Virus record (IMG/VR): IMGVR_UViG_3300047509_000227
Coordinates: 1 to 56,357 of that record
Source of the DNA: a virus
Lineage: Duplodnaviria; Caudoviricetes
Strand: one strand, 5' to 3'
DNA length: 56,357 nt
A program made the position numbers and the translations under genes. A model generated the notes under the pieces. The model worked only from the letters and a program-made list of their open reading frames with translations, made no database searches and was not told the origin of the DNA. Shown piece after piece: positions 1-56,357 of this stretch (the stretch's first letter is position 1; every line of letters begins with the position of its first letter).

Positions 1-127
1 GGAAATTCGAGACGAATGTGCGTAGCACCGGGGGCACCATTAACCATTGATACTCCCGGCCCCCAACATTTGCTCTTGCATCGCCGGTCCCACCCATGCC
101 ATCATGTCCCAGTCGAGACCCGGGCCG
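1..127. repeat. 127-bp exact direct repeat of the window end (circular assembly overlap)
   Basis: 1-127 is identical to 56231-56357; ORF 55836..56255 ends inside the repeat. Confidence 0.95.
25..51 (+). promoter_or_regulatory. Copy of dispersed GCACCGGGG-CACCAT/ATCAA-N3-TTGAT motif
   Basis: GCACCGGGGGCACCATTAACCATTGAT starts at a stop codon; similar to copies at 12624 and 32331. Confidence 0.55.
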
Positions 128-170
128 TTCCGGCCCCTCTGCCATTCTAAGTCAGTCTTCGGAGAATGAG

Positions 171-590
171 ATGAAGGTCTTCATCACGTCTGGCCTCTCG
201 GCCGTCCTGTATGAGTTTGACTTTCCCGAGCGCTACCGACAGGGAGACACACTTGGGGAAGCCGAGGCCTCAGCCCTCAATCGTCTCATCGCAGAGAACA
301 TCGCCCGCAACAAGACTGGCGGGGTGAGGCGAGTCGAGAGCGCTGTTGGCCAAGTTTTGTCGGTCAAAGATCTGTGGCTGTTGCAAAGCGAACTCGCGAC
401 CTATGTTGAGGAGTATCAACTGGTGGCGGTGCCCTCGGATCGGAGGGGGGATATTGAGCGCGAGGCCGAGACCTACCGGGCGGAGCGAGAGCACCAGTGC
501 GAGCCACTGTGTATGGCCTGTAAGGAAGAGGGCCGCCGGAGGGTGCTGGCCAAGGCAGGCATCGCACAGCGCGCCCTGGAAGACCTCTGA
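171..590 (+). CDS. Hypothetical phage protein
   Basis: ATG 171 after GGAGA; helical protein ending ALEDL. Confidence 0.7.
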   Translation: MKVFITSGLSAVLYEFDFPERYRQGDTLGEAEASALNRLIAENIARNKTGGVRRVESAVGQVLSVKDLWLLQSELATYVEEYQLVAVPSDRRGDIEREAETYRAEREHQCEPLCMACKEEGRRRVLAKAGIAQRALEDL

Positions 591-736
591 TGATGACGCC
601 AACCGAGGCAGCCATCATAGTCCTGGCCCTCGAAGAGCAGATCAGTAAATCGTCACGGGAGCGAAAGCTGTTGGCGCAGGCGAGGGAGATTTTGTGGCAA
701 GAAGCCCTTCGGATTGTGACCGAGGCGAGAGAGTGA
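590..736 (+). CDS. Small hypothetical protein (48 aa, MMTPTEAAIIVLALEEQ...)
   Basis: Read by eye; TGATG coupling upstream and GTGA coupling downstream. Confidence 0.6.
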   Translation: MMTPTEAAIIVLALEEQISKSSRERKLLAQAREILWQEALRIVTEARE

Positions 737-969
737 CCACTCGCACCGAAGAACTCGGGCCGCTCTTGTATCAGGCCCTCGCGGAGCCCATCGGCCTCTT
801 GCTGCGCGTAAGTGAGCCGCAGAAGGTGATGCAGGCCCTACATCAGGTGAAGTATAAAGCAGGCGACCCATCGCTGATGATACTCCAAATCCGGATGCTC
901 GATCATCCCGAAGGCAACATCGCGATCACGAAGTCAGACAAAGACCTACCACTTCCAGGAGGCCTCTAA
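733..969 (+). CDS. Hypothetical protein
   Basis: GTG overlaps upstream stop; ends PLPGGL. Confidence 0.65.
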   Translation: MTTRTEELGPLLYQALAEPIGLLLRVSEPQKVMQALHQVKYKAGDPSLMILQIRMLDHPEGNIAITKSDKDLPLPGGL

Positions 970-970
970 C

Positions 971-1177
971 GTGTCAAAGCGCTCACCCGTCAAGCAATCC
1001 CGGAGGCATGTTTGGCTTTACGACGAGGACTGGGAGTGGATTAAGCAGCGATACTCAGGGACGATCGGCCCCTCTGAAGCCGTGAGGAAGATCATTCATA
1101 CGATGGTCTTGAGAATTAAGCAGCAAGAGCAACATGCTGTCGAGGCCTCTGGCAAGGCCAAGCTGAAGGGAGAGTAA
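971..1177 (+). CDS. Possible ribbon-helix-helix DNA-binding protein
   Basis: RRHVWLYDEDWEWI...SEAVRKII strand-helix-helix pattern. Confidence 0.5.
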   Translation: MSKRSPVKQSRRHVWLYDEDWEWIKQRYSGTIGPSEAVRKIIHTMVLRIKQQEQHAVEASGKAKLKGE

Positions 1178-1178
1178 T

Positions 1179-1586
1179 ATGGGAGTCAAAATCATTTCAG
1201 GTGTGGGCAATTCTGTTCCCTTTGATAAGACAGATTGGACCGTACCAGTTGATGGGAAGAGTGGACTTGTTGTGGAGATAGTCGGCATCACGGACTTGGC
1301 CAAGATACTGGATGTAGTTGGTGGCGGTGGAGGTGGTGGTTACTCGGTTACGAATTTCAGGGCACCTGAGTCTCCGTCAAAGCCATTAAGTGGGCTCGAA
1401 TTACAAATCTCTCGACTTTGTACCTTTATCGAGGAAGATTTGAAAGATCGACGGCTTCAGCGACACCAGGAGATCGAACTTCGTATCATCATAGATAGAG
1501 AAGGGGGAGTTGGAGGTGCAGATGGAGGTGCAGGCCATTATGGCGGAGGCTCTGGTGGGAACATGGAAGTGAAAAGAGAGCTATGA
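1179..1586 (+). CDS. Hypothetical Gly-rich protein
   Basis: Good SD (GGAGAG); more AT-rich than its neighbours. Confidence 0.55.
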   Translation: MGVKIISGVGNSVPFDKTDWTVPVDGKSGLVVEIVGITDLAKILDVVGGGGGGGYSVTNFRAPESPSKPLSGLELQISRLCTFIEEDLKDRRLQRHQEIELRIIIDREGGVGGADGGAGHYGGGSGGNMEVKREL

Positions 1587-1849
1587 CGATGTCTGACCAA
1601 CAATTGCCTCAGTCGAACGTCCTGGCCGAGGCCGCGGCGACGAGCCTCTCGGAGATGCTTTCGACAGACCCCGAGAAGATCACGCCGGAGATCGAGCTGA
1701 GAATTATCCAAGCCCTGCGTGACCAGCGAGCCCGCTTTGCGGAGGCTGAGGCCGCAGGGAAGCCGGTGCCGAGGGTGGGGAAGGGGGAGAAAAAGACAGC
1801 TAAGACAATTCTCTCCTCGCTCGCAAACGTCGATGACCTCGGGCTCTGA
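1583..1849 (+). CDS. Hypothetical protein with C-terminal DDLGL
   Basis: ATGA coupling; ends ANVDDLGL. Confidence 0.7.
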   Translation: MTMSDQQLPQSNVLAEAAATSLSEMLSTDPEKITPEIELRIIQALRDQRARFAEAEAAGKPVPRVGKGEKKTAKTILSSLANVDDLGL

Positions 1850-1852
1850 CGT

Positions 1853-2815
1853 ATGATCGAGATGTCAATTCCTGATACGTCTGAGAACTCGTCCTTCTCA
1901 CGAGTGCAGTCCGCGATGCAGACGGCGGTGGACTCGACCTCGATTGGCGAGTTCAAGCTCTGCGAACGGAAATACTATTACTCGATCATCTGGGGCTACC
2001 AGCCGAGACTACAGAATGTTCATCTCACCTTTGGCCTGTTGTTGCACGCTGCGAGCGCAACCTTTCACCACGCCAAGAATGAGGGTCAAAGTCACGACCA
2101 AGCGTTGCAGACAACCATCCGATGGGCCTTGCAGGCGACGTGGAACAGAGAGTTGCAGCGCCCGTGGATCAGCAACGACCCGAGCAAGAACCGGCTCTCG
2201 CTCCTCCGGGCGATTGTTTGGTACTTCGATCAGTTCGCCGAAGACCCACTCGAAACTGTTATTCTCTCGAACGGCAAACCTGCCGTCGAACTCGACTTCC
2301 AGGCCGACAGCGGCCTGCGAACTTCGCGAAGCGAGCCCATTGTTGTCTGCGGCAGGTTTGACCGAATCGTCAGGTTTAACGACCGCCCACATGGACTCGA
2401 CGCCAAAACCACCGGATATCAGCTCGATGCGAATTTCTTCGCCCAGTTCTCGCCCGATAATCAGATCTCGCTCTACAACACCGCGGGGAGACTTGTCTTT
2501 CACGAGCCCATCCAGGGCTTTATCATCGACGGGATACAGGTCGGGGCGAACTTTGTCCGAGTCCACAGGGGGCTAGTGCCGAGGCCACTCGGGACGCTCG
2601 AAGAGTGGTGGGGGGAGTTTGGTCTCTGGGTGCAGCAGATGGAAGCAGCGGCCGAGGCACGATACTGGAAGATGAACGACAAAGCGTGTACGATGTATGG
2701 CGGGTGTAAGTTCAGGCCGGTCTGCTCTCGCTCGCCACAGGCCCGAGAGCAGTGGCTCAAGGCCGATTATGCCCGCAGGGTCTGGGACCCGATCAACCGG
2801 AGAGAGGATGTTTGA
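1853..2815 (+). CDS. PD-(D/E)XK exonuclease, Cas4/AddB-like
   Basis: GRFDRI...LDAKTT catalytic motif; N-terminal C plus C-terminal CxxxxxCxxxxxC Fe-S-type ligands. Confidence 0.85.
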   Translation: MIEMSIPDTSENSSFSRVQSAMQTAVDSTSIGEFKLCERKYYYSIIWGYQPRLQNVHLTFGLLLHAASATFHHAKNEGQSHDQALQTTIRWALQATWNRELQRPWISNDPSKNRLSLLRAIVWYFDQFAEDPLETVILSNGKPAVELDFQADSGLRTSRSEPIVVCGRFDRIVRFNDRPHGLDAKTTGYQLDANFFAQFSPDNQISLYNTAGRLVFHEPIQGFIIDGIQVGANFVRVHRGLVPRPLGTLEEWWGEFGLWVQQMEAAAEARYWKMNDKACTMYGGCKFRPVCSRSPQAREQWLKADYARRVWDPINRREDV

Positions 2816-2991
2816 CAGTGGGAAGATATTTCATCACTCTGACTGAAGATCAGGAAAAATTGATCGAGAGTTCTCGTGGTGATTTTTCTGCTCCAAGAAA
2901 TCAACAAGATTTCCAGCATCGTGTTCACGACTCTCTCCAAGAACTCGTCAAGTCTCATTGTGAAAAACTGAAAGGCACCATGCAACAATGA
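2812..2991 (+). CDS. Small hypothetical protein
   Basis: Fills the gap with coupled stop/start codons. Confidence 0.45.
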   Translation: MTVGRYFITLTEDQEKLIESSRGDFSAPRNQQDFQHRVHDSLQELVKSHCEKLKGTMQQ

Positions 2992-3920
2992 CAAAACTTT
3001 CTGACCACCAGTCCGCCGCGACGACGAAGATGCTCTTCATCGGGGACTCTGGTTCCGGGAAAACAGGCGGGTTGGCTTCGTTAGCCAAGGCAGGCTATAA
3101 TCTCCGAATTATCGACCTCGACAATGGCCTCGACGTTCTGGCCAATCTCCTGCGGGGCAACCCTGTGGCCGAGGCCCGAGTCGAGTTCGAGACCCTCACC
3201 GATAAGATGCGAAAGGTCGGCGGTAGGCTCGTTCCGGCCAAGGCCACGGTCTGGTCGAGAACGATCGACCTCTTGGACAACTGGTCCCCGGAGGTGACGA
3301 AAAAATGGTCTCCGTCTGTGGAGGCAGCCAACCTCGGTCCGCTCGTCACATGGGGCGAGCAAGACATTCTCGTTATCGACTCTCTGACAATGCTCTCCAC
3401 AGCAGCGCTCAATCACATCTTGGCCATGAATGCCCGACTCGGCCAGAGGCCGCATCAGAGCGACTGGTATGACGGCCAACAGCTCGTCGAGGGGATGTTG
3501 CAGACACTCTACGATGATAATATCAAGTGCAACGTCATTGTCATCTCGCATATTACTTACATTGGGGAGGAGGGCGGGCCGACCCACGGCTACCCGAACA
3601 CCCTCGGCAAGGCCCTTCCACCAAAGGTCGGGAGATATTTCAACAGCTGCCTGATGGCCAGAACGACTGGGGCAGGGACGGGCCTGCGGAGGAAGATTCT
3701 GACCAACACCGCTGGGGCGGTCGAACTCAAGAACACCGCCCCGATGCAGGTCAAGCCAGACTACCCACTCGAGACGGGCCTCGCCGACTACTTCCGAGAC
3801 GTGAGATCTGCGATTGTGGCCAAGCCCCCAGCAGTGGCCAAATCGGAGCCTCCGCCTCCGCCTCCGTCAGAACCTATTGGTAGTGCTGGAATATCGGCAA
3901 CACCATCAACAGTCTCGTAA
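2988..3920 (+). CDS. AAA_24/Sak4-like P-loop ATPase (recombinase)
   Basis: Walker A GDSGSGKT, Walker B LVIDS; lies between exonuclease and SSB-like gene. Confidence 0.8.
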   Translation: MTKLSDHQSAATTKMLFIGDSGSGKTGGLASLAKAGYNLRIIDLDNGLDVLANLLRGNPVAEARVEFETLTDKMRKVGGRLVPAKATVWSRTIDLLDNWSPEVTKKWSPSVEAANLGPLVTWGEQDILVIDSLTMLSTAALNHILAMNARLGQRPHQSDWYDGQQLVEGMLQTLYDDNIKCNVIVISHITYIGEEGGPTHGYPNTLGKALPPKVGRYFNSCLMARTTGAGTGLRRKILTNTAGAVELKNTAPMQVKPDYPLETGLADYFRDVRSAIVAKPPAVAKSEPPPPPPSEPIGSAGISATPSTVS

Positions 3921-4001
3921 GAGAGGGCAAGGAGGTCCGCCCGAAGGACCTCGCACCGTGCAGTTCAACCAACATTGCACTCAACTCAAGGATCACTCAA
4001 A

Positions 4002-4466
4002 ATGGCAGTTAATTTCAAGGCCCTCCTATCGAAGCCCGCGGGGCAGGCAGAACGTCCCAAGGTCCTACCAGCAGGGGACTATCCAGGTATTGTGGCGAAG
4101 TTCGAGATGGGCGAGTCGAGCCAGAAGAAGACGCCTTATGTGCGGTTTTTGGTCAATCTGACTGGCTGGCCCGACGACGTTCCGGAGGAGGATCGAGCCA
4201 TTACGAAGGAAGATGGGACACAAGTCCCGATCGATCTGTCGAAGAAGCAGCAGAAGGTTGATTTCTACCTCACAGAAGATGCACTCTTTCGTCTCGACGA
4301 CTTTATTAAGTCCGTGGGGGCGGAGACTGCGGGCAAGACCTACGAGGAGATTATTCCCGAGTGTGTCGGGGCGCACGTCATCCTCGCGCTGACGCAGGAG
4401 ACGAATGACAAGGGCGACGAGGTTACGATGTTCAATCGCGCTGGAAAGATGGTCGGCCAGACCTGA
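4002..4466 (+). CDS. Putative single-stranded DNA-binding protein (DUF669-like)
   Basis: LPAGDY...FYLTEDALFRL pattern; position downstream of Sak4-like gene. Confidence 0.6.
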   Translation: MAVNFKALLSKPAGQAERPKVLPAGDYPGIVAKFEMGESSQKKTPYVRFLVNLTGWPDDVPEEDRAITKEDGTQVPIDLSKKQQKVDFYLTEDALFRLDDFIKSVGAETAGKTYEEIIPECVGAHVILALTQETNDKGDEVTMFNRAGKMVGQT

Positions 4467-4485
4467 CGACTGTGCGATAGCTCTT

Positions 4486-4540
4486 GACCGGGGCCAGCTT
4501 CCCCCGCTCGCTCAGCATGAGCTGGCCCCGGTCCTTTTTT
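4486..4540 (+). terminator. Rho-independent terminator
   Basis: 14-bp stem GACCGGGGCCAGCT/AGCTGGCCCCGGTC followed by CTTTTTT. Confidence 0.8.
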
Positions 4541-4596
4541 ACCGCCCCGCGTGCCCGCCAAGGGCGGCCCTCTAATTGTTCCAATGAGAAGAACAA

Positions 4597-5994
4597 TTGA
4601 TGACCATTACAGACCGTGTGCAACGGATTGCCATTGCAGACATCCGCATCGACCGCGAAAATCGCCAGCGCCGAAATATCGTCACAGCCGATCTCGAGAG
4701 GTCGATTGCTAAGAATGGCCTCTTGCAGCCCATTATCATCGACCAAGACCTTTGGCTGAAGGCCGGGGAGCGTCGGCTAACGGCCTGCCGCAACCTAGGG
4801 CATCAAGATATTCTCGCACGGTTCGTCGAAGACCTCTCGCCGATCGAGGCCCAGATTATTGAGCTTGAGGAGAACATTAAGCGTTCGGACCTCGAGTGGC
4901 CGGAGATCATCCGAGCCGTCGGGACCATTCATGCGCTCTATGAGCAGACCGAGCCAGGGTGGACCATGACAGACACTGGGGAGGCTCTCGGGCTGGCCCA
5001 ACCGACAATCTCGACCTACCTCCGGGTCTTTGAGGTCTTGGACGATCCCCGAGTCGCCGACTCCGGGTCGATCAACGAGGCGGCGAATAAAATCCGTCGG
5101 AGAGACCAACGCGCCGCGGGTGATGCCCTCGAAGAGCTACTCGGCACGGCCGAGGCCCTGCTGCCAAGTGAGTTTGCGACGAATGCCGCTGCGGCGGCGA
5201 TTGACCAGACAGCCGTCGTCACGGCAGCAGCGGGTGTCACACTGGCACCGCTCGCACCGCAGACGAAGGGGCCAGAACCGGAGGTCATCCTCAACAGCAG
5301 CTTTCTCGAGTGGGCACCCCTCTATGAGGGGCCGAAATTCAACCTCATCCACTGCGACTTCCCCTATGGGATCGGGGTGTTCGCTGGGCCGCAGGGTCGG
5401 CAGGGCGAGCCGGGCAAGCTCTACGACGACTCGGCCGAGACCTATTGGGCACTCTTACACTGTCTGCTGGATAATCTCGACCGAGTGATGTCCCTCTCGG
5501 GCCATCTGATGTTCTGGTACTCGGCCAGACTCGATGGTGAGGCCATTGACCAGACCCGCAGGGTGTTTCTGCAGAAAGCACCCTCGCTCAAGTTTTACCA
5601 CTACCATCTGATCTGGCTGAAGTCCGACAACTCGGGTATTGCCAGCGACCCGAGATACACCCCGAGGCATGTTTATGAGACTTGTTTGCTGGCGCGCCGC
5701 TCGGATAGGAATTTGCGGATGATTAAGTCCGATGCCTACAGCGCACCGACAGATAAAAAGCTGCACGTCAGTACGAAGCCCGAGCCAATGTTGAGATTCT
5801 TCATGGAAATGATCGTGGATGAGACCACGAGTCTCTTGGACCCGACTTGCGGCAGCGGTGCGGCCCTGCGCGCAGCCGACTCCCTGGGGGCGAAGAGACT
5901 GTTGGGGCTCGAAATTGACTCGGCGTGCTGTGAGGTCGCCCGCACGGCATTCAGGAACGCCCGGCACCTGCGGACGGCGGCGAGCCATCTCTAA
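4597..5994 (+). CDS. ParB (CTPase domain + HTH) fused to beta-class N6/N4 DNA methyltransferase
   Basis: GLLQPII..AGERR..EENIKRSDL; HTH TDTGEALGLAQPTISTYL; MTase motif IV DFPY, HVSTKP, motif I DPTCGSG. Confidence 0.88.
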   Translation: MMTITDRVQRIAIADIRIDRENRQRRNIVTADLERSIAKNGLLQPIIIDQDLWLKAGERRLTACRNLGHQDILARFVEDLSPIEAQIIELEENIKRSDLEWPEIIRAVGTIHALYEQTEPGWTMTDTGEALGLAQPTISTYLRVFEVLDDPRVADSGSINEAANKIRRRDQRAAGDALEELLGTAEALLPSEFATNAAAAAIDQTAVVTAAAGVTLAPLAPQTKGPEPEVILNSSFLEWAPLYEGPKFNLIHCDFPYGIGVFAGPQGRQGEPGKLYDDSAETYWALLHCLLDNLDRVMSLSGHLMFWYSARLDGEAIDQTRRVFLQKAPSLKFYHYHLIWLKSDNSGIASDPRYTPRHVYETCLLARRSDRNLRMIKSDAYSAPTDKKLHVSTKPEPMLRFFMEMIVDETTSLLDPTCGSGAALRAADSLGAKRLLGLEIDSACCEVARTAFRNARHLRTAASHL

Positions 5995-6012
5995 CCTCTC
6001 GAGGCAAAACAT

Positions 6013-6288
6013 ATGACAAAGCTCTGTAAAGATTGCGTCCACTGTCACGGCGCAGCCGACTATGGACTTTTATGGCTACCGATTATTGGATGGTTGGTTT
6101 TACTCGTTCAAATCATCTCAGAATATTCAATTAGATTTGCGACGTGTACTCTCGAACACAACGCTCCTGATTCGAGCGAGCAATTCGTCACTGGGAGAGT
6201 CAATTTTGAGATGAGAGAGAAGTTCTGCACGGTTTGTCGCCAATATGGCGAGTGTGGACCTGAAGGCAAGAACTGGGAACGGAAGTGA
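6013..6288 (+). CDS. Cys-rich protein with one transmembrane helix
   Basis: CKDCVHC...hydrophobic run...CGPEGK. Confidence 0.6.
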   Translation: MTKLCKDCVHCHGAADYGLLWLPIIGWLVLLVQIISEYSIRFATCTLEHNAPDSSEQFVTGRVNFEMREKFCTVCRQYGECGPEGKNWERK

Positions 6289-7445
6289 CACACGAGCCTG
6301 CCCCTGCCTTCAAACATACTTCCGGGCCGCGCACTGCCAAGATTGTCATCGTCGGCGAGGCGTGGGGCGAGTCCGAGGATATGATGAAGAAGCCCTTTGT
6401 GGGAGAGTCAGGGAAAGAGCTTTTTAGGATGTTGGGTGAGGCCACTATTGGTGGCCAGCCTGCTCCGGAATTGCACGCTGCTGCTTGTGCCCTGCACAAA
6501 TACGGTTTGGCCTGGGTCAAAGAGCGCGAAGCGTGGCTGGACGCCGCGAGCATTATGATGACGAACGTCCTGGCGCTGCGTCCTCCAGACAACAAGCTCG
6601 ACTATCTCTGCCTTACGAAAGATGAGTTGCCACATGGCTATTCTCTACCACCCATTGCCAAGTCGGGCTCGAAGCAGCTTTTCCTCCATCCTGATCTGCT
6701 CGGGGAACTTACACGTCTGGAAGAGGAACTCACTACTGTTAGGCCAAATCTCATCGTTGCCCTTGGTAATCCAGCATGTTGGGCCACCTTGCGGACAACG
6801 GCCATTACCTCAATCCGCGGCACCATCGCACAGGGCATCGAGAACATAAAGGTCCTCCCGACATTCCATCCTGCTGGGGTGATGAGAAATTGGGCCTGGC
6901 GCCCGATCGTCGTCGCGGACCTGATCAAAGCCCTCCGCGAGGCCCAATTTCCCGAGATAATCCGGCCGCAGAGGACGATCATTATCAATCCCTCTATTGA
7001 GGAGCTTGAAGAGTGGACTGAACTTACATTGGCAACGGCCACTGCTCTGTCTTGCGACACAGAAACGGAACTTGGCCAAATCAAAATGATCTCGTTCGCA
7101 CCGACAGTCGATCACGCAATGGTCGTGCCGTTTTTAGACTGGTCAAAACCTGGAGGGTCATACTGGCCAACAGAGGAACTAGAGTTTAGGGCCTGGGTCT
7201 GTGTTCGCCGCCTCTTGGAGAGTCCCATTCCAAAGCTGTGGCAGAATGGGATGTACGATTTGCAGTATACGATTCGGAGGAAGATCTGGCCTCAAAGGTG
7301 CGAGTTCGATCCGATGCTTCTCCATCATTCGATCTTTCCAGAGATGAACAAGGGCCTCGGTTTTCTCGGCTCGATCTACACGAACGAGGCCTCATGGAAG
7401 CTGATGCGGAAACAGAAAACCGATACGGAGAAGAGAGATGAGTAA
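6285..7445 (+). CDS. DNA polymerase N-terminal part: family-4-like uracil-DNA glycosylase + 3'-5' exonuclease (ExoI/ExoII)
   Basis: GEAWG..PFVGESG, TNV..RPPDN, PTFHPA; DTET and QNGMYD. Confidence 0.85.
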   Translation: MTHEPAPAFKHTSGPRTAKIVIVGEAWGESEDMMKKPFVGESGKELFRMLGEATIGGQPAPELHAAACALHKYGLAWVKEREAWLDAASIMMTNVLALRPPDNKLDYLCLTKDELPHGYSLPPIAKSGSKQLFLHPDLLGELTRLEEELTTVRPNLIVALGNPACWATLRTTAITSIRGTIAQGIENIKVLPTFHPAGVMRNWAWRPIVVADLIKALREAQFPEIIRPQRTIIINPSIEELEEWTELTLATATALSCDTETELGQIKMISFAPTVDHAMVVPFLDWSKPGGSYWPTEELEFRAWVCVRRLLESPIPKLWQNGMYDLQYTIRRKIWPQRCEFDPMLLHHSIFPEMNKGLGFLGSIYTNEASWKLMRKQKTDTEKRDE

Positions 7446-7878
7446 GTGGTGGAAACCATCTCGTGAGCCAGATTTTGTAGTTGGAGGCAAAAGCAATCCA
7501 TATATGAAGAGATGGTATGTAATTCCTCGAAACAGGCTCTTTAACATCTATCTACATCAGATCATGAGGTCTGACGATGATCGTGCTCTTCACGATCACC
7601 CTTGGATCAATCTCTCGATAATCCTTGAAGGGGGATATGTTGAGCACACAATCGCTGACGGTGGTATTCACTATCAACATCCACTCAAAAAAGGTCAATG
7701 GCGCTGGCGCTGGCCAACCAAAGCACATCGGCTCGAAATCTCGACTCCTTGTTGGAGCCTGTTCATTACAGGCCCTGTTGTGAGAGCTTGGGGATTTCAC
7801 TGTCCTCAAGGCTGGCGTCACTTTAAGGACTTCGTCGCAGACAGTGATCGAGGTCTGATTGGAAGAGGTTGCGAGTGA
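7438..7878 (+). CDS. Cupin-fold protein
   Basis: HDHPW..SIILEGGYVE..AHRL..WSLFITGP. Confidence 0.75.
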   Translation: MSKWWKPSREPDFVVGGKSNPYMKRWYVIPRNRLFNIYLHQIMRSDDDRALHDHPWINLSIILEGGYVEHTIADGGIHYQHPLKKGQWRWRWPTKAHRLEISTPCWSLFITGPVVRAWGFHCPQGWRHFKDFVADSDRGLIGRGCE

Positions 7879-9431
7879 CCCTCGTTGCCACCCATTTGCT
7901 CAAACCTGGCCAGCTCTCCGACTCGGCCAACATGCAGGTCTACTGCGGCCTCGACTCGTGTGTTGCGCTCGAGGTCCACCAAGCAATCTCCGAAGAGCAC
8001 GGCCAGCCACCAACCTACGACTTCGAGCGCGCCCTGCAGGCACCATACTTAGACATGATGCTCCGAGGCTTCGCCGTTGACGAGATCTCTCGCCGCGCCG
8101 TCGCGACACAGTTGCACGAGCGCCTCGCCCACATTCGATCCCTCATCGACCGACTCGCGACTGTCGTCTGGGACAAACCCCTCAATCCACAATCGCCGAA
8201 GCAGTTCAAAGAGTTCTTCTACGGCGCGATGGGGATTAAGGAGATCATCTCGTACAAGAAGGGTGTGAGAAGAGTCTCGACGGATCGCGATGCCCTGGAT
8301 AAGATAGAAGAGTATCTTCATGCCCGACCGTTCGTCCTCGCCATCGGCCGAGCCAGAGATATCAAGAAAGAACTCGAGTTCTTCGAAGCCTCCATCCGGA
8401 ATGGAAGGATGTTCGCGGGGTACAACATCTCCGGCACGGTGACTGGTCGGCCCTCATCAAGCGACAACGCTTTTGGCGAGGGGCGAAATATGCAGAACAT
8501 TCCCGAACCGCTGCGGTATCCATTCATCGCTGATATTGGCAAGAAGCTCTGTGTGATTGATCTCGAACAGGCCGAGGCCAGAGACTTTGGCTTTCTCTGT
8601 GGCTGTCTTTTCGACAAGTGGGGCTTTCTGGATAAGTGCGAAGGTGGGGATCTGCATACCGCGAATGCTCGAGACGTGTGGCCAGAGCTGGCGTGGACGG
8701 GGCACAAACTTCAGGATCGGAAGATCGCCGACCAACTCTACTACCGGGACTTCTCCTACAGGTACATGGCCAAGAGACTGGGGCATCTCACAGACTACAT
8801 GGGCACGGCCTATACGAGTGCAAAGACGCTCAAGATTCCCCAACAGATGGCCGAAGACTTCCGCCAGCGCTACGCGACCGGGACGAACGCGGCCCATCCC
8901 GAGATTCCCCTCTACTGGGAGTGGTGCTCCAGGCAGATCCAGACGACCTACCAACTCACAACGCCCTTCGGCCGACAGAGACATTTCTTCGGCCGAGCCA
9001 ATAATGATGACGTTCTCCGTGAGGCGATTGCCTACGTTCCGCAATCGATGACGGCGGATCGCATGAGCTTGGGGATGTGGAGACTCTGGCGCTATGGACG
9101 AGGCCGAGTGGAGCTTCTCCATAACGGCTACGACTCGGTCACTTTCCAGTTCGATGATAGAGGGCCAAAGTATGAGAAAGAAATTGTCTCGTGGGCCTCG
9201 GCGCTGTGTGTTGTACCTCTCCGGGCACCGAATGGAAGGGACTTCGTCATCCCGACCGAGGCCAAGACAGGGTGGAACTGGGGCTCCGAGGTCACGCAAG
9301 ACGAGGTCAACGAGGCTCTCCGAAAGGGCAAAAAACCACCGCGGCTCAACACCGAGGGCCTGAGAAAATTCTCTCCCTCCGTGCCGGACATGCGCCAGAG
9401 GCAGACTGGCCTGCAAAGGGTAATGACATGA
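7875..9431 (+). CDS. polA: Family A DNA polymerase, C-terminal part (ExoIII + polymerase)
   Basis: YCGLD ExoIII; TVTGRPSS, NMQNIP, motif A DLEQAE, motif B RYMAKRLGHLTDY, motif C GYDSV. Confidence 0.9.
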   Translation: MTLVATHLLKPGQLSDSANMQVYCGLDSCVALEVHQAISEEHGQPPTYDFERALQAPYLDMMLRGFAVDEISRRAVATQLHERLAHIRSLIDRLATVVWDKPLNPQSPKQFKEFFYGAMGIKEIISYKKGVRRVSTDRDALDKIEEYLHARPFVLAIGRARDIKKELEFFEASIRNGRMFAGYNISGTVTGRPSSSDNAFGEGRNMQNIPEPLRYPFIADIGKKLCVIDLEQAEARDFGFLCGCLFDKWGFLDKCEGGDLHTANARDVWPELAWTGHKLQDRKIADQLYYRDFSYRYMAKRLGHLTDYMGTAYTSAKTLKIPQQMAEDFRQRYATGTNAAHPEIPLYWEWCSRQIQTTYQLTTPFGRQRHFFGRANNDDVLREAIAYVPQSMTADRMSLGMWRLWRYGRGRVELLHNGYDSVTFQFDDRGPKYEKEIVSWASALCVVPLRAPNGRDFVIPTEAKTGWNWGSEVTQDEVNEALRKGKKPPRLNTEGLRKFSPSVPDMRQRQTGLQRVMT

Positions 9432-9613
9432 TTGGGAATGCCTACAGAATAACCGCCAAAGACGCTGTTGGACAGGAGATGAGATTCGCCGTCTTCTCTC
9501 GCTTCCGGGCACTCGAATTGGCCAAATCTCTCGAGAACAAGAAGTTCCGAGACATCACGATCAAGATCGGGACCGAGATCTACCAGCCTCCATTCGAAGA
9601 GAGCCTGCCATGA
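9428..9613 (+). CDS. Small hypothetical protein
   Basis: ATGA coupling on both sides. Confidence 0.6.
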   Translation: MIGNAYRITAKDAVGQEMRFAVFSRFRALELAKSLENKKFRDITIKIGTEIYQPPFEESLP

Positions 9614-9948
9614 GTATTCGAACGGTGCCCGAGCGACGCGAGCTTCCGACCCGACGAAACTCTTCCGCCATCACCTTCTACCATGAGAGCGTCGAGTATA
9701 AGGTTTACTTCTCCCAGTATGAGCCTGACGGTAGGCTCGCGGAGATCTTCATCGAGGTGGCAAAGACCGGCACCTCGGCCAACATCTTTGCAAAAGAGTG
9801 CGCTGTTATTCTGTCGCTCGCGTTGCAGTACGGAACGCCCCAGGAGACTCTCTACGCGGCCTTGCCGAAGGTGCAGGACGGGAGCCCGGCGGGGCCAATC
9901 GGCAAGGCCATGCGCTACGCTCTCACAGGAGAGATTCCCCTTCCATGA
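9610..9948 (+). CDS. Stand-alone TSCPD/NrdJ C-terminal-like domain
   Basis: RRELPTRR...DGRLAEIFI...SLALQYG. Confidence 0.75.
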   Translation: MSIRTVPERRELPTRRNSSAITFYHESVEYKVYFSQYEPDGRLAEIFIEVAKTGTSANIFAKECAVILSLALQYGTPQETLYAALPKVQDGSPAGPIGKAMRYALTGEIPLP

Positions 9949-9955
9949 CGAAAGG

Positions 9956-11200
9956 ATGCCGCTTGCGGTGGCCCTGAATGGCGTTTGGATCGACTTTATC
10001 GAGCAATGGCTCGATTACACGGCTGGTACAAACTCGCCACCGATGTTCAGACTCTGGTCGGGGATTTCGCTCGTTGCAGGGGCACTCGAGAGACGGGTCT
10101 GGACGCAGACGGGGCAGAGGTCGGTCTTTCCGAATCTCTACACGATGCTGGTCGCGCCGCCTGGCGTCGGGAAGTTCATCATCGAGGACGTTCGGGATCT
10201 CTGGAATATTGTGCTCAAGCCCAACACCGACACCTTTGCGTTCAGAGTCGGGCCGGATAATATGACCAAGGCAGCGATGATCGACGCTCTCGCCGGGGCA
10301 CAGCAGATTGTGCTACCGCAAAAGGGCCCTCCACAGACCTACCATTCACTCTTGGTCGCGACGGAAGAGATGGAGACTTTCATGCCCGAGTACGACCGAG
10401 AGTTCATCGGGGTGCTCAACTCGATCTACAACAACAAACCGTACTATGACGAACTTCGCCGCCATGGGCCGAATAGAAAGATCAGAATTGAAAATCCCCA
10501 ACTCAACATCCTCGCCGGAGCGCAACCTGCCTACATGGCCTCCCGGTTCCCGGAGGATATGTGGAGCACAGGGTTCTCCAGGCGGATTATAATGGTCTAC
10601 TGTGGTGAGGGGATTTTCCAAGAGTTGTGGGACTCCCCGCAGGCGCTGTCGGGCTCGCTCACCGTCATGGCCAGGAGGCTGGGGCAGATGTCTGCCCTCT
10701 TCGGCGAAGCCCGCTGGGCCGTAGACGCCGCCGACGGCATCGCCGAGTGGCATCGCACAGGCTGCCCGCCGGTTCCACAGCATTCGAAACTCTCCAACTA
10801 CAACCGCTCCCGGACGGTGCACGTCATAAAACTCGCGACCATCTCGGCCATTGCTCGAACGGGGACGCTTGTTGTCACGCTCGCCGACTTCATCCGCGGT
10901 CGAGCCTGGTTGTTGGAGGCCGAACGGGCGATGCCTGACATCTTCCGCGAGATGATTGGGAAGTCCGACCAGCAGGTCATTGAAGAATTGCACTATTATG
11001 TGACGGCCGTCTGGGCCAAGGACCGACAGCAGGCCGTCAATGGCGAAAAGATAATGGAGTTCCTCCTCCAGCGTGTGCCGACGGAGAAAGCCCAAAAGGT
11101 GATGCAAGCCGCCGCGGCGGCGAACTACATCCAGCGCGCCGCAGGGACCGACAATCACTGGCTGCCCCGGCCGAAGATCGAGGCAAGAGGGGTCCAATGA
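9956..11200 (+). CDS. DUF3987-like P-loop ATPase (probable replicative helicase-like protein)
   Basis: PNLYTMLVAPPGVGK Walker A; TGFSRR; likely start ATG 9956. Confidence 0.7.
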   Translation: MPLAVALNGVWIDFIEQWLDYTAGTNSPPMFRLWSGISLVAGALERRVWTQTGQRSVFPNLYTMLVAPPGVGKFIIEDVRDLWNIVLKPNTDTFAFRVGPDNMTKAAMIDALAGAQQIVLPQKGPPQTYHSLLVATEEMETFMPEYDREFIGVLNSIYNNKPYYDELRRHGPNRKIRIENPQLNILAGAQPAYMASRFPEDMWSTGFSRRIIMVYCGEGIFQELWDSPQALSGSLTVMARRLGQMSALFGEARWAVDAADGIAEWHRTGCPPVPQHSKLSNYNRSRTVHVIKLATISAIARTGTLVVTLADFIRGRAWLLEAERAMPDIFREMIGKSDQQVIEELHYYVTAVWAKDRQQAVNGEKIMEFLLQRVPTEKAQKVMQAAAAANYIQRAAGTDNHWLPRPKIEARGVQ

Positions 11201-11227
11201 CGATGGCCAGCCTGTGCCTCATAAAAG

Positions 11228-11240
11228 ATCAACCGTTGAT
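11228..11240. promoter_or_regulatory. Palindromic operator-like site ATCAACCGTTGAT
   Basis: Between the DUF3987 gene and 11411; flank AAAGATCAACC is shared with the 32331 copy. Confidence 0.55.
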
Positions 11241-11410
11241 AGGTGGGCTGACTTTGGGCGCGACCGCTGGGGCGAAGCGGGGCGGAGGGGATTGGATGCT
11301 GTGGGCGTGCAATGGGCGTGCGATGGCCGTTGCATGTCATCGACGTACCTACCATCACCACAAAATGACGGCCATGCCACGCCCCCTTCCACCACACCCT
11401 GGAGCCACCC

Positions 11411-11683
11411 ATGCCCCTCTTGACTGAAGCCGACGCTCATCTCCGCTGGTGCCCCTTCGTCAGAACAGGGGCCTTCTCTGACCGAGGTCCGCTAACGCCG
11501 ATTGCAATCAACAGAGACCCTCGGATCGAAGTGGAGTCAGCCTGCAGGTGTATCGTGTCGAATTGTATGGCCTGGCGCTGGGCGATCAAGGAAGAGCAGC
11601 CGGAAAGTTCGATGGTGTCGAAGAAGCTCCCGAAAAGTGCCTGGAAGGGGTATTGTGGTCTGATGGGGAGGCCGGAACTGTGA
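11411..11683 (+). CDS. Cys-rich hypothetical phage protein
   Basis: WCPF...CIVSNCMAWRW...GYCGL. Confidence 0.75.
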   Translation: MPLLTEADAHLRWCPFVRTGAFSDRGPLTPIAINRDPRIEVESACRCIVSNCMAWRWAIKEEQPESSMVSKKLPKSAWKGYCGLMGRPEL

Positions 11684-11979
11684 GCAAGCGGTTCGTCGTC
11701 CGAGCCGGGCCGAGAGAACGCTATGCGTTCGAGTTCTCCCCTGTAGACATAGAGCGGGACAAGTACCGACCAGTGATTCTGTACTCGACCGAGGTCCCTG
11801 ACGCTATGGCCCTCGCAGAGTGCATTGCCCTCTATAAGAGTGGAGTTCGGGCCAAGGCCTCCGCCGAAGGCGGACAGAAAAAATTCAAGCCTCTGGCGGA
11901 GATTCTCCGAATAAAGCGAGAGAATAAGAAGAAGGGCTTTGGCATCGTCTACAACGAACGGGATTATCTGGAGGAATAG
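11680..11979 (+). CDS. Hypothetical protein
   Basis: GTGA coupling. Confidence 0.6.
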   Translation: MSKRFVVRAGPRERYAFEFSPVDIERDKYRPVILYSTEVPDAMALAECIALYKSGVRAKASAEGGQKKFKPLAEILRIKRENKKKGFGIVYNERDYLEE

Positions 11980-11980
11980 A

Positions 11981-12343
11981 GTGCCCTATACTATAGGTAA
12001 TAGCAGCCGTGGCCTACGCCCAGTTCGGCCTGCACCCAGGGTCAGCTCTCCTGGCAGACCGTTAGTTGCACCCTCCCGCTTCGAGGCCTCAAACTTGCTG
12101 GTCGTAAATGGGCAGAGAGGGGCCTGGAGCCGAGGCCAACTTCTGCCCCTCGAGGCCAGCTTGTTGGCCCTCCTCCGGCGCAATAGTGGCCTGAGATTCA
12201 CCGCCCGAGAGCTGGCGGATGAGACAAGCCTCTGGCCTGTGGCCAACGCCCTGAGAGGCCTCTCTCTCAAGGGCAAGGTCGGACAGGCCAAACTCAAGGT
12301 CCACGACGGCGAGAAAGCCGTTCGGTACTACTGGGCCCTCTGA
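11981..12343 (+). CDS. Winged-helix DNA-binding protein
   Basis: FTARELADETSLWPVANALRGLSLKGKV...RYYWA. Confidence 0.55.
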   Translation: MPYTIGNSSRGLRPVRPAPRVSSPGRPLVAPSRFEASNLLVVNGQRGAWSRGQLLPLEASLLALLRRNSGLRFTARELADETSLWPVANALRGLSLKGKVGQAKLKVHDGEKAVRYYWAL

Positions 12344-12354
12344 CCTACGAGGTA

Positions 12355-12618
12355 ATGGCGATGAACACCAAAGTTGACTATGTGCTCTCACAGAGACAGA
12401 CCCGAGGACATACCTGCCATTGGCCAGGCTGTGATCGTCAGGTTCCACCTGCGATGTGGGGCTGCAAAGAGCACTGGTACAAGCTGCCGAAGTCTCTTCG
12501 CGATCTTATCTGGGCAACTTACTTACCAGGGCAAGAGGTCTCACTCTCCCCATCGAGAGGCTATATCGAGGCAGCGGAGTTAGTGCAGAAGTGGATTAGG
12601 GAGTTTGGGCAGGCATGA
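12355..12618 (+). CDS. Zinc-finger-like protein
   Basis: CHWPGC...GCKEHWYKLP. Confidence 0.75.
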   Translation: MAMNTKVDYVLSQRQTRGHTCHWPGCDRQVPPAMWGCKEHWYKLPKSLRDLIWATYLPGQEVSLSPSRGYIEAAELVQKWIREFGQA

Positions 12619-12623
12619 CGACA

Positions 12624-12645
12624 ATGGCACCGGGGACACCATCAA
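12624..12645 (+). repeat. 22-bp element, exact inverted copy of 32339-32360
   Basis: ATGGCACCGGGGACACCATCAA at the point where + and - transcription converge. Confidence 0.85.
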
Positions 12646-12666
12646 CGATCTATAATTTGCCCCAAA

Positions 12667-14718
12667 TCACTGCTGACTCCCTCGCAGGGTCGTCGCGGCC
12701 GACCCAGCACGCGCGCCCTGCAACGCAGCGAGTGGCAGCCGTGGGTGTTTGACTGTCCGAGCAGCCGATCGGACTACCCAAGGAGCCATAGCACCAATAA
12801 TTCCACCCCATGCACTTTGGACAAACTCACTTCCTGGAAGACCGAGAGCGTGAAGACCTGCGGTAGCAATTTGTGGTCCGACTGTTCCGCCAAGCAATCC
12901 TCCGAGGAGGTTGGGAGTCCATGAGCCGGATTTTTCCTTCAGGGCGTTGTAATTGGCATTCGCGTTGTCGAGATCCCTCTGCGCCTGCCTCTGGGCCGAC
13001 TGCAACTGGACTCGGGCACCCTTCTGACCAGCAGATGTAGCCGCACGAGTGTCGGCCAGCGCCCCGGCGATTGTCTTATGGGCGAGGTTGAAGGAGGCCA
13101 TGTCGGACTCATGCTTCGCCAGCGCGGCGTCGATGTTCCCGGCGTTCCCGGGCGCAAGCGCCAACTTGGCCTCGGGCGACAAGTTTGACCATTGTTTGCC
13201 CTGCTGACGCATGAACGCCGCCGTCAGGCCATCTACTGCCTGCGGCATCTCGCTTCGGAGGGCAGAGAGGTCTGTCGCGCCGGACCTTCCGGCAGTCAGC
13301 AGCCTACGCGCAGCGGCCTCGGGATTTGGGTCACTCGCGGGATCAGGCTTCTTCCCGGAGATGACCTTGGCGAGCGGACCTTCGGCGAAGCCGAACAGTC
13401 GAGTCGATTGGGCATTGGCGTCGTTGAAGGCCTTGGCGGCCTGTGGCGAGACCTCGCTCGCTCTCGCGCCCATGTCGTGCGTCAGCGCACGGTAGAGGTT
13501 GGCCAAGTCTTGCTGATGAATGGGCTTGACCGTGGCGGTGTCGCCCATTGCGTCGCCGATCAGTGACCGCAACTCTCGGGCATCCTGCCAGGTAAGTGGC
13601 TTGACTGTCGGCTCTTCTCCCGGGATGTCCTCGGACGGGCGGAGGGCGCCCTGCAACCTTCGGTTGAGACTATCGAAGATGGGACTTTTGAGATCCCCGC
13701 CGAGGCGACTGCCCTTCGAGGTGATCTGAGTAAGAGCCCCTGCGTACTCAGGAAGTTCGATCTCGCTCGTCGGAGGGACAAGTTTATCGACGGGTGCCCA
13801 AGCAGCAGCCTGCCTCTTCGGCATCTCTGTAGTCAGCCACTTCCTTCCTGCGTCCTGCATTCCCTCGCCAGCCTCTTGCAGGGTCTGCGTCGGGCCGAAC
13901 TTCGCGGCGATCTGCTCATAGGGAGGGATGTGGGGAGTGAGGGCGGCCTTCGCCGCCTCGGCCTGTTGGCGGGCCTGAGCGAGCTTGTCTTGGGCATCCT
14001 TGGCGAGAGCGATGTTGCCATCAAACCTCGCATCCTTGGCCTGAGTCAATGCAGTCGAGGCGTTGCTGGCAGCCCTCTTTGCCGAGGAGAGGGCGAGCAT
14101 GTTTCTGACATCCCCGATGATGCTGCCACCGGCAAGCCCGGTCGCGATGCCAGCCAGGTCCGAGGTAATCGGGTTGTTAGGAAAGACTTCCTCGGTTGCA
14201 CCAGAGCCAAGGCCTGCGATACCACCAACAGCAACGGCACCGGGGATGTCCCCTGTAAGGGCGAGCGGAATGGCGCCAGTGGCCCCCGCAACGGTCCCGG
14301 CAGCAAGTCGCTGGCCAAGGGTATCGGGGTGACCGAGCTGGGTCCCCGTCAGTCCCAGGGCATTTGTTGCACCCTGCAGGGCGCTCGATGTCGGCAAGGT
14401 CGGCTTGCCGTTTGGAGTGAGCAGAGGCAGGCCAAAGGTCAAGGAGGCTGAGTTAATCGCTCCAGTCAGGGCCGGAGCATACTTCTCGCCAGCGGCGATG
14501 AGATCACCGGGAGCGCCAGCTCCGAGATCGAACCCTTGCGCAGCGGCCGTGCCGAGAACTGCTGGCCACTTTATGTAGGGCGAGGCTGCAGGTGCAGGCG
14601 CTGCCTGCTGACTTGCGTGCCCCCCGTACATCTGCTGCATGGCCTTGTCAATGTCGGCAGATGACATCGAGTCAGGAAAGGCAATGACCTTGCCGTCAGG
14701 GCCCTCTACGTTGGGCAT
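12667..14718 (-). CDS. Internal virion/DNA ejection protein (large)
   Basis: N-terminal VEGPDGKVIAFPDSMS; Ala/Gly-rich hydrophobic segments; last late gene. Confidence 0.7.
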   Translation of the reverse strand: MPNVEGPDGKVIAFPDSMSSADIDKAMQQMYGGHASQQAAPAPAASPYIKWPAVLGTAAAQGFDLGAGAPGDLIAAGEKYAPALTGAINSASLTFGLPLLTPNGKPTLPTSSALQGATNALGLTGTQLGHPDTLGQRLAAGTVAGATGAIPLALTGDIPGAVAVGGIAGLGSGATEEVFPNNPITSDLAGIATGLAGGSIIGDVRNMLALSSAKRAASNASTALTQAKDARFDGNIALAKDAQDKLAQARQQAEAAKAALTPHIPPYEQIAAKFGPTQTLQEAGEGMQDAGRKWLTTEMPKRQAAAWAPVDKLVPPTSEIELPEYAGALTQITSKGSRLGGDLKSPIFDSLNRRLQGALRPSEDIPGEEPTVKPLTWQDARELRSLIGDAMGDTATVKPIHQQDLANLYRALTHDMGARASEVSPQAAKAFNDANAQSTRLFGFAEGPLAKVISGKKPDPASDPNPEAAARRLLTAGRSGATDLSALRSEMPQAVDGLTAAFMRQQGKQWSNLSPEAKLALAPGNAGNIDAALAKHESDMASFNLAHKTIAGALADTRAATSAGQKGARVQLQSAQRQAQRDLDNANANYNALKEKSGSWTPNLLGGLLGGTVGPQIATAGLHALGLPGSEFVQSAWGGIIGAMAPWVVRSAARTVKHPRLPLAALQGARAGSAATTLRGSQQ

Positions 14719-14721
14719 CTC

Positions 14722-16446
14722 TTATTGCCCTCCCACCGGCACAAGGCCCTTGCCAGGAATCCACCGATGAGTGACTCGGTCGGCAGGCGCAGCAGTCGGT
14801 CCGATGTTGAGCCCCCCGCCAGTCTTCGTCGGGAGCTTCATCATGTTCTGATGGTCGTTGAAGTAGGTGTAGAAGTCGGTCAGCTCCCCAGGGATTTTGC
14901 CCGCATGGACACCCTCGCGATATTGAGGCCACATTTCACTTCTGGCGTAGCCAAGTTGGAGGTGATACTTGGCCTGGTTTAGGAGCGTCAAGAGAGCTTT
15001 GGGGTCGGTCGCAGAAGACATCATCGAGAGGAAGGCATCGACCTCCGACCGCATTACGCGACCAGTGCCTTGGGCTGCAGCCTTCAATTCCGAGATCACA
15101 AGCGGCTTGACGTTGGCCTCGAAGACCTGCGTATCGGCGAGTGAGGCGTTGCCGACCTTATCAATGTCTTTCTGTGTGAAGCCAGTAAAACCAGCGTTCC
15201 GCAAGCCTTGCATGAGGCGGGCGAGCGAGCCTCGCGTGTCAGCCAAGCCACCCGACTCGAAATGCTGCAGTGCCTGAGTCATTGTATCGAAGCGGTTCAT
15301 CGCCGTGGGGATCTCTCTCGCGTCCGTGGCCATGTCGGAGGTGATCTCCCCAGCAACCTTGCCGGAGGCCTCATTCGCAGTGGCCTCGCTCTGCGACGGG
15401 CCGGTCATGAGGTGTGGCCCGCCAGCAGGCCCAGCCTGTGGCCCAAGTTTGTGCGTCTGCTCATACCTGTCGGCCAGGGCGTTCGCGATGGTGTCGTTGG
15501 GAGCGGCTGCAATGGCGGCGTCGATATTGCCCTTATGCGCCGCCAGGAGGTTATCGAGGGCCTTTGGCGAGGGCGCAGCGGCAGACTGACCTTCTGCTGG
15601 AGGTGGCCCTCCTGGCTCGTTCATCGTCAGCGGCGTGGCCGTGCTGCCTTGCTGCAGCACCGTCGTCGGGATGCCCTTTGGGCCGAGTGGCTGCGTTGCA
15701 TAGGCCGGAGCAGGAGTCATTGGGACGGCATTCGCCGGGGCGAAGCCTCCGCCGAACTGCGGTGGGAGCTGCACTCCGAACTGCTTCATCCCGCCAGTAT
15801 CGACAGTCGTCGGCTTCCCAATAATTCCCGAGATCGAGTCTGGTGGCAAACCAGCGGCGAGCGAGTAGCCAACAATTCGCTGTCCAAGGACGGCCCTCGC
15901 GGCTTGAGGGTCCTTTGGTAAGTCTGCCAAGAGAGACTTCTGAAGTGAGTCGAGGGCCGGGCCGACCTGTTCTCTGGCCATCGGCGACATCGAGGCCAGA
16001 GCATTGGTCTTAATCGCGTCCCACTGGCTTGGATCAGCCAACAGTGTCGGCATCATCTTATAAAAAGACTCGAGTCCCGACGACGATTGTTTGGCGACCT
16101 CGCCCTGGGCCTGAATCAGCGAGAGGTTGGCCGAGCGGAGAGTGTTGATGGTCTCGCCTGCGAATGGCGCGGTGATTGGGTCGGCCAAGAGGGCCTTGAT
16201 TGCGGACTCGGTATCAGGCGAATTGGCGAGAATCTCACCCGAGCGCTGGCGCGCAGCGAAGGTCTGCTGGAAGAGGGTGTTCGCGTTTCTCTGGTTCTGA
16301 ATCTCGGCCCACTTGCCCATCGTCTCGGCAGCATTCGGCACGACCGGCTGAGCGATCGTCTCGTCGTGAGAGAGCGCACCAGGGTTGATACCTGGCTGTG
16401 CCGGGTTAATGCCGCCACCAGAGAGGGAGAACATATTGTCAGGCAT
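14722..16446 (-). CDS. Internal virion/DNA ejection protein
   Basis: Position in the ejection cluster; helical, Gln/Ala-rich. Confidence 0.65.
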   Translation of the reverse strand: MPDNMFSLSGGGINPAQPGINPGALSHDETIAQPVVPNAAETMGKWAEIQNQRNANTLFQQTFAARQRSGEILANSPDTESAIKALLADPITAPFAGETINTLRSANLSLIQAQGEVAKQSSSGLESFYKMMPTLLADPSQWDAIKTNALASMSPMAREQVGPALDSLQKSLLADLPKDPQAARAVLGQRIVGYSLAAGLPPDSISGIIGKPTTVDTGGMKQFGVQLPPQFGGGFAPANAVPMTPAPAYATQPLGPKGIPTTVLQQGSTATPLTMNEPGGPPPAEGQSAAAPSPKALDNLLAAHKGNIDAAIAAAPNDTIANALADRYEQTHKLGPQAGPAGGPHLMTGPSQSEATANEASGKVAGEITSDMATDAREIPTAMNRFDTMTQALQHFESGGLADTRGSLARLMQGLRNAGFTGFTQKDIDKVGNASLADTQVFEANVKPLVISELKAAAQGTGRVMRSEVDAFLSMMSSATDPKALLTLLNQAKYHLQLGYARSEMWPQYREGVHAGKIPGELTDFYTYFNDHQNMMKLPTKTGGGLNIGPTAAPADRVTHRWIPGKGLVPVGGQ

Positions 16447-16458
16447 CTCTCGTCTCCA

Positions 16459-16833
16459 CTACTGAATGGGTGGAAGTGGAGCCACGTCTACTGGCGCGGG
16501 CATCAAGCCATTTGTTGGGGCTGCAGGCGCAGCAGCAGGTACGGCCGCAGTCGCTGCCGTAGTCGGGGTGCCGATGGGCGTCCCAGGAGGCCCGAGCCCG
16601 AGTACTTTCTGCGAGAACCAGGGGATTGGAGCCATGCCGGAGGATCGGCCGAGCAGCGCTTGGGCAATGAACGGAATCGGGGCCAAGTTTGGCAGCGCCT
16701 GCTGCGGCGAGGCCGCGATGTAAGAGTGCATGGCGGCGACATCAGCTGGCGTGCCTGGGGCCTCGACCTGTGCCACAGCAGTCGATTTCGGCCCCAGCAT
16801 TCTCGCAATGCCAAACGGGTCACTGTTGAGCAT
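16459..16833 (-). CDS. Pro/Ala-rich hypothetical virion protein
   Basis: Likely start MLNSDPFG overlapping the upstream gene. Confidence 0.5.
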   Translation of the reverse strand: MLNSDPFGIARMLGPKSTAVAQVEAPGTPADVAAMHSYIAASPQQALPNLAPIPFIAQALLGRSSGMAPIPWFSQKVLGLGPPGTPIGTPTTAATAAVPAAAPAAPTNGLMPAPVDVAPLPPIQ

Positions 16834-17302
16834 CTGGCGCTCCCTCTTCGGCAGGCGCAGCCTGCGAGCTATCGTCAGGTCCAGCCTGTGGCCCCATCGC
16901 ATTCGCTTGCGCCTGCTGCAATTCCCCGACCCTCTGTTGCACGTGCTGCCCGGCGAGCGACTGCAGCGCCGTCACGCCCATAGCGAAGCGGGCCTTCTGC
17001 AACACCGGCTGCAGCTGTTGCTCGCGCTGGAGCATGGCTTTCCACATCTGCTCGACCCAGCCAGCGAGAGCCTGACCGTCCTTCGGCATACCAGCGAGCA
17101 GCCCTGCGAGGCCCGCCGGGGTGAGGCCCTTCCCGACGAGGTGCGACGCCGAGCGCACGACATCGTCCTGCTCGACGAAATCCCCCAGGTCGCGTAGCGA
17201 CTGCAACTGCTGCCTGACGGCATCGAGGTTCGCAAAGCGATCCGCGACCTTGTCGTACTGGGCCTTTGCGCTGGCGTGGGCCTGAGTCAGGTGTTCGATC
17301 AC
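16820..17302 (-). CDS. Hypothetical virion protein
   Basis: Coiled-coil-like protein in the late operon. Confidence 0.65.
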   Translation of the reverse strand: MIEHLTQAHASAKAQYDKVADRFANLDAVRQQLQSLRDLGDFVEQDDVVRSASHLVGKGLTPAGLAGLLAGMPKDGQALAGWVEQMWKAMLQREQQLQPVLQKARFAMGVTALQSLAGQHVQQRVGELQQAQANAMGPQAGPDDSSQAAPAEEGAPDAQQ

Positions 17303-17305
17303 CTT

Positions 17306-17923
17306 CTATCCTCCGAACATTGCCATCAAACTCGCCATCATGCCGCCGTTGGAACTGCCCCCGCCATACATGCCCGCGCCAGAGCCGAAGCCAGTCATGT
17401 AGCCCATGGCGTTGTTGATGCCTCCGGCCATTGCATTCGCCCCGCCCACCACGGCGTTCGATTCACCTTGGGCTGCGGTCTGCGCCCCAGCGCCAATCCC
17501 TGCCGCCGCACTTTCTCCAACCCCCAGGAGGTTCATATAGTTCCCAACCTGCTGTTGGTAGGTCGTCGAGGCGAGGCCCTCGGCGTAGTTCGCTGCGCCC
17601 TTCATGGCCGCGCCACTGCTGCCCAGCCCCTGGGCGGCGAAACCATTCTGAGTCGCCTTCATCCCATTGTCGAGGGCGAACTGGTACCCGGGAGTGGCCT
17701 GCAATGCCTTGAGCGCCCCTGCAGAGCCCTGCGGCCCAATGCCGAGCAAATTCATCAGCCCAGGAATGGCGGATGTACCTGCCTGCATGAACGGCGAGAG
17801 GTCTTTCTGAACAGTATTAAACGCCGACTCTTGAAATTGAAGGGCCTGTTTTTCGGCCTCCGACTGCAAATTCGCCCCATAGATCGAGCTTCCAGCCATC
17901 GCCAGTCCACCAAGGCAGCTCAT
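17306..17923 (-). CDS. DNA transfer/pilot protein (P22 gp7-like)
   Basis: LSPFMQAG...LQATPGYQF...SSGAAMK; Gly/Ala-rich. Confidence 0.75.
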   Translation of the reverse strand: MSCLGGLAMAGSSIYGANLQSEAEKQALQFQESAFNTVQKDLSPFMQAGTSAIPGLMNLLGIGPQGSAGALKALQATPGYQFALDNGMKATQNGFAAQGLGSSGAAMKGAANYAEGLASTTYQQQVGNYMNLLGVGESAAAGIGAGAQTAAQGESNAVVGGANAMAGGINNAMGYMTGFGSGAGMYGGGSSNGGMMASLMAMFGG

Positions 17924-18402
17924 CTCTCAAGCCCTTTCGGTTCGTTCAGCCAGATCAAATACGTCATCTCGTAGGGCGTTCCGCCCTGACGCTTAAACAT
18001 CGTGTCGAGGGCAAAGCCCGAGGCAAACTGATGATGGGGCAACAACAGATTGATGCCATTGGCCCGAAGGTCGCGCTTCGACGTAGCCCAGAGTCGTATG
18101 GCGGCGCTCGTATGACGCCCCTCCTTCGAGACATACCACGGTCCCATCTGCGCTACGCGCAGCCCCTCCGAGAAGAGATGCCAGCCGAGATACCACACGA
18201 TGTAGCCGAGCAGCCCCTCGGAGCCTCTGGCAATCCAGAACCTGACGTTGCCCGCACGCTCGATCTCCCTAATACGGAGATGGTCGAGCTTGAAGGTCAC
18301 ACCATTCTCCCCAATCTCCTCATGATGGAGACGCATGAGCGGCTCGGCCTCGCGACAAAAGCTGTCCCAGGATTCGCGGCTGATAGTCGGTTGCTCTGTC
18401 AA
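17920..18402 (-). CDS. GNAT acetyltransferase-like protein
   Basis: LLGYIVWY...WYVSKEGRH motif-A-like region. Confidence 0.65.
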   Translation of the reverse strand: MTEQPTISRESWDSFCREAEPLMRLHHEEIGENGVTFKLDHLRIREIERAGNVRFWIARGSEGLLGYIVWYLGWHLFSEGLRVAQMGPWYVSKEGRHTSAAIRLWATSKRDLRANGINLLLPHHQFASGFALDTMFKRQGGTPYEMTYLIWLNEPKGLER

Positions 18403-19010
18403 TTCAGTCCACTCGTTGCAATGGCCTGCGAGAGTGTCTCAACCTCCTGCCGAAAGGCCAACATCTGTTGTTGCCTAGTCTGGAGATGTCTGATGCGCTC
18501 CCTCATGTCGATCTGGACATTCTGCCTCGCTATGGCAGCCCACCAGTTATGATTATGGGCCACGCCGAGAGTGTGTTCGAATAGTTGCGCGCAGCGCTCT
18601 TCGTCTTCAAGTTCGACGTACTCCCAGACCTTGACATCGGGAAGTGAGGCGACTGTGTCGAGCGCAATCGCTCTGCGGAAGAGTTCTTCCTGATCCACAT
18701 TGGTCACACCGAGCCTGACAAACGAGGCATAGACCTCGCGAAGTGGCCTCCGGACGACGACGACCTTAGCAGAGGGCAATGCATGGCGCAAGACCCTCCA
18801 GCCCACCACGGCCCCGGTTTCGACCACCCCCGTCAGAACGCTGAAGCGCCCCAACCAGTCCTGGACGCTGTCGCAGTACGCGGCGAGATCGTGGCCGCAA
18901 GAGAAGAGGCCGTATGAAAGGAACTGTGCGAGCCACGCACTTCGCGAGCGTGGGAGGCAGAGTATGATAAATTGCTTCGCCGGAGGTGCCGCTAGGAGGT
19001 GATCAGACAT
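18399..19010 (-). CDS. Sulfotransferase-like P-loop protein
   Basis: FIILCLPRSRSAWL and KVVVVRRPLREVYAS resemble the 5'PSB/3'PB motifs. Confidence 0.6.
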   Translation of the reverse strand: MSDHLLAAPPAKQFIILCLPRSRSAWLAQFLSYGLFSCGHDLAAYCDSVQDWLGRFSVLTGVVETGAVVGWRVLRHALPSAKVVVVRRPLREVYASFVRLGVTNVDQEELFRRAIALDTVASLPDVKVWEYVELEDEERCAQLFEHTLGVAHNHNWWAAIARQNVQIDMRERIRHLQTRQQQMLAFRQEVETLSQAIATSGLN

Positions 19011-20098
19011 GTCGCCCCCTTTGATGAGCCCGAGGCACTGAGCGATGCCATTACCCCAGCCATGGGGGTCTGCCCGAGATCGGTGTGCCCGGCGAACAAT
19101 TTTCTGTTCCCGGTGTTGTCGAGCACGTCCTGCGTTCCGACGTTGAATCCACTCGCGATGGTCTGTGGCGTGATGACGCTCACGGCTGACAAACCAAGGC
19201 AGTTGAAGACGTTTGGCAGCAGGACGGGTGTCGCGAACGCCCCGGACTGCTCTGGCTGACTCTGCCCAAAGACGAAGGGCACAGCGTTGGCTCCGGCCAA
19301 CTCCCAGATCACGACTCCGCCATTCGCCGTTGCGACTGCCATTGGCTGCTGGAGCGAAGGTTCGGCCACGCCCACTGGCTTGGTCAGAATATCGCCCCAG
19401 TCGGTGCCCGACCCATCCTCGACCTGCTTAGTCCAGCCTGCGGTGATTGTATCGTTGGCGGAGTTGAACGCCATTGCGACAAACAAGTTGCCACTCGTCG
19501 GTGGCGAGCCAAACGTCGCGGCGACTGCGGAAGTGGCCCAAGCAACCTGAACGACGGTCGGGGGAGTGCCTGGGGCGTAGCCACCCCCACCTCCGCCTGT
19601 GGCCGAGATTGTCCCATCAGGGAGGATCGTGATGGTCGTGCCATCCGGCTTGACTGCGCCAACATCGCTCGTCGTGGCGATTGGCAGGTCTGCTGGCACC
19701 AATAGACGGAACGTCGGCACAGCATCAGCGCCCGAGCCTGGCCCCGCGAAGACGGTATTTGCGCCCTGTGGGTTCCAGACAACCGTAAAATTCGGGTTGC
19801 CGTTCGCGTCAGTCGTTTCTGTAACGGTGAACTCGTCAGTCGGCAAGACAATTTGGAGTCCAGTGAGCATCTGGCCTAACATATCACCAGTTTGCGCATC
19901 GTGCATCGTGATCGGCAGCCCGGGCTGTTGCTTCGGATAGGCCGCGTTCGGGACCTCCGAGAACGACGAGCCATTTTTCTGCCACATCGCCGTCAGAAAC
20001 CATTGCCAGGCTTGCGAGACGTTCCCACTTCGATCAACGAAGGGGGCGTTGAACTGCGGAAACCCTGCGAAGCGTTGGTTTGACTGATTCGCGGTCAT
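18992..20098 (-). CDS. Tail needle/fibre-like protein
   Basis: PFVDRSGNVSQAWQWF N-terminus; PTFRLLVPADLP and GAVKPDGTTI fibre motifs. Confidence 0.7.
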   Translation of the reverse strand: MTANQSNQRFAGFPQFNAPFVDRSGNVSQAWQWFLTAMWQKNGSSFSEVPNAAYPKQQPGLPITMHDAQTGDMLGQMLTGLQIVLPTDEFTVTETTDANGNPNFTVVWNPQGANTVFAGPGSGADAVPTFRLLVPADLPIATTSDVGAVKPDGTTITILPDGTISATGGGGGGYAPGTPPTVVQVAWATSAVAATFGSPPTSGNLFVAMAFNSANDTITAGWTKQVEDGSGTDWGDILTKPVGVAEPSLQQPMAVATANGGVVIWELAGANAVPFVFGQSQPEQSGAFATPVLLPNVFNCLGLSAVSVITPQTIASGFNVGTQDVLDNTGNRKLFAGHTDLGQTPMAGVMASLSASGSSKGATCLITS

Positions 20099-21675
20099 TT
20101 GGTCAGCACTTCTCCATCGACCCACCCACCAACGAGCGCTGCCGGGGCTGGGATCGAGTACTCAACTTCATACACCCGGTCCATAGCTTGGCCGAGATTT
20201 TGCCAGAACGGCCGGGTCGTGTATTCACCGAGTTCGCCTGAACTCTGCAAGAGCGCATTACCCCAGGAGCGGCCTCGGGTGTCGCTCCAGCGAAGGCTGA
20301 TCTTGGTGTTCGTCTGGGCCATGCCGACTTCGAGGTCGCACTGAAATTTCTTATGCCGAATCATGTGTCCCTCACCCGACACTGGCTTCCCGGTAGGGTC
20401 GAGGCCAATCATCAAATGCGGAAACGTCCTGACGAAGGAGATTGGCCCGGCGCTCGCCGCTGGGGCGAGGGTGTCGGTGTAAACGTCAGGATCAACGGCA
20501 TAGATCGTCCCGTTCTCCCAGTCACCCATCACCAGCTGGCCACTCTCAAGCCCTGGGAGGCAGCCTGTCTGGAAACCAACGTAGGCGAAACAGTTCGCCC
20601 GATGACGGTGCATCAGACCCGTGGCCGGGTCCGTCCAGGCCTCTTGATGCCATGCCAAGAGAGGGTCCTGAATCGAGTCGTCGAAGACCCAGGTCTGATC
20701 ACCCGAAGGGAAGGTTAGGAAGTAGAATGAGTGGCCATCGAACTGAAACGTAAAGCCAATGGCATCGGAGATGCTCCCGCCCTGATTATAGATCTGTCTG
20801 AGTTGAAACTCAATCGCGTGGTTGCTAATTCGAGTCGTCTCGTACCCTCGTCGCCTGAAGACGACGCCCTGCCCCTGTAGGTCTTGGCCGAGCCAGAACA
20901 CCGAGATGTCGGTCGAGGCGGCCGAGAATGGTGCAACACAACCATGTTCGATGTACGACCCGGGGAGCTTCGCAAACGGGAACAGCGGGTTCCCCGCGTC
21001 ATACCAGATCTCGCTCTTCTTCTTCCCGAGCAGGAGCATCTCGGTATTGTTAACGATGAGGGTCTGAAGATTGTCCGGATACGAGGTTTTGGCTGCGATG
21101 TAAGTCGGATCGAATGGCGGGCCGGAGTTGGAGAGCGACGATCGGAACTGATTCGTGCCAATCACAATCCAGAGCACGAAGGTGTCGAGATAGTCGAACT
21201 TGATTGTCCCGGAGAATGCTTCGTCGTTGAACGCGGCGAACTCTTGCGTCGGCGTACTGCTGCCGAGGGTGACGTTGTAGCCAAACGGCGTTCCATCTCC
21301 GACGAACAGCAGATTCCTATTGTCGATCATCGTCGCAGGGACTGGCAAATACGCCTGCAACTGCCCAAGAGTCTGGAGGGACCAAACTTTCGTCTGCGTG
21401 TCGATGTTGACGGCGAATAGAGTCTGGCCAATCACCGCATAGACCTGGCCATTCGTGGCCTGATATATACAGCGAACAGGAAATGGCGAGCCGGGGGTCC
21501 AGCCCGCAGGCCGAGGGGCCTGAATCAGAGGCCTCAGGCCAGGCCGTTGATAGTGGATGATCGGCGTTGGGGAGTCTTGCCGATTGGCCTCCGGGTAGAG
21601 GTTGATGCACCGCTGGCAATTTGCCAGAATGCTTCGGGGGCTATATGCGCCCCCGATGAGCGGGAATCGGTGCAC
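20095..21675 (-). CDS. Tail hub/DNA stabilization protein (P22 gp10-like)
   Basis: CINLYPE, EHGCVAPFS, ISNHAIE, LRWSDTRGRSWGN, WQNLG. Confidence 0.85.
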   Translation of the reverse strand: MHRFPLIGGAYSPRSILANCQRCINLYPEANRQDSPTPIIHYQRPGLRPLIQAPRPAGWTPGSPFPVRCIYQATNGQVYAVIGQTLFAVNIDTQTKVWSLQTLGQLQAYLPVPATMIDNRNLLFVGDGTPFGYNVTLGSSTPTQEFAAFNDEAFSGTIKFDYLDTFVLWIVIGTNQFRSSLSNSGPPFDPTYIAAKTSYPDNLQTLIVNNTEMLLLGKKKSEIWYDAGNPLFPFAKLPGSYIEHGCVAPFSAASTDISVFWLGQDLQGQGVVFRRRGYETTRISNHAIEFQLRQIYNQGGSISDAIGFTFQFDGHSFYFLTFPSGDQTWVFDDSIQDPLLAWHQEAWTDPATGLMHRHRANCFAYVGFQTGCLPGLESGQLVMGDWENGTIYAVDPDVYTDTLAPAASAGPISFVRTFPHLMIGLDPTGKPVSGEGHMIRHKKFQCDLEVGMAQTNTKISLRWSDTRGRSWGNALLQSSGELGEYTTRPFWQNLGQAMDRVYEVEYSIPAPAALVGGWVDGEVLTK

Positions 21676-21687
21676 CCTCAGTCACCA

Positions 21688-22080
21688 CTATGCCGAGGTG
21701 AATTGCTTCCACAGGCCCTGCTTGTAGCAGACATAGACCGAACTTTTGGTCGTGGCCTGAGTGATGGAAGCCGCACCGGCACCTCCGGCAACGGCCGAGC
21801 CAACGATCTTGTCTGCCACGCCAGCATTGTTCGTATTGGCGAACACCGCGAGCGTAGCCGCGCCATCATTGATGACCCAGCACGTCAGTCCCGCGAACGC
21901 CGGAGGTAGCATGACCGAGTCGTTGTTGGTGGCACAGACTGAGACTTCATTGATCCAGGATGCAAGCACCGGACACCCTACGGCACCGCCACCGGCGAGC
22001 GCCGTGATGGTGTTGACCGGGCCGGAGCCCTGAAAGTATGCAGCGACCGAAGATTGGTAGCCGGGTGTTTGAGCAGTCAT
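21688..22080 (-). CDS. Virion decoration-like protein (paralog of 22123..22557)
   Basis: Shares TALAGGG..INEVSVCATNxDSVxLP..INDGAATLAVF. Confidence 0.7.
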   Translation of the reverse strand: MTAQTPGYQSSVAAYFQGSGPVNTITALAGGGAVGCPVLASWINEVSVCATNNDSVMLPPAFAGLTCWVINDGAATLAVFANTNNAGVADKIVGSAVAGGAGAASITQATTKSSVYVCYKQGLWKQFTSA

Positions 22081-22122
22081 TTCTTTCGTTCCTTCTGAGA
22101 AAGGCGCCGCTATGGCGCGGGA

Positions 22123-22557
22123 TTATGACTGGAGGGCCTGCTTCCAGATTCCTGGAGAGATGCAGTAGTAGGCCGCGGTCGCAGTCGTAAGTTGGTTGGC
22201 ACTCGTAGTGCTCGCGGCCGAGCCGGAAGGTATGATCGCATCCGCGACTCCGGTTGCTGGATTGGACTGGAGCGGGAAGACCGCAAGAGTGGCTGCGCCA
22301 TCGTTGATGATGTTGATTGTCCGACCCGGGATGGCCTGAGGCAGAATAACAGAGTCTCCGTTCGTGGCGCAGACCGAGACCTCGTTGATGAAGCGGTTGC
22401 AGATGACTGTCGTAGTCGCACCGCCTCCGGCCAGGGCCGTCAGGCCAAACTGGCTACTCGTCATTAGCCCGGCGAGATTCAGCAGGTCTCTGCCATCGAT
22501 CAGTCTCTCACCCTGGACGAACGAGGGCCATAGTTGTCGAAGTGTCGAGATTGTCAT
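22123..22557 (-). CDS. Virion decoration-like protein
   Basis: Paralog of 21688..22080. Confidence 0.7.
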   Translation of the reverse strand: MTISTLRQLWPSFVQGERLIDGRDLLNLAGLMTSSQFGLTALAGGGATTTVICNRFINEVSVCATNGDSVILPQAIPGRTINIINDGAATLAVFPLQSNPATGVADAIIPSGSAASTTSANQLTTATAAYYCISPGIWKQALQS

Positions 22558-22572
22558 CGAAAGGCGCTCCTG

Positions 22573-23406
22573 TTAGTAGGACTGATCGGAGAAGATGTTG
22601 TAGATGCCGGGCCGACTTAGATCGGCAGGAATGGACAGCGCAGCAATAGCGGCATTCGCTCCGCGTAGCGTCGCAAGGGCGTCCTTGGCCAGGCCTGGAA
22701 GCATGTCCCCTGGATAGGTCGGAAAACTGTAGTACGACCGAGCCCTCAAGGCAAGGTTGTACAGCAGGGCCGAATAGTATTCGTAGGGCAGCGTCAGCGT
22801 GATCGACAAATTCGGGAACGAGACTGGCAACTGTTCCTTAAAGGTCACGCCCAGAGCGTAGTTATTGGCCTGCGCCACTGGCCATGGGTAGATCAGCCCC
22901 AGGGGCCATGCTGGATCGTAGAAGTACCACCCAGGGAAGCTGACCAACTGCTTCAGCGCGATTCTATTATAGTCTTCTTTTGCGTGCAGCATCGCCAGTG
23001 GGTAATCGATCTGATTTGGTTGGCTCTGCGTGATCTGACGCAGAAAGGCTGACTCGAGCTTATCTGGCCGAGATGACTTCTTCGACTGTTGCCCAGCCGC
23101 CGCCCCAGAACCAAACTGTGGCCCGAACTGGGCGTTCCACTGATCCGAGGCAACATCCGTGTTGATGTTCCCTCCAGGGCCGATTGTGTAGAACTGAGCG
23201 CCAGTCGAGGGCAGCATGTAGGTGATAAGATGATACACGAGGTATCGCTTGCGCTGCCACTGTTGCAGCATCCACTGCATTCTCGCCCAGATTGCGTTGA
23301 TGTCCTCCGCGAGTGGCGTCTGCCCAGTCCCAAGGGCACCGCTCTCTTTCGCCGCCTCGAAGCAGATGTCCCTGACGGTAGTGGTGGTTGGGTCGAGTTC
23401 GCTCAC
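22573..23406 (-). CDS. Head-tail adaptor (P22 gp4-like)
   Basis: GALGTGQTPLAED..MLQQW..YYSALLYNLA. Confidence 0.75.
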   Translation of the reverse strand: MSELDPTTTTVRDICFEAAKESGALGTGQTPLAEDINAIWARMQWMLQQWQRKRYLVYHLITYMLPSTGAQFYTIGPGGNINTDVASDQWNAQFGPQFGSGAAAGQQSKKSSRPDKLESAFLRQITQSQPNQIDYPLAMLHAKEDYNRIALKQLVSFPGWYFYDPAWPLGLIYPWPVAQANNYALGVTFKEQLPVSFPNLSITLTLPYEYYSALLYNLALRARSYYSFPTYPGDMLPGLAKDALATLRGANAAIAALSIPADLSRPGIYNIFSDQSY

Positions 23407-23407
23407 C

Positions 23408-23845
23408 TCAGGCGTTCCCTGAGGGGAAGAACGTCACGGCAGGGGCCGAGGCACCGAACCAACTTACCCTGACCTGATCTCCGGCGAGCACGCCAATGGC
23501 ACCGCCGACGAGGCTGACCTGAAACCACGTCACGCCGCTGTCGCGACTCAACTCGGCCTTGCCGTTCGCCAGCGTCAACGTCCCAAGAGATTGAACAAAA
23601 ATAATGGTCGGAGAGCCAAACAGGGCCTGTGCCACAGCCGTTCCCCCGGCTGACTTCAGCAGCTGGCTTGAGCAGATGACGTTCCGGACGTTCTGAGGGG
23701 TGATCGTCCCTGGAGGGACGTTGTCCGAGAACTCGCCCAAGAGTGTGGTCTGATTTTGGATCGCACAGGCAAGCTGCGCCTCTGCCCTCTCACTTGCGGC
23801 GACGAGGGCGAGGCCAACAACTGCCAGTGCGATCCAAACCTTCAC
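23408..23845 (-). CDS. Late protein with signal-peptide-like N-terminus
   Basis: MKVWIALAVVGLALVAASERAEA/Q. Confidence 0.65.
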   Translation of the reverse strand: MKVWIALAVVGLALVAASERAEAQLACAIQNQTTLLGEFSDNVPPGTITPQNVRNVICSSQLLKSAGGTAVAQALFGSPTIIFVQSLGTLTLANGKAELSRDSGVTWFQVSLVGGAIGVLAGDQVRVSWFGASAPAVTFFPSGNA

Positions 23846-24327
23846 GGCGATAGCGTCCCCTCGGTGGCCTTCGCCACAACCCTCGGTAGGGCATTCGCCG
23901 TGGCTTGTCGGAGGACATCGCCCTGCAACCTGGCCAGTTCGGCCTCCAGTTGCGCGATGCGATCCACCGACGAGGTCGGAGGAGCTTCGCCACCGCCAGC
24001 GTGAATTGCTTTCGCCGGATGGTCGTGCCAGCCCTCTGCACGCAGCGCAGCCTCCTCGTCGGCGTTCTTGGCAATCGCTGTGATCAGCTCTTTCTGCTGA
24101 CTTCGCAATTTGACCCCTTCAAGGGTCTGGACCATCTCTCCCGGGACGGTGATTTTGGTCTCGCCTTTCGGGCTGTAGAAGGTCTTCGGGTACTCGATCG
24201 GGCCGTTGTAGAGGGACTCTCCCGAGACATCATCCCGAGCAGTCTGGTTCGCCGGGTTCCGGTCGAAGGCCCCCGAGGCCTCCATCGCATCATAAATGGT
24301 GAAACGCTTGTTCCTAAAGCCTGCCAT
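23842..24327 (-). CDS. Hypothetical late protein (paralog of 24849..25337)
   Basis: EYPKxxY.P...EE....GW..HP shared. Confidence 0.7.
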   Translation of the reverse strand: MAGFRNKRFTIYDAMEASGAFDRNPANQTARDDVSGESLYNGPIEYPKTFYSPKGETKITVPGEMVQTLEGVKLRSQQKELITAIAKNADEEAALRAEGWHDHPAKAIHAGGGEAPPTSSVDRIAQLEAELARLQGDVLRQATANALPRVVAKATEGTLSP

Positions 24328-24333
24328 CTTGTC

Positions 24334-24522
24334 CTACCTTCCATATCCGCGTAGGGGCGGAGTCGCCCCGCTTTTATCCTGATCCCGATACGACTTCGTT
24401 CTCTTCAGCGTCGCGATTGTATCCGCACTCACGGGCTGATCCGTATCAAGGCTCACATTTGCATCGAACTGAGCCTCAGCACTCTCCGGAGTGTCAGGAC
24501 TGAGGTCGCGTTTGACAGCCAC
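24334..24522 (-). CDS. Small late protein ending RGYGR
   Basis: 62 aa; preceded by GGAAGG. Confidence 0.65.
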   Translation of the reverse strand: MAVKRDLSPDTPESAEAQFDANVSLDTDQPVSADTIATLKRTKSYRDQDKSGATPPLRGYGR

Positions 24523-24524
24523 AA

Positions 24525-24674
24525 CTACCTTCCGTAGCCCTTCGGCATCTGCTGCTGTTGCTTGACCTTGTCGAGTTCCTTCTGGATCTCATCCACGGTC
24601 AGGGGTTTGCCTGCCGTAGCAGACTCGTCCCCGACTTTCGGCGGAGAGGGCTGGAGAATGTCAGTCGGACCCAT
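24525..24674 (-). CDS. Small late protein ending KGYGR (49 aa)
   Basis: Read by eye: MGPTDILQPSPPKVGDESATAGKPLTVDEIQKELDKVKQQQQMPKGYGR. Confidence 0.65.
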   Translation of the reverse strand: MGPTDILQPSPPKVGDESATAGKPLTVDEIQKELDKVKQQQQMPKGYGR

Positions 24675-24678
24675 CTCT

Positions 24679-24846
24679 TTACCTTCCATAGCCTCTGCCC
24701 TCGGCCTTTGCCTTGGGCTTGGGCTTCTTGTCGGCCTCTACAAAGTCCTTCGCCACAGCCTGCGGTATGCCCGCTTTGCGGGCGAACTCAGGGTCGTGGT
24801 CCGCAGCCTCCATGAAGCGGTGCTGCTTCGCAGAGACGCTCGGCAT
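24679..24846 (-). CDS. Small late protein ending RGYGR (55 aa)
   Basis: Read by eye: MPSVSAKQHRFMEAADHDPEFARKAGIPQAVAKDFVEADKKPKPKAKAEGRGYGR. Confidence 0.75.
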   Translation of the reverse strand: MPSVSAKQHRFMEAADHDPEFARKAGIPQAVAKDFVEADKKPKPKAKAEGRGYGR

Positions 24847-24848
24847 GG

Positions 24849-25337
24849 CTACGCCGAGCCCTGCTTGATGACCTTGCCGCTCGCAGCAGCGGCCGACGCT
24901 TTGGCCTTTTCGGCCTCGGCTTTGTCTTGCTCGGTCTTGGCTCTGTCAGCCTCAGCGCGCGCTTTAGCAGCTTCAGCATCAGCAATAGATGGACCAGGCC
25001 GATTAGCTGCAGGGCCACCACGATCCGTCAGATCGCCCCGCTTCAACGCTTCCTGTTGCGCCTTCAGCCCTGGGTGGATGTCCCAGCCATCTTTTTTGGC
25101 AACGACTTCTTCCTCGGCCGAGGCCACAATATGAGCCTCACTCCCGGGCTTGTAGAGTGCCTTCGGATACTCCGCCCCGACAGGGGCATCGCCCTGAACG
25201 AGCTTGTAAGAGTAGCCGAGCGAGGCGAGCTTTTGGAGGCCCGAATTGATCTCGCCCATTGCGATTGAGGCCAACTCCGCGCGCTGCGGGGGCTCGTTGT
25301 GCAAGAGGTGGCCGATTGTCTGCCTAATGTCTGCCAT
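24849..25337 (-). CDS. Hypothetical late protein
   Basis: Directly follows the coat gene; paralog of 23842..24327. Confidence 0.7.
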   Translation of the reverse strand: MADIRQTIGHLLHNEPPQRAELASIAMGEINSGLQKLASLGYSYKLVQGDAPVGAEYPKALYKPGSEAHIVASAEEEVVAKKDGWDIHPGLKAQQEALKRGDLTDRGGPAANRPGPSIADAEAAKARAEADRAKTEQDKAEAEKAKASAAAASGKVIKQGSA

Positions 25338-25407
25338 TTTGGTCTCCGTTCAGGGCCTCGGCCCTGGTTTGTAGGGACAACGCTGAAAACTGGCGCGAAG
25401 CGTCAGA

Positions 25408-26631
25408 TCAGATCTGGTCTGCGACGATCGCCGCCCACTCCGGCCTGATCCACAGGAAGCCGTAGAGGGTGTCGAGGCGGGTGATCAGGTTGTCGTTGCC
25501 GATGAAGTAGTCCGTCAGCATACGCATCGAGACGCCGTCGAACTGCTCCCGAGCGACCTCATGGACGCCCTTCGGCATCTCGAGGTCGGCCGTAGCGAGG
25601 GTGACGGCCTCCGGGCAGTAGGCGAAGTTCTTCCGATACTTCGTGCTCGCCGCAAGGGTCGCCACAGGGTTGACCGCAGCACCGTTCGCGGGAGACGAGT
25701 CCACCGTCTGATACTGGACGGGTTGGCCACCCACTGGGGGGATAATGGCCGGGTAGATTGGGATCGAAGTCGCTGCTGCAGCGACAGGCGCCGTGACAGC
25801 GAACTGCGCGAGCTCGCCCGTGCTCTGCTTGGTGATCCGGTTGACGGAGTTGACGTTCGCAATCGTGATGATGTCGCCCATGTTCAGGCCTGCCGCAAGG
25901 GCATTCACGACAAGGTTCAGCCCTGTTTGGCCCGCCCCGTTGACGGTGGCGCTGCCTTGTGCGAGCGCCCCGTTCGTGTGCGTGATCGCGGTCTGGTCCT
26001 TCATCCAGATAAAGCCAAGGGCATCATACATCCGCCCGGTCACATACTGGCGGCTGATCTCCGGCGCGGGGTTGAGCAGGCCCGACAGGCTTGCGACGAC
26101 GCGCGCCTCTGTCCTGGGGCCGTTGACGATCTTGCGGTTTGCAATCGGCGCACTCATCAGGTCAAGTGAGGCCCCGGCATTCAAATAGGTCGAGGCAATC
26201 GGCGTCAGGATGTTGTTTGAGGCATCCTGATTCGCGACGAAGTTCGAGATACCGCCTTCGGAGGCGGCCATAATATCGACCGCGACCTGGCCGGCGAGAT
26301 TGTTGACCATCGGGGCCAGAATGCGGCGGCTGTAGTCGTCGAGCGAGAGCGTCCGGTCCGCCGTCGAGTAGCCGACATCGACGTGAGCCTGAGTCGCCAA
26401 CACCAGGGTCGTGGACTGTTCCGCGGTGTCCTGAACGCTGAGGGCTGGACCCTTCACGACGACGAAATCATTCGGCAGCCTGATGCGCAGCGATGAGCCG
26501 ATCTTGGCGCCGCTCACGGCGAACGAGTCATCGTACTGCATATCCACGTTCTGAATGAACGCATTGCTGTTTTTCCACAGCCTGACGGCTTCTCGTGTTA
26601 TCATGTTTATTGTGAGCAGAGAATTGGCCAT
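25408..26631 (-). CDS. Major capsid protein (P22 gp5-like)
   Basis: MANSLLTINMITREA..KIGSSLRIRLP..RLDTLYG..RPEWA. Confidence 0.92.
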   Translation of the reverse strand: MANSLLTINMITREAVRLWKNSNAFIQNVDMQYDDSFAVSGAKIGSSLRIRLPNDFVVVKGPALSVQDTAEQSTTLVLATQAHVDVGYSTADRTLSLDDYSRRILAPMVNNLAGQVAVDIMAASEGGISNFVANQDASNNILTPIASTYLNAGASLDLMSAPIANRKIVNGPRTEARVVASLSGLLNPAPEISRQYVTGRMYDALGFIWMKDQTAITHTNGALAQGSATVNGAGQTGLNLVVNALAAGLNMGDIITIANVNSVNRITKQSTGELAQFAVTAPVAAAATSIPIYPAIIPPVGGQPVQYQTVDSSPANGAAVNPVATLAASTKYRKNFAYCPEAVTLATADLEMPKGVHEVAREQFDGVSMRMLTDYFIGNDNLITRLDTLYGFLWIRPEWAAIVADQI

Positions 26632-26719
26632 TTTCTTCTCCTTTGCGACCGTGCCGCCGCAAGGCGCAGGTCAACCTTTATTGGTGGTTGAGCTGGACAG
26701 GCTCTACTCAGTCCGGACA

Positions 26720-26770
26720 TTGCTGTTTCAAGTCCAGCAAGACGACTATCAGCTCATTTAAGGTCTGAGC
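26720..26770 (-). other. Twin hairpins with GACYUNAAA loops in the coat-gene leader
   Basis: GCTCA-GACCTTAAA-TGAGC and TTGCTG-GACTTGAAA-CAGCAA on the - strand. Confidence 0.5.
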
Positions 26771-26788
26771 AGAAGACCGACTGACCGA

Positions 26789-27304
26789 TTATGCCCCGTC
26801 GACAGGCAACATTGGCGAAAACTCTCCAAACATTTCGGAGGCCGTTTTCTCATAAAACTTGACAGCTTCGGCCAATGTGACGAAGTGTCGTTGTAGTCGA
26901 TTGGAACCCTTTCGGCTGATTTGGACCTTCCACTTCAGCTTCTGATTGTCCCAGCAAATTCCACGATAACCAGTCGAATTGTCGCTTCTGATTTTTGAGT
27001 TCATCAGGTTCTGTGAGTGACTGACTTCCCGGAGATTAATCAGGCGATTATCCAACGTATTGCCGTTGATATGGTCAAGTTCACCATCAGTTGCGACTCC
27101 ATGCACATAGAGCCAAGCAAGACGATGCGCCAAGTATCTGTCGTCATTCAGTCGGATAATGAGATAACCTTTGTTGCTTACAGTTCCGACTGAATATCTG
27201 CGACCTTTCTTGGATTTTTTCCATGCAAATTTGCCACTCACATTATCGTATGTGAGTTCGGAGCGAACCAATTCAGCTGACAGATCCTTGTCCTTATAGG
27301 ACAT
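26789..27304 (-). mobile_element. Free-standing HNH homing endonuclease (HNH + AP2-like domain)
   Basis: AHRLAW..LDHING..DNRLINLR..N; NSTGYRGI; AT-rich. Confidence 0.88.
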
Positions 27305-28101
27305 TACGCTGACTTCGCCAACTGTGCCTCGCGGCGTTTCATCCACTCGGTCGTCGTGAGCCGATCTGCGCGCTCTGTATCAGTGGGGTCGATTGCAGTA
27401 TGCTGCGCGCCCTTCGACCCTACAGGCGTAATGGGCTTCGGCAGACCATCTTCGCCCTCGGCGCCTTGCATGGCCATCTTGGCGATCTCAATCGTCCGAC
27501 TCTCTGGGTCGAGCGCCATTATCCTCATCGCCTCGGCCCGATCGCTGCCGAGAGCGTGGATGACCTTCGCGGCCTTTCCACTCTTCAGCGCTGCTGAGAC
27601 GATGCCCCAGTAGGCGCCCTCGGAAGCCTGATCCCCAGGCGTGATGACTGAGCGTAGGTCGCCGAGCTTCGCGTCGAAGTCCGAGAACTGCAACCTCCCC
27701 GCCTCAACAGCCGCATTACACTGACGGTTGAACTCGATCGCCGCGGTCTGCTGTTGGGCGAGCGTCGGGGCAAGGCGCTCTGCCTCGGTCCGAACTCGCT
27801 GTGCGATTTCTTCTTCCGAGGGCGCCGCAGCAGCAGCTGCTGCCTTCGGCTGGAGCGAGGCGATTTGTGCCTCCAACTCCGCGATTCGCGCCTCGCGCGA
27901 AGTCAGCACATCGTTTCTCTCATGTAACCTGGCCGAGAGTTGTCCCAGTCTTTTATCTCTCCAGTCCTCTGGAGCTGCAGGTGCTGCCGATGGCGCGGGG
28001 GGTGTGGCAGCGGCTGCAGGCGGTTGCGGATCATCAACAACAGCCCCGGCTGGCGGTGTTGCCGCTGGTGCTGGTTCGATCCGTTCGCCTGTGCCTGACA
28101 T
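27304..28101 (-). CDS. Scaffolding protein
   Basis: Coiled coil; PKPITPVG; C-terminal TTTEWMKRR; upstream of coat gene. Confidence 0.8.
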   Translation of the reverse strand: MSGTGERIEPAPAATPPAGAVVDDPQPPAAAATPPAPSAAPAAPEDWRDKRLGQLSARLHERNDVLTSREARIAELEAQIASLQPKAAAAAAAPSEEEIAQRVRTEAERLAPTLAQQQTAAIEFNRQCNAAVEAGRLQFSDFDAKLGDLRSVITPGDQASEGAYWGIVSAALKSGKAAKVIHALGSDRAEAMRIMALDPESRTIEIAKMAMQGAEGEDGLPKPITPVGSKGAQHTAIDPTDTERADRLTTTEWMKRREAQLAKSA

Positions 28102-28503
28102 TCAAATCTGCCTTTGTATAGCTGTCGGCTGTGTGCGGCCGACGCGCAGGGACTGGTCTTTCGTGAGTGCTTGCATGATGCGCTCCTTTGTAGAGGAGTC
28201 AACGGTGGACAACGTGAGCATCTGCGCTAACGTGGCCCGCGCGAACGGGACGCAGCGAGGCCAATTCCTTGCAACGAACCTGCGTTCCAACTCCTTCGCC
28301 GAAGCGTCAGGGTTCTGCTGTTTCCAGCGCTCGAAGATAAGATTGTCCGACATGACCTTGTCGTACAACTGTCCAGCCGCTTCGCGAGCAACCTCCCGGA
28401 CCTCCCGGTGGACGGACGCCCGACCAAGCCGAGGTACAGCCTGTGGCTGGCCGAGATCGACTAGCATGTTCGGATCGAGTGGCGCTCGGACGAGACTGCT
28501 CAC
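28102..28503 (-). CDS. Hypothetical late protein
   Basis: Between portal and scaffold. Confidence 0.7.
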   Translation of the reverse strand: MSSLVRAPLDPNMLVDLGQPQAVPRLGRASVHREVREVAREAAGQLYDKVMSDNLIFERWKQQNPDASAKELERRFVARNWPRCVPFARATLAQMLTLSTVDSSTKERIMQALTKDQSLRVGRTQPTAIQRQI

Positions 28504-28682
28504 GACTCGGCCCCGCCGGAGGCAAAGGGGTCGTAATCGACGGCCTCAATTCGCCACTCTCTTCCCTGAAAGAGCACAATCTGCTCCAGTGGCGCCAACG
28601 GCGAGGCCCCCACAGATGGCATTGGCAGGGCCTCACTCGGCGGACTCCCAAAGGGATTACCGACCTCGAGCTGATTATCCAT
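28500..28682 (-). CDS. Small hypothetical protein
   Basis: Overlaps both neighbours. Confidence 0.55.
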   Translation of the reverse strand: MDNQLEVGNPFGSPPSEALPMPSVGASPLAPLEQIVLFQGREWRIEAVDYDPFASGGAES

Positions 28683-30948
28683 TCACAATGCCCCGTTCGA
28701 TGTGCTGTTGGGCGAGCGGCGCGAGTCGGAGATACCGACCTTGGCGACTCGGGTCCCTCAAATACCACTCGCCATCGCCAGCCCTCTGAGGGGCACCCAC
28801 ACCACCAGAGTCCATCGGAAGACTTTCGTCTTCTCCCCCCTGCTCTGCAATGCCACCCTTATTGGCCTCGATGATCGAGCCGAGCCGGGTTGAGAGCGCA
28901 TCGTCGATCAACTGACTGATGGCTTGCCGAAGGCCCTCGGGGTCTGAACCCTCCAAGAGCTTGCTGAGTGCCGCGAAGCGTTTCGTCTCAGCATCGTAGA
29001 CATCAATGTCCCTCATTTCAGACTTGCCCACGAGCTTGAGCGAGTCTTTGCCCGCTCGCTGCAGCGCCTTCGACAGCGCGACCTGCATCCCCTGCAGCTG
29101 TTGCTGCAGATGTTGCACCTCGGGGGTTGGGCCAACGCCCAGGGCCTGCGGTGGAACCATCCGCTTCATCCGCTGCGCTGCCTCTTGCGCCTCATCGAAG
29201 TCGAGACATTTCAGCAGCAGATCACCAATGAGACCCGTCAGGGCCGGGGCCTGAGTCAGCAGGAGCTTGAGCGACTCCGCACTCTCCTGCCTGCGCGTGC
29301 CAAAGGCTTTGCCCACGTCTTCCGCCACGTCATATTGCCCAACCTGCGGATTGAAAATCCTCACCAGGGCACCCGCCCTTGCAGCCTGCTGGACTTGGAG
29401 GGCCTGCTTTTGGGTCGGGTCAATTATAAGGTCCATCATCGACCCATCGTCTGCGAGGACCTTCATTATTCTCTGCCTGTTCATAACCTTCGGAATGAGG
29501 TCAATCAACTGGCGAGCACAGAACTTGAGGCCGCAGGCGAAATTATCCTGAAAGTGGAACGTCGCCGTGTCGCCCTGCTCCTGCCTCTCCGAGATGGCTG
29601 CGCCAGTACGTTCATTCCCGCCCATGCCCATTTGGTTCTGCCATTGGCCAGAGGTCATCATCATCTGATCAAAGGCCGTCTTCATCCCAGTCTCGTAGGC
29701 CGGGGCCGCAGTCGGAGGTTGGGTCCTCGTTGGAGGCGGAATTACCGCCTGTGGATTGTCATCATCCACATGGTTGTATGGCAAGATCGAGTGATTTGTT
29801 GTGTTCGCCGTGTTCCAATACTGCTCCAACTCTTCAATGGCCTTGACTGGTGCAACCCACGGCGTCTTGCCCTGCAGGGCAACGAACTCAACTTGAGCGC
29901 TGCCGTTGTAGTTATACATCCGCTGGGCATCTTTCATATACCGAGTGTGCCCCTTCCGATCAAGCTGGCCGTCGATCTGCGTCTGTTTGCCGAGCACTCT
30001 AACAAGCGGAACATACTTTCCAGGCCAGATTGTCTTGTCGATAATCTTCTGCCCCGCAATCAAATACCACTCAACAGTCGGCGGCGTGATTGGCCGAGTT
30101 CGAGTCGATTTGGCCTTCAGAACTTCGTCCATCATCTCTCTCGAGGGGAGGGCCTTTGTTAGAATGGACTTCCGAAGCTCCTTCCTCATACCCGAGGTCG
30201 GGTCGAAGAATGAGACGAGAGTGTCCTTGCCCTTCATGATTCTGAAATATTCGCAGAGCCTGATGTAGTCCTTTGCAATCCAGTCACTATCGACCGACCC
30301 AATCCCGAGCGGCTGTTGGTTGGCCTCATCAACCATCTCGGGATACGCCTCATCGAAGTCGTCCCTCGGGATGGTGTCGAATACGAGGCCAAACTTCGCA
30401 TCACTCCCATCGGACTGTTGACAGTCCGGGTCCCCGTAGACTGAGAGTGGATCTTGGACCTCTCGAATCCAGATCTCCTGATCCATCGTCTCGTCCGAGG
30501 CATAGGCGGTGATAATTCTCCACCAGCCAATTCCTCCTTCGACCTGGAACGTCCTGGCCATCTGATACGCACAGTCTTGGGCGTTCGACCGGCGTTCGAT
30601 CTCCTGCACAATGGCCTGCATCACTTTCGCACTCTCGACCGAGGCGGAGCCGCCAGTGGCCAAGAGCTTGATCGCCGATTTGTTCTGCCTCCCAGCGTTC
30701 GTAATCATCAAATTATGCTGGTTGATGATGTTGAGCGTCAGGCAGGGCCGATTGTCAACATCTCTCGTTCGGCGAATCGCATTCGGCCACTGATAGCCAT
30801 TCTCCGAGTCACCATTCGCAAACCTGATGTCATCGAGAAATCTCTGCCTGGCGTTCCCCTCCCACTCACTGCATCGGTCAAACCTCTTTCTGGCCTCCTC
30901 AATAATGGGATCGCCGGAGAGTGTTTGTACTGTTGGATCACCCGCCAT
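28675..30948 (-). CDS. Portal protein (P22-like)
   Basis: DDIRFANG..YQWP..RPCLTLN; KDAQRMYNY; ERTGAAI..GDTATFHF. Confidence 0.92.
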   Translation of the reverse strand: MAGDPTVQTLSGDPIIEEARKRFDRCSEWEGNARQRFLDDIRFANGDSENGYQWPNAIRRTRDVDNRPCLTLNIINQHNLMITNAGRQNKSAIKLLATGGSASVESAKVMQAIVQEIERRSNAQDCAYQMARTFQVEGGIGWWRIITAYASDETMDQEIWIREVQDPLSVYGDPDCQQSDGSDAKFGLVFDTIPRDDFDEAYPEMVDEANQQPLGIGSVDSDWIAKDYIRLCEYFRIMKGKDTLVSFFDPTSGMRKELRKSILTKALPSREMMDEVLKAKSTRTRPITPPTVEWYLIAGQKIIDKTIWPGKYVPLVRVLGKQTQIDGQLDRKGHTRYMKDAQRMYNYNGSAQVEFVALQGKTPWVAPVKAIEELEQYWNTANTTNHSILPYNHVDDDNPQAVIPPPTRTQPPTAAPAYETGMKTAFDQMMMTSGQWQNQMGMGGNERTGAAISERQEQGDTATFHFQDNFACGLKFCARQLIDLIPKVMNRQRIMKVLADDGSMMDLIIDPTQKQALQVQQAARAGALVRIFNPQVGQYDVAEDVGKAFGTRRQESAESLKLLLTQAPALTGLIGDLLLKCLDFDEAQEAAQRMKRMVPPQALGVGPTPEVQHLQQQLQGMQVALSKALQRAGKDSLKLVGKSEMRDIDVYDAETKRFAALSKLLEGSDPEGLRQAISQLIDDALSTRLGSIIEANKGGIAEQGGEDESLPMDSGGVGAPQRAGDGEWYLRDPSRQGRYLRLAPLAQQHIERGIVNG

Positions 30949-32310
30949 CTATCCCATCCATCCCAGCGACGCGATCCGCCCACCCATCGCAATCGCCTTC
31001 CCCTTCGCCCTCGCCAGCCTACTATCAACGTCGTTCCGCTCACGAGGCAGCGCCGCCGAGATCGCGAAATACCTAAAGGCGTCCGCCCCGTCCGAGGCCC
31101 AATCGTGCAGCGGCTCGTTTGATAGTTGGCCATCGACGACCTTGTACCTATAATGACGCAAGGCGTTGACGCCATCTTCACACCCATCCTGGTCGAACCA
31201 GCAAGAGCCCATTACGATTCGCGAGGCGTTGATGCCATCGACCCTCGAGAGCTTCGGCACGATGATGGTGTTAAAGCCTGCAAGGCGGGTCTGCTCCTCG
31301 ATCGTCTTCCTCGTCCCGAGCCTCTTCGCCTTCGCGTCATGGGGGAGATAGATCGACCCAACAATGTACTCTTGTCTCTGGATTTCCTTGAGCCAGTAGG
31401 ACCAGTCGCGACCACTCTCCGCCAAGTACCGCAAGAGCCGCCACTGCATCGCCACCCTCTGCACAAACCAGACCGCTGTCTGATCAGCCCGTCCGAGGTC
31501 GAAGAACACCCCCACCGGGACAGAAGGCTCATACGGCACGCTGCAGATTCTGCCCTCGAGCTGGATCTTTCTCAGCTCTTTGGCATAAACCGCTCCTTCG
31601 AGATTCTCAAGACAGTTCCCCTCCCAGACATTGAGATAAAAGTCGTAGTCCCGGTCCTTGTCGCGAGTCATCTCATCATACATGACCTTCGGCAGCCAAG
31701 GATTATCGGCATAGGTCATCTTCACAACGATCGAGTGAGCACTCTCGCTTCTGTTTTTGTCGATCTTCTTCAACTCTTTATCCAGAACCCACCGGACATA
31801 CGTATAGTCTGTCTTGAGCCCCGGGTTGAAGGTCATTATAATTTCAGAGTTCTCTTTTCGGACAGTCGGGATCAGAATGCCCCACGAACTCTTACTGACT
31901 TTCTCAGCCTCTTCCACCCAGCAGTAATCAATGCCCTCGGTAGACTTGACTTTGTTGGTGTTGTTTTTGATCCCCTCGAACATAAACTCCGTACCATTCT
32001 GGCCGAAGATCTTGTTTGCCTGGACGACATAAAATTGGGAGAGGCCGAGCTTCTCGATCTGATCTACGATAACTTTGTAGACCGAGTCCTCAATCGACTT
32101 CTGAAACTCTCTACAGCAGAGAACTCTGATTTTTCTCTTGGCGCCAATCAGCAACAGCGCGCGGGCGACGCCCCACGAGCGCCCCGCCGATCGTCCGCCC
32201 CACAGAACTTTGTATCGGCGTGGCTCGAAGAGGCAGCGCAGAGTCGGCGGGAAGTCCGCGTCGACTTGTATGGCGGCCTGCTGCTGTGCCTGGGTGAAGG
32301 GAGCGTTCAC
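30949..32310 (-). CDS. terL: Terminase large subunit (PBSX-like)
   Basis: YKVLWGGRSAGRS, CREFQKS, WVEEA, TFNP; nuclease FDLG and HDWASDGADAFRY. Confidence 0.92.
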   Translation of the reverse strand: MNAPFTQAQQQAAIQVDADFPPTLRCLFEPRRYKVLWGGRSAGRSWGVARALLLIGAKRKIRVLCCREFQKSIEDSVYKVIVDQIEKLGLSQFYVVQANKIFGQNGTEFMFEGIKNNTNKVKSTEGIDYCWVEEAEKVSKSSWGILIPTVRKENSEIIMTFNPGLKTDYTYVRWVLDKELKKIDKNRSESAHSIVVKMTYADNPWLPKVMYDEMTRDKDRDYDFYLNVWEGNCLENLEGAVYAKELRKIQLEGRICSVPYEPSVPVGVFFDLGRADQTAVWFVQRVAMQWRLLRYLAESGRDWSYWLKEIQRQEYIVGSIYLPHDAKAKRLGTRKTIEEQTRLAGFNTIIVPKLSRVDGINASRIVMGSCWFDQDGCEDGVNALRHYRYKVVDGQLSNEPLHDWASDGADAFRYFAISAALPRERNDVDSRLARAKGKAIAMGGRIASLGWMG

Positions 32311-32330
32311 GTAGGCTGGCCCGCAGAAAG

Positions 32331-32360
32331 ATCAACCATTGATGGTGTCCCCGGTGCCAT
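32331..32360 (-). promoter_or_regulatory. 22-bp element plus ATCAA-N3-TTGAT palindrome upstream of terL
   Basis: - strand ATGGCACCGGGGACACCATCAATGGTTGAT. Confidence 0.65.
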
Positions 32361-33652
32361 CACAACTCCGCACTCGCCTTAATTCGCCCCGCTCCACCAT
32401 TGTCCCACAGCAGCCCAGCCGTGCCCGCCGCCGGTGCTGTCGCAGTCGTACACCCAACGCCAACGCCTGTCGTCGAGGCCACCCCTGCTACAGTAGCCGA
32501 CGTTCCGAGAGCTGAGCAGGCTCCGAGCGTCCCGCCTGCTGCTGTCGTCTCCGTCGCAAACCCTGCCGCATACGACATAGTCGGGACGACCCGCATCGGC
32601 ACTGGCCACCCGACGAAGCAGTCTACGATGGTGACTGAGTGGCTCCGACAGTTCCCAACAACATCTGGCCCTGTTACTTCGTCCCGCTCCCAGTAATAGC
32701 GCCACTGTAAGAGGGCCTCCGCAAGGGCGAACCGACCAAACACTGGGCTGCAGGCGATAGCATTGCAGTTATAGCCCACCGACGACGAGGCCAGCGCACT
32801 CAGGCTGTCGTTCTCGGTGAGTTGGACGAACGAGAAGTTCACAAAGTCATTCGCCCCGGCTGTGCCAACAGGCACAAAGCAGAGCGCAACACCTACCTCC
32901 ATCGCTGTGTTCGGAATGTTTGCGACCGCTGCGTAGCGGCCACTCGTATTAACTCCCCCCAGGCCAATCACCGCAGCCGTAAGGTTCGTCTGCCCCGTCC
33001 ACCCACTCCCTCCCCCGCCGCCACCATTGAGGCCCTTGGCCATCGCCACGGTCCCCTCATCTTGCCCCGTCCCAGTGACGATGTAGGCCGTCATATTCGA
33101 ACTCGCGGCCGAGAAATCCGCCCCAGTCAAAGCCTTGAAATCAAATTCCAGCGTATGGCCCTGCATCTGCACCGAGTTGATGCTCTCGATCTCCTGCTCC
33201 ATACAGACTGGACTCGTGCCCGTCTGGGCCGCAGTTCTGGCCATTTTGAACGCAAAGTGACCAAAAACCGCCCCAGTCCGGATTACTCTCATTTCAGTCC
33301 CAGTCCCGGACCAATAGGCCCAGCGATCTGGCCCACCGTATGTGAGGGTCGTCGTAACCGCGAGCCCCACGTTGCCTCGCTGCCAAAGATTTGTCCCGGC
33401 ATCGCCGCCGATTAGCCAGTTCGATTTATCAAGCTGGCCACTCTGTGCAAACCCCGCCAGCTGCGCCGCCGAAATGGCCTCACTTCCCCCGACCTTATCG
33501 GCAGGAAGCTCTTCCGTCCCAACAACCGAGGTCGCCAGCGGCACTCCATTCGTGAAACTGCCCTGATCCGCCCCCACAGGCGCTGGCAGGAGGGTCCAGA
33601 TCGCCGCCAGGGCTGCCGTCTGTCGTAGAAGTCGCATTTTTTGCCCCATCAT
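32360..33652 (-). CDS. Fibre/carbohydrate-binding-like protein with signal-peptide-like N-terminus
   Basis: NWLIGGD..NLWQRG..PDRW, EALLQWRYYW, PVPMRVVPT; ATGA-coupled start at 33652. Confidence 0.7.
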   Translation of the reverse strand: MMGQKMRLLRQTAALAAIWTLLPAPVGADQGSFTNGVPLATSVVGTEELPADKVGGSEAISAAQLAGFAQSGQLDKSNWLIGGDAGTNLWQRGNVGLAVTTTLTYGGPDRWAYWSGTGTEMRVIRTGAVFGHFAFKMARTAAQTGTSPVCMEQEIESINSVQMQGHTLEFDFKALTGADFSAASSNMTAYIVTGTGQDEGTVAMAKGLNGGGGGGSGWTGQTNLTAAVIGLGGVNTSGRYAAVANIPNTAMEVGVALCFVPVGTAGANDFVNFSFVQLTENDSLSALASSSVGYNCNAIACSPVFGRFALAEALLQWRYYWERDEVTGPDVVGNCRSHSVTIVDCFVGWPVPMRVVPTMSYAAGFATETTAAGGTLGACSALGTSATVAGVASTTGVGVGCTTATAPAAGTAGLLWDNGGAGRIKASAEL

Positions 33653-34383
33653 GGCGAGAATTGCACCTGAGCCAGCGTACTGACGCGCAGCGTCAGAGTA
33701 AATCTCGTAATCGTCGTCGCGGAGTTGCAGTTTACTCTCCACCAAGTCTTCGCCGCAAGCGCCGTATTCCACCCCGTCAGGGGATTTGCCCCTGTTGGAC
33801 TCTGATCCCCGCCACTCGCGCTCTCATTCCCGGCCAAAATCACTGGAAATGCCGCCGCAACAATACTGTTCGCATTCGTCGGCGGAGAGTCATCCGCATA
33901 CTGCTGCAGCCAGAGATCGACCTCGAGCGCGCCATTCTGATCCGCCTGCAGCACCCACCCAGTGATTGTCCCATCGAACGTAGTGTATAAGTCGCCAAGA
34001 ACGCCCGGGGCAATCGGCAGCCCTGCGTTGTCGAACCTGAACACAACGTCTCGATCGTACAAAAAACAGGCGTCGATCGTTCCATTCTGGAGTTGCGTCA
34101 GCAGCGGAATCTCACCCGTCTCGGTGTCCCACAGCACCGCACCAGTCGCGTCCTTCACAACCTGCCGGTAGAGTCCCGAGCCCCACATTATGCACCTGCC
34201 AGAGGCGTCGAGCGTGAGAGGGTTCGCATTCGGAGCTGCCCCAGCAGGATCGAGCCACGTCTGCGCCAGAGTGTTCGTCCCGGGCAAGTACGTCGTGACC
34301 GTACCCCCAGCCAGCACCAGTCCATTGTTGTCAAAGAACTGCTGCTGCCCGTTCGGGAGCAGAATCAGGCTCGGCGTCGTCAC
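33649..34383 (-). CDS. Tailspike virion-attachment-domain protein
   Basis: QQFFDNNG..LAGG..Y.PGT..NPLTLDASGR; GTG start 34383. Confidence 0.75.
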   Translation of the reverse strand: MTTPSLILLPNGQQQFFDNNGLVLAGGTVTTYLPGTNTLAQTWLDPAGAAPNANPLTLDASGRCIMWGSGLYRQVVKDATGAVLWDTETGEIPLLTQLQNGTIDACFLYDRDVVFRFDNAGLPIAPGVLGDLYTTFDGTITGWVLQADQNGALEVDLWLQQYADDSPPTNANSIVAAAFPVILAGNESASGGDQSPTGANPLTGWNTALAAKTWWRVNCNSATTITRFTLTLRVSTLAQVQFSP

Positions 34384-34541
34384 CGGAGGCCGCCCAGCAG
34401 CCAAACAATCAAGAGAATCACCAGCAGGACGCCAAGGATTCCCCCTACGCCATTCGGCCCATAGGACTGGTAGCCCCACCACCCTCCACCACCAAGCAGC
34501 ACAATCAGGATGACTACCACGAGAAGTGTTCGATTTGTCAT
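34380..34541 (-). CDS. Small two-helix membrane protein (DUF3309-like)
   Basis: Read by eye: MTNRTLLVVVILIVLLGGGGWWGYQSYGPNGVGGILGVLLVILLIVWLLGGLR. Confidence 0.7.
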   Translation of the reverse strand: MTNRTLLVVVILIVLLGGGGWWGYQSYGPNGVGGILGVLLVILLIVWLLGGLR

Positions 34542-34544
34542 GTC

Positions 34545-34889
34545 TTATCTCCCTTCATACATTTGTTCAGGCTTCGCCCCAATACCACCAATCGCAGCGT
34601 AGTTCGTACGGGAGAAGTAGAACGAGATCACAATCCCGGCGATGAGATTGACAAAACTCACCCCCGTCATCTGCGCTACGGTCGGGTCCCTGTTCGTGAC
34701 GAGGCAGATCAGCGTAGAGCCTCCATCGACGATCATCGTCAGCGCAATCACCCCAATCGCCACAGCGGCCTGCGTATATTCCCAGATCAGGTTGATCTTC
34801 CGCTGCCCGAGCGTCGTCAGATCTTCCTGATGCGTCGTCGTGGGAGGCACAGACGGCTGGTGCGATCCTGAGTCTTCAGCCAAGCTCAT
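34545..34889 (-). CDS. Holin-like membrane protein
   Basis: Two TM helices; VISFYFSR. Confidence 0.55.
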   Translation of the reverse strand: MSLAEDSGSHQPSVPPTTTHQEDLTTLGQRKINLIWEYTQAAVAIGVIALTMIVDGGSTLICLVTNRDPTVAQMTGVSFVNLIAGIVISFYFSRTNYAAIGGIGAKPEQMYEGR

Positions 34890-34905
34890 TGTAGTTCCCG
34901 GAAGG

Positions 34906-35178
34906 TTAGCGCGATGCGCCCGAAGGTTCGCTCTTCAGATAATCCACAGCGTCGCCCAGCGAAGCCCGACCTTCGACAGCACGCACTCGTGGCGGCTGAA
35001 TATCTGGGGGGTTCTTCGAGAAAATCTCTTTCCTCAAGTATTTGCCTGTGCCTTGGTTGTTCTCACAGACCTCGGTCACGTAGCCATTCTCGATCTCCCG
35101 GCACGAGACCGTGTGACTGACGCCATGCCCCGGGGGCCGCGCAGCAATCGCCGCTGTGTCGTTCAAACGCTTCGCCAT
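34906..35178 (-). CDS. Hypothetical protein
   Basis: SD AGGAGA; REIENGY. Confidence 0.65.
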   Translation of the reverse strand: MAKRLNDTAAIAARPPGHGVSHTVSCREIENGYVTEVCENNQGTGKYLRKEIFSKNPPDIQPPRVRAVEGRASLGDAVDYLKSEPSGASR

Positions 35179-35199
35179 CTTCGTCTCCTATTACTTACC

Positions 35200-35241
35200 A
35201 AAAAGGGACTGTGTGAGGCCAAACAAGGGTCTCACACAGTC
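35200..35241 (-). terminator. Probable rho-independent terminator
   Basis: 14-bp stem GACTGTGTGAGACC/GGCCTCACACAGTC followed by CCTTTTT on the - strand. Confidence 0.65.
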
Positions 35242-35253
35242 GATGTCGGCAGG

Positions 35254-35628
35254 TTAGCGCCCGAACTTCTCCCGGTGGGAGGGCGAGTGCTTCTCCGCAT
35301 GATGCCGATGGGCCTCGGTCTTCAGCCCATGAAGGGGCTCGTGCCGGACGTGATGATCTGTCCCATGGTGAGGCCCGTGGTCGTGATACTTGATCGGGTG
35401 CTGCCTCTCGAGTTCCTTCGTGGCACCATGAAGGGGGTTCCGGTCGGTCGGCTGACCCTCTTGTGCCCCACGCATGTCAGCTCGACGTTCGTCGCCAACA
35501 CCAGCACGTCCCGGCGGCGTCTTCGGAGGCTGCCCCCCTCTCGGGCCACTCTCCTTCACTCCCTCCATCCCAGGGTCCATCTTGTTCCCCTTGCTTTCCT
35601 TGCCAGTAAGTCTCTCCATCTCACTCAC
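35254..35628 (-). CDS. Disordered His-rich protein ending KFGR
   Basis: HDHGPHHGTDHHVRH...HRHH. Confidence 0.7.
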   Translation of the reverse strand: MSEMERLTGKESKGNKMDPGMEGVKESGPRGGQPPKTPPGRAGVGDERRADMRGAQEGQPTDRNPLHGATKELERQHPIKYHDHGPHHGTDHHVRHEPLHGLKTEAHRHHAEKHSPSHREKFGR

Positions 35629-35670
35629 TCCTGCTGTTGCCCCTATGGGGCGCTGATGTTGCGCTGACCG

Positions 35671-35922
35671 TCAGCGCCCGTAACCGGACCTCTGCGGCCC
35701 GAGATGTTCCCGCGAAGCGGGCTTGCCCAGGATGCGATTCGCTTTCGCATCAATCTTCTGCTCACTCGCTGCCGAGAGGTTGCCCTTTGCGACCTGCTGC
35801 GTCGCTCTAGCCTTCGCGTTCGCGGCGTGAGACTTATCAGGCATCGGATACCCCCGGGACGCGGGGAGGCCAAACTCCCTCGCCGGGATCTCTCTGCGCT
35901 CACTCGTCGTCAGCTTCGCCAT
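35671..35922 (-). CDS. Small basic late protein ending SGYGR
   Basis: FGLP..R.YPMPDKSHAANAKAR. Confidence 0.8.
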   Translation of the reverse strand: MAKLTTSERREIPAREFGLPASRGYPMPDKSHAANAKARATQQVAKGNLSAASEQKIDAKANRILGKPASREHLGPQRSGYGR

Positions 35923-36452
35923 TATAGTCCTCCCGGTACCGCCATCAGCGCCGACACGACTCTCGGGCGTGGCCCCGGCAGGGGCTCTCGGATGGTAGAT
36001 TTGCCCAGCCAGTGAAACGTTGGAATCCGTGACAGTGACTGTTGTGCAAACACCAGCGCGGGCTGCAGGTCCCCATAAACCGCTCTGACCTGCGGCACCA
36101 AGTGTTTACAAACCACCAGCCCAACGGCACGTTTCCCTGTCGCCTTCTCGACCACCGGCAGATACAGGAGGCGAAGCTTGGCCTCGGCCTCCTCGACCCA
36201 CGTATGCTTAATCTCCGCCACCACGACGAAGTCGCCCTGATGCCAGACCAGATCGGGCTGACAAAAGCTCTCGCCCCGGCTGTCGCGGAAGGTATACCAC
36301 GGCCCATGGAGCGCCCACGGCATATGCCTCGCGACGAGCCTCTCATATCGAATGCCGAGGGCCTTCACTCCTCTCGGTCGTCCGTTTGAAATGCACGAGG
36401 GCTTGCTTGCCAGTTGCCTTGCTGTCACGAGTGGCTGTTGCACCTGCCTCAT
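35922..36452 (-). CDS. PD-(D/E)XK nuclease
   Basis: YE...QPDLV...AEIKHT. Confidence 0.7.
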   Translation of the reverse strand: MRQVQQPLVTARQLASKPSCISNGRPRGVKALGIRYERLVARHMPWALHGPWYTFRDSRGESFCQPDLVWHQGDFVVVAEIKHTWVEEAEAKLRLLYLPVVEKATGKRAVGLVVCKHLVPQVRAVYGDLQPALVFAQQSLSRIPTFHWLGKSTIREPLPGPRPRVVSALMAVPGGL

Positions 36453-37681
36453 GGTTCATCCCCAGTATAGCCCTGTGCTTCCCAATAATCAATACCACTG
36501 TCACAACGAGCTGGACTTGTGCAGAACAACAACAGCCCGCGCATAGTATCTGCTTGCCAGTTGACAACCGGGGCGAACAGCGCCGAGGTGTCATCGAAGA
36601 ACGACAGAGTTGCCAGATAACATTTACTGCCTTGCAGCTGCGACGGCAGACAATCTGCCTTCTGAACCTGAACCTTGTGAGCACGGAAAAAAGCATCGAT
36701 CAGCCAGTTCTTTTTGCTGCCATCAGCAAATCGGCTCTGATTTACATTGTAGTCGCTGTCTGGTCCATTCTCTCCAAAGTGTTCACAGATCAGCTTCGCA
36801 GTCATGTCATTGGCGGAGGCCAAGCAGTACATGTCAAAATCTGCACCGTAGGAGGTAAAATTATGCAAGTTCGCCACCGCACCACTCACAAATTTATATC
36901 CCTTGTTCTGAACCCCAACCTTGGAGTTGAAATTCGTCCCACTACTCGGCACAAAAGTCCAGACGCCTCCGCTGCGATAGCCAATATATGAGAAGTCCGC
37001 AGCATTTACATAGAAAGTGTACTGCCACTCAAAAAACGAAAGATCATCTGCACTCGTCGCCTGATTGCCAGCCGCTACAAGGTCTGCATCCTGAATTGCA
37101 AGGCTGGCGTTATAATCTGTGGAGAATGCAGCAATCGCACTCGGCACATCGAGATACCCTTGAACTGCGTTCACCTGAATACTCGGAACACCTCCGGTCA
37201 TCGCCGTGCGATCCTGTAAACTCTCCGTAAAATTCTGCTCGCTACGAAGCGCCGGTTCACCTGGTTCCCCAAAAGTTGCCATATCGAACTGTTTGATCGC
37301 CAGAATACCGGGAACTGAAGAGCTCACAACCGTTTGCGTACAATCGTTGCGAGAGGCACCTCCCTGATCGCAGTTATAGTGCTGTCCATGCGCCCAATCC
37401 CAACAGGCATTTTGCGCCGAACGACCGGCCCCGGTTGCAATAAGGTTTCGACCATTAAGAGAAGAACCAAAACCCGAGGTAATCATCGAATTTCCGATAC
37501 CACCCGCCAAATCTTCGACACCAAATGTAACCTGTTCTCCAAGGGAGCCGACGAGCAACAGGGATTGCGTAGTTATACCTTCATCGCAATACTGCAACTC
37601 GGGCCAACTAACATTAACTGCAGCGCCTGGTGCGATCACCAAACCGTTCATCACAAGGCCGACGAGAAGTGAGGCAAACAC
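36449..37681 (-). CDS. Beta-rich hypothetical protein (receptor-binding or exported candidate)
   Basis: Hydrophobic N-terminus; lower GC. Confidence 0.65.
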   Translation of the reverse strand: MFASLLVGLVMNGLVIAPGAAVNVSWPELQYCDEGITTQSLLLVGSLGEQVTFGVEDLAGGIGNSMITSGFGSSLNGRNLIATGAGRSAQNACWDWAHGQHYNCDQGGASRNDCTQTVVSSSVPGILAIKQFDMATFGEPGEPALRSEQNFTESLQDRTAMTGGVPSIQVNAVQGYLDVPSAIAAFSTDYNASLAIQDADLVAAGNQATSADDLSFFEWQYTFYVNAADFSYIGYRSGGVWTFVPSSGTNFNSKVGVQNKGYKFVSGAVANLHNFTSYGADFDMYCLASANDMTAKLICEHFGENGPDSDYNVNQSRFADGSKKNWLIDAFFRAHKVQVQKADCLPSQLQGSKCYLATLSFFDDTSALFAPVVNWQADTMRGLLLFCTSPARCDSGIDYWEAQGYTGDEP

Positions 37682-37682
37682 A

Positions 37683-38615
37683 TCAAACTCCCATCATAAG
37701 AGAGGTGTCGCCAGGTGTAGGGGTCGAAGGCGTATAATTGATAACAATTAGGCCAGCACCACCAGCGCCACCAGCACCACCAGTTGTTGCACTACAACCA
37801 CCTCCACCTCCACCACCTCCATAAATCCCGCCATTGCCGCCACCACCAACTGCCGTCGCATTGCCACCACCTCCACCTCCACCACCGCCAGACCCATGAG
37901 TAGCGTCAAAAGCTGTTGTTATGGCGCCATTACCACCAGTGGCATCGCCTATGAACGGAGCACCACCGCCACCACCACCGCCAGTTCCCACCGTGCCATT
38001 GGAAGCCGGTACACCTGTTGAGCCGCCGGCACCTCCACCTGTACCAGCAGGCCCGCTACCACCAGCGCCACCAATCGTTGCTGAACCCTGTACTCCATTG
38101 GTAGAAGACGTGCCACGAGAGCCGCCTCCTCCACCACCGCCAGCAGTGCCATTGGCACTCGCGCCATTTGCTGTCCCTGCTCCAGTTCCTGAAGCTGCGC
38201 CTCCACCCCCTCCGCCACCGCGGTTTATAGTCGCATTTGCAGCAGCACCAGGCCCCCCACCCATAAGAGCATCTCCAATAGATGCTGCACTCGTGCCTTG
38301 TCCACCAGATGTTATACCAACAGCATTACGACCAAAATCAGCCGATACGATCGTATTTGAATTGTTATCCATTAAAAAAGTAGCAAGCTGAGAACCCGCC
38401 GCCGGAATTTGCACTGTTACAGTGGTTCCAGGAAACAACCCTGCATTTATTTTTTTCGCGTATGCTCCACCACCACCGGCAGCACCAGCACGTGTATTTG
38501 CAAGACCAGCAGCGCCATTGCCGCCAGGCCCAATACATTCAATCGTATTATTGCTGCTATTCCAGTCAGCAGGAACCAGCCACGTCGCACCGGAAGTTAG
38601 AAAGATTTGCGTCAC
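37683..38615 (-). CDS. Glycine-rich tail fibre-like protein
   Basis: TWLVPADW..IECIGPGG..GGGGAY..GAGLIVINY. Confidence 0.8.
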   Translation of the reverse strand: MTQIFLTSGATWLVPADWNSSNNTIECIGPGGNGAAGLANTRAGAAGGGGAYAKKINAGLFPGTTVTVQIPAAGSQLATFLMDNNSNTIVSADFGRNAVGITSGGQGTSAASIGDALMGGGPGAAANATINRGGGGGGGAASGTGAGTANGASANGTAGGGGGGGSRGTSSTNGVQGSATIGGAGGSGPAGTGGGAGGSTGVPASNGTVGTGGGGGGGAPFIGDATGGNGAITTAFDATHGSGGGGGGGGGNATAVGGGGNGGIYGGGGGGGGCSATTGGAGGAGGAGLIVINYTPSTPTPGDTSLMMGV

Positions 38616-38627
38616 AAACCTTCAGCC

Positions 38628-39359
38628 TTACGTTGACTGCACGAAGAGCGCCGTCACTTCAAGCGCTGTCGTTGCCGTCGCACATTGCGCCGTCCAGTTA
38701 TTTGCCGCCGTCGTCTGTGAGAAGCCCGATCCAGCCGGAACCATAAACCCTCTCGTCTCCAGCGTCGGCACCTCAAAGGTCGCGATAATTGTTCCTGCCG
38801 TCGCGTCGCGAATATCGACCTTCGTCGTCGAAGCGCCAGAGTTCGCGAAGATCAGCCCGTAGAGGTCGTTAAAGACTCCCGCGGCGCCTGCAGTCACAAT
38901 CGTCGTCTCGGCAGTCGAGTTGCTAATGCTCGTCTTCTGCGACTTCTTGAGTTCCCTCGGGGCGCCATCAACCGTGACGACCTTGCCCGTTTTCGTCAGC
39001 ATCGCATTAACGACCTGACCATCCGCCACGCCCGCAGGATTGGTTGTCGCCGCCCTGCCACCCGTCGTCACTGGAGGATTGGCCACAGCAGCACCGCTTG
39101 CGGTCTGCCCGTCAACCGCAATAGCAACAGGCACGCTAAAGAAATTGACAAAGAGAGATTTCAAAAACCCAACCACCGTGCCAGTGGCCTGCGTATCGCC
39201 AATCGTCCCCTCTGTCGTATCCGCCCCATTCGCAATCGTGACTGGTCCTCCACCTCCCCCTCCCGAGATCACTGCCACTGGCAGCGGCGTCGTTGGCGTG
39301 ACCGGAATACTCTGCTCTGGCAGCGCGAGCGACTTCTGATATTTGATTGGGTCAGCCAC
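38628..39359 (-). CDS. Putative virion structural protein
   Basis: Thr/Ala/Gly-rich beta protein. Confidence 0.65.
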   Translation of the reverse strand: MADPIKYQKSLALPEQSIPVTPTTPLPVAVISGGGGGGPVTIANGADTTEGTIGDTQATGTVVGFLKSLFVNFFSVPVAIAVDGQTASGAAVANPPVTTGGRAATTNPAGVADGQVVNAMLTKTGKVVTVDGAPRELKKSQKTSISNSTAETTIVTAGAAGVFNDLYGLIFANSGASTTKVDIRDATAGTIIATFEVPTLETRGFMVPAGSGFSQTTAANNWTAQCATATTALEVTALFVQST

Positions 39360-39957
39360 TTAGCACCTCACCTTCGACTACGAGACCACCGCGAAGCGGA
39401 GGCGCCTCTACGAAATTGACATTGATATTCACGCCCCCCTGCTGTGGCTGGCCACCCTTGGCCATCGCAGTCGCAGTAGTTGGCTGGAGACAGAGTTCGG
39501 CCAGGTCCATGAGTTCTCTCTTGGTCCACTTCTCGGGTTCGTCCGCAAGCCTAGCCTGCAATTCATCGAGCGAGGAGAGTCCCAGGTCCTTCATCCGCAG
39601 CAGCACATCCGCGAACACCAACTGCCTCTCAGCCGCATACGTCGAGACCAACTCTGCAAACGACGGATCGCTTCGGAGTCTCGAGAGATAGGCCGGATTA
39701 TAGCCCGTCATCATCGAGACTTCCGTATTATCCTTCCCCTGGGCAATGAGCTGCGCCAGCCGATGATGTGCCGTCGTCACCCGAACGAGGGACTGCCCAG
39801 ACGCTCGCGCTTGACTTGCCAGAACCGCCGGTACGTCCTCTACCGTCAGTCCCCTCACGACCTCGATCACGAGCGGCGCCCCGCGCCTACCTTGGGCAGA
39901 GCCAAAGACCGCGTCGAGGTCCACCAGCAGTTCTTGTGGCTCGTCGCCCTGTGGCAT
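39352..39957 (-). CDS. Probable terminase small subunit
   Basis: HTH (HHRLAQL..TEVSMMTGYNPAYLSRL), helical core, C-terminal VNINVNF strand. Confidence 0.55.
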   Translation of the reverse strand: MPQGDEPQELLVDLDAVFGSAQGRRGAPLVIEVVRGLTVEDVPAVLASQARASGQSLVRVTTAHHRLAQLIAQGKDNTEVSMMTGYNPAYLSRLRSDPSFAELVSTYAAERQLVFADVLLRMKDLGLSSLDELQARLADEPEKWTKRELMDLAELCLQPTTATAMAKGGQPQQGGVNINVNFVEAPPLRGGLVVEGEVLSG

Positions 39958-40391
39958 CAGCCCGACGCCGCGGCAGTCGCCGGTGGCAGCTGTGCCTTAT
40001 TGAGGGCCACCGTTAGCGCCTTCTCTGCCTCTGGACTTTTCGCCACTCCCGCAGTCACAATCCTCTGCAACTGCTGTGGGTTGGCCGCGTGGATGATCTC
40101 TGGTGCGATCGACCCCGAAGTCGCTGCTGCAATCGTCCTCTCAACGACCGAGTCCTGAGCCTGCTTCTGCTTAAAGTAGCTCCACGCCCCACCAACCACC
40201 CCTGCCAGCAGCGAGAACACCATCCCACTGACCAAGAGCGTCAAATTCGGATCGCTAAAGCCATGGGCATTCAGCCAGCCCACAATGAGCCCCGTCGCGA
40301 TGCCGGAGGCCCCAATAAGGACGCTCAACAGCATGCTGTCCATTCTGGTCGAGCCGGTTGTGAAGGGCAGGACTGGCACGCTCGTCGCCAT
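39957..40391 (-). CDS. Holin-like membrane protein
   Basis: Two TM helices; in the lysis cluster. Confidence 0.6.
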   Translation of the reverse strand: MATSVPVLPFTTGSTRMDSMLLSVLIGASGIATGLIVGWLNAHGFSDPNLTLLVSGMVFSLLAGVVGGAWSYFKQKQAQDSVVERTIAAATSGSIAPEIIHAANPQQLQRIVTAGVAKSPEAEKALTVALNKAQLPPATAAASG

Positions 40392-40396
40392 GACGA

Positions 40397-40594
40397 TTAT
40401 CCCTTCGCCGCGGCGCCGAGCGCCGCGTCTACGTCCGGCTGCTGAAGATTGAGAGCATCGACCGCTGCCTTCAAATCTGCATCAATTTTCGCCCGATCCC
40501 CCTCCGTCATCCCCGACTTGAGTTGGTTGATCAGCGAGATCCCACCACTTACGAGTGCGAGGGCTGCCTGTGCAGCGCCCAGATAATCAAACAT
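40397..40594 (-). CDS. Small lysis-associated protein
   Basis: Hydrophobic N-terminus plus helix. Confidence 0.55.
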   Translation of the reverse strand: MFDYLGAAQAALALVSGGISLINQLKSGMTEGDRAKIDADLKAAVDALNLQQPDVDAALGAAAKG

Positions 40595-40617
40595 CCTCTT
40601 CTCTCCGCTGTGATAGA

Positions 40618-41067
40618 TTAGGTCGAGCCTGGCGTGACGCCCTTGATGGTGGCAACTGCGGCGGTTGCTTTCGCAATCGCCTCATTGATGGATTGCAAAT
40701 CCGGGTGCATCCCAGCGTCGATCGCTGCCTGCGCCGCCACAGCCGCGTCGTTGGCCTTATTCACCCAACTCACGCCCGTGTCGTAGGCGATTTTTGCCTC
40801 CGCCGCACTCGAGCCCTTCAGCAGCCCAACGCTCGCGGCGAACTTCATCCCGTCGCCCGCTGTGTGCACAGCACCCGCAGCGAATGTAATTCCCACCTTG
40901 GCCTTATTGAGGGCCGTCTGCGCGGCACTTGTTACAGAAGATGGTGCAGCCGGAAGTATCTGTGTCTGCCCAAGCGCCCCGCTCAGGGCAGTACACCCCG
41001 CCAGCGGCCCAAACGCTAGCGCGAGTGCCAATGCTGTACATTTCAGAAGTCGCATTTTATTCTCCAT
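40618..41067 (-). CDS. Lipoprotein (spanin-like)
   Basis: Lipobox LAGC after a hydrophobic helix. Confidence 0.7.
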   Translation of the reverse strand: MENKMRLLKCTALALALAFGPLAGCTALSGALGQTQILPAAPSSVTSAAQTALNKAKVGITFAAGAVHTAGDGMKFAASVGLLKGSSAAEAKIAYDTGVSWVNKANDAAVAAQAAIDAGMHPDLQSINEAIAKATAAVATIKGVTPGST

Positions 41068-41491
41068 CCTTCAGCGCCAGCGCCACGCCAGCCTCGAGAT
41101 CGGCCTCGGCGAAGTGCCATCCGCCACACTCATGAGTGGAGATCGCCTTCGCCAACTTTTCCAGAACGATCGGATTGTGCATCTCGAGCGTCGCGTCCGC
41201 CCCCACACCGAGATCTCTGGCAACGTCCTCAACGTAGGCCGCGGTGTTGTTCTCACTCGATGGTGCCCAGCGACTGATAATGCCTCGGACGGTGTTCAGA
41301 CCATGCAAATGGCTGTAGTTCAGCAATACTGTGGCGAGCGCCCTGAAGCCCCACTTCGGCGAGACAAAAACGGCGAAGCGATGCTCGCTGAGTTGGGCCG
41401 GAGTCATCGCCCCGCGGGGCCGTAGGCCCTGCCAGTGGTCGCCCGCGTCGAGATTGCCTGGGTTCGCGTTCCGAAGGGCTCGAACTACCAT
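41057..41491 (-). CDS. Endolysin, lysozyme-like fold
   Basis: RNANPGNL..FAVF..GFRA..ISRWAPSSENNT..Y..HE. Confidence 0.8.
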   Translation of the reverse strand: MVVRALRNANPGNLDAGDHWQGLRPRGAMTPAQLSEHRFAVFVSPKWGFRALATVLLNYSHLHGLNTVRGIISRWAPSSENNTAAYVEDVARDLGVGADATLEMHNPIVLEKLAKAISTHECGGWHFAEADLEAGVALALKDGE

Positions 41492-41880
41492 CTCAGCCTA
41501 TCTATGTCCTTGCCTCGTAGGCGCGCCGTTTGGCGCGGAGCATGGGGGTGCGGTCAGTCCCAGCGAGGGGGCGTGTCGAGGCGCACAAACTGACCACACC
41601 CGCACCATGCGGCTGCAGTGGCGCACATTATGAGGAGTGGCGCAAGGAGGGCTGGGGCGGCTGCGGCGATGGCGTGGGCCGGGGACGCTTCGCACAGCTA
41701 CTGCTTGTGGGCAAGGAAGAGAAGGAAGAGAGAGGTGGCCAGGGTGTTTTGGCAAAAAATGGGAAGGAGAGTTGAGACGTACCCAAAAAGAGATCCTTTC
41801 AGGCCAGTCCCCCCGGCCTGCCCAGGATGGTCGCAGTCGGTCCCGGGACCCGGGCGGTTCCACTGGTCATAGCGCGGGAA

Positions 41881-41896
41881 TGTTTCACGTGAAACA
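41881..41896. promoter_or_regulatory. parS: Perfect consensus parS site
   Basis: TGTTTCACGTGAAACA, intergenic. Confidence 0.85.
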
Positions 41897-41922
41897 AAAC
41901 AGGCGCCCTTGCGAGGCGCCTG
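41896..41922 (-). terminator. Terminator of 41946..42554, abutting parS
   Basis: CAGGCGCCTC-GCAA-GGGCGCCTG then TTTTGTTT. Confidence 0.7.
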
Positions 41923-41945
41923 CTCTGCATTCATTTGACCTGACG

Positions 41946-42554
41946 TTAGAGGCCGAGTTGATCCGCCGAAACCGGACCAGCCTTGGCCAACTTCTCGGCC
42001 TCGGCCTTTGCCTTTTCGGCCTTCGCAGCCAAGTCCTTCACACGCTTCTCGGCGTCCTTACGCAGCCGGTCGCCGTGCGTCTTGGTGACGTTCTCGCGCA
42101 TCTGTTCCAACGTGCGCGTCTGGCCATTCGCGAATTGAACGACCTCGTCCTCGGTCGGCAGTTTGCGACCCTTCGGGAACTTAATGCCGTTGCCCGCGAG
42201 GGTGTTCGCAATGTGCGCGTCCACCATCGAGTTGAACTCGCGTTCAATTGGGTCAAGGCGCGGACCGCGTCCCGAACCGATCTCGCCCTCATAAATCGCG
42301 GCAAGGGCTTTCGCGACCAGTTCGTCCTTCTTGGCCTCGATTTCCGCCTCGGTCAACGCGACCGCCTCGGTTCCGTTCTTCTTGGCCTCGGCCTCGCGTG
42401 CCGCAGTCGTGCTCTGCTTCCACGCTGTAACCTTCGACGCCTGCTCATTACCCAAGAAGTGGGTCACGCCTTTGGCCAGAAGACTTTCGATGGACGGCTG
42501 GGGAACCATCGAAAAGTCGATGGCATTGCCAGCGTATTCGTATGTGAACTGCAT
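41946..42554 (-). CDS. Lys/Glu-rich protein ending SADQLGL, with its own promoter and terminator
   Basis: SD CGGAG; start MQFTYEY. Confidence 0.8.
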   Translation of the reverse strand: MQFTYEYAGNAIDFSMVPQPSIESLLAKGVTHFLGNEQASKVTAWKQSTTAAREAEAKKNGTEAVALTEAEIEAKKDELVAKALAAIYEGEIGSGRGPRLDPIEREFNSMVDAHIANTLAGNGIKFPKGRKLPTEDEVVQFANGQTRTLEQMRENVTKTHGDRLRKDAEKRVKDLAAKAEKAKAEAEKLAKAGPVSADQLGL

Positions 42555-42601
42555 GGTGATGACTCCGTTGTGGAACGACCCAATGCCGTTCCGATCCAAC
42601 A

Positions 42602-42630
42602 AATGTACGCGCATCAACGGCTGATTGCAA
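42602..42630 (-). promoter_or_regulatory. Sigma70-type promoter with an operator-like site in the spacer
   Basis: TTGCAA-17-TACATT; ATCAACGGCTGAT at 42613-42625. Confidence 0.55.
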
Positions 42631-42860
42631 CGGTCCCGGTCAATTTTTGTTGGCCAGTCCAATCACGAAATGTTACCGGCCAACGGGCGGCGGATGTTAA
42701 CCATGCCGAGTTGGGGCCGATCCGGCCCAGTCGCAAGCGCCCACCTGAACCCTTCGACTACCATCTGCCCCAACGCCCGAGGTCACTCGATAGAGTTGCT
42801 AGTGGTAGTGGTATGGAATCTCGAAATCTGTCGGGAGTCGGTAACGAATGGGACGGGCCA

Positions 42861-43040
42861 AATGTCGGGGGCCAGTTGACCGCAGAGCTGCGGATGTCGG
42901 CCCCCATATGTCGGTCCCCATATGTTGCGACCGGGACGGCACCCCTCCACCACCCACTCCGCCACACTGGATGCCGACCATGGGGCAGGCGTGCCAGTAG
43001 TCCAGTTCTTTTATTATATAAATTTTATTTTTTTTTTAAG
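42861..43040. other. Candidate origin or packaging region: iteron-like repeats plus AT tract
   Basis: ATGTCGGYCCCCAT tandem repeat; 31-nt pure A/T run at 43009-43039. Confidence 0.45.
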
Positions 43041-43253
43041 ACTGCCCCCTGACGGCACCCCCCTGCCCTACCATCCGCCCTACTGAGCCGAGAGTGTCAC
43101 CGGAGGGCACGCCGTCCACGGTCACAAATGGACCCCCATTGCTGGAGCCCCACAATCACGGCATATAATCGCCCCAACGTCACCCGGCCCACCATCAACC
43201 ATCTATACCTACCGATAGCCAGCCACCAAAGACAGAGGAGCCTGCCTTCGGAA

Positions 43254-43445
43254 ATGACTCAGCCACTCATTCTGCATCATCGACCGAGGACGCCCTGGAT
43301 CGAGCAAATTCCCGAGCCGCGTTACTGCATGGCCTGCACATGCGGCTTTACCGTCAAAAGCATCTGGGCCTCTGTAGTCAGGATACAAATAGAGCAACAC
43401 CTTAGAGAAGGAAATTTCGGATGCCAATCTCCCAAGAGCGAATGA
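43254..43445 (+). CDS. Small zinc-finger-like protein
   Basis: HHRP..CTCG..QH. Confidence 0.5.
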   Translation: MTQPLILHHRPRTPWIEQIPEPRYCMACTCGFTVKSIWASVVRIQIEQHLREGNFGCQSPKSE

Positions 43446-44050
43446 TCGCCCTGACGAACGCGGGACTCGACTACCAGCAGGCTCTGCACTCTGTCCTCGA
43501 CTTCGTCAACGATCAAACCAGCCGGATCAACTCCGGGGCCATTACTTCAGCCGAGGCCATGATGGCTATCTCTACACTCGCGGCAAGCGAGTCGGGACTT
43601 CTCAACAACAAGGCAGACTCTCAGACCACTCTTGCCCTCGAAAGCCGCCATTGGTTGAAGGCTGCAAAGCGGAATGAGCGTGAACGGGGCAGACTCGCGC
43701 GCAAGCGCCTCGCTGATGGCAAACCGAAGGGGATTTTCGACACAGCCCCAAAATCACTCTCACACACCGCCATGCGGAGAGATGAGTCGATATTGCAAGC
43801 CACAGGGAATGTCCGCCCGAGAAATGACTACCAACAGCGTAGCTTGCAAGCAGGGGGCAAGCCCCCCGAACTGATCGAAGCGGCGAGTCGGCTCTCGCCC
43901 GAGGCCATTGCAGAGATCGACCGACTCGTTGCCGCGAGTCCCCCAAGTGGGGCGACCATTCCACCACTCACTGGCGACATGGCCGAGGATATTGCGGCCG
44001 ACCTCGATGATCCGACCATTCCACAAGCCCCAGACATCGGCGACGACTGA
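43421..44050 (+). CDS. Hypothetical early protein
   Basis: 209 aa; basic RERGRLARKR; acidic tail. Confidence 0.65.
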   Translation: MPISQERMIALTNAGLDYQQALHSVLDFVNDQTSRINSGAITSAEAMMAISTLAASESGLLNNKADSQTTLALESRHWLKAAKRNERERGRLARKRLADGKPKGIFDTAPKSLSHTAMRRDESILQATGNVRPRNDYQQRSLQAGGKPPELIEAASRLSPEAIAEIDRLVAASPPSGATIPPLTGDMAEDIAADLDDPTIPQAPDIGDD

Positions 44051-44123
44051 TCGGGCTTCGCCCGCTCGAAATATAAAGTGATCGAGAAATGTGAGAAAAG
44101 TGGGCAGATTTGGTGCGAGGGCA

Positions 44124-44152
44124 TTGACACGGCCATCGCCATATGCCACAAT
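44124..44152 (+). promoter_or_regulatory. Sigma70-type early promoter
   Basis: TTGACA-17-CACAAT. Confidence 0.6.
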
Positions 44153-44253
44153 GCGCCATGACTCAGTCTCTCCCATTTCAGGCGCTGACTTTCTCGCCTG
44201 TCCTCGCACAGCCCGATCTGGCACCCTTCCCCATGCCACCGAGGGCAACAACA

Positions 44254-44400
44254 ATGAGGCATCGGCAGATTTATCGCCTGCTCGTTCGGCAAGGCCATTC
44301 GGCTCAGAAAGCAGCAGAGATCGTACTCGATGCTGTGAGGAAAGATGTGTGGGCGAGAAGATGGATCGGGCTTGTGTTCAAGAGTAGGAGATTTCAATGA
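44254..44400 (+). CDS. Small hypothetical protein
   Basis: MRHRQIYRLL...; ATGA coupled downstream. Confidence 0.6.
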   Translation: MRHRQIYRLLVRQGHSAQKAAEIVLDAVRKDVWARRWIGLVFKSRRFQ

Positions 44401-44452
44401 AACGATGTGATCAGTGTGGGAGTGCGAAGCGCTCCAGACTGGGGGCACGACG

Positions 44453-44749
44453 ATGAGCCGAGGCAATACGCTTACAGCAAATACCACAACCAACACCATT
44501 ATGCGGTCGAAAGCATTCGCGGCAGGCGTTGAAGACGCCCTCCTAGGTCTGAAATACGATGACTCGTGGGACGGTGACTGGTACTATGAGTACGGTCGGT
44601 TGTGGCAGGTCACGACGAAGGCAACTCGGGTGTATGTCAGCAAGGGCCAAGTCGATGGCCTTCAGCAGATGTCATTCAACCGCTGCTATGGGAGAGAGAT
44701 CCCGGTTGCGCTCGTGCACCTGCCATCGGCAGACGAACTGGGACTGTAG
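44453..44749 (+). CDS. Early protein ending SADELGL
   Basis: AFAAGVEDA..WYYEYGR. Confidence 0.75.
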   Translation: MSRGNTLTANTTTNTIMRSKAFAAGVEDALLGLKYDDSWDGDWYYEYGRLWQVTTKATRVYVSKGQVDGLQQMSFNRCYGREIPVALVHLPSADELGL

Positions 44750-44757
44750 GAGTGCAA

Positions 44758-44949
44758 ATGATGAGTAAACGCTGTGACCAGTGTGGGAGGGAATTTGTCC
44801 CGCCAGCAGACGCCCCGCACAAACGCTTCTGTCAAACTGGCTGTCGCCAGACCTGGCATACGCTGCGGCGGCAGGCGGCGATGCAGCTACTCCGGGCAAC
44901 GACAGGCGACAAGGCCGCCCAAAAGTCTGCAACGGAGTTGGGCCTATGA
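44758..44949 (+). CDS. Zinc-finger early protein ending SATELGL
   Basis: CDQCG..KRFCQTGCR; SD AGGAG. Confidence 0.75.
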   Translation: MMSKRCDQCGREFVPPADAPHKRFCQTGCRQTWHTLRRQAAMQLLRATTGDKAAQKSATELGL

Positions 44950-45173
44950 TGGGCGAGCGCATAAATGCCTACACGCAGGCCTCGCCAGATGGTCGGCCGG
45001 GAGTCGTCGTGGACATCGAGGGCATGATGGTCGATCTCGTGACCTTTGTAAAGGCTATGGCCATCAACTCGGTCGTCCAGGAGGACCTGTGTAAGGCGAG
45101 GTTCTTTCAGGCCCTCGAAGAGGTCTGGCAAAACGTGCAGGTCGCCGTGAGCGACGACTCGACGAAGCAATAG
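44946..45173 (+). CDS. Hypothetical protein
   Basis: ATGA coupling. Confidence 0.6.
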   Translation: MMGERINAYTQASPDGRPGVVVDIEGMMVDLVTFVKAMAINSVVQEDLCKARFFQALEEVWQNVQVAVSDDSTKQ

Positions 45174-45200
45174 CGCGCAACGCGCACAACACTTTAGGAG

Positions 45201-45305
45201 ATGACCGTGGCAGATACGATTATTACTGCGTTGGCTTGGCCCGCAGCCGTTGCCTTCGGCATCTGGCTTGCCGTTGGCTTCTTTCTTCACGTCATCTCTC
45301 ACTGA
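45201..45305 (+). CDS. Small membrane peptide
   Basis: SD AGGAG; IITALAWPAAVAFGIWLAVGFFL. Confidence 0.5.
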   Translation: MTVADTIITALAWPAAVAFGIWLAVGFFLHVISH

Positions 45306-45770
45306 GTGAGGGCAGCTATGACCGGCGTACCACAGGTGATCGTGACGCTCGATCCGCAGGGCAAACTTGTGGCGGAGCTTCCGGGAATACAGGCAACACG
45401 GCGGCAGGTCCATATGCGCTCGGGCGAGGCCGAACAGACCCTCTTGCGAATTTTGACCAACCAGTTGACCTCGGCGGTCGAGATTGGCCTCGATGGTGCG
45501 CCGACGCAGAGGCAGGTCGATCACTGGGAGAGGCATCAGACCTGGCCGAAGGAGGGCTGCAGGTGGTGCATCGCCGAAGGGCGCATTGCCACAGGCATCT
45601 CTTCGAGGCGACGGAATGAATTTCTCGTCGCGGGGGGTGATGTGACGGTGCGGAGGCTGAAGCCGAAGGAGAGTGGGCTGCCGAAGAAGGCGAAGGCCAA
45701 GAGGGTTCCGACAATTGTAGTGGTTCAGCATGGCCGGAAGCCGCGCAGCGCAGAAGAGTTGGGGCTCTGA
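45306..45770 (+). CDS. Early protein ending SAEELGL
   Basis: H..RH..CRWC; basic tail. Confidence 0.75.
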   Translation: MRAAMTGVPQVIVTLDPQGKLVAELPGIQATRRQVHMRSGEAEQTLLRILTNQLTSAVEIGLDGAPTQRQVDHWERHQTWPKEGCRWCIAEGRIATGISSRRRNEFLVAGGDVTVRRLKPKESGLPKKAKAKRVPTIVVVQHGRKPRSAEELGL

Positions 45771-45774
45771 GACG

Positions 45775-46365
45775 ATGGTGAGCAAGATTGAGTCTGCCGA
45801 GATGGTTGCCCGAGGGGAAGTGATGGAAATCTTCTCTCACGAGTCCCTTGGACATTTCAATGTCTCGGAGACGAGAAAATTGATCGCGACCTATCCAGAG
45901 CTGTTTCCACAGAGGGCAGCGAGATTTGCCGAGACGAGAATGGTGGATGGGATTCAGGTTGATGCCTGGGACTACATCTTCAAGTCGAGAGACATCTGCC
46001 AAGAGCGCGCGGCGAGCCTGACGGGAGAGCAGTTGATCGACCCGGCGATTGTGGTCGAGGTGCCGGAGGGAGTGAATGGGAACTTCGACAGGTCGCATCT
46101 CATTATCGACGGCATACACAGGGTCTTCAGAAGGAAGCAACTTGGTAAGCCGGAATACTATTTTTATCTGGTGCCGATGGCGGTTGTGCCGATGGTGCCA
46201 CACTGGGCAGTCGAAGTCTCGGACGCCCTCCGGCCGGACTTAGCGTGGGGCAAGTTCGATTTCGTCGGAGGTGTCTTTGTTGATAGAGAGACTGGAGAGA
46301 AGGTTGGAGACATTCCGGGGGTCTGGGAACACGGTCAACGAGTCGATCAACAAGGCAAGAGGTGA
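45775..46365 (+). CDS. ParB/Srx-like domain protein
   Basis: DPAIVV...LIIDGIHR. Confidence 0.65.
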   Translation: MVSKIESAEMVARGEVMEIFSHESLGHFNVSETRKLIATYPELFPQRAARFAETRMVDGIQVDAWDYIFKSRDICQERAASLTGEQLIDPAIVVEVPEGVNGNFDRSHLIIDGIHRVFRRKQLGKPEYYFYLVPMAVVPMVPHWAVEVSDALRPDLAWGKFDFVGGVFVDRETGEKVGDIPGVWEHGQRVDQQGKR

Positions 46366-46479
46366 TATTTGCGGCCCGAGCATGAGAAGTACGTGCTCGG
46401 CCCGCAGCGATCATTCGACGCTGCAAACCAACGGGCAGTAGCGAGTTAGAAGCTCGCCGACCCAGAAGGAGACACTACG

Positions 46480-47568
46480 ATGAGTGAACTGATGCAAGCC
46501 CACCAGCAATGGGCCTCCCGACCCGCAGATGAGCGTTTTACCTCTCTGATCGACATGCACAACCATTTCGTGGCGGCCAAGCTGGCCAGCCGAGAGACTG
46601 TCGTAGCGTCGAGACGACTTCATGCGCTCCCAGCCGAAGATAATAAGGGGCTGCTGCTGCAGGGTCCCTCCGGTGCAACGGCATCGCCGACGAACTGGGC
46701 CTTTGGGCAGCTCTGTGGGCTGGCGGAAGCTCCGGCGGGGTATATGCGGACTCTGCCGAGTCCGATCGTCGCGGACTGCGTCAACTACGGCCTGCAGTTT
46801 AAGCGCAATGTCGAGGATGTTGGGGTGCTATTGCAGCGAAATGGCTCGACCGAAGCCAGAGCGCTGACCGGCCCACGCTATGGTCGAGTGTGGAATGCGG
46901 AAATCTGCGAGGGCCTGGTGGAGAGGTTCGGGAATGGGACTACCGACAGCGACTGGCGAGTGCCGGGAGAGTTTGGCAAGGCCATCACGGTGGATAAGGA
47001 CAACACCACGCTCTTCGCGGGGGATCGAGACATGTTTGTCTTCCTCGCCGACGAGACGAACAGAGTTATCCTCCCGGAGAGACGGGGTGGGAACGAAGGC
47101 AGTCTTGCGAGAGGGTTCTTTGTCTGGAACAGCGAGGTTGGATCGGCTACGCTGGGTATCTCGACGTTTCTCTTCGACTATGCGTGCTGTAATCGCATCG
47201 TGTGGGGAGCGAAACAATACAAGCAGGTGAAAATCCGCCACACGCCAGGAGCGCCCGTTCGGTGGTTGGACGAGGTGCAACCTGCGCTGCAGGCCATGCA
47301 CACGAGCGGGACGCACAATATCGTTCTGGCGATTGAGAACGCTCGGAAAGCGAGGATCGACGATGTCGAGGATTTTCTCGCGAAGCGCTTCGGGAAGCGA
47401 ATGCCAGCGATGTTGCAAGATGTGAGCATGGAAGAAGAGGGCCATCCGGTGGAGACGCTGTGGGACGCGGCCACGGCCGTCACGGCCTATGCGAAGCGGA
47501 TCAAGTGGCAAGACGATCGAGTCGCGCTTGAGACGAAGGCGGGAGAGCTTCTCGATCTCGCAGCCTGA
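46480..47568 (+). CDS. DUF932-like protein
   Basis: QWASRPADERF; FAGDRDMFVFL; GFFVWNSEVG; CCNRIVWG. Confidence 0.8.
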   Translation: MSELMQAHQQWASRPADERFTSLIDMHNHFVAAKLASRETVVASRRLHALPAEDNKGLLLQGPSGATASPTNWAFGQLCGLAEAPAGYMRTLPSPIVADCVNYGLQFKRNVEDVGVLLQRNGSTEARALTGPRYGRVWNAEICEGLVERFGNGTTDSDWRVPGEFGKAITVDKDNTTLFAGDRDMFVFLADETNRVILPERRGGNEGSLARGFFVWNSEVGSATLGISTFLFDYACCNRIVWGAKQYKQVKIRHTPGAPVRWLDEVQPALQAMHTSGTHNIVLAIENARKARIDDVEDFLAKRFGKRMPAMLQDVSMEEEGHPVETLWDAATAVTAYAKRIKWQDDRVALETKAGELLDLAA

Positions 47569-47593
47569 GCGCTTCGCGAAGAAGGAGACTGAA

Positions 47594-47914
47594 ATGGCGA
47601 TGACATCTGACCCAGTCTTGGACAACAACTTCGAGGATGGGCTTAAGACACTCATCCCAGACTACATGCGGCAGGGGCTTCGGGACTACTACTATCGAGG
47701 CACTCCTCCCGGGCACTTCCTCAAGGCCGTTCTCACGAACGACTTCCTCGAGATGTGCAACCGAGCTGATTTGACAAATCAGCACGCATTTATGAACTAC
47801 GGACGGTTTGTCTATAACCACATGCCAATCGGCTCATACGGCTCGAAAGAGAACTATGAGAAGTGGATGGAACGACGCCGTCCGAGGTCTGCGGAGACCA
47901 ACCTCCCGGAGTAG
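47594..47914 (+). CDS. Conserved-looking hypothetical phage protein
   Basis: IPDYM..G..PGHFL.AVL.ND..RAD. Confidence 0.75.
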   Translation: MAMTSDPVLDNNFEDGLKTLIPDYMRQGLRDYYYRGTPPGHFLKAVLTNDFLEMCNRADLTNQHAFMNYGRFVYNHMPIGSYGSKENYEKWMERRRPRSAETNLPE

Positions 47915-47928
47915 AAAGTCTCCGCAAA

Positions 47929-47971
47929 GGCAGCCCCCTCTTTAATGCCCCAAGCCGAAGAGGGGGCTGTC
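47929..47971. other. Intergenic inverted repeat (terminator or processing hairpin)
   Basis: GGCAGCCCCCTCTT/AAGAGGGGGCTGTC. Confidence 0.5.
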
Positions 47972-48004
47972 ACCTTCCAACAGTCAACAACGAGGCACCA
48001 GCAG

Positions 48005-48187
48005 ATGGCCAACGACGCGACGAGAGGTGATCTTGTAAATGACTGTAGAGAGTCGTTCAAGGTCATTGCGGAGGAGATCGGGTTTGGTAACTTCACGCCG
48101 CAATGGCTTGAGAAGCTCAACTGGGACCAGCTGGATGGTCTGAGTTCTTTCTTGGATGCGGTCTGGAGTGAAGTGAGGCAGCCGTGA
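48005..48187 (+). CDS. Hypothetical protein
   Basis: Start MANDATRG. Confidence 0.55.
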   Translation: MANDATRGDLVNDCRESFKVIAEEIGFGNFTPQWLEKLNWDQLDGLSSFLDAVWSEVRQP

Positions 48188-48384
48188 TTACAACAATCGT
48201 CCTTGGCTCTCGGAAGACGTGGCTTGCATTCGCTTACGATCATGGGATCAATCCTCTGGATCGTCGGTATGTGTGGACTGAAGATCGGAGCGAAGTGATA
48301 CAGGGTCTTGAAGTCGGGACTGTTATAATAGTCTCGCCAGTTGGCAGGGATTTGCTCATCGAGGCATTGGCGAGGATGCGATGA
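48184..48384 (+). CDS. Hypothetical protein
   Basis: GTGA/ATGA coupling. Confidence 0.55.
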   Translation: MITTIVLGSRKTWLAFAYDHGINPLDRRYVWTEDRSEVIQGLEVGTVIIVSPVGRDLLIEALARMR

Positions 48385-48539
48385 GACGCATCTGGTGCCT
48401 CCTGTTTGGCCATCAATGGGCCAGGGCAACGCTCGGCGCTCCGCATGACGCGCTCTGCGCGCGCTGCAAAGCCTTTCGATACAGTTGGCTCCCCGGCAAG
48501 ACCGGGCAACAAGAGTGGACGAGAGAAAAGGGAGGATAA
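48381..48539 (+). CDS. DUF1660-like small zinc-binding protein
   Basis: Read by eye: MRRIWCLLFGHQW...CARC. Confidence 0.6.
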   Translation: MRRIWCLLFGHQWARATLGAPHDALCARCKAFRYSWLPGKTGQQEWTREKGG

Positions 48540-49748
48540 GTGATGCCGGGAGGACTTTTGGGAGTCGTGGGGGCGGCAGGGCCAGTTGGGTATAATCCTT
48601 TCGGGGGCTATATGGTATACAAGCCCGACTCGGACGAAGTGTTTCTCGTCGAACTCAGTGTCTCGGGAGGCGGGGCTGATGGGCTCAAGCGCTTCACAGT
48701 CGGAACGACCGGGACCGAGACGCAGCAGCAGCTTGAGTCTGCGATGGGCCTCGGAGATGTCTTGTCGAATACGATGTGCTACCATCCGAACACGAGCGAG
48801 CTGTTCGCGGATCTCGGAACCAGCAACTCTCGGCCAATCTCGAGGATAAATGGGACGACGCTTGTTCAGAGCGAAGTATATGGGATCTCGTCGGCGTCGT
48901 TGCTACCGAGTTCGATTGGTCCGCCCGTACAGATCGTGGCCTCAAGGCAATTCCTGCCGGTGTGGAACCTCAATCAGAGCCTTCTGTTCTCGGCCGCAAT
49001 CGTCCTCGCGGAAGTCTGCGCCGTCGATGTGACGGAGGGAGGGGTGATGAACCTCGTTTATGTCGCGAACGTGACGGAGGCCCATGCGAGGCTCGGCCCG
49101 GGAGTCAACGGCAATCAGTGTCTCTTCTACGCCATCGGCTATGGGACGTTTCCGTCGGGGGCGGCGCTCTCACTCTACGAGTATGATGCGTCGAGTGGCA
49201 TCTCGCGCCGAACAGTCAGGACAATCGTGCCCACAGATATTGATCCTCTCTGGACGACCTTTGGCGATTTTAATGGCCCAGGGTATGACTCGGCAGACGG
49301 AAGGGTGCTCTGTTTCTTTCAGACAAACGATGCGGTGCCCAATCAGCAGTATCTGGTCAAATTCGACCCCCTCGTTGGGGCAATAAAGTGGACGCTGCCG
49401 GTGAGTGCATACGCGGTGATGGATATGCAGCAGTCGTCGTTCCCGGGCCAACTCATTGGGCAGAACCTCATAACAGTGAACTTCATTGCGGTTGTCAATC
49501 TCCAAGATGGCACCGTAGTTGAGATTGAGTACAACCACGGCCTGGGGACGATGGAACAGCAGATATTTGCCCGCCAAGCCAATTTGGGGGTGCTCATTAC
49601 AGGAAGCTACGCGCAGGGAGCGGGGCCGGTGCCGGAGTATCTCGGGGCCTACTTGGCCGCCAACGCGAACGTCCTGCCAGTCCACCGACACGGCCGAGTC
49701 TGGCCAGGAACGCCCGAGGGACAACGATCTTACGTGGAGATTATCTGA
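48540..49748 (+). CDS. Beta-rich (propeller-like) hypothetical protein
   Basis: 402 aa; repeated short strands; strong SD GGAGG. Confidence 0.7.
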   Translation: MMPGGLLGVVGAAGPVGYNPFGGYMVYKPDSDEVFLVELSVSGGGADGLKRFTVGTTGTETQQQLESAMGLGDVLSNTMCYHPNTSELFADLGTSNSRPISRINGTTLVQSEVYGISSASLLPSSIGPPVQIVASRQFLPVWNLNQSLLFSAAIVLAEVCAVDVTEGGVMNLVYVANVTEAHARLGPGVNGNQCLFYAIGYGTFPSGAALSLYEYDASSGISRRTVRTIVPTDIDPLWTTFGDFNGPGYDSADGRVLCFFQTNDAVPNQQYLVKFDPLVGAIKWTLPVSAYAVMDMQQSSFPGQLIGQNLITVNFIAVVNLQDGTVVEIEYNHGLGTMEQQIFARQANLGVLITGSYAQGAGPVPEYLGAYLAANANVLPVHRHGRVWPGTPEGQRSYVEII

Positions 49749-50029
49749 TGGCCCTGCCCCTGCGCGAGCTTGAGAAGCGGATGGAAGAGGCCGGGGCGCT
49801 TCTTGCCGAAGTAGATGCGCACAATAAAGCTGGATCAAGGCCGAGTGTTTGCGCTGCCGGATTTCCACTACGAAATACCGACGACGAAGGAAAGTGCAAA
49901 GAGTGTGGCGGCTCACCCGATACAGGATGCTACCGCGCGAATAGCATAGAGCGTGCCTTCTATCACAGAGCGCTCGCCCTCATCCGTGCGCTGATTTCCA
50001 CCCATCCCCACACGGCAGGAGAACGATGA
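49748..50029 (+). CDS. Hypothetical Cys-containing protein
   Basis: CKECG. Confidence 0.55.
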   Translation: MALPLRELEKRMEEAGALLAEVDAHNKAGSRPSVCAAGFPLRNTDDEGKCKECGGSPDTGCYRANSIERAFYHRALALIRALISTHPHTAGER

Positions 50030-50196
50030 TGGCCCGCGATCTTCAAAACTTCTCGCTACGAAATTTCACACAGCGCGAACTTGAATGGGAACAGTTCCGG
50101 TTAAACCAACTCTGGCCACGCGACTATGAGCGTGAGCAAGAAGTGGAAGATGAAATTGAGCGGCGCGGATACATTGGTTACGGAGTATCCCCATGA
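50026..50196 (+). CDS. Small hypothetical protein (56 aa)
   Basis: Read by eye; SD AGGAGA; ATGA coupling at both ends. Confidence 0.55.
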   Translation: MMARDLQNFSLRNFTQRELEWEQFRLNQLWPRDYEREQEVEDEIERRGYIGYGVSP

Positions 50197-51191
50197 CCTC
50201 CCCGAACCCGAAGGCGGTAGAGGCTGCGGGCGAGATGCAGGCCGCTGGCGAGCGGGCCATGCTGGAATGTACGCGAGCAGGTTTCGGCCCCGACGTGACA
50301 GTTGGCAAAATCATCGAGGCTGTTAGACCTCTGATCGAAACATCGGTGCGTGGCGAAACGGTAAACGCGGAGGGCTTAAACCCCGTCCATCATGCAGGTT
50401 CGAATCCTGTCGCACCGCCCACCCCCCGCTCGCCCGGCGATGTGGGGGAGATACGCGAGCGGCATGAGCGGGATGAAAAAGCGCGCATAAACGGATGGGA
50501 AGGGTTCCACGACATGGATCGCGTGGCTGCCCGTCATACGGACCGCGCCACGCTCCTCGCCCACATCACCCGCCTCTCCGCGGCCCTCGCAGAGCGGGAC
50601 GCTGCAAAGCAAGAGTTGGTGAGCCTGTTTTGCAACGAGGAAATGGCGCTCGGAAACGAAGGTGATATCGCTGGCTGGCAAACCGAACACGCGGCCGTCG
50701 TTGCGATCCGTAGGCTACGCGCATCCCTCGCAGAAGCCGAGGCGACAAACGCGCTGCTGCGAAACGACTATGAGGTTGAGCAGCGCAAACGCCTCTTTCT
50801 GCAATGGAAGTTGGTCGAGATACGGGCGGAGGCAATTAAAGACCCGAAAGACCGCGCCGCTGAAATTGCGAAAGCAAAGGATGCGTTGAAAACGCTTGGC
50901 AATCCTGTTCTTGAGCGGGAGGTTGAGAATGCCGCCAAACGCGCTGTCGTCCAACACGAGATTATAGCGGGCTACCAATCCACCATTGCCACACTCACCG
51001 CACAGGTGGAGGGGATCAGGGAAGAGTGCGCGAAGATTGCAATGCGCTGGGCAGAAACGGTGGCGATAATCTTAGAAGGTAGCGACCGTGAAATGACCCC
51101 TGATGAACTGCGTGCCGCGAAGTTAGCTGGTTACGAGATAGCTGAGCAAATCCGCTCCGCCCGACAGCCCGAGACGGGAGGGAAGGAATGA
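50193..51191 (+). CDS. Mosaic coiled-coil phage protein
   Basis: EIRERHE..HTDRATLL; REECAKIA..AEQIRS modules. Confidence 0.7.
   Translation: MTSPNPKAVEAAGEMQAAGERAMLECTRAGFGPDVTVGKIIEAVRPLIETSVRGETVNAEGLNPVHHAGSNPVAPPTPRSPGDVGEIRERHERDEKARINGWEGFHDMDRVAARHTDRATLLAHITRLSAALAERDAAKQELVSLFCNEEMALGNEGDIAGWQTEHAAVVAIRRLRASLAEAEATNALLRNDYEVEQRKRLFLQWKLVEIRAEAIKDPKDRAAEIAKAKDALKTLGNPVLEREVENAAKRAVVQHEIIAGYQSTIATLTAQVEGIREECAKIAMRWAETVAIILEGSDREMTPDELRAAKLAGYEIAEQIRSARQPETGGKE
50344..50421 (+). tRNA. tRNA-Leu(UAA)-like element, possibly degenerate, inside a CDS
   Basis: Acceptor CGGTGCG/CGCACCG, D-arm GCGAAACGGTAAACGC, loop CTTAAAC, T-arm GCAGG-TTCGAAT-CCTGT, encoded CCA. Confidence 0.65.
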
Positions 51192-51413
51192 GATTGTTGC
51201 GCGATAGCGATGGCATTCTAAGCGATATTCGCTACATCCTGTTCTACGGCTGGGCATATCGGCCGTTGATGAAATTAGCGCATCGAATGGGATGGCACCA
51301 CATGAAGGTTTGCTACCCGGACGGCGATACGATGCTCCTGGTGCCAACGGTGTGGCGCACGCTGTGTCGTGCAATCGCTACCCCACACGAAAGCGCGCGG
51401 AGGGGCGGAATGA
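51188..51413 (+). pseudogene. Probably frameshifted small zinc-finger gene
   Basis: Removing one C near 51338 gives ...YPDGDTMLWCQRCGAR ending in an ATGA overlap. Confidence 0.45.
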
Positions 51414-51528
51414 GACTCGGTCGTTTGTCGATTCAGTATCGTGGCCGTTCGTGGGACTGGAAACGAAATTCGGCCACAAGGTGGCCGTAGCAACGCCCCC
51501 TCTGTGGGGCAAATCGAGGAGAGCAAAA

Positions 51529-51744
51529 ATGAAGGTGAGTGATTTGATCGAGGTCCTCAAGAAGTGCCCCCCAGCTAACGAGGTCAAAATCCTCGGAGAG
51601 GTCGAGGGAGTCGATCTGGACATCTGTCCCAGTGTAGTGGTGATGCACCCGAGTAAGGCCTATGTGGCGCTTCTCCCAGACTATGGCGATGTCGATGTCG
51701 ATAGTGGGGAGCAAGTTCTCTACGAGGGCGCCCCCGAGGGCTGA
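51529..51744 (+). CDS. Small hypothetical phage protein
   Basis: MKVSDLIEVLKKCP..EV; SD GAGGAG. Confidence 0.7.
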   Translation: MKVSDLIEVLKKCPPANEVKILGEVEGVDLDICPSVVVMHPSKAYVALLPDYGDVDVDSGEQVLYEGAPEG

Positions 51745-51848
51745 AGAGGATTGGGCCAGTCAGGCAGCTCTGCGTCTGCCTTCGCACCCCAATAATTGCT
51801 CTGCCTGAAGGCTGGATAAAGCAGGGCGCTATTTCGAGGCACCAAGAG

Positions 51849-52199
51849 ATGGACACCGATATCGACATGAACTCCCCACACATACAACAGGCTAAGAGGC
51901 TCCTACAAGCCAGGCTCGAAGTTATTGAGACCGAGGTTTGTAAGCTTGCCCTGACGGACGATCTTGTGGGTGATAAGAAGCTCGCAGCAAAGTGGGGGAA
52001 AGAGTTTTACCTTCCTGCAGTGCAGGCCCTTGCAACCTGCGACGTGGATGAAATTCGAGCCGCACTCAGCCAAGCCATCAAAGCGGTGGCGATCTTGTCG
52101 GTCTGGCTACCAGCAGAGGCCGGAGTGGACGGACCAATTCTGCTAGCTATCGCGGACCATAGAGAGAAGTTTGGTAAACTCATCAAAGGGCAAAGCTGA
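51849..52199 (+). CDS. Hypothetical protein
   Basis: 116-aa ORF coupled to the next gene. Confidence 0.55.
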   Translation: MDTDIDMNSPHIQQAKRLLQARLEVIETEVCKLALTDDLVGDKKLAAKWGKEFYLPAVQALATCDVDEIRAALSQAIKAVAILSVWLPAEAGVDGPILLAIADHREKFGKLIKGQS

Positions 52200-52648
52200 T
52201 GACGACGAATTATATGAGCCTCCTCGTCGGCGCACACTTCCGGCCTCCAGCCAAGGCCGTTATTGAGAGCCTCCCGGCGGGGGCAGAGCTGACGCTCGAG
52301 CCAGAGCCCGAGAATCAGTACGACGAGTACGCCATCAAGGTCCTCGTCAGGGCCGAGGCGGTTCCAGCCAGCCAACAGGACGACTTACGAGAGAAGTGTC
52401 TCTTGATGGGCGCGGACTGGGACGAACTTCTGCTCGCGACGGAGCCCCTCCATCTTGGGTATCTCATCTCGGCGACGAACAAGAAACTTGGGGCTTGGAC
52501 GCCGAACACAATCATCAGCGATGTGCTATCGCGTGGGCCGGACTGGACGGCGAGGCTCGGCTTCAGCGACAAGGGCGAGCCGATGGTGATCGTGAGTGTC
52601 GAGGATGAGGCCGAGCCCCCTGTTTCGGACGGGGAGGACAACTCGTGA
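52199..52648 (+). CDS. HIRAN-domain protein
   Basis: LVGAHFR..LTLEPEPENQYDEYAIKV..HLGY. Confidence 0.8.
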   Translation: MTTNYMSLLVGAHFRPPAKAVIESLPAGAELTLEPEPENQYDEYAIKVLVRAEAVPASQQDDLREKCLLMGADWDELLLATEPLHLGYLISATNKKLGAWTPNTIISDVLSRGPDWTARLGFSDKGEPMVIVSVEDEAEPPVSDGEDNS

Positions 52649-52851
52649 CACCTGAGCAGTTTGCCTCTCTGCGGGAGGGCGATCGGATTAAGCATCCAAT
52701 GGCAGGGACGGAGTGGATGGTCGCGATGGTCCTCGATAGGGCCGAGGGCCGGACGCTTTCGCTCGTCGCGACCTCGACGATCTGTTTGAGTCATCTTGAC
52801 TCGAAAGATTGGCTGCTGATGCCAAGGCCAAGATGGAGACTTCGGGCATGA
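52645..52851 (+). CDS. Small SH3-like hypothetical protein
   Basis: LREGDRIKH. Confidence 0.6.
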   Translation: MTPEQFASLREGDRIKHPMAGTEWMVAMVLDRAEGRTLSLVATSTICLSHLDSKDWLLMPRPRWRLRA

Positions 52852-53345
52852 CCACCAAGGACGAACTGGGGATTAAGTCTGCGGAGTTGTTCTCCGAGAA
52901 ACGCCCGGGAGGGATACTCCGTCAGTTGTTTGTAACAGCGGCCCATGATATGACCTCAGGTGTGCCAGGGCGAAACTACGGTCAACACGGCACGGACTGG
53001 TGGTTTGTCGTGAGCAGAAATGGGGAGGCCGCTGTTGCTTTGCGCTGGATGTTCCCCTTCCGGCTCAGGCGGAATAGAAGAGATGATGAGAGCTCGTTTA
53101 CTGGACTTGGCGATCTCTCGTTTCACTCGCATATCAGGCTGAGCGAGTACGATAGCCCCTGTGATAAGTGCCAGTGGCTGAGTGAAAAGGAATGTTACTC
53201 GAGTTTGAGTTCGCTCGCAGCAGGGACAATCTTTGAACGGTTTGTCGCTGATCCAGCAGGACTTTGGGAAGCTCTTGAGGATCATCTCGTAAGTTTAGAG
53301 GTGCAGATTGCAATCGAGAAGGGCGAGGTGAGAAGTGGCGGTTGA
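52848..53345 (+). CDS. Hypothetical protein
   Basis: NYGQHG..DLSFHS..C..L...CY. Confidence 0.65.
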   Translation: MTTKDELGIKSAELFSEKRPGGILRQLFVTAAHDMTSGVPGRNYGQHGTDWWFVVSRNGEAAVALRWMFPFRLRRNRRDDESSFTGLGDLSFHSHIRLSEYDSPCDKCQWLSEKECYSSLSSLAAGTIFERFVADPAGLWEALEDHLVSLEVQIAIEKGEVRSGG

Positions 53346-54891
53346 TCCGACAGACGAGCAACTGGCGATCGCCGACGCTGCCAAGACGCGAAGTGAGTCG
53401 ATTCTTGTACCTGCATACGCAGGCTGCGCGAAGACGACTACCCTCACACTCGCGGCCCGCAACATAAAGGTCCCGGCCCTGGCACTGGCGTTTAATAAGC
53501 GCAACGCCGAGGATCTGAAGCCGCGCTTCGCGGGGAACTTCGTCGTTCGAACGCTCAATGGCCTCGGGCATCTGGCCTGGGCCAGGGGCAATCCCCGAGT
53601 CAACAAGTTCGAGATCGACGATAGGAAGCTCTCGAAACTCATCTCACTCGTCTGCAAAGACCGGCAGGTTGATCTTGCAGAGGAGCAGTGGGCAGCGCTT
53701 CGGGCGCTCGTACAGCGGGCCATGACCCAAGGGCTGGTTCCTGCGTCTACTGGCTTGCCAGGACTCGTAGCGGATGATGCGGATGGCTGGCTCGCCATCG
53801 GTGCCGATATTGGCCTCGATGACGACGACACGAGCTTCTTGTGGGAACTCGCCCGAGAGATTCTCGAAAAGGACATTGAGCTTGCAAGACAGGGTATTAT
53901 CTCGTTCGACGACCAAGTCTACTGTAGTGCAATGCTTGGGGGGCTCTTTCCGAAATATCCGGTTATTCTCACTGACGAGACGCAAGACTTCGCACCGCTG
54001 AACTTCGTGATGCTCCGAAAGGCGCTCCGGCCAGATGCTCGGCTGATGTCTGTGGGCGACGAAAAACAAAGCGTCTACGCCTTCCGTGGGGCGGATGGCG
54101 AGGCCATGACCACAGCGCAGACGCTGAGGGAGAACTGGGTCCATCTACCGCTGACGATGACCTTTCGGTGCCCGAAGTTGGTCGTGGGTCGCCAGCAGGC
54201 ACATGCCCCAGGCTTTCGGGCGTTTGAGGGCAATCGGCAGGGGCGCTTCGCACAGTGGTCGTTCTCGCCAGAAGACGTGGAGTTTGGTGCGGGGTGGACC
54301 TGGGCAGAGGTCGAGGCCCTCAGGCCGGTTGGTGGGTCGCTTGCGGTCCTTTGCAGGAATAACGGCCCGCTTATTGGGCTGGCCTTCCGACTCTTACGTC
54401 GGAATATCCCCTGTCATGTCCTTGGGCGGGACATCCTGAAGGGCGTCGTGGGCCTCATTCACAAGCTCTGCCCGGATGATAACGTCTCGTGCGAGACTCT
54501 CGTGGGGAGACTCACGGAGTGGACCGACACGCAGGTTGCTCTCGCGCTCGCCAACGATCAGTCGAACAAGGTCGAACAAATCTACGACAAGGCCGAGGCC
54601 ATTCGCTGTGCCATCGAGGGCGCCCAGGCAGCGACCGTCAAGCAACTCACTCAGGGGCTCGAGGCACTCTTCGCAAAGACTGAGGGGCGAGTCACGCTCG
54701 CCTCCATACACCGGGCGAAGGGCGCGGAGTGGGACCTCGTAGTGCACCTCGATTGGTGGCGCATCCCGAGCCGTTGGGCAACTACAGCTATCGCGAAGCG
54801 CCAAGAGTCTAATCTTCGCTACGTCTGCGAGACCCGGACGAGGGATGTGCTGGTGTTGGCCTCGCTCAATGAGATGAAAAAGGGAGACTAA
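53335..54891 (+). CDS. SF1 UvrD/Rep-like helicase
   Basis: AYAGCAKTT, DETQD, VGDEKQSVYAFRGA, TFRCP, SIHRAKGAEW, YVCETR. Confidence 0.9.
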   Translation: MAVDPTDEQLAIADAAKTRSESILVPAYAGCAKTTTLTLAARNIKVPALALAFNKRNAEDLKPRFAGNFVVRTLNGLGHLAWARGNPRVNKFEIDDRKLSKLISLVCKDRQVDLAEEQWAALRALVQRAMTQGLVPASTGLPGLVADDADGWLAIGADIGLDDDDTSFLWELAREILEKDIELARQGIISFDDQVYCSAMLGGLFPKYPVILTDETQDFAPLNFVMLRKALRPDARLMSVGDEKQSVYAFRGADGEAMTTAQTLRENWVHLPLTMTFRCPKLVVGRQQAHAPGFRAFEGNRQGRFAQWSFSPEDVEFGAGWTWAEVEALRPVGGSLAVLCRNNGPLIGLAFRLLRRNIPCHVLGRDILKGVVGLIHKLCPDDNVSCETLVGRLTEWTDTQVALALANDQSNKVEQIYDKAEAIRCAIEGAQAATVKQLTQGLEALFAKTEGRVTLASIHRAKGAEWDLVVHLDWWRIPSRWATTAIAKRQESNLRYVCETRTRDVLVLASLNEMKKGD

Positions 54892-54893
54892 AG

Positions 54894-55073
54894 ATGCCGC
54901 AGATGTCATCAATGGGTGAGGACGAACTCGAGAACTCTCGGGAGGAGTTTAAGAAATTCCTCGTGACGACTGGTGAGGCCGAGGCATATATGAAGATCTT
55001 CGAGACGGTTTTTATCTCAGGCTACATGGCGGGAGTTAAGCGTGGCCTGTCGTGGGCCAAGGAGCATCTCTGA
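54894..55073 (+). CDS. Small hypothetical protein (59 aa)
   Basis: Read by eye; SD GGGAGA. Confidence 0.55.
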   Translation: MPQMSSMGEDELENSREEFKKFLVTTGEAEAYMKIFETVFISGYMAGVKRGLSWAKEHL

Positions 55074-55447
55074 TGCCGGTGCCCTTTAGGGACCCATCTC
55101 GTAGACTCATGGGCGAGAGACCCTGTTGGATGAAGTGCTTCGTCGTTCTGCCTGATGTCGTGGTCGAGATCGCGAACGAACCTCAGAGGTTCGTGGCCCG
55201 AGTCATGGCCCCGAGGGGGCCACAGAGTGCCCACTGGGTCGAGACCCCTGCCCTGAGCTTAACAGATGTGGCGAAGCTGTTGATCGACTGGCACGACGGG
55301 CCGGAAGAGGCGCTCTGGCGCTGGTGGAAAGAGATAGAGCCGAACTCTGCGGTCTGGAGCGAGGGACGACGGGAGGGTCGGCAGGTCGTGACGAAGGTGC
55401 TGGTTGCGGCGGGGGATGTGGATGTGGAAGACCTTGATGGGCTCTGA
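55073..55447 (+). CDS. Hypothetical protein ending EDLDGL
   Basis: TGATG coupling. Confidence 0.65.
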   Translation: MPVPFRDPSRRLMGERPCWMKCFVVLPDVVVEIANEPQRFVARVMAPRGPQSAHWVETPALSLTDVAKLLIDWHDGPEEALWRWWKEIEPNSAVWSEGRREGRQVVTKVLVAAGDVDVEDLDGL

Positions 55448-55839
55448 TGCTTCGCACAACTGACCTCGTCGAACGTCTCAATTCGATGCTCGCGCTTGTC
55501 GAGATTGGAGATCCCATCAAGTGGGCCTTCGATCCAAAGATAGAATTTATTTGTGAGGACAGATTTGAGTCTCCTCAATTTGGCCGTCCAGCTTTGAGGA
55601 TTAAGTGTCTTTCGAAAAATGCTCGGCCAGAGAAGGATGGGAAGGAATTTGTAAACATCACAGTTGACGATGCTCTTACAAAAGAAGAAGTAGAGTGGTT
55701 TATCGAAAGACCAAATGAAGTAGCGAGGCTCGTGTTTCGGCAGTTGATGAGGGTGCTAGAGCATGAGTTGAAGGAGAGTTTCTTTGTGAACGGCCAATAC
55801 CTGTACGATCCACATCCAGAAATAAAGAGACAGAAATGA
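55447..55839 (+). CDS. Hypothetical protein
   Basis: EHELKESF..YDPH. Confidence 0.7.
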   Translation: MLRTTDLVERLNSMLALVEIGDPIKWAFDPKIEFICEDRFESPQFGRPALRIKCLSKNARPEKDGKEFVNITVDDALTKEEVEWFIERPNEVARLVFRQLMRVLEHELKESFFVNGQYLYDPHPEIKRQK

Positions 55840-56255
55840 ATGTCGAGAAAGTAAAAGCGCTCCGGGAGGCCCTTGCAACAGGCCTGCTTGCGAGGCAGGG
55901 CGTTGGGTTTAATATGTGTACGGAGTATGCCACTGATGTGGAGGCGAGACAACTGGAAGATTATTCCGGCTACAACTGTGGCACTGTGGCCTGCCTTGCA
56001 GGCTCAACAGTATTGCTCGAGCCGAATGGAAGGGAGCTAATTCGAGATGAGTCTGTTCTAATCCTATCTCATGCGAAGAACTTGCTTGGTCTGCATGAGG
56101 CAGAGGGCGAGGATTTGTTCTGCCCATTTGGGTACTCTGATCAGCCAGCCAACTTTACACTTGAACGAGCGGTCAAGGTTCTGGATGTTTGCATCTCCGA
56201 AGGGCGTGTGCCATCGAATGTCTGGGACGAGGAAATTCGAGACGAATGTGCGTAG
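55836..56255 (+). CDS. Conserved-looking hypothetical phage protein
   Basis: FNM...CGTVACLAG...LLGL...LF. Confidence 0.75.
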   Translation: MNVEKVKALREALATGLLARQGVGFNMCTEYATDVEARQLEDYSGYNCGTVACLAGSTVLLEPNGRELIRDESVLILSHAKNLLGLHEAEGEDLFCPFGYSDQPANFTLERAVKVLDVCISEGRVPSNVWDEEIRDECA

Positions 56256-56357
56256 CACCGGGGGCACCATTAACCATTGATACTCCCGGCCCCCAACATT
56301 TGCTCTTGCATCGCCGGTCCCACCCATGCCATCATGTCCCAGTCGAGACCCGGGCCG
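56231..56357. repeat. Second copy of the 127-bp terminal overlap
   Basis: Identical to 1-127. Confidence 0.95.

Follow-up and report, generated by a model that had tools for sequence, protein, structure and literature searches.

A portable C-terminal tail on unrelated small proteins of a tailed phage, and candidate readers for it

Results

Proteins carrying the tail

The stretch of DNA analysed here (the window) is a complete phage record of 56 kb (56,357 nucleotides), in which several small proteins close on the same short C-terminal tail, hereafter the tag. The proteins concerned are listed below.

Protein A, 41946..42554, minus strand: 202 aa; the tag is the last 7 residues (SADQLGL), codons 41949-41969.
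Protein B, 44453..44749, plus strand: 98 aa from the ATG at 44453; tag SADELGL.
Protein C, 44758..44949, plus strand: 63 aa from the ATG at 44758; N-terminal Cys-x2-Cys, zinc-ribbon-like; tag SATELGL.
Protein D, 45318..45770, plus strand: 150 aa from the ATG at 45318; tag SAEELGL.
Protein E, 1583..1849, plus strand: 88 aa; end NVDDLGL.
Protein F, 55052..55447, plus strand: 131 aa; degenerate end VEDLDGL, i.e., the standard form plus one residue.
Family member with a divergent end, 694..969, plus strand: not counted; its orthologs end in -LGL in one relative and in D-L-Q-L in another.
RALEDL protein, 96-590: not a member of the tag set.

The termini quoted in an earlier sequence-only reading of this window are all present at the stops that it gave (41946 on the minus strand; 44749, 44949, 45770, 1849, 55447 and 590), and its remark that core virion proteins are free of the tag is true for the window's ORF list. 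Of the two ends that it had offered as looser matches, RALEDL was dropped because the orthologs in two relatives have other endings, whereas VEDLDGL was kept as a degenerate copy whose orthologs end in -LGI or -LDL, with the reservation that it is one residue longer than the standard form. The label "early" for the carriers is one that we infer from gene position only.

Protein A is encoded by the first gene of a leftward arm that runs into the lysis and structural genes, and its start at 42554 was set by comparison with 29 homologs. The body is helical, with a long Lys/Ala-rich helix followed by the tag; its AlphaFold2 model has a mean pLDDT of 86, with values of 47-66 over the last ~11 residues, and had no match in the PDB at E <= 0.001 by Foldseek. 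For protein B, the database gene call uses an alternative start at 44501, giving 82 aa, while the reading of protein C was corrected to the ATG at 44758, a start that does not lie within the preceding gene. Protein D comprises a folded domain (residues 1-90) with invariant Gly, Pro, Gln, Trp, His and two Cys residues, and a basic tail (residues 91-150) that continues up to the tag, with AlphaFold2 pLDDT block means of 47-67; across family D, the median net charge of the 25 residues before the tag is +4.5. In the models of both A and D, the tag is thus placed at the end of a low-confidence tail. A fold search with the protein D model gave a best VIA Z of 5.2, with AP2-like (Z 4.6) and lambda-integrase-arm-like (Z 3.4) matches of three-strand-plus-helix type, all in the tool's "common" range, and no usable match was found in the ESM Atlas. 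The gene for protein E lies directly 5' of the PD-(D/E)XK exonuclease and Sak4-like ATPase genes, and that for protein F directly 3' of a UvrD-like helicase gene. Searches of Pfam and PHROGs assigned no family, SSB families included, to any tagged protein of the window, and no meaningful match came from PDB sequence searches, for which A1 and two large early proteins served as queries.

Enrichment of the tail and selection on the peptide

Among the 95 strand-aware ORFs of the window that were scored for their C-terminal ends, five close on [S/N]-x-x-[D/E/Q]-L-G-L-stop, all five tails being LGL. From the internal frequency of [LIM]-G-[LI] (25 per 18,210 positions), 0.13 such ends would be expected in the 95 ORFs, against the 5 observed; when the last 30 residues of every protein were shuffled, a count of 5 was reached in 0 of 5000 shuffles. 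The tail also closes 4/103, 4/110 and 4/24 ORFs in three related contigs, and pooling these with the window gives 17 tails, whereas the shuffles average 0.59 and never exceed 5. The C-terminal motif statistics in relatives, which the sequence-only reading had proposed as a check, thus show enrichment over shuffled termini. As a whole the motif spans ~9 residues: a hydrophobic residue, S/N, a small or hydrophobic residue, E/K, D/E, L/I/M, G (or D), L (or I/F) and the free carboxyl end.

The signal lies at the level of the peptide. The 21 tagged stops compared on 7 contigs draw on each of the four Gly codons, on five Leu codons and on every one of the three stop codons, and for 9 of these stops there is no ATG or GTG between 4 nt before the stop's end and 30 nt past the stop. 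This variety of codons, stop codons and downstream contexts shows that selection acts on the peptide, and that neither a DNA repeat nor a Shine-Dalgarno effect nor an overlap with the next gene accounts for the tail; the first two had already been set aside in the sequence-only reading because the codons differ. The bodies of the carriers are likewise, by sequence comparison, unrelated: BLASTP among the six bodies minus their last 8 residues gave a best E of 0.29, and hhalign between families A, D and E confined the alignment to the terminal 7-9 residues, in agreement with the earlier claim.

These data also bear on the reading that the tail has no function, being a product of chance, a nucleotide-level artefact (Shine-Dalgarno or overlap) or the remnant of an ancestral domain. 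Several of the window's tagged stops run into the next start codon or lie right against it, which speaks for an overlap artefact; however, the shuffles, the mixed codons and stops, the stops without a nearby start, the restriction of alignment between families to the last residues, and the retention of the tail in most of 185 homologs (below) all speak against it. As far as sequence analysis can do so, the counts already refute this reading.

Conservation, portability and concerted drift

The homolog set comprises 185 tails (29 of family A, 75 of D and 81 of E). An end of the type hydrophobic-G/D-hydrophobic is present in 14/29 A, 68/75 D and 67/81 E proteins. In family A, this corresponds to 13 ends in hydrophobic-G-[LIF] and 1 in hydrophobic-D-L, with 6 proteins ending in hydrophobic-G (one residue shorter) and 9 in other ways; in family D, 60 end in x-G-x, 8 in x-D-x and 7 otherwise, and in 2 of these 7 the tag is followed by 1-2 extra residues. 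The 67 family E ends fit [LIMVC]-[GD]-[LIFV], Met occupying position -3 in 18/81 and D position -2 in 6/81, and a further 2/81 end in acid-L-F. By position, -1 is L/F/I, -2 is G or D and -3 is L/I/M; -4 is D/E in 50 of 53 unique D tails; -5 is E/D/S/A/T/K/Q across the 21 tags and E or K in 41 of the 53 unique D tails; and -6 is A or V in the tails of the window. Between orthologs, the tag is preserved while the linkers diverge. One protein of the short-ended family A subclade is on a contig of 61,933 bp, and a family D homolog that keeps -GL is also on a 61,933-bp contig; a metagenome scan for this subclade recovered one 1.3-kb contig only.

The tag is also portable. Protein B has six weak homolog clusters of similar length (E 5e-5 to 9e-4), all without it, and the orthologs of protein C found by tblastn in three related contigs have endings that lack it; as judged from these comparisons, the tag has been gained on proteins B and C. 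Moreover, the drift of the tail is concerted: within a genome, three unrelated families change alike. One relative has -LGI at the end of its D, E and F orthologs, an ending seen in 1/75 D and 1/81 E homologs, both from that same genome. In another, all three end in -[I/L]DL, i.e., with D at -2 in all three tagged proteins. Such covariation is only partial, since in one subclade the D proteins end in -LDL and the E proteins in -MGL or -LGL, on contigs whose reported lengths match between the two families. Protein B was also aligned with a tagged protein of a relative, and protein F with that relative's protein encoded 3' of the helicase gene; neither alignment was significant, and these pairings were thus not counted as families.

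Distribution

Among the cultured phages of INPHARED, there was no tblastn match for proteins A, E or D and no megablast match for positions 41000-47000. Phage JG054, to which the helicase led, is only distantly related and is without such tails. Neither D nor A, each used as a single query against viral contigs, gave a match, and scans of species-representative genomes with family D for the host were likewise empty; a degenerate DNA pattern for the tail picked out one ORF in a 153-kb viral contig, a match that says nothing further about the tail. We found no description of the tail in the literature searched, which takes in a minority of subscription journals. A separate C-terminal ending in this genome, GYGR, which the sequence-only reading had paired with the tag as two putative stage-specific address codes, occurs on three adjacent small proteins that align weakly with one another (21-29% identity), so common descent could explain it.

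Discussion

We propose, at a probability of roughly 0.85, that the tail works as a short linear motif, portable and C-terminal, through which a varying set of small accessory proteins attaches to one shared reader. Its enrichment, selection at the level of the peptide, the unrelated bodies, conservation among homologs, gain on proteins B and C, and the concerted drift together support a single common reader, which we infer from these sequence patterns. The tag, carried on a flexible and often basic linker, would thus hook interchangeable small proteins to the shared partner. The sequence-only reading had suggested a docking peptide for one hub; a selected, portable peptide with a common reader is supported, but none of the hubs that it named (RNA polymerase, clamp, protease or phage scaffold) is confirmed.

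The host beta sliding clamp is our tentative candidate for the reader, a guess from resemblance only, made because the tail looks like the C-terminal half of the clamp-binding motif. Were this the case, the last four residues (acid-L-G-L) would sit in hydrophobic subsite I of the clamp cleft, like the end of DNA polymerase IV; small DNA-handling phage proteins would then hang on clamps left on replicating DNA, perhaps displacing host clamp clients. Beta-clamp motifs (QL[SD]LF, QLxLxL; Pol IV end RQLVLGL) and those of phage Mu MuC/Mor resemble the tag in being short peptides on disordered, often C-terminal, ends, in placing L-F or L-x-L after an acidic or Ser residue, and in letting unrelated DNA-handling proteins share one pocket (PMC11139829 and PMC12867686, in the portions available). 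According to the same portion of PMC11139829, the LF moiety binds the clamp alone, with Gln adding to binding without being necessary; the flanks of the motif are mostly negative or a free C-terminus; and the pocket is strongly conserved. In Mu Mor, DLF is all that is left of the motif, and the protein no longer functions once Leu is replaced by Ala (available part of PMC12867686).

The tag follows this pattern in several respects. Its D/E at -4 is like the [SD] of QL[SD]LF, its G/D at -2 falls on the free position of QLxLxL, its -1 residue is L or F, and two E homologs have acid-L-F in place of acid-L-G-L. An acidic or Ser-like residue followed by L-F or L-x-L is therefore found, on a segment that AlphaFold2 models as flexible and exposed. 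The carriers also look DNA-related, with zinc-ribbon-like proteins, genes flanking those for the exonuclease, Sak4-like protein and helicase, and, in a relative, a SprT-like protease among the carriers (PF10263, E 2.8e-14). Against the clamp, none of the 185 homolog tails has Gln at motif position 1 (0/185 match Q-hydrophobic-x-[LIM]-x-[LIF] or Q-hydrophobic-[SDE]-[LIM]-F), and in place of an aliphatic residue at motif position 2 the tag has mostly E, K, D or S at -5. It has instead features of its own, namely an S/N at -7 and a small hydrophobic residue at -6, which are both conserved and both absent from clamp motifs in the literature consulted, and a strong preference for Gly at -2; clamp binding is a prediction here. 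Furthermore, 6/29 family A proteins end one residue short, the phage's own polymerase, helicase and primase carry no tag, and concerted drift would be easier with an evolving reader than with a strongly conserved clamp pocket. Complex prediction with two E. coli DnaN chains and protein D residues 91-150 (58-row alignment) returned no answer (score 0.00, in a run that had no controls), and counts neither for nor against.

T4 gp43, gp33 and gp55 are proteins of differing functions that share a C-terminal tail for docking on the phage's sliding clamp, gp45. Unlike the setting of these gp45 ligands, the phage described here is without a recognisable clamp, and its motif differs. T4 gp45 is itself an activator of late transcription (PMC2988020, in the part available).

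Nearly as likely as the clamp is a reader encoded by the phage within its replication/recombination module, i.e., the Sak4-like ATPase, the exonuclease, the family-A DNA polymerase, the UvrD-like helicase or the primase, in a plug-and-socket arrangement like that of SSB tips. Genome-specific concerted drift on three unrelated families fits a co-evolving partner, albeit with covariation that is only partial (D -LDL versus E -MGL/-LGL in the one subclade). The order acid-acid-hydrophobic-small-hydrophobic-COOH matches the SSB tip DDDIPF position for position, and in phage HK620 the SSB encoded by the phage requires its last six residues, NDYPPF, to bind and stimulate Sak4, as stated in the accessible text of PMC5928155. 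Free ends of this kind on flexible tails may serve as docking sites for proteins of recombination and replication. Here, a Sak4-like gene is present at 2988-3920; the gene that follows (3975-4466) encodes a product that lacks an acidic tail, and taking it for an SSB is a guess from position only. Proteins E and F flank genes of the module, and all tag-bearing relatives checked have kept this module. The tag nonetheless lacks the Pro-Phe close that is typical of SSB tips: in place of an acidic run and hydrophobic-Pro-Phe on an OB-fold SSB, the tag ends in L-G-L on carriers without an SSB-family match. SSB also has one tail with many readers, whereas here many proteins carry the tail, implying one reader. 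At a similar probability, the tag may form, with a phage-encoded socket that has no known counterpart, a self-contained addressing system specific to the phage and free of the clamp Gln, in which an uncultured podophage clade appends ~9 residues to bring new clients onto its replication/recombination machinery. Less probable than either kind of reader is a signal for proteolysis or protease docking, which would act as a timed C-terminal degron or mimic the (L/I/V)-G-(F/L) plug by which Clp ATPases enter the hydrophobic pockets of ClpP. Most tails seem to share this tripeptide (LGL, IGL and LGF fit it; PMC8745299, available portion), strictly at the C-terminus, and on small accessory proteins in a presumed early arm. 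Yet, as described in that portion, the natural tripeptide lies on loops of hexameric ATPases and is weak as a single copy, whereas the carriers are proteins of 63-202 aa with no Pfam or PHROG match and bear the motif as a C-terminal end, not on a loop of a hexameric AAA+ unfoldase. The tripeptide is broken by D for G (8/75 D, 6/81 E and all three tagged proteins of one relative), by the acid-L-F ends and by Met at -3 (18/81 E), and the conserved acidic residues and S/N at -7 would be left unexplained. We accordingly regard this explanation as unlikely.

Nearly all carriers are orphan proteins without database annotation, for which the tail offers a rare handle on function; five or more orphan proteins per phage might in this way fall in one pathway. 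If the clamp reading is true, a Gln-less half motif would be present on many proteins, widening the rules by which clamp clients are predicted and adding to the use of the host clamp known from phage Mu. If instead the reader is phage-encoded, the tail would represent a new modular docking system, and its concerted drift would give a direct computational route to the socket via the full contigs of the 185 homologs.

Genome setting and tagged proteins

The viral record is complete at 56,357 bases and has direct terminal repeats. Its plus-strand genes occupy the stretch from ~42.7 kb to the end and then continue as far as 12.6 kb, and the minus-strand genes extend from 42.55 kb back to 12.67 kb. 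Among the encoded proteins are a P22-type coat, a portal, and a large terminase. The replication/recombination arm comprises genes for a UvrD-like helicase, a PD-(D/E)XK exonuclease, a Sak4-like ATPase, a DUF3987 primase, a ParB-methyltransferase fusion, and a DNA polymerase of family A that spans two ORFs. No DNA-level match to a cultured phage (INPHARED) was found for 41000-47000, and coat identity to cultured phages does not exceed 57%. The polymerase is split between 6285-7445 (+; UDG-superfamily match) and 7869-9431 (+; DNA_pol_A), with a 146-aa ORF between the halves (7438-7878, +) matching a PHROG labelled cysteine dioxygenase (E 3.8e-52). An HNH endonuclease gene (26789-27346, -; PHROG 99, E 1e-54) separates the coat gene from its upstream neighbor; because its GC content is below that of its neighbors at all codon positions, it is probably a mobile insertion.

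After correction of gene starts, the proteins ending in the shared S-A-x-[E/Q]-L-G-L-like tail (the tag) were as follows.

Proteins of the window carrying the C-terminal tail
41946-42554, minus strand: protein A, 202 aa, tagged
44453-44749, plus strand: protein B, 98 aa, tagged
44758-44949, plus strand: protein C, 63 aa, tagged
45318-45770, plus strand: protein D, 150 aa, tagged
1583-1849, plus strand: protein E, 88 aa, tagged
55052-55447, plus strand: protein F, tag degenerate and one residue longer

All C-terminal ends quoted in the sequence-only reading were found in the window. An [LIM]-G-[LI] ending occurs in 5 of 95 window ORFs versus 0.13 expected, and shuffling the last 30 residues 5000 times never brought the count to five. 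At 21 tagged stops from seven contigs, Gly is encoded by GGC (6), GGA (7), GGG (7), or GGT (1), Leu by five different codons, and termination by TAA (6), TAG (7), or TGA (8); since these codons vary and 9 of the 21 stops have no start codon nearby, the constraint acts on the peptide. This spread bears out the earlier argument from differing codons against a DNA repeat or SD artefact. The protein bodies, likewise proposed to be unrelated, indeed are so by BLASTP (best E 0.29), and profile-profile comparison between families aligns only the terminal 7-9 residues.

In AlphaFold2 models of A and D, low-confidence segments terminate in the tail: for A the mean pLDDT is 86 and the last block is at 47, and D is folded over residues 1-90, with tail block means of 47-67. 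The 25 residues preceding the D tail are basic (median net charge +4.5).

A sigma-70-like site lies upstream of protein B (44124-44152, +; TTGACA, 17-nt spacer, TG-extended CACAAT), the number of such sites in this region being not above shuffle expectation. A 209-aa ORF (43421-44050, +), conserved in three relatives, has a very acidic end with last residues D-I-G-D-D and was not counted as tagged.

Conservation and concerted drift

Searching viral contigs with the window helicase yielded three relatives (helicases 45-49% identical), two of them complete 61-kb genomes with coats 85% and 76% identical to that of the window. Every relative has tagged ORFs of its own (4/103, 4/110, and 4/24 auto-called genes), and the 10.6-kb fragment among them holds a fifth, in the six-frame list only; pooled with the window, 17 tagged ORFs were counted versus a shuffle mean of 0.59. 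In families A, D, E, and F, the tail is retained among orthologs and the linker before it diverges. Among database homologs, the 75 of family D end in x-G-x (60), x-D-x (8), or otherwise (7, in two of which one or two extra residues come after the tail); of the 81 in family E, 67 end in [LIMVC]-[GD]-[LIFV] and two in acid-L-F; and the 29 in family A end in hydrophobic-G-[LIF] (13), hydrophobic-D-L (1), one residue short (6), or otherwise (9).

Residues at each position of 53 unique D tails, counted back from the C-terminus
-7: S/N/T in 39/53
-6: A/V/I/L/M in 45/53
-5: E or K in 41/53
-4: D/E in 50/53
-3: L/I/M
-2: G 45, D 8
-1: L 50, F 2, I 1

The tail is also portable: protein C orthologs in three contigs and six weak homolog clusters of protein B are without it, the family of 694-969 (+) has it in two relatives and lacks it in the window, and a SprT-like protease (PF10263, E 2.8e-14) carries it in one relative. 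One relative ends its D, E, and F orthologs alike in -LGI, an ending found in 1/75 D and 1/81 E homologs, both from that same genome; another, found through family D, ends all three in -[I/L]DL. Change of the same position on unrelated proteins of one genome is what a shared reader would predict. Covariation is not strict, i.e., in one subclade D ends in -LDL and E in -MGL or -LGL (contigs paired by same reported lengths).

Other C-terminal motifs

GYGR is the shared ending of three adjacent small ORFs (24334-24846, -; 62, 54, and 55 aa). Alignment among them is weak (21-29% pairwise identity, four other invariant columns), and one matches a PHROG common to N-termini of virion structural proteins; from these alignments, the ending may stem from tandem duplication rather than mark unrelated proteins with a tag. 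Family A also led to a more distant relative (contig L020) in which four ORFs (10336-16298) have R-S-T-E/K in their last 3-10 residues, which may be another tail code. SSB-like tips occur on a superfamily II helicase of phage JG054 (34383-36161; DDDIPF) and on a 96-aa ORF of a distant relative (contig L018, 1223-1513; D-D-E-I-P-F).

Candidate readers of the tail

Of the motifs in the literature, the tail best matches the beta-clamp-binding motif, in the C-terminal half of the latter. According to PMC11139829, the Pol IV peptide is RQLVLGL, LF in place of LGL has no effect, LF alone binds the clamp, the Gln aids binding and is not required, and the motif is flanked by negative residues or a free C-terminus; PMC12867686 gives QHDLF and QPDLF for phage Mu MuC and DLF only for Mor, in which a Leu-to-Ala change abolishes function. 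The tag range (acid, L/M/I, G or D, L/F; occasionally acid-L-F) matches this half motif, and tail carriers appear DNA-related, so that the host beta clamp is our leading candidate, at a probability of roughly one-third. However, a Gln-aliphatic start occurs in 0/185 homolog tails, the conserved positions -7 and -6 are unaccounted for, and the highly conserved clamp pocket fits poorly with genome-specific drift. For these reasons a phage-encoded socket in the conserved replication/recombination module is almost as likely as the clamp. Precedent exists in Sak4, which, as described in PMC5928155, reads its SSB at the final six residues. In Pfam and PHROG searches, none of the phage proteins showed a clamp, a PDZ-like domain, or any other known peptide-binding domain.

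A protease-docking signal or degron ranks well below both: the Clp tripeptide (L/I/V)-G-(F/L), a motif given in PMC8745299, matches most tails but fails on the D-for-G, Met, and L-F variants. An artefact, against which the shuffles and codon spread may be set, is scarcely credible, and the remaining probability goes to another host hub. The tail itself, judged by sequence comparison, is a real, selected, and portable C-terminal motif, most likely for docking, that drifts in concert within genomes and defines a clade of uncultured phages.
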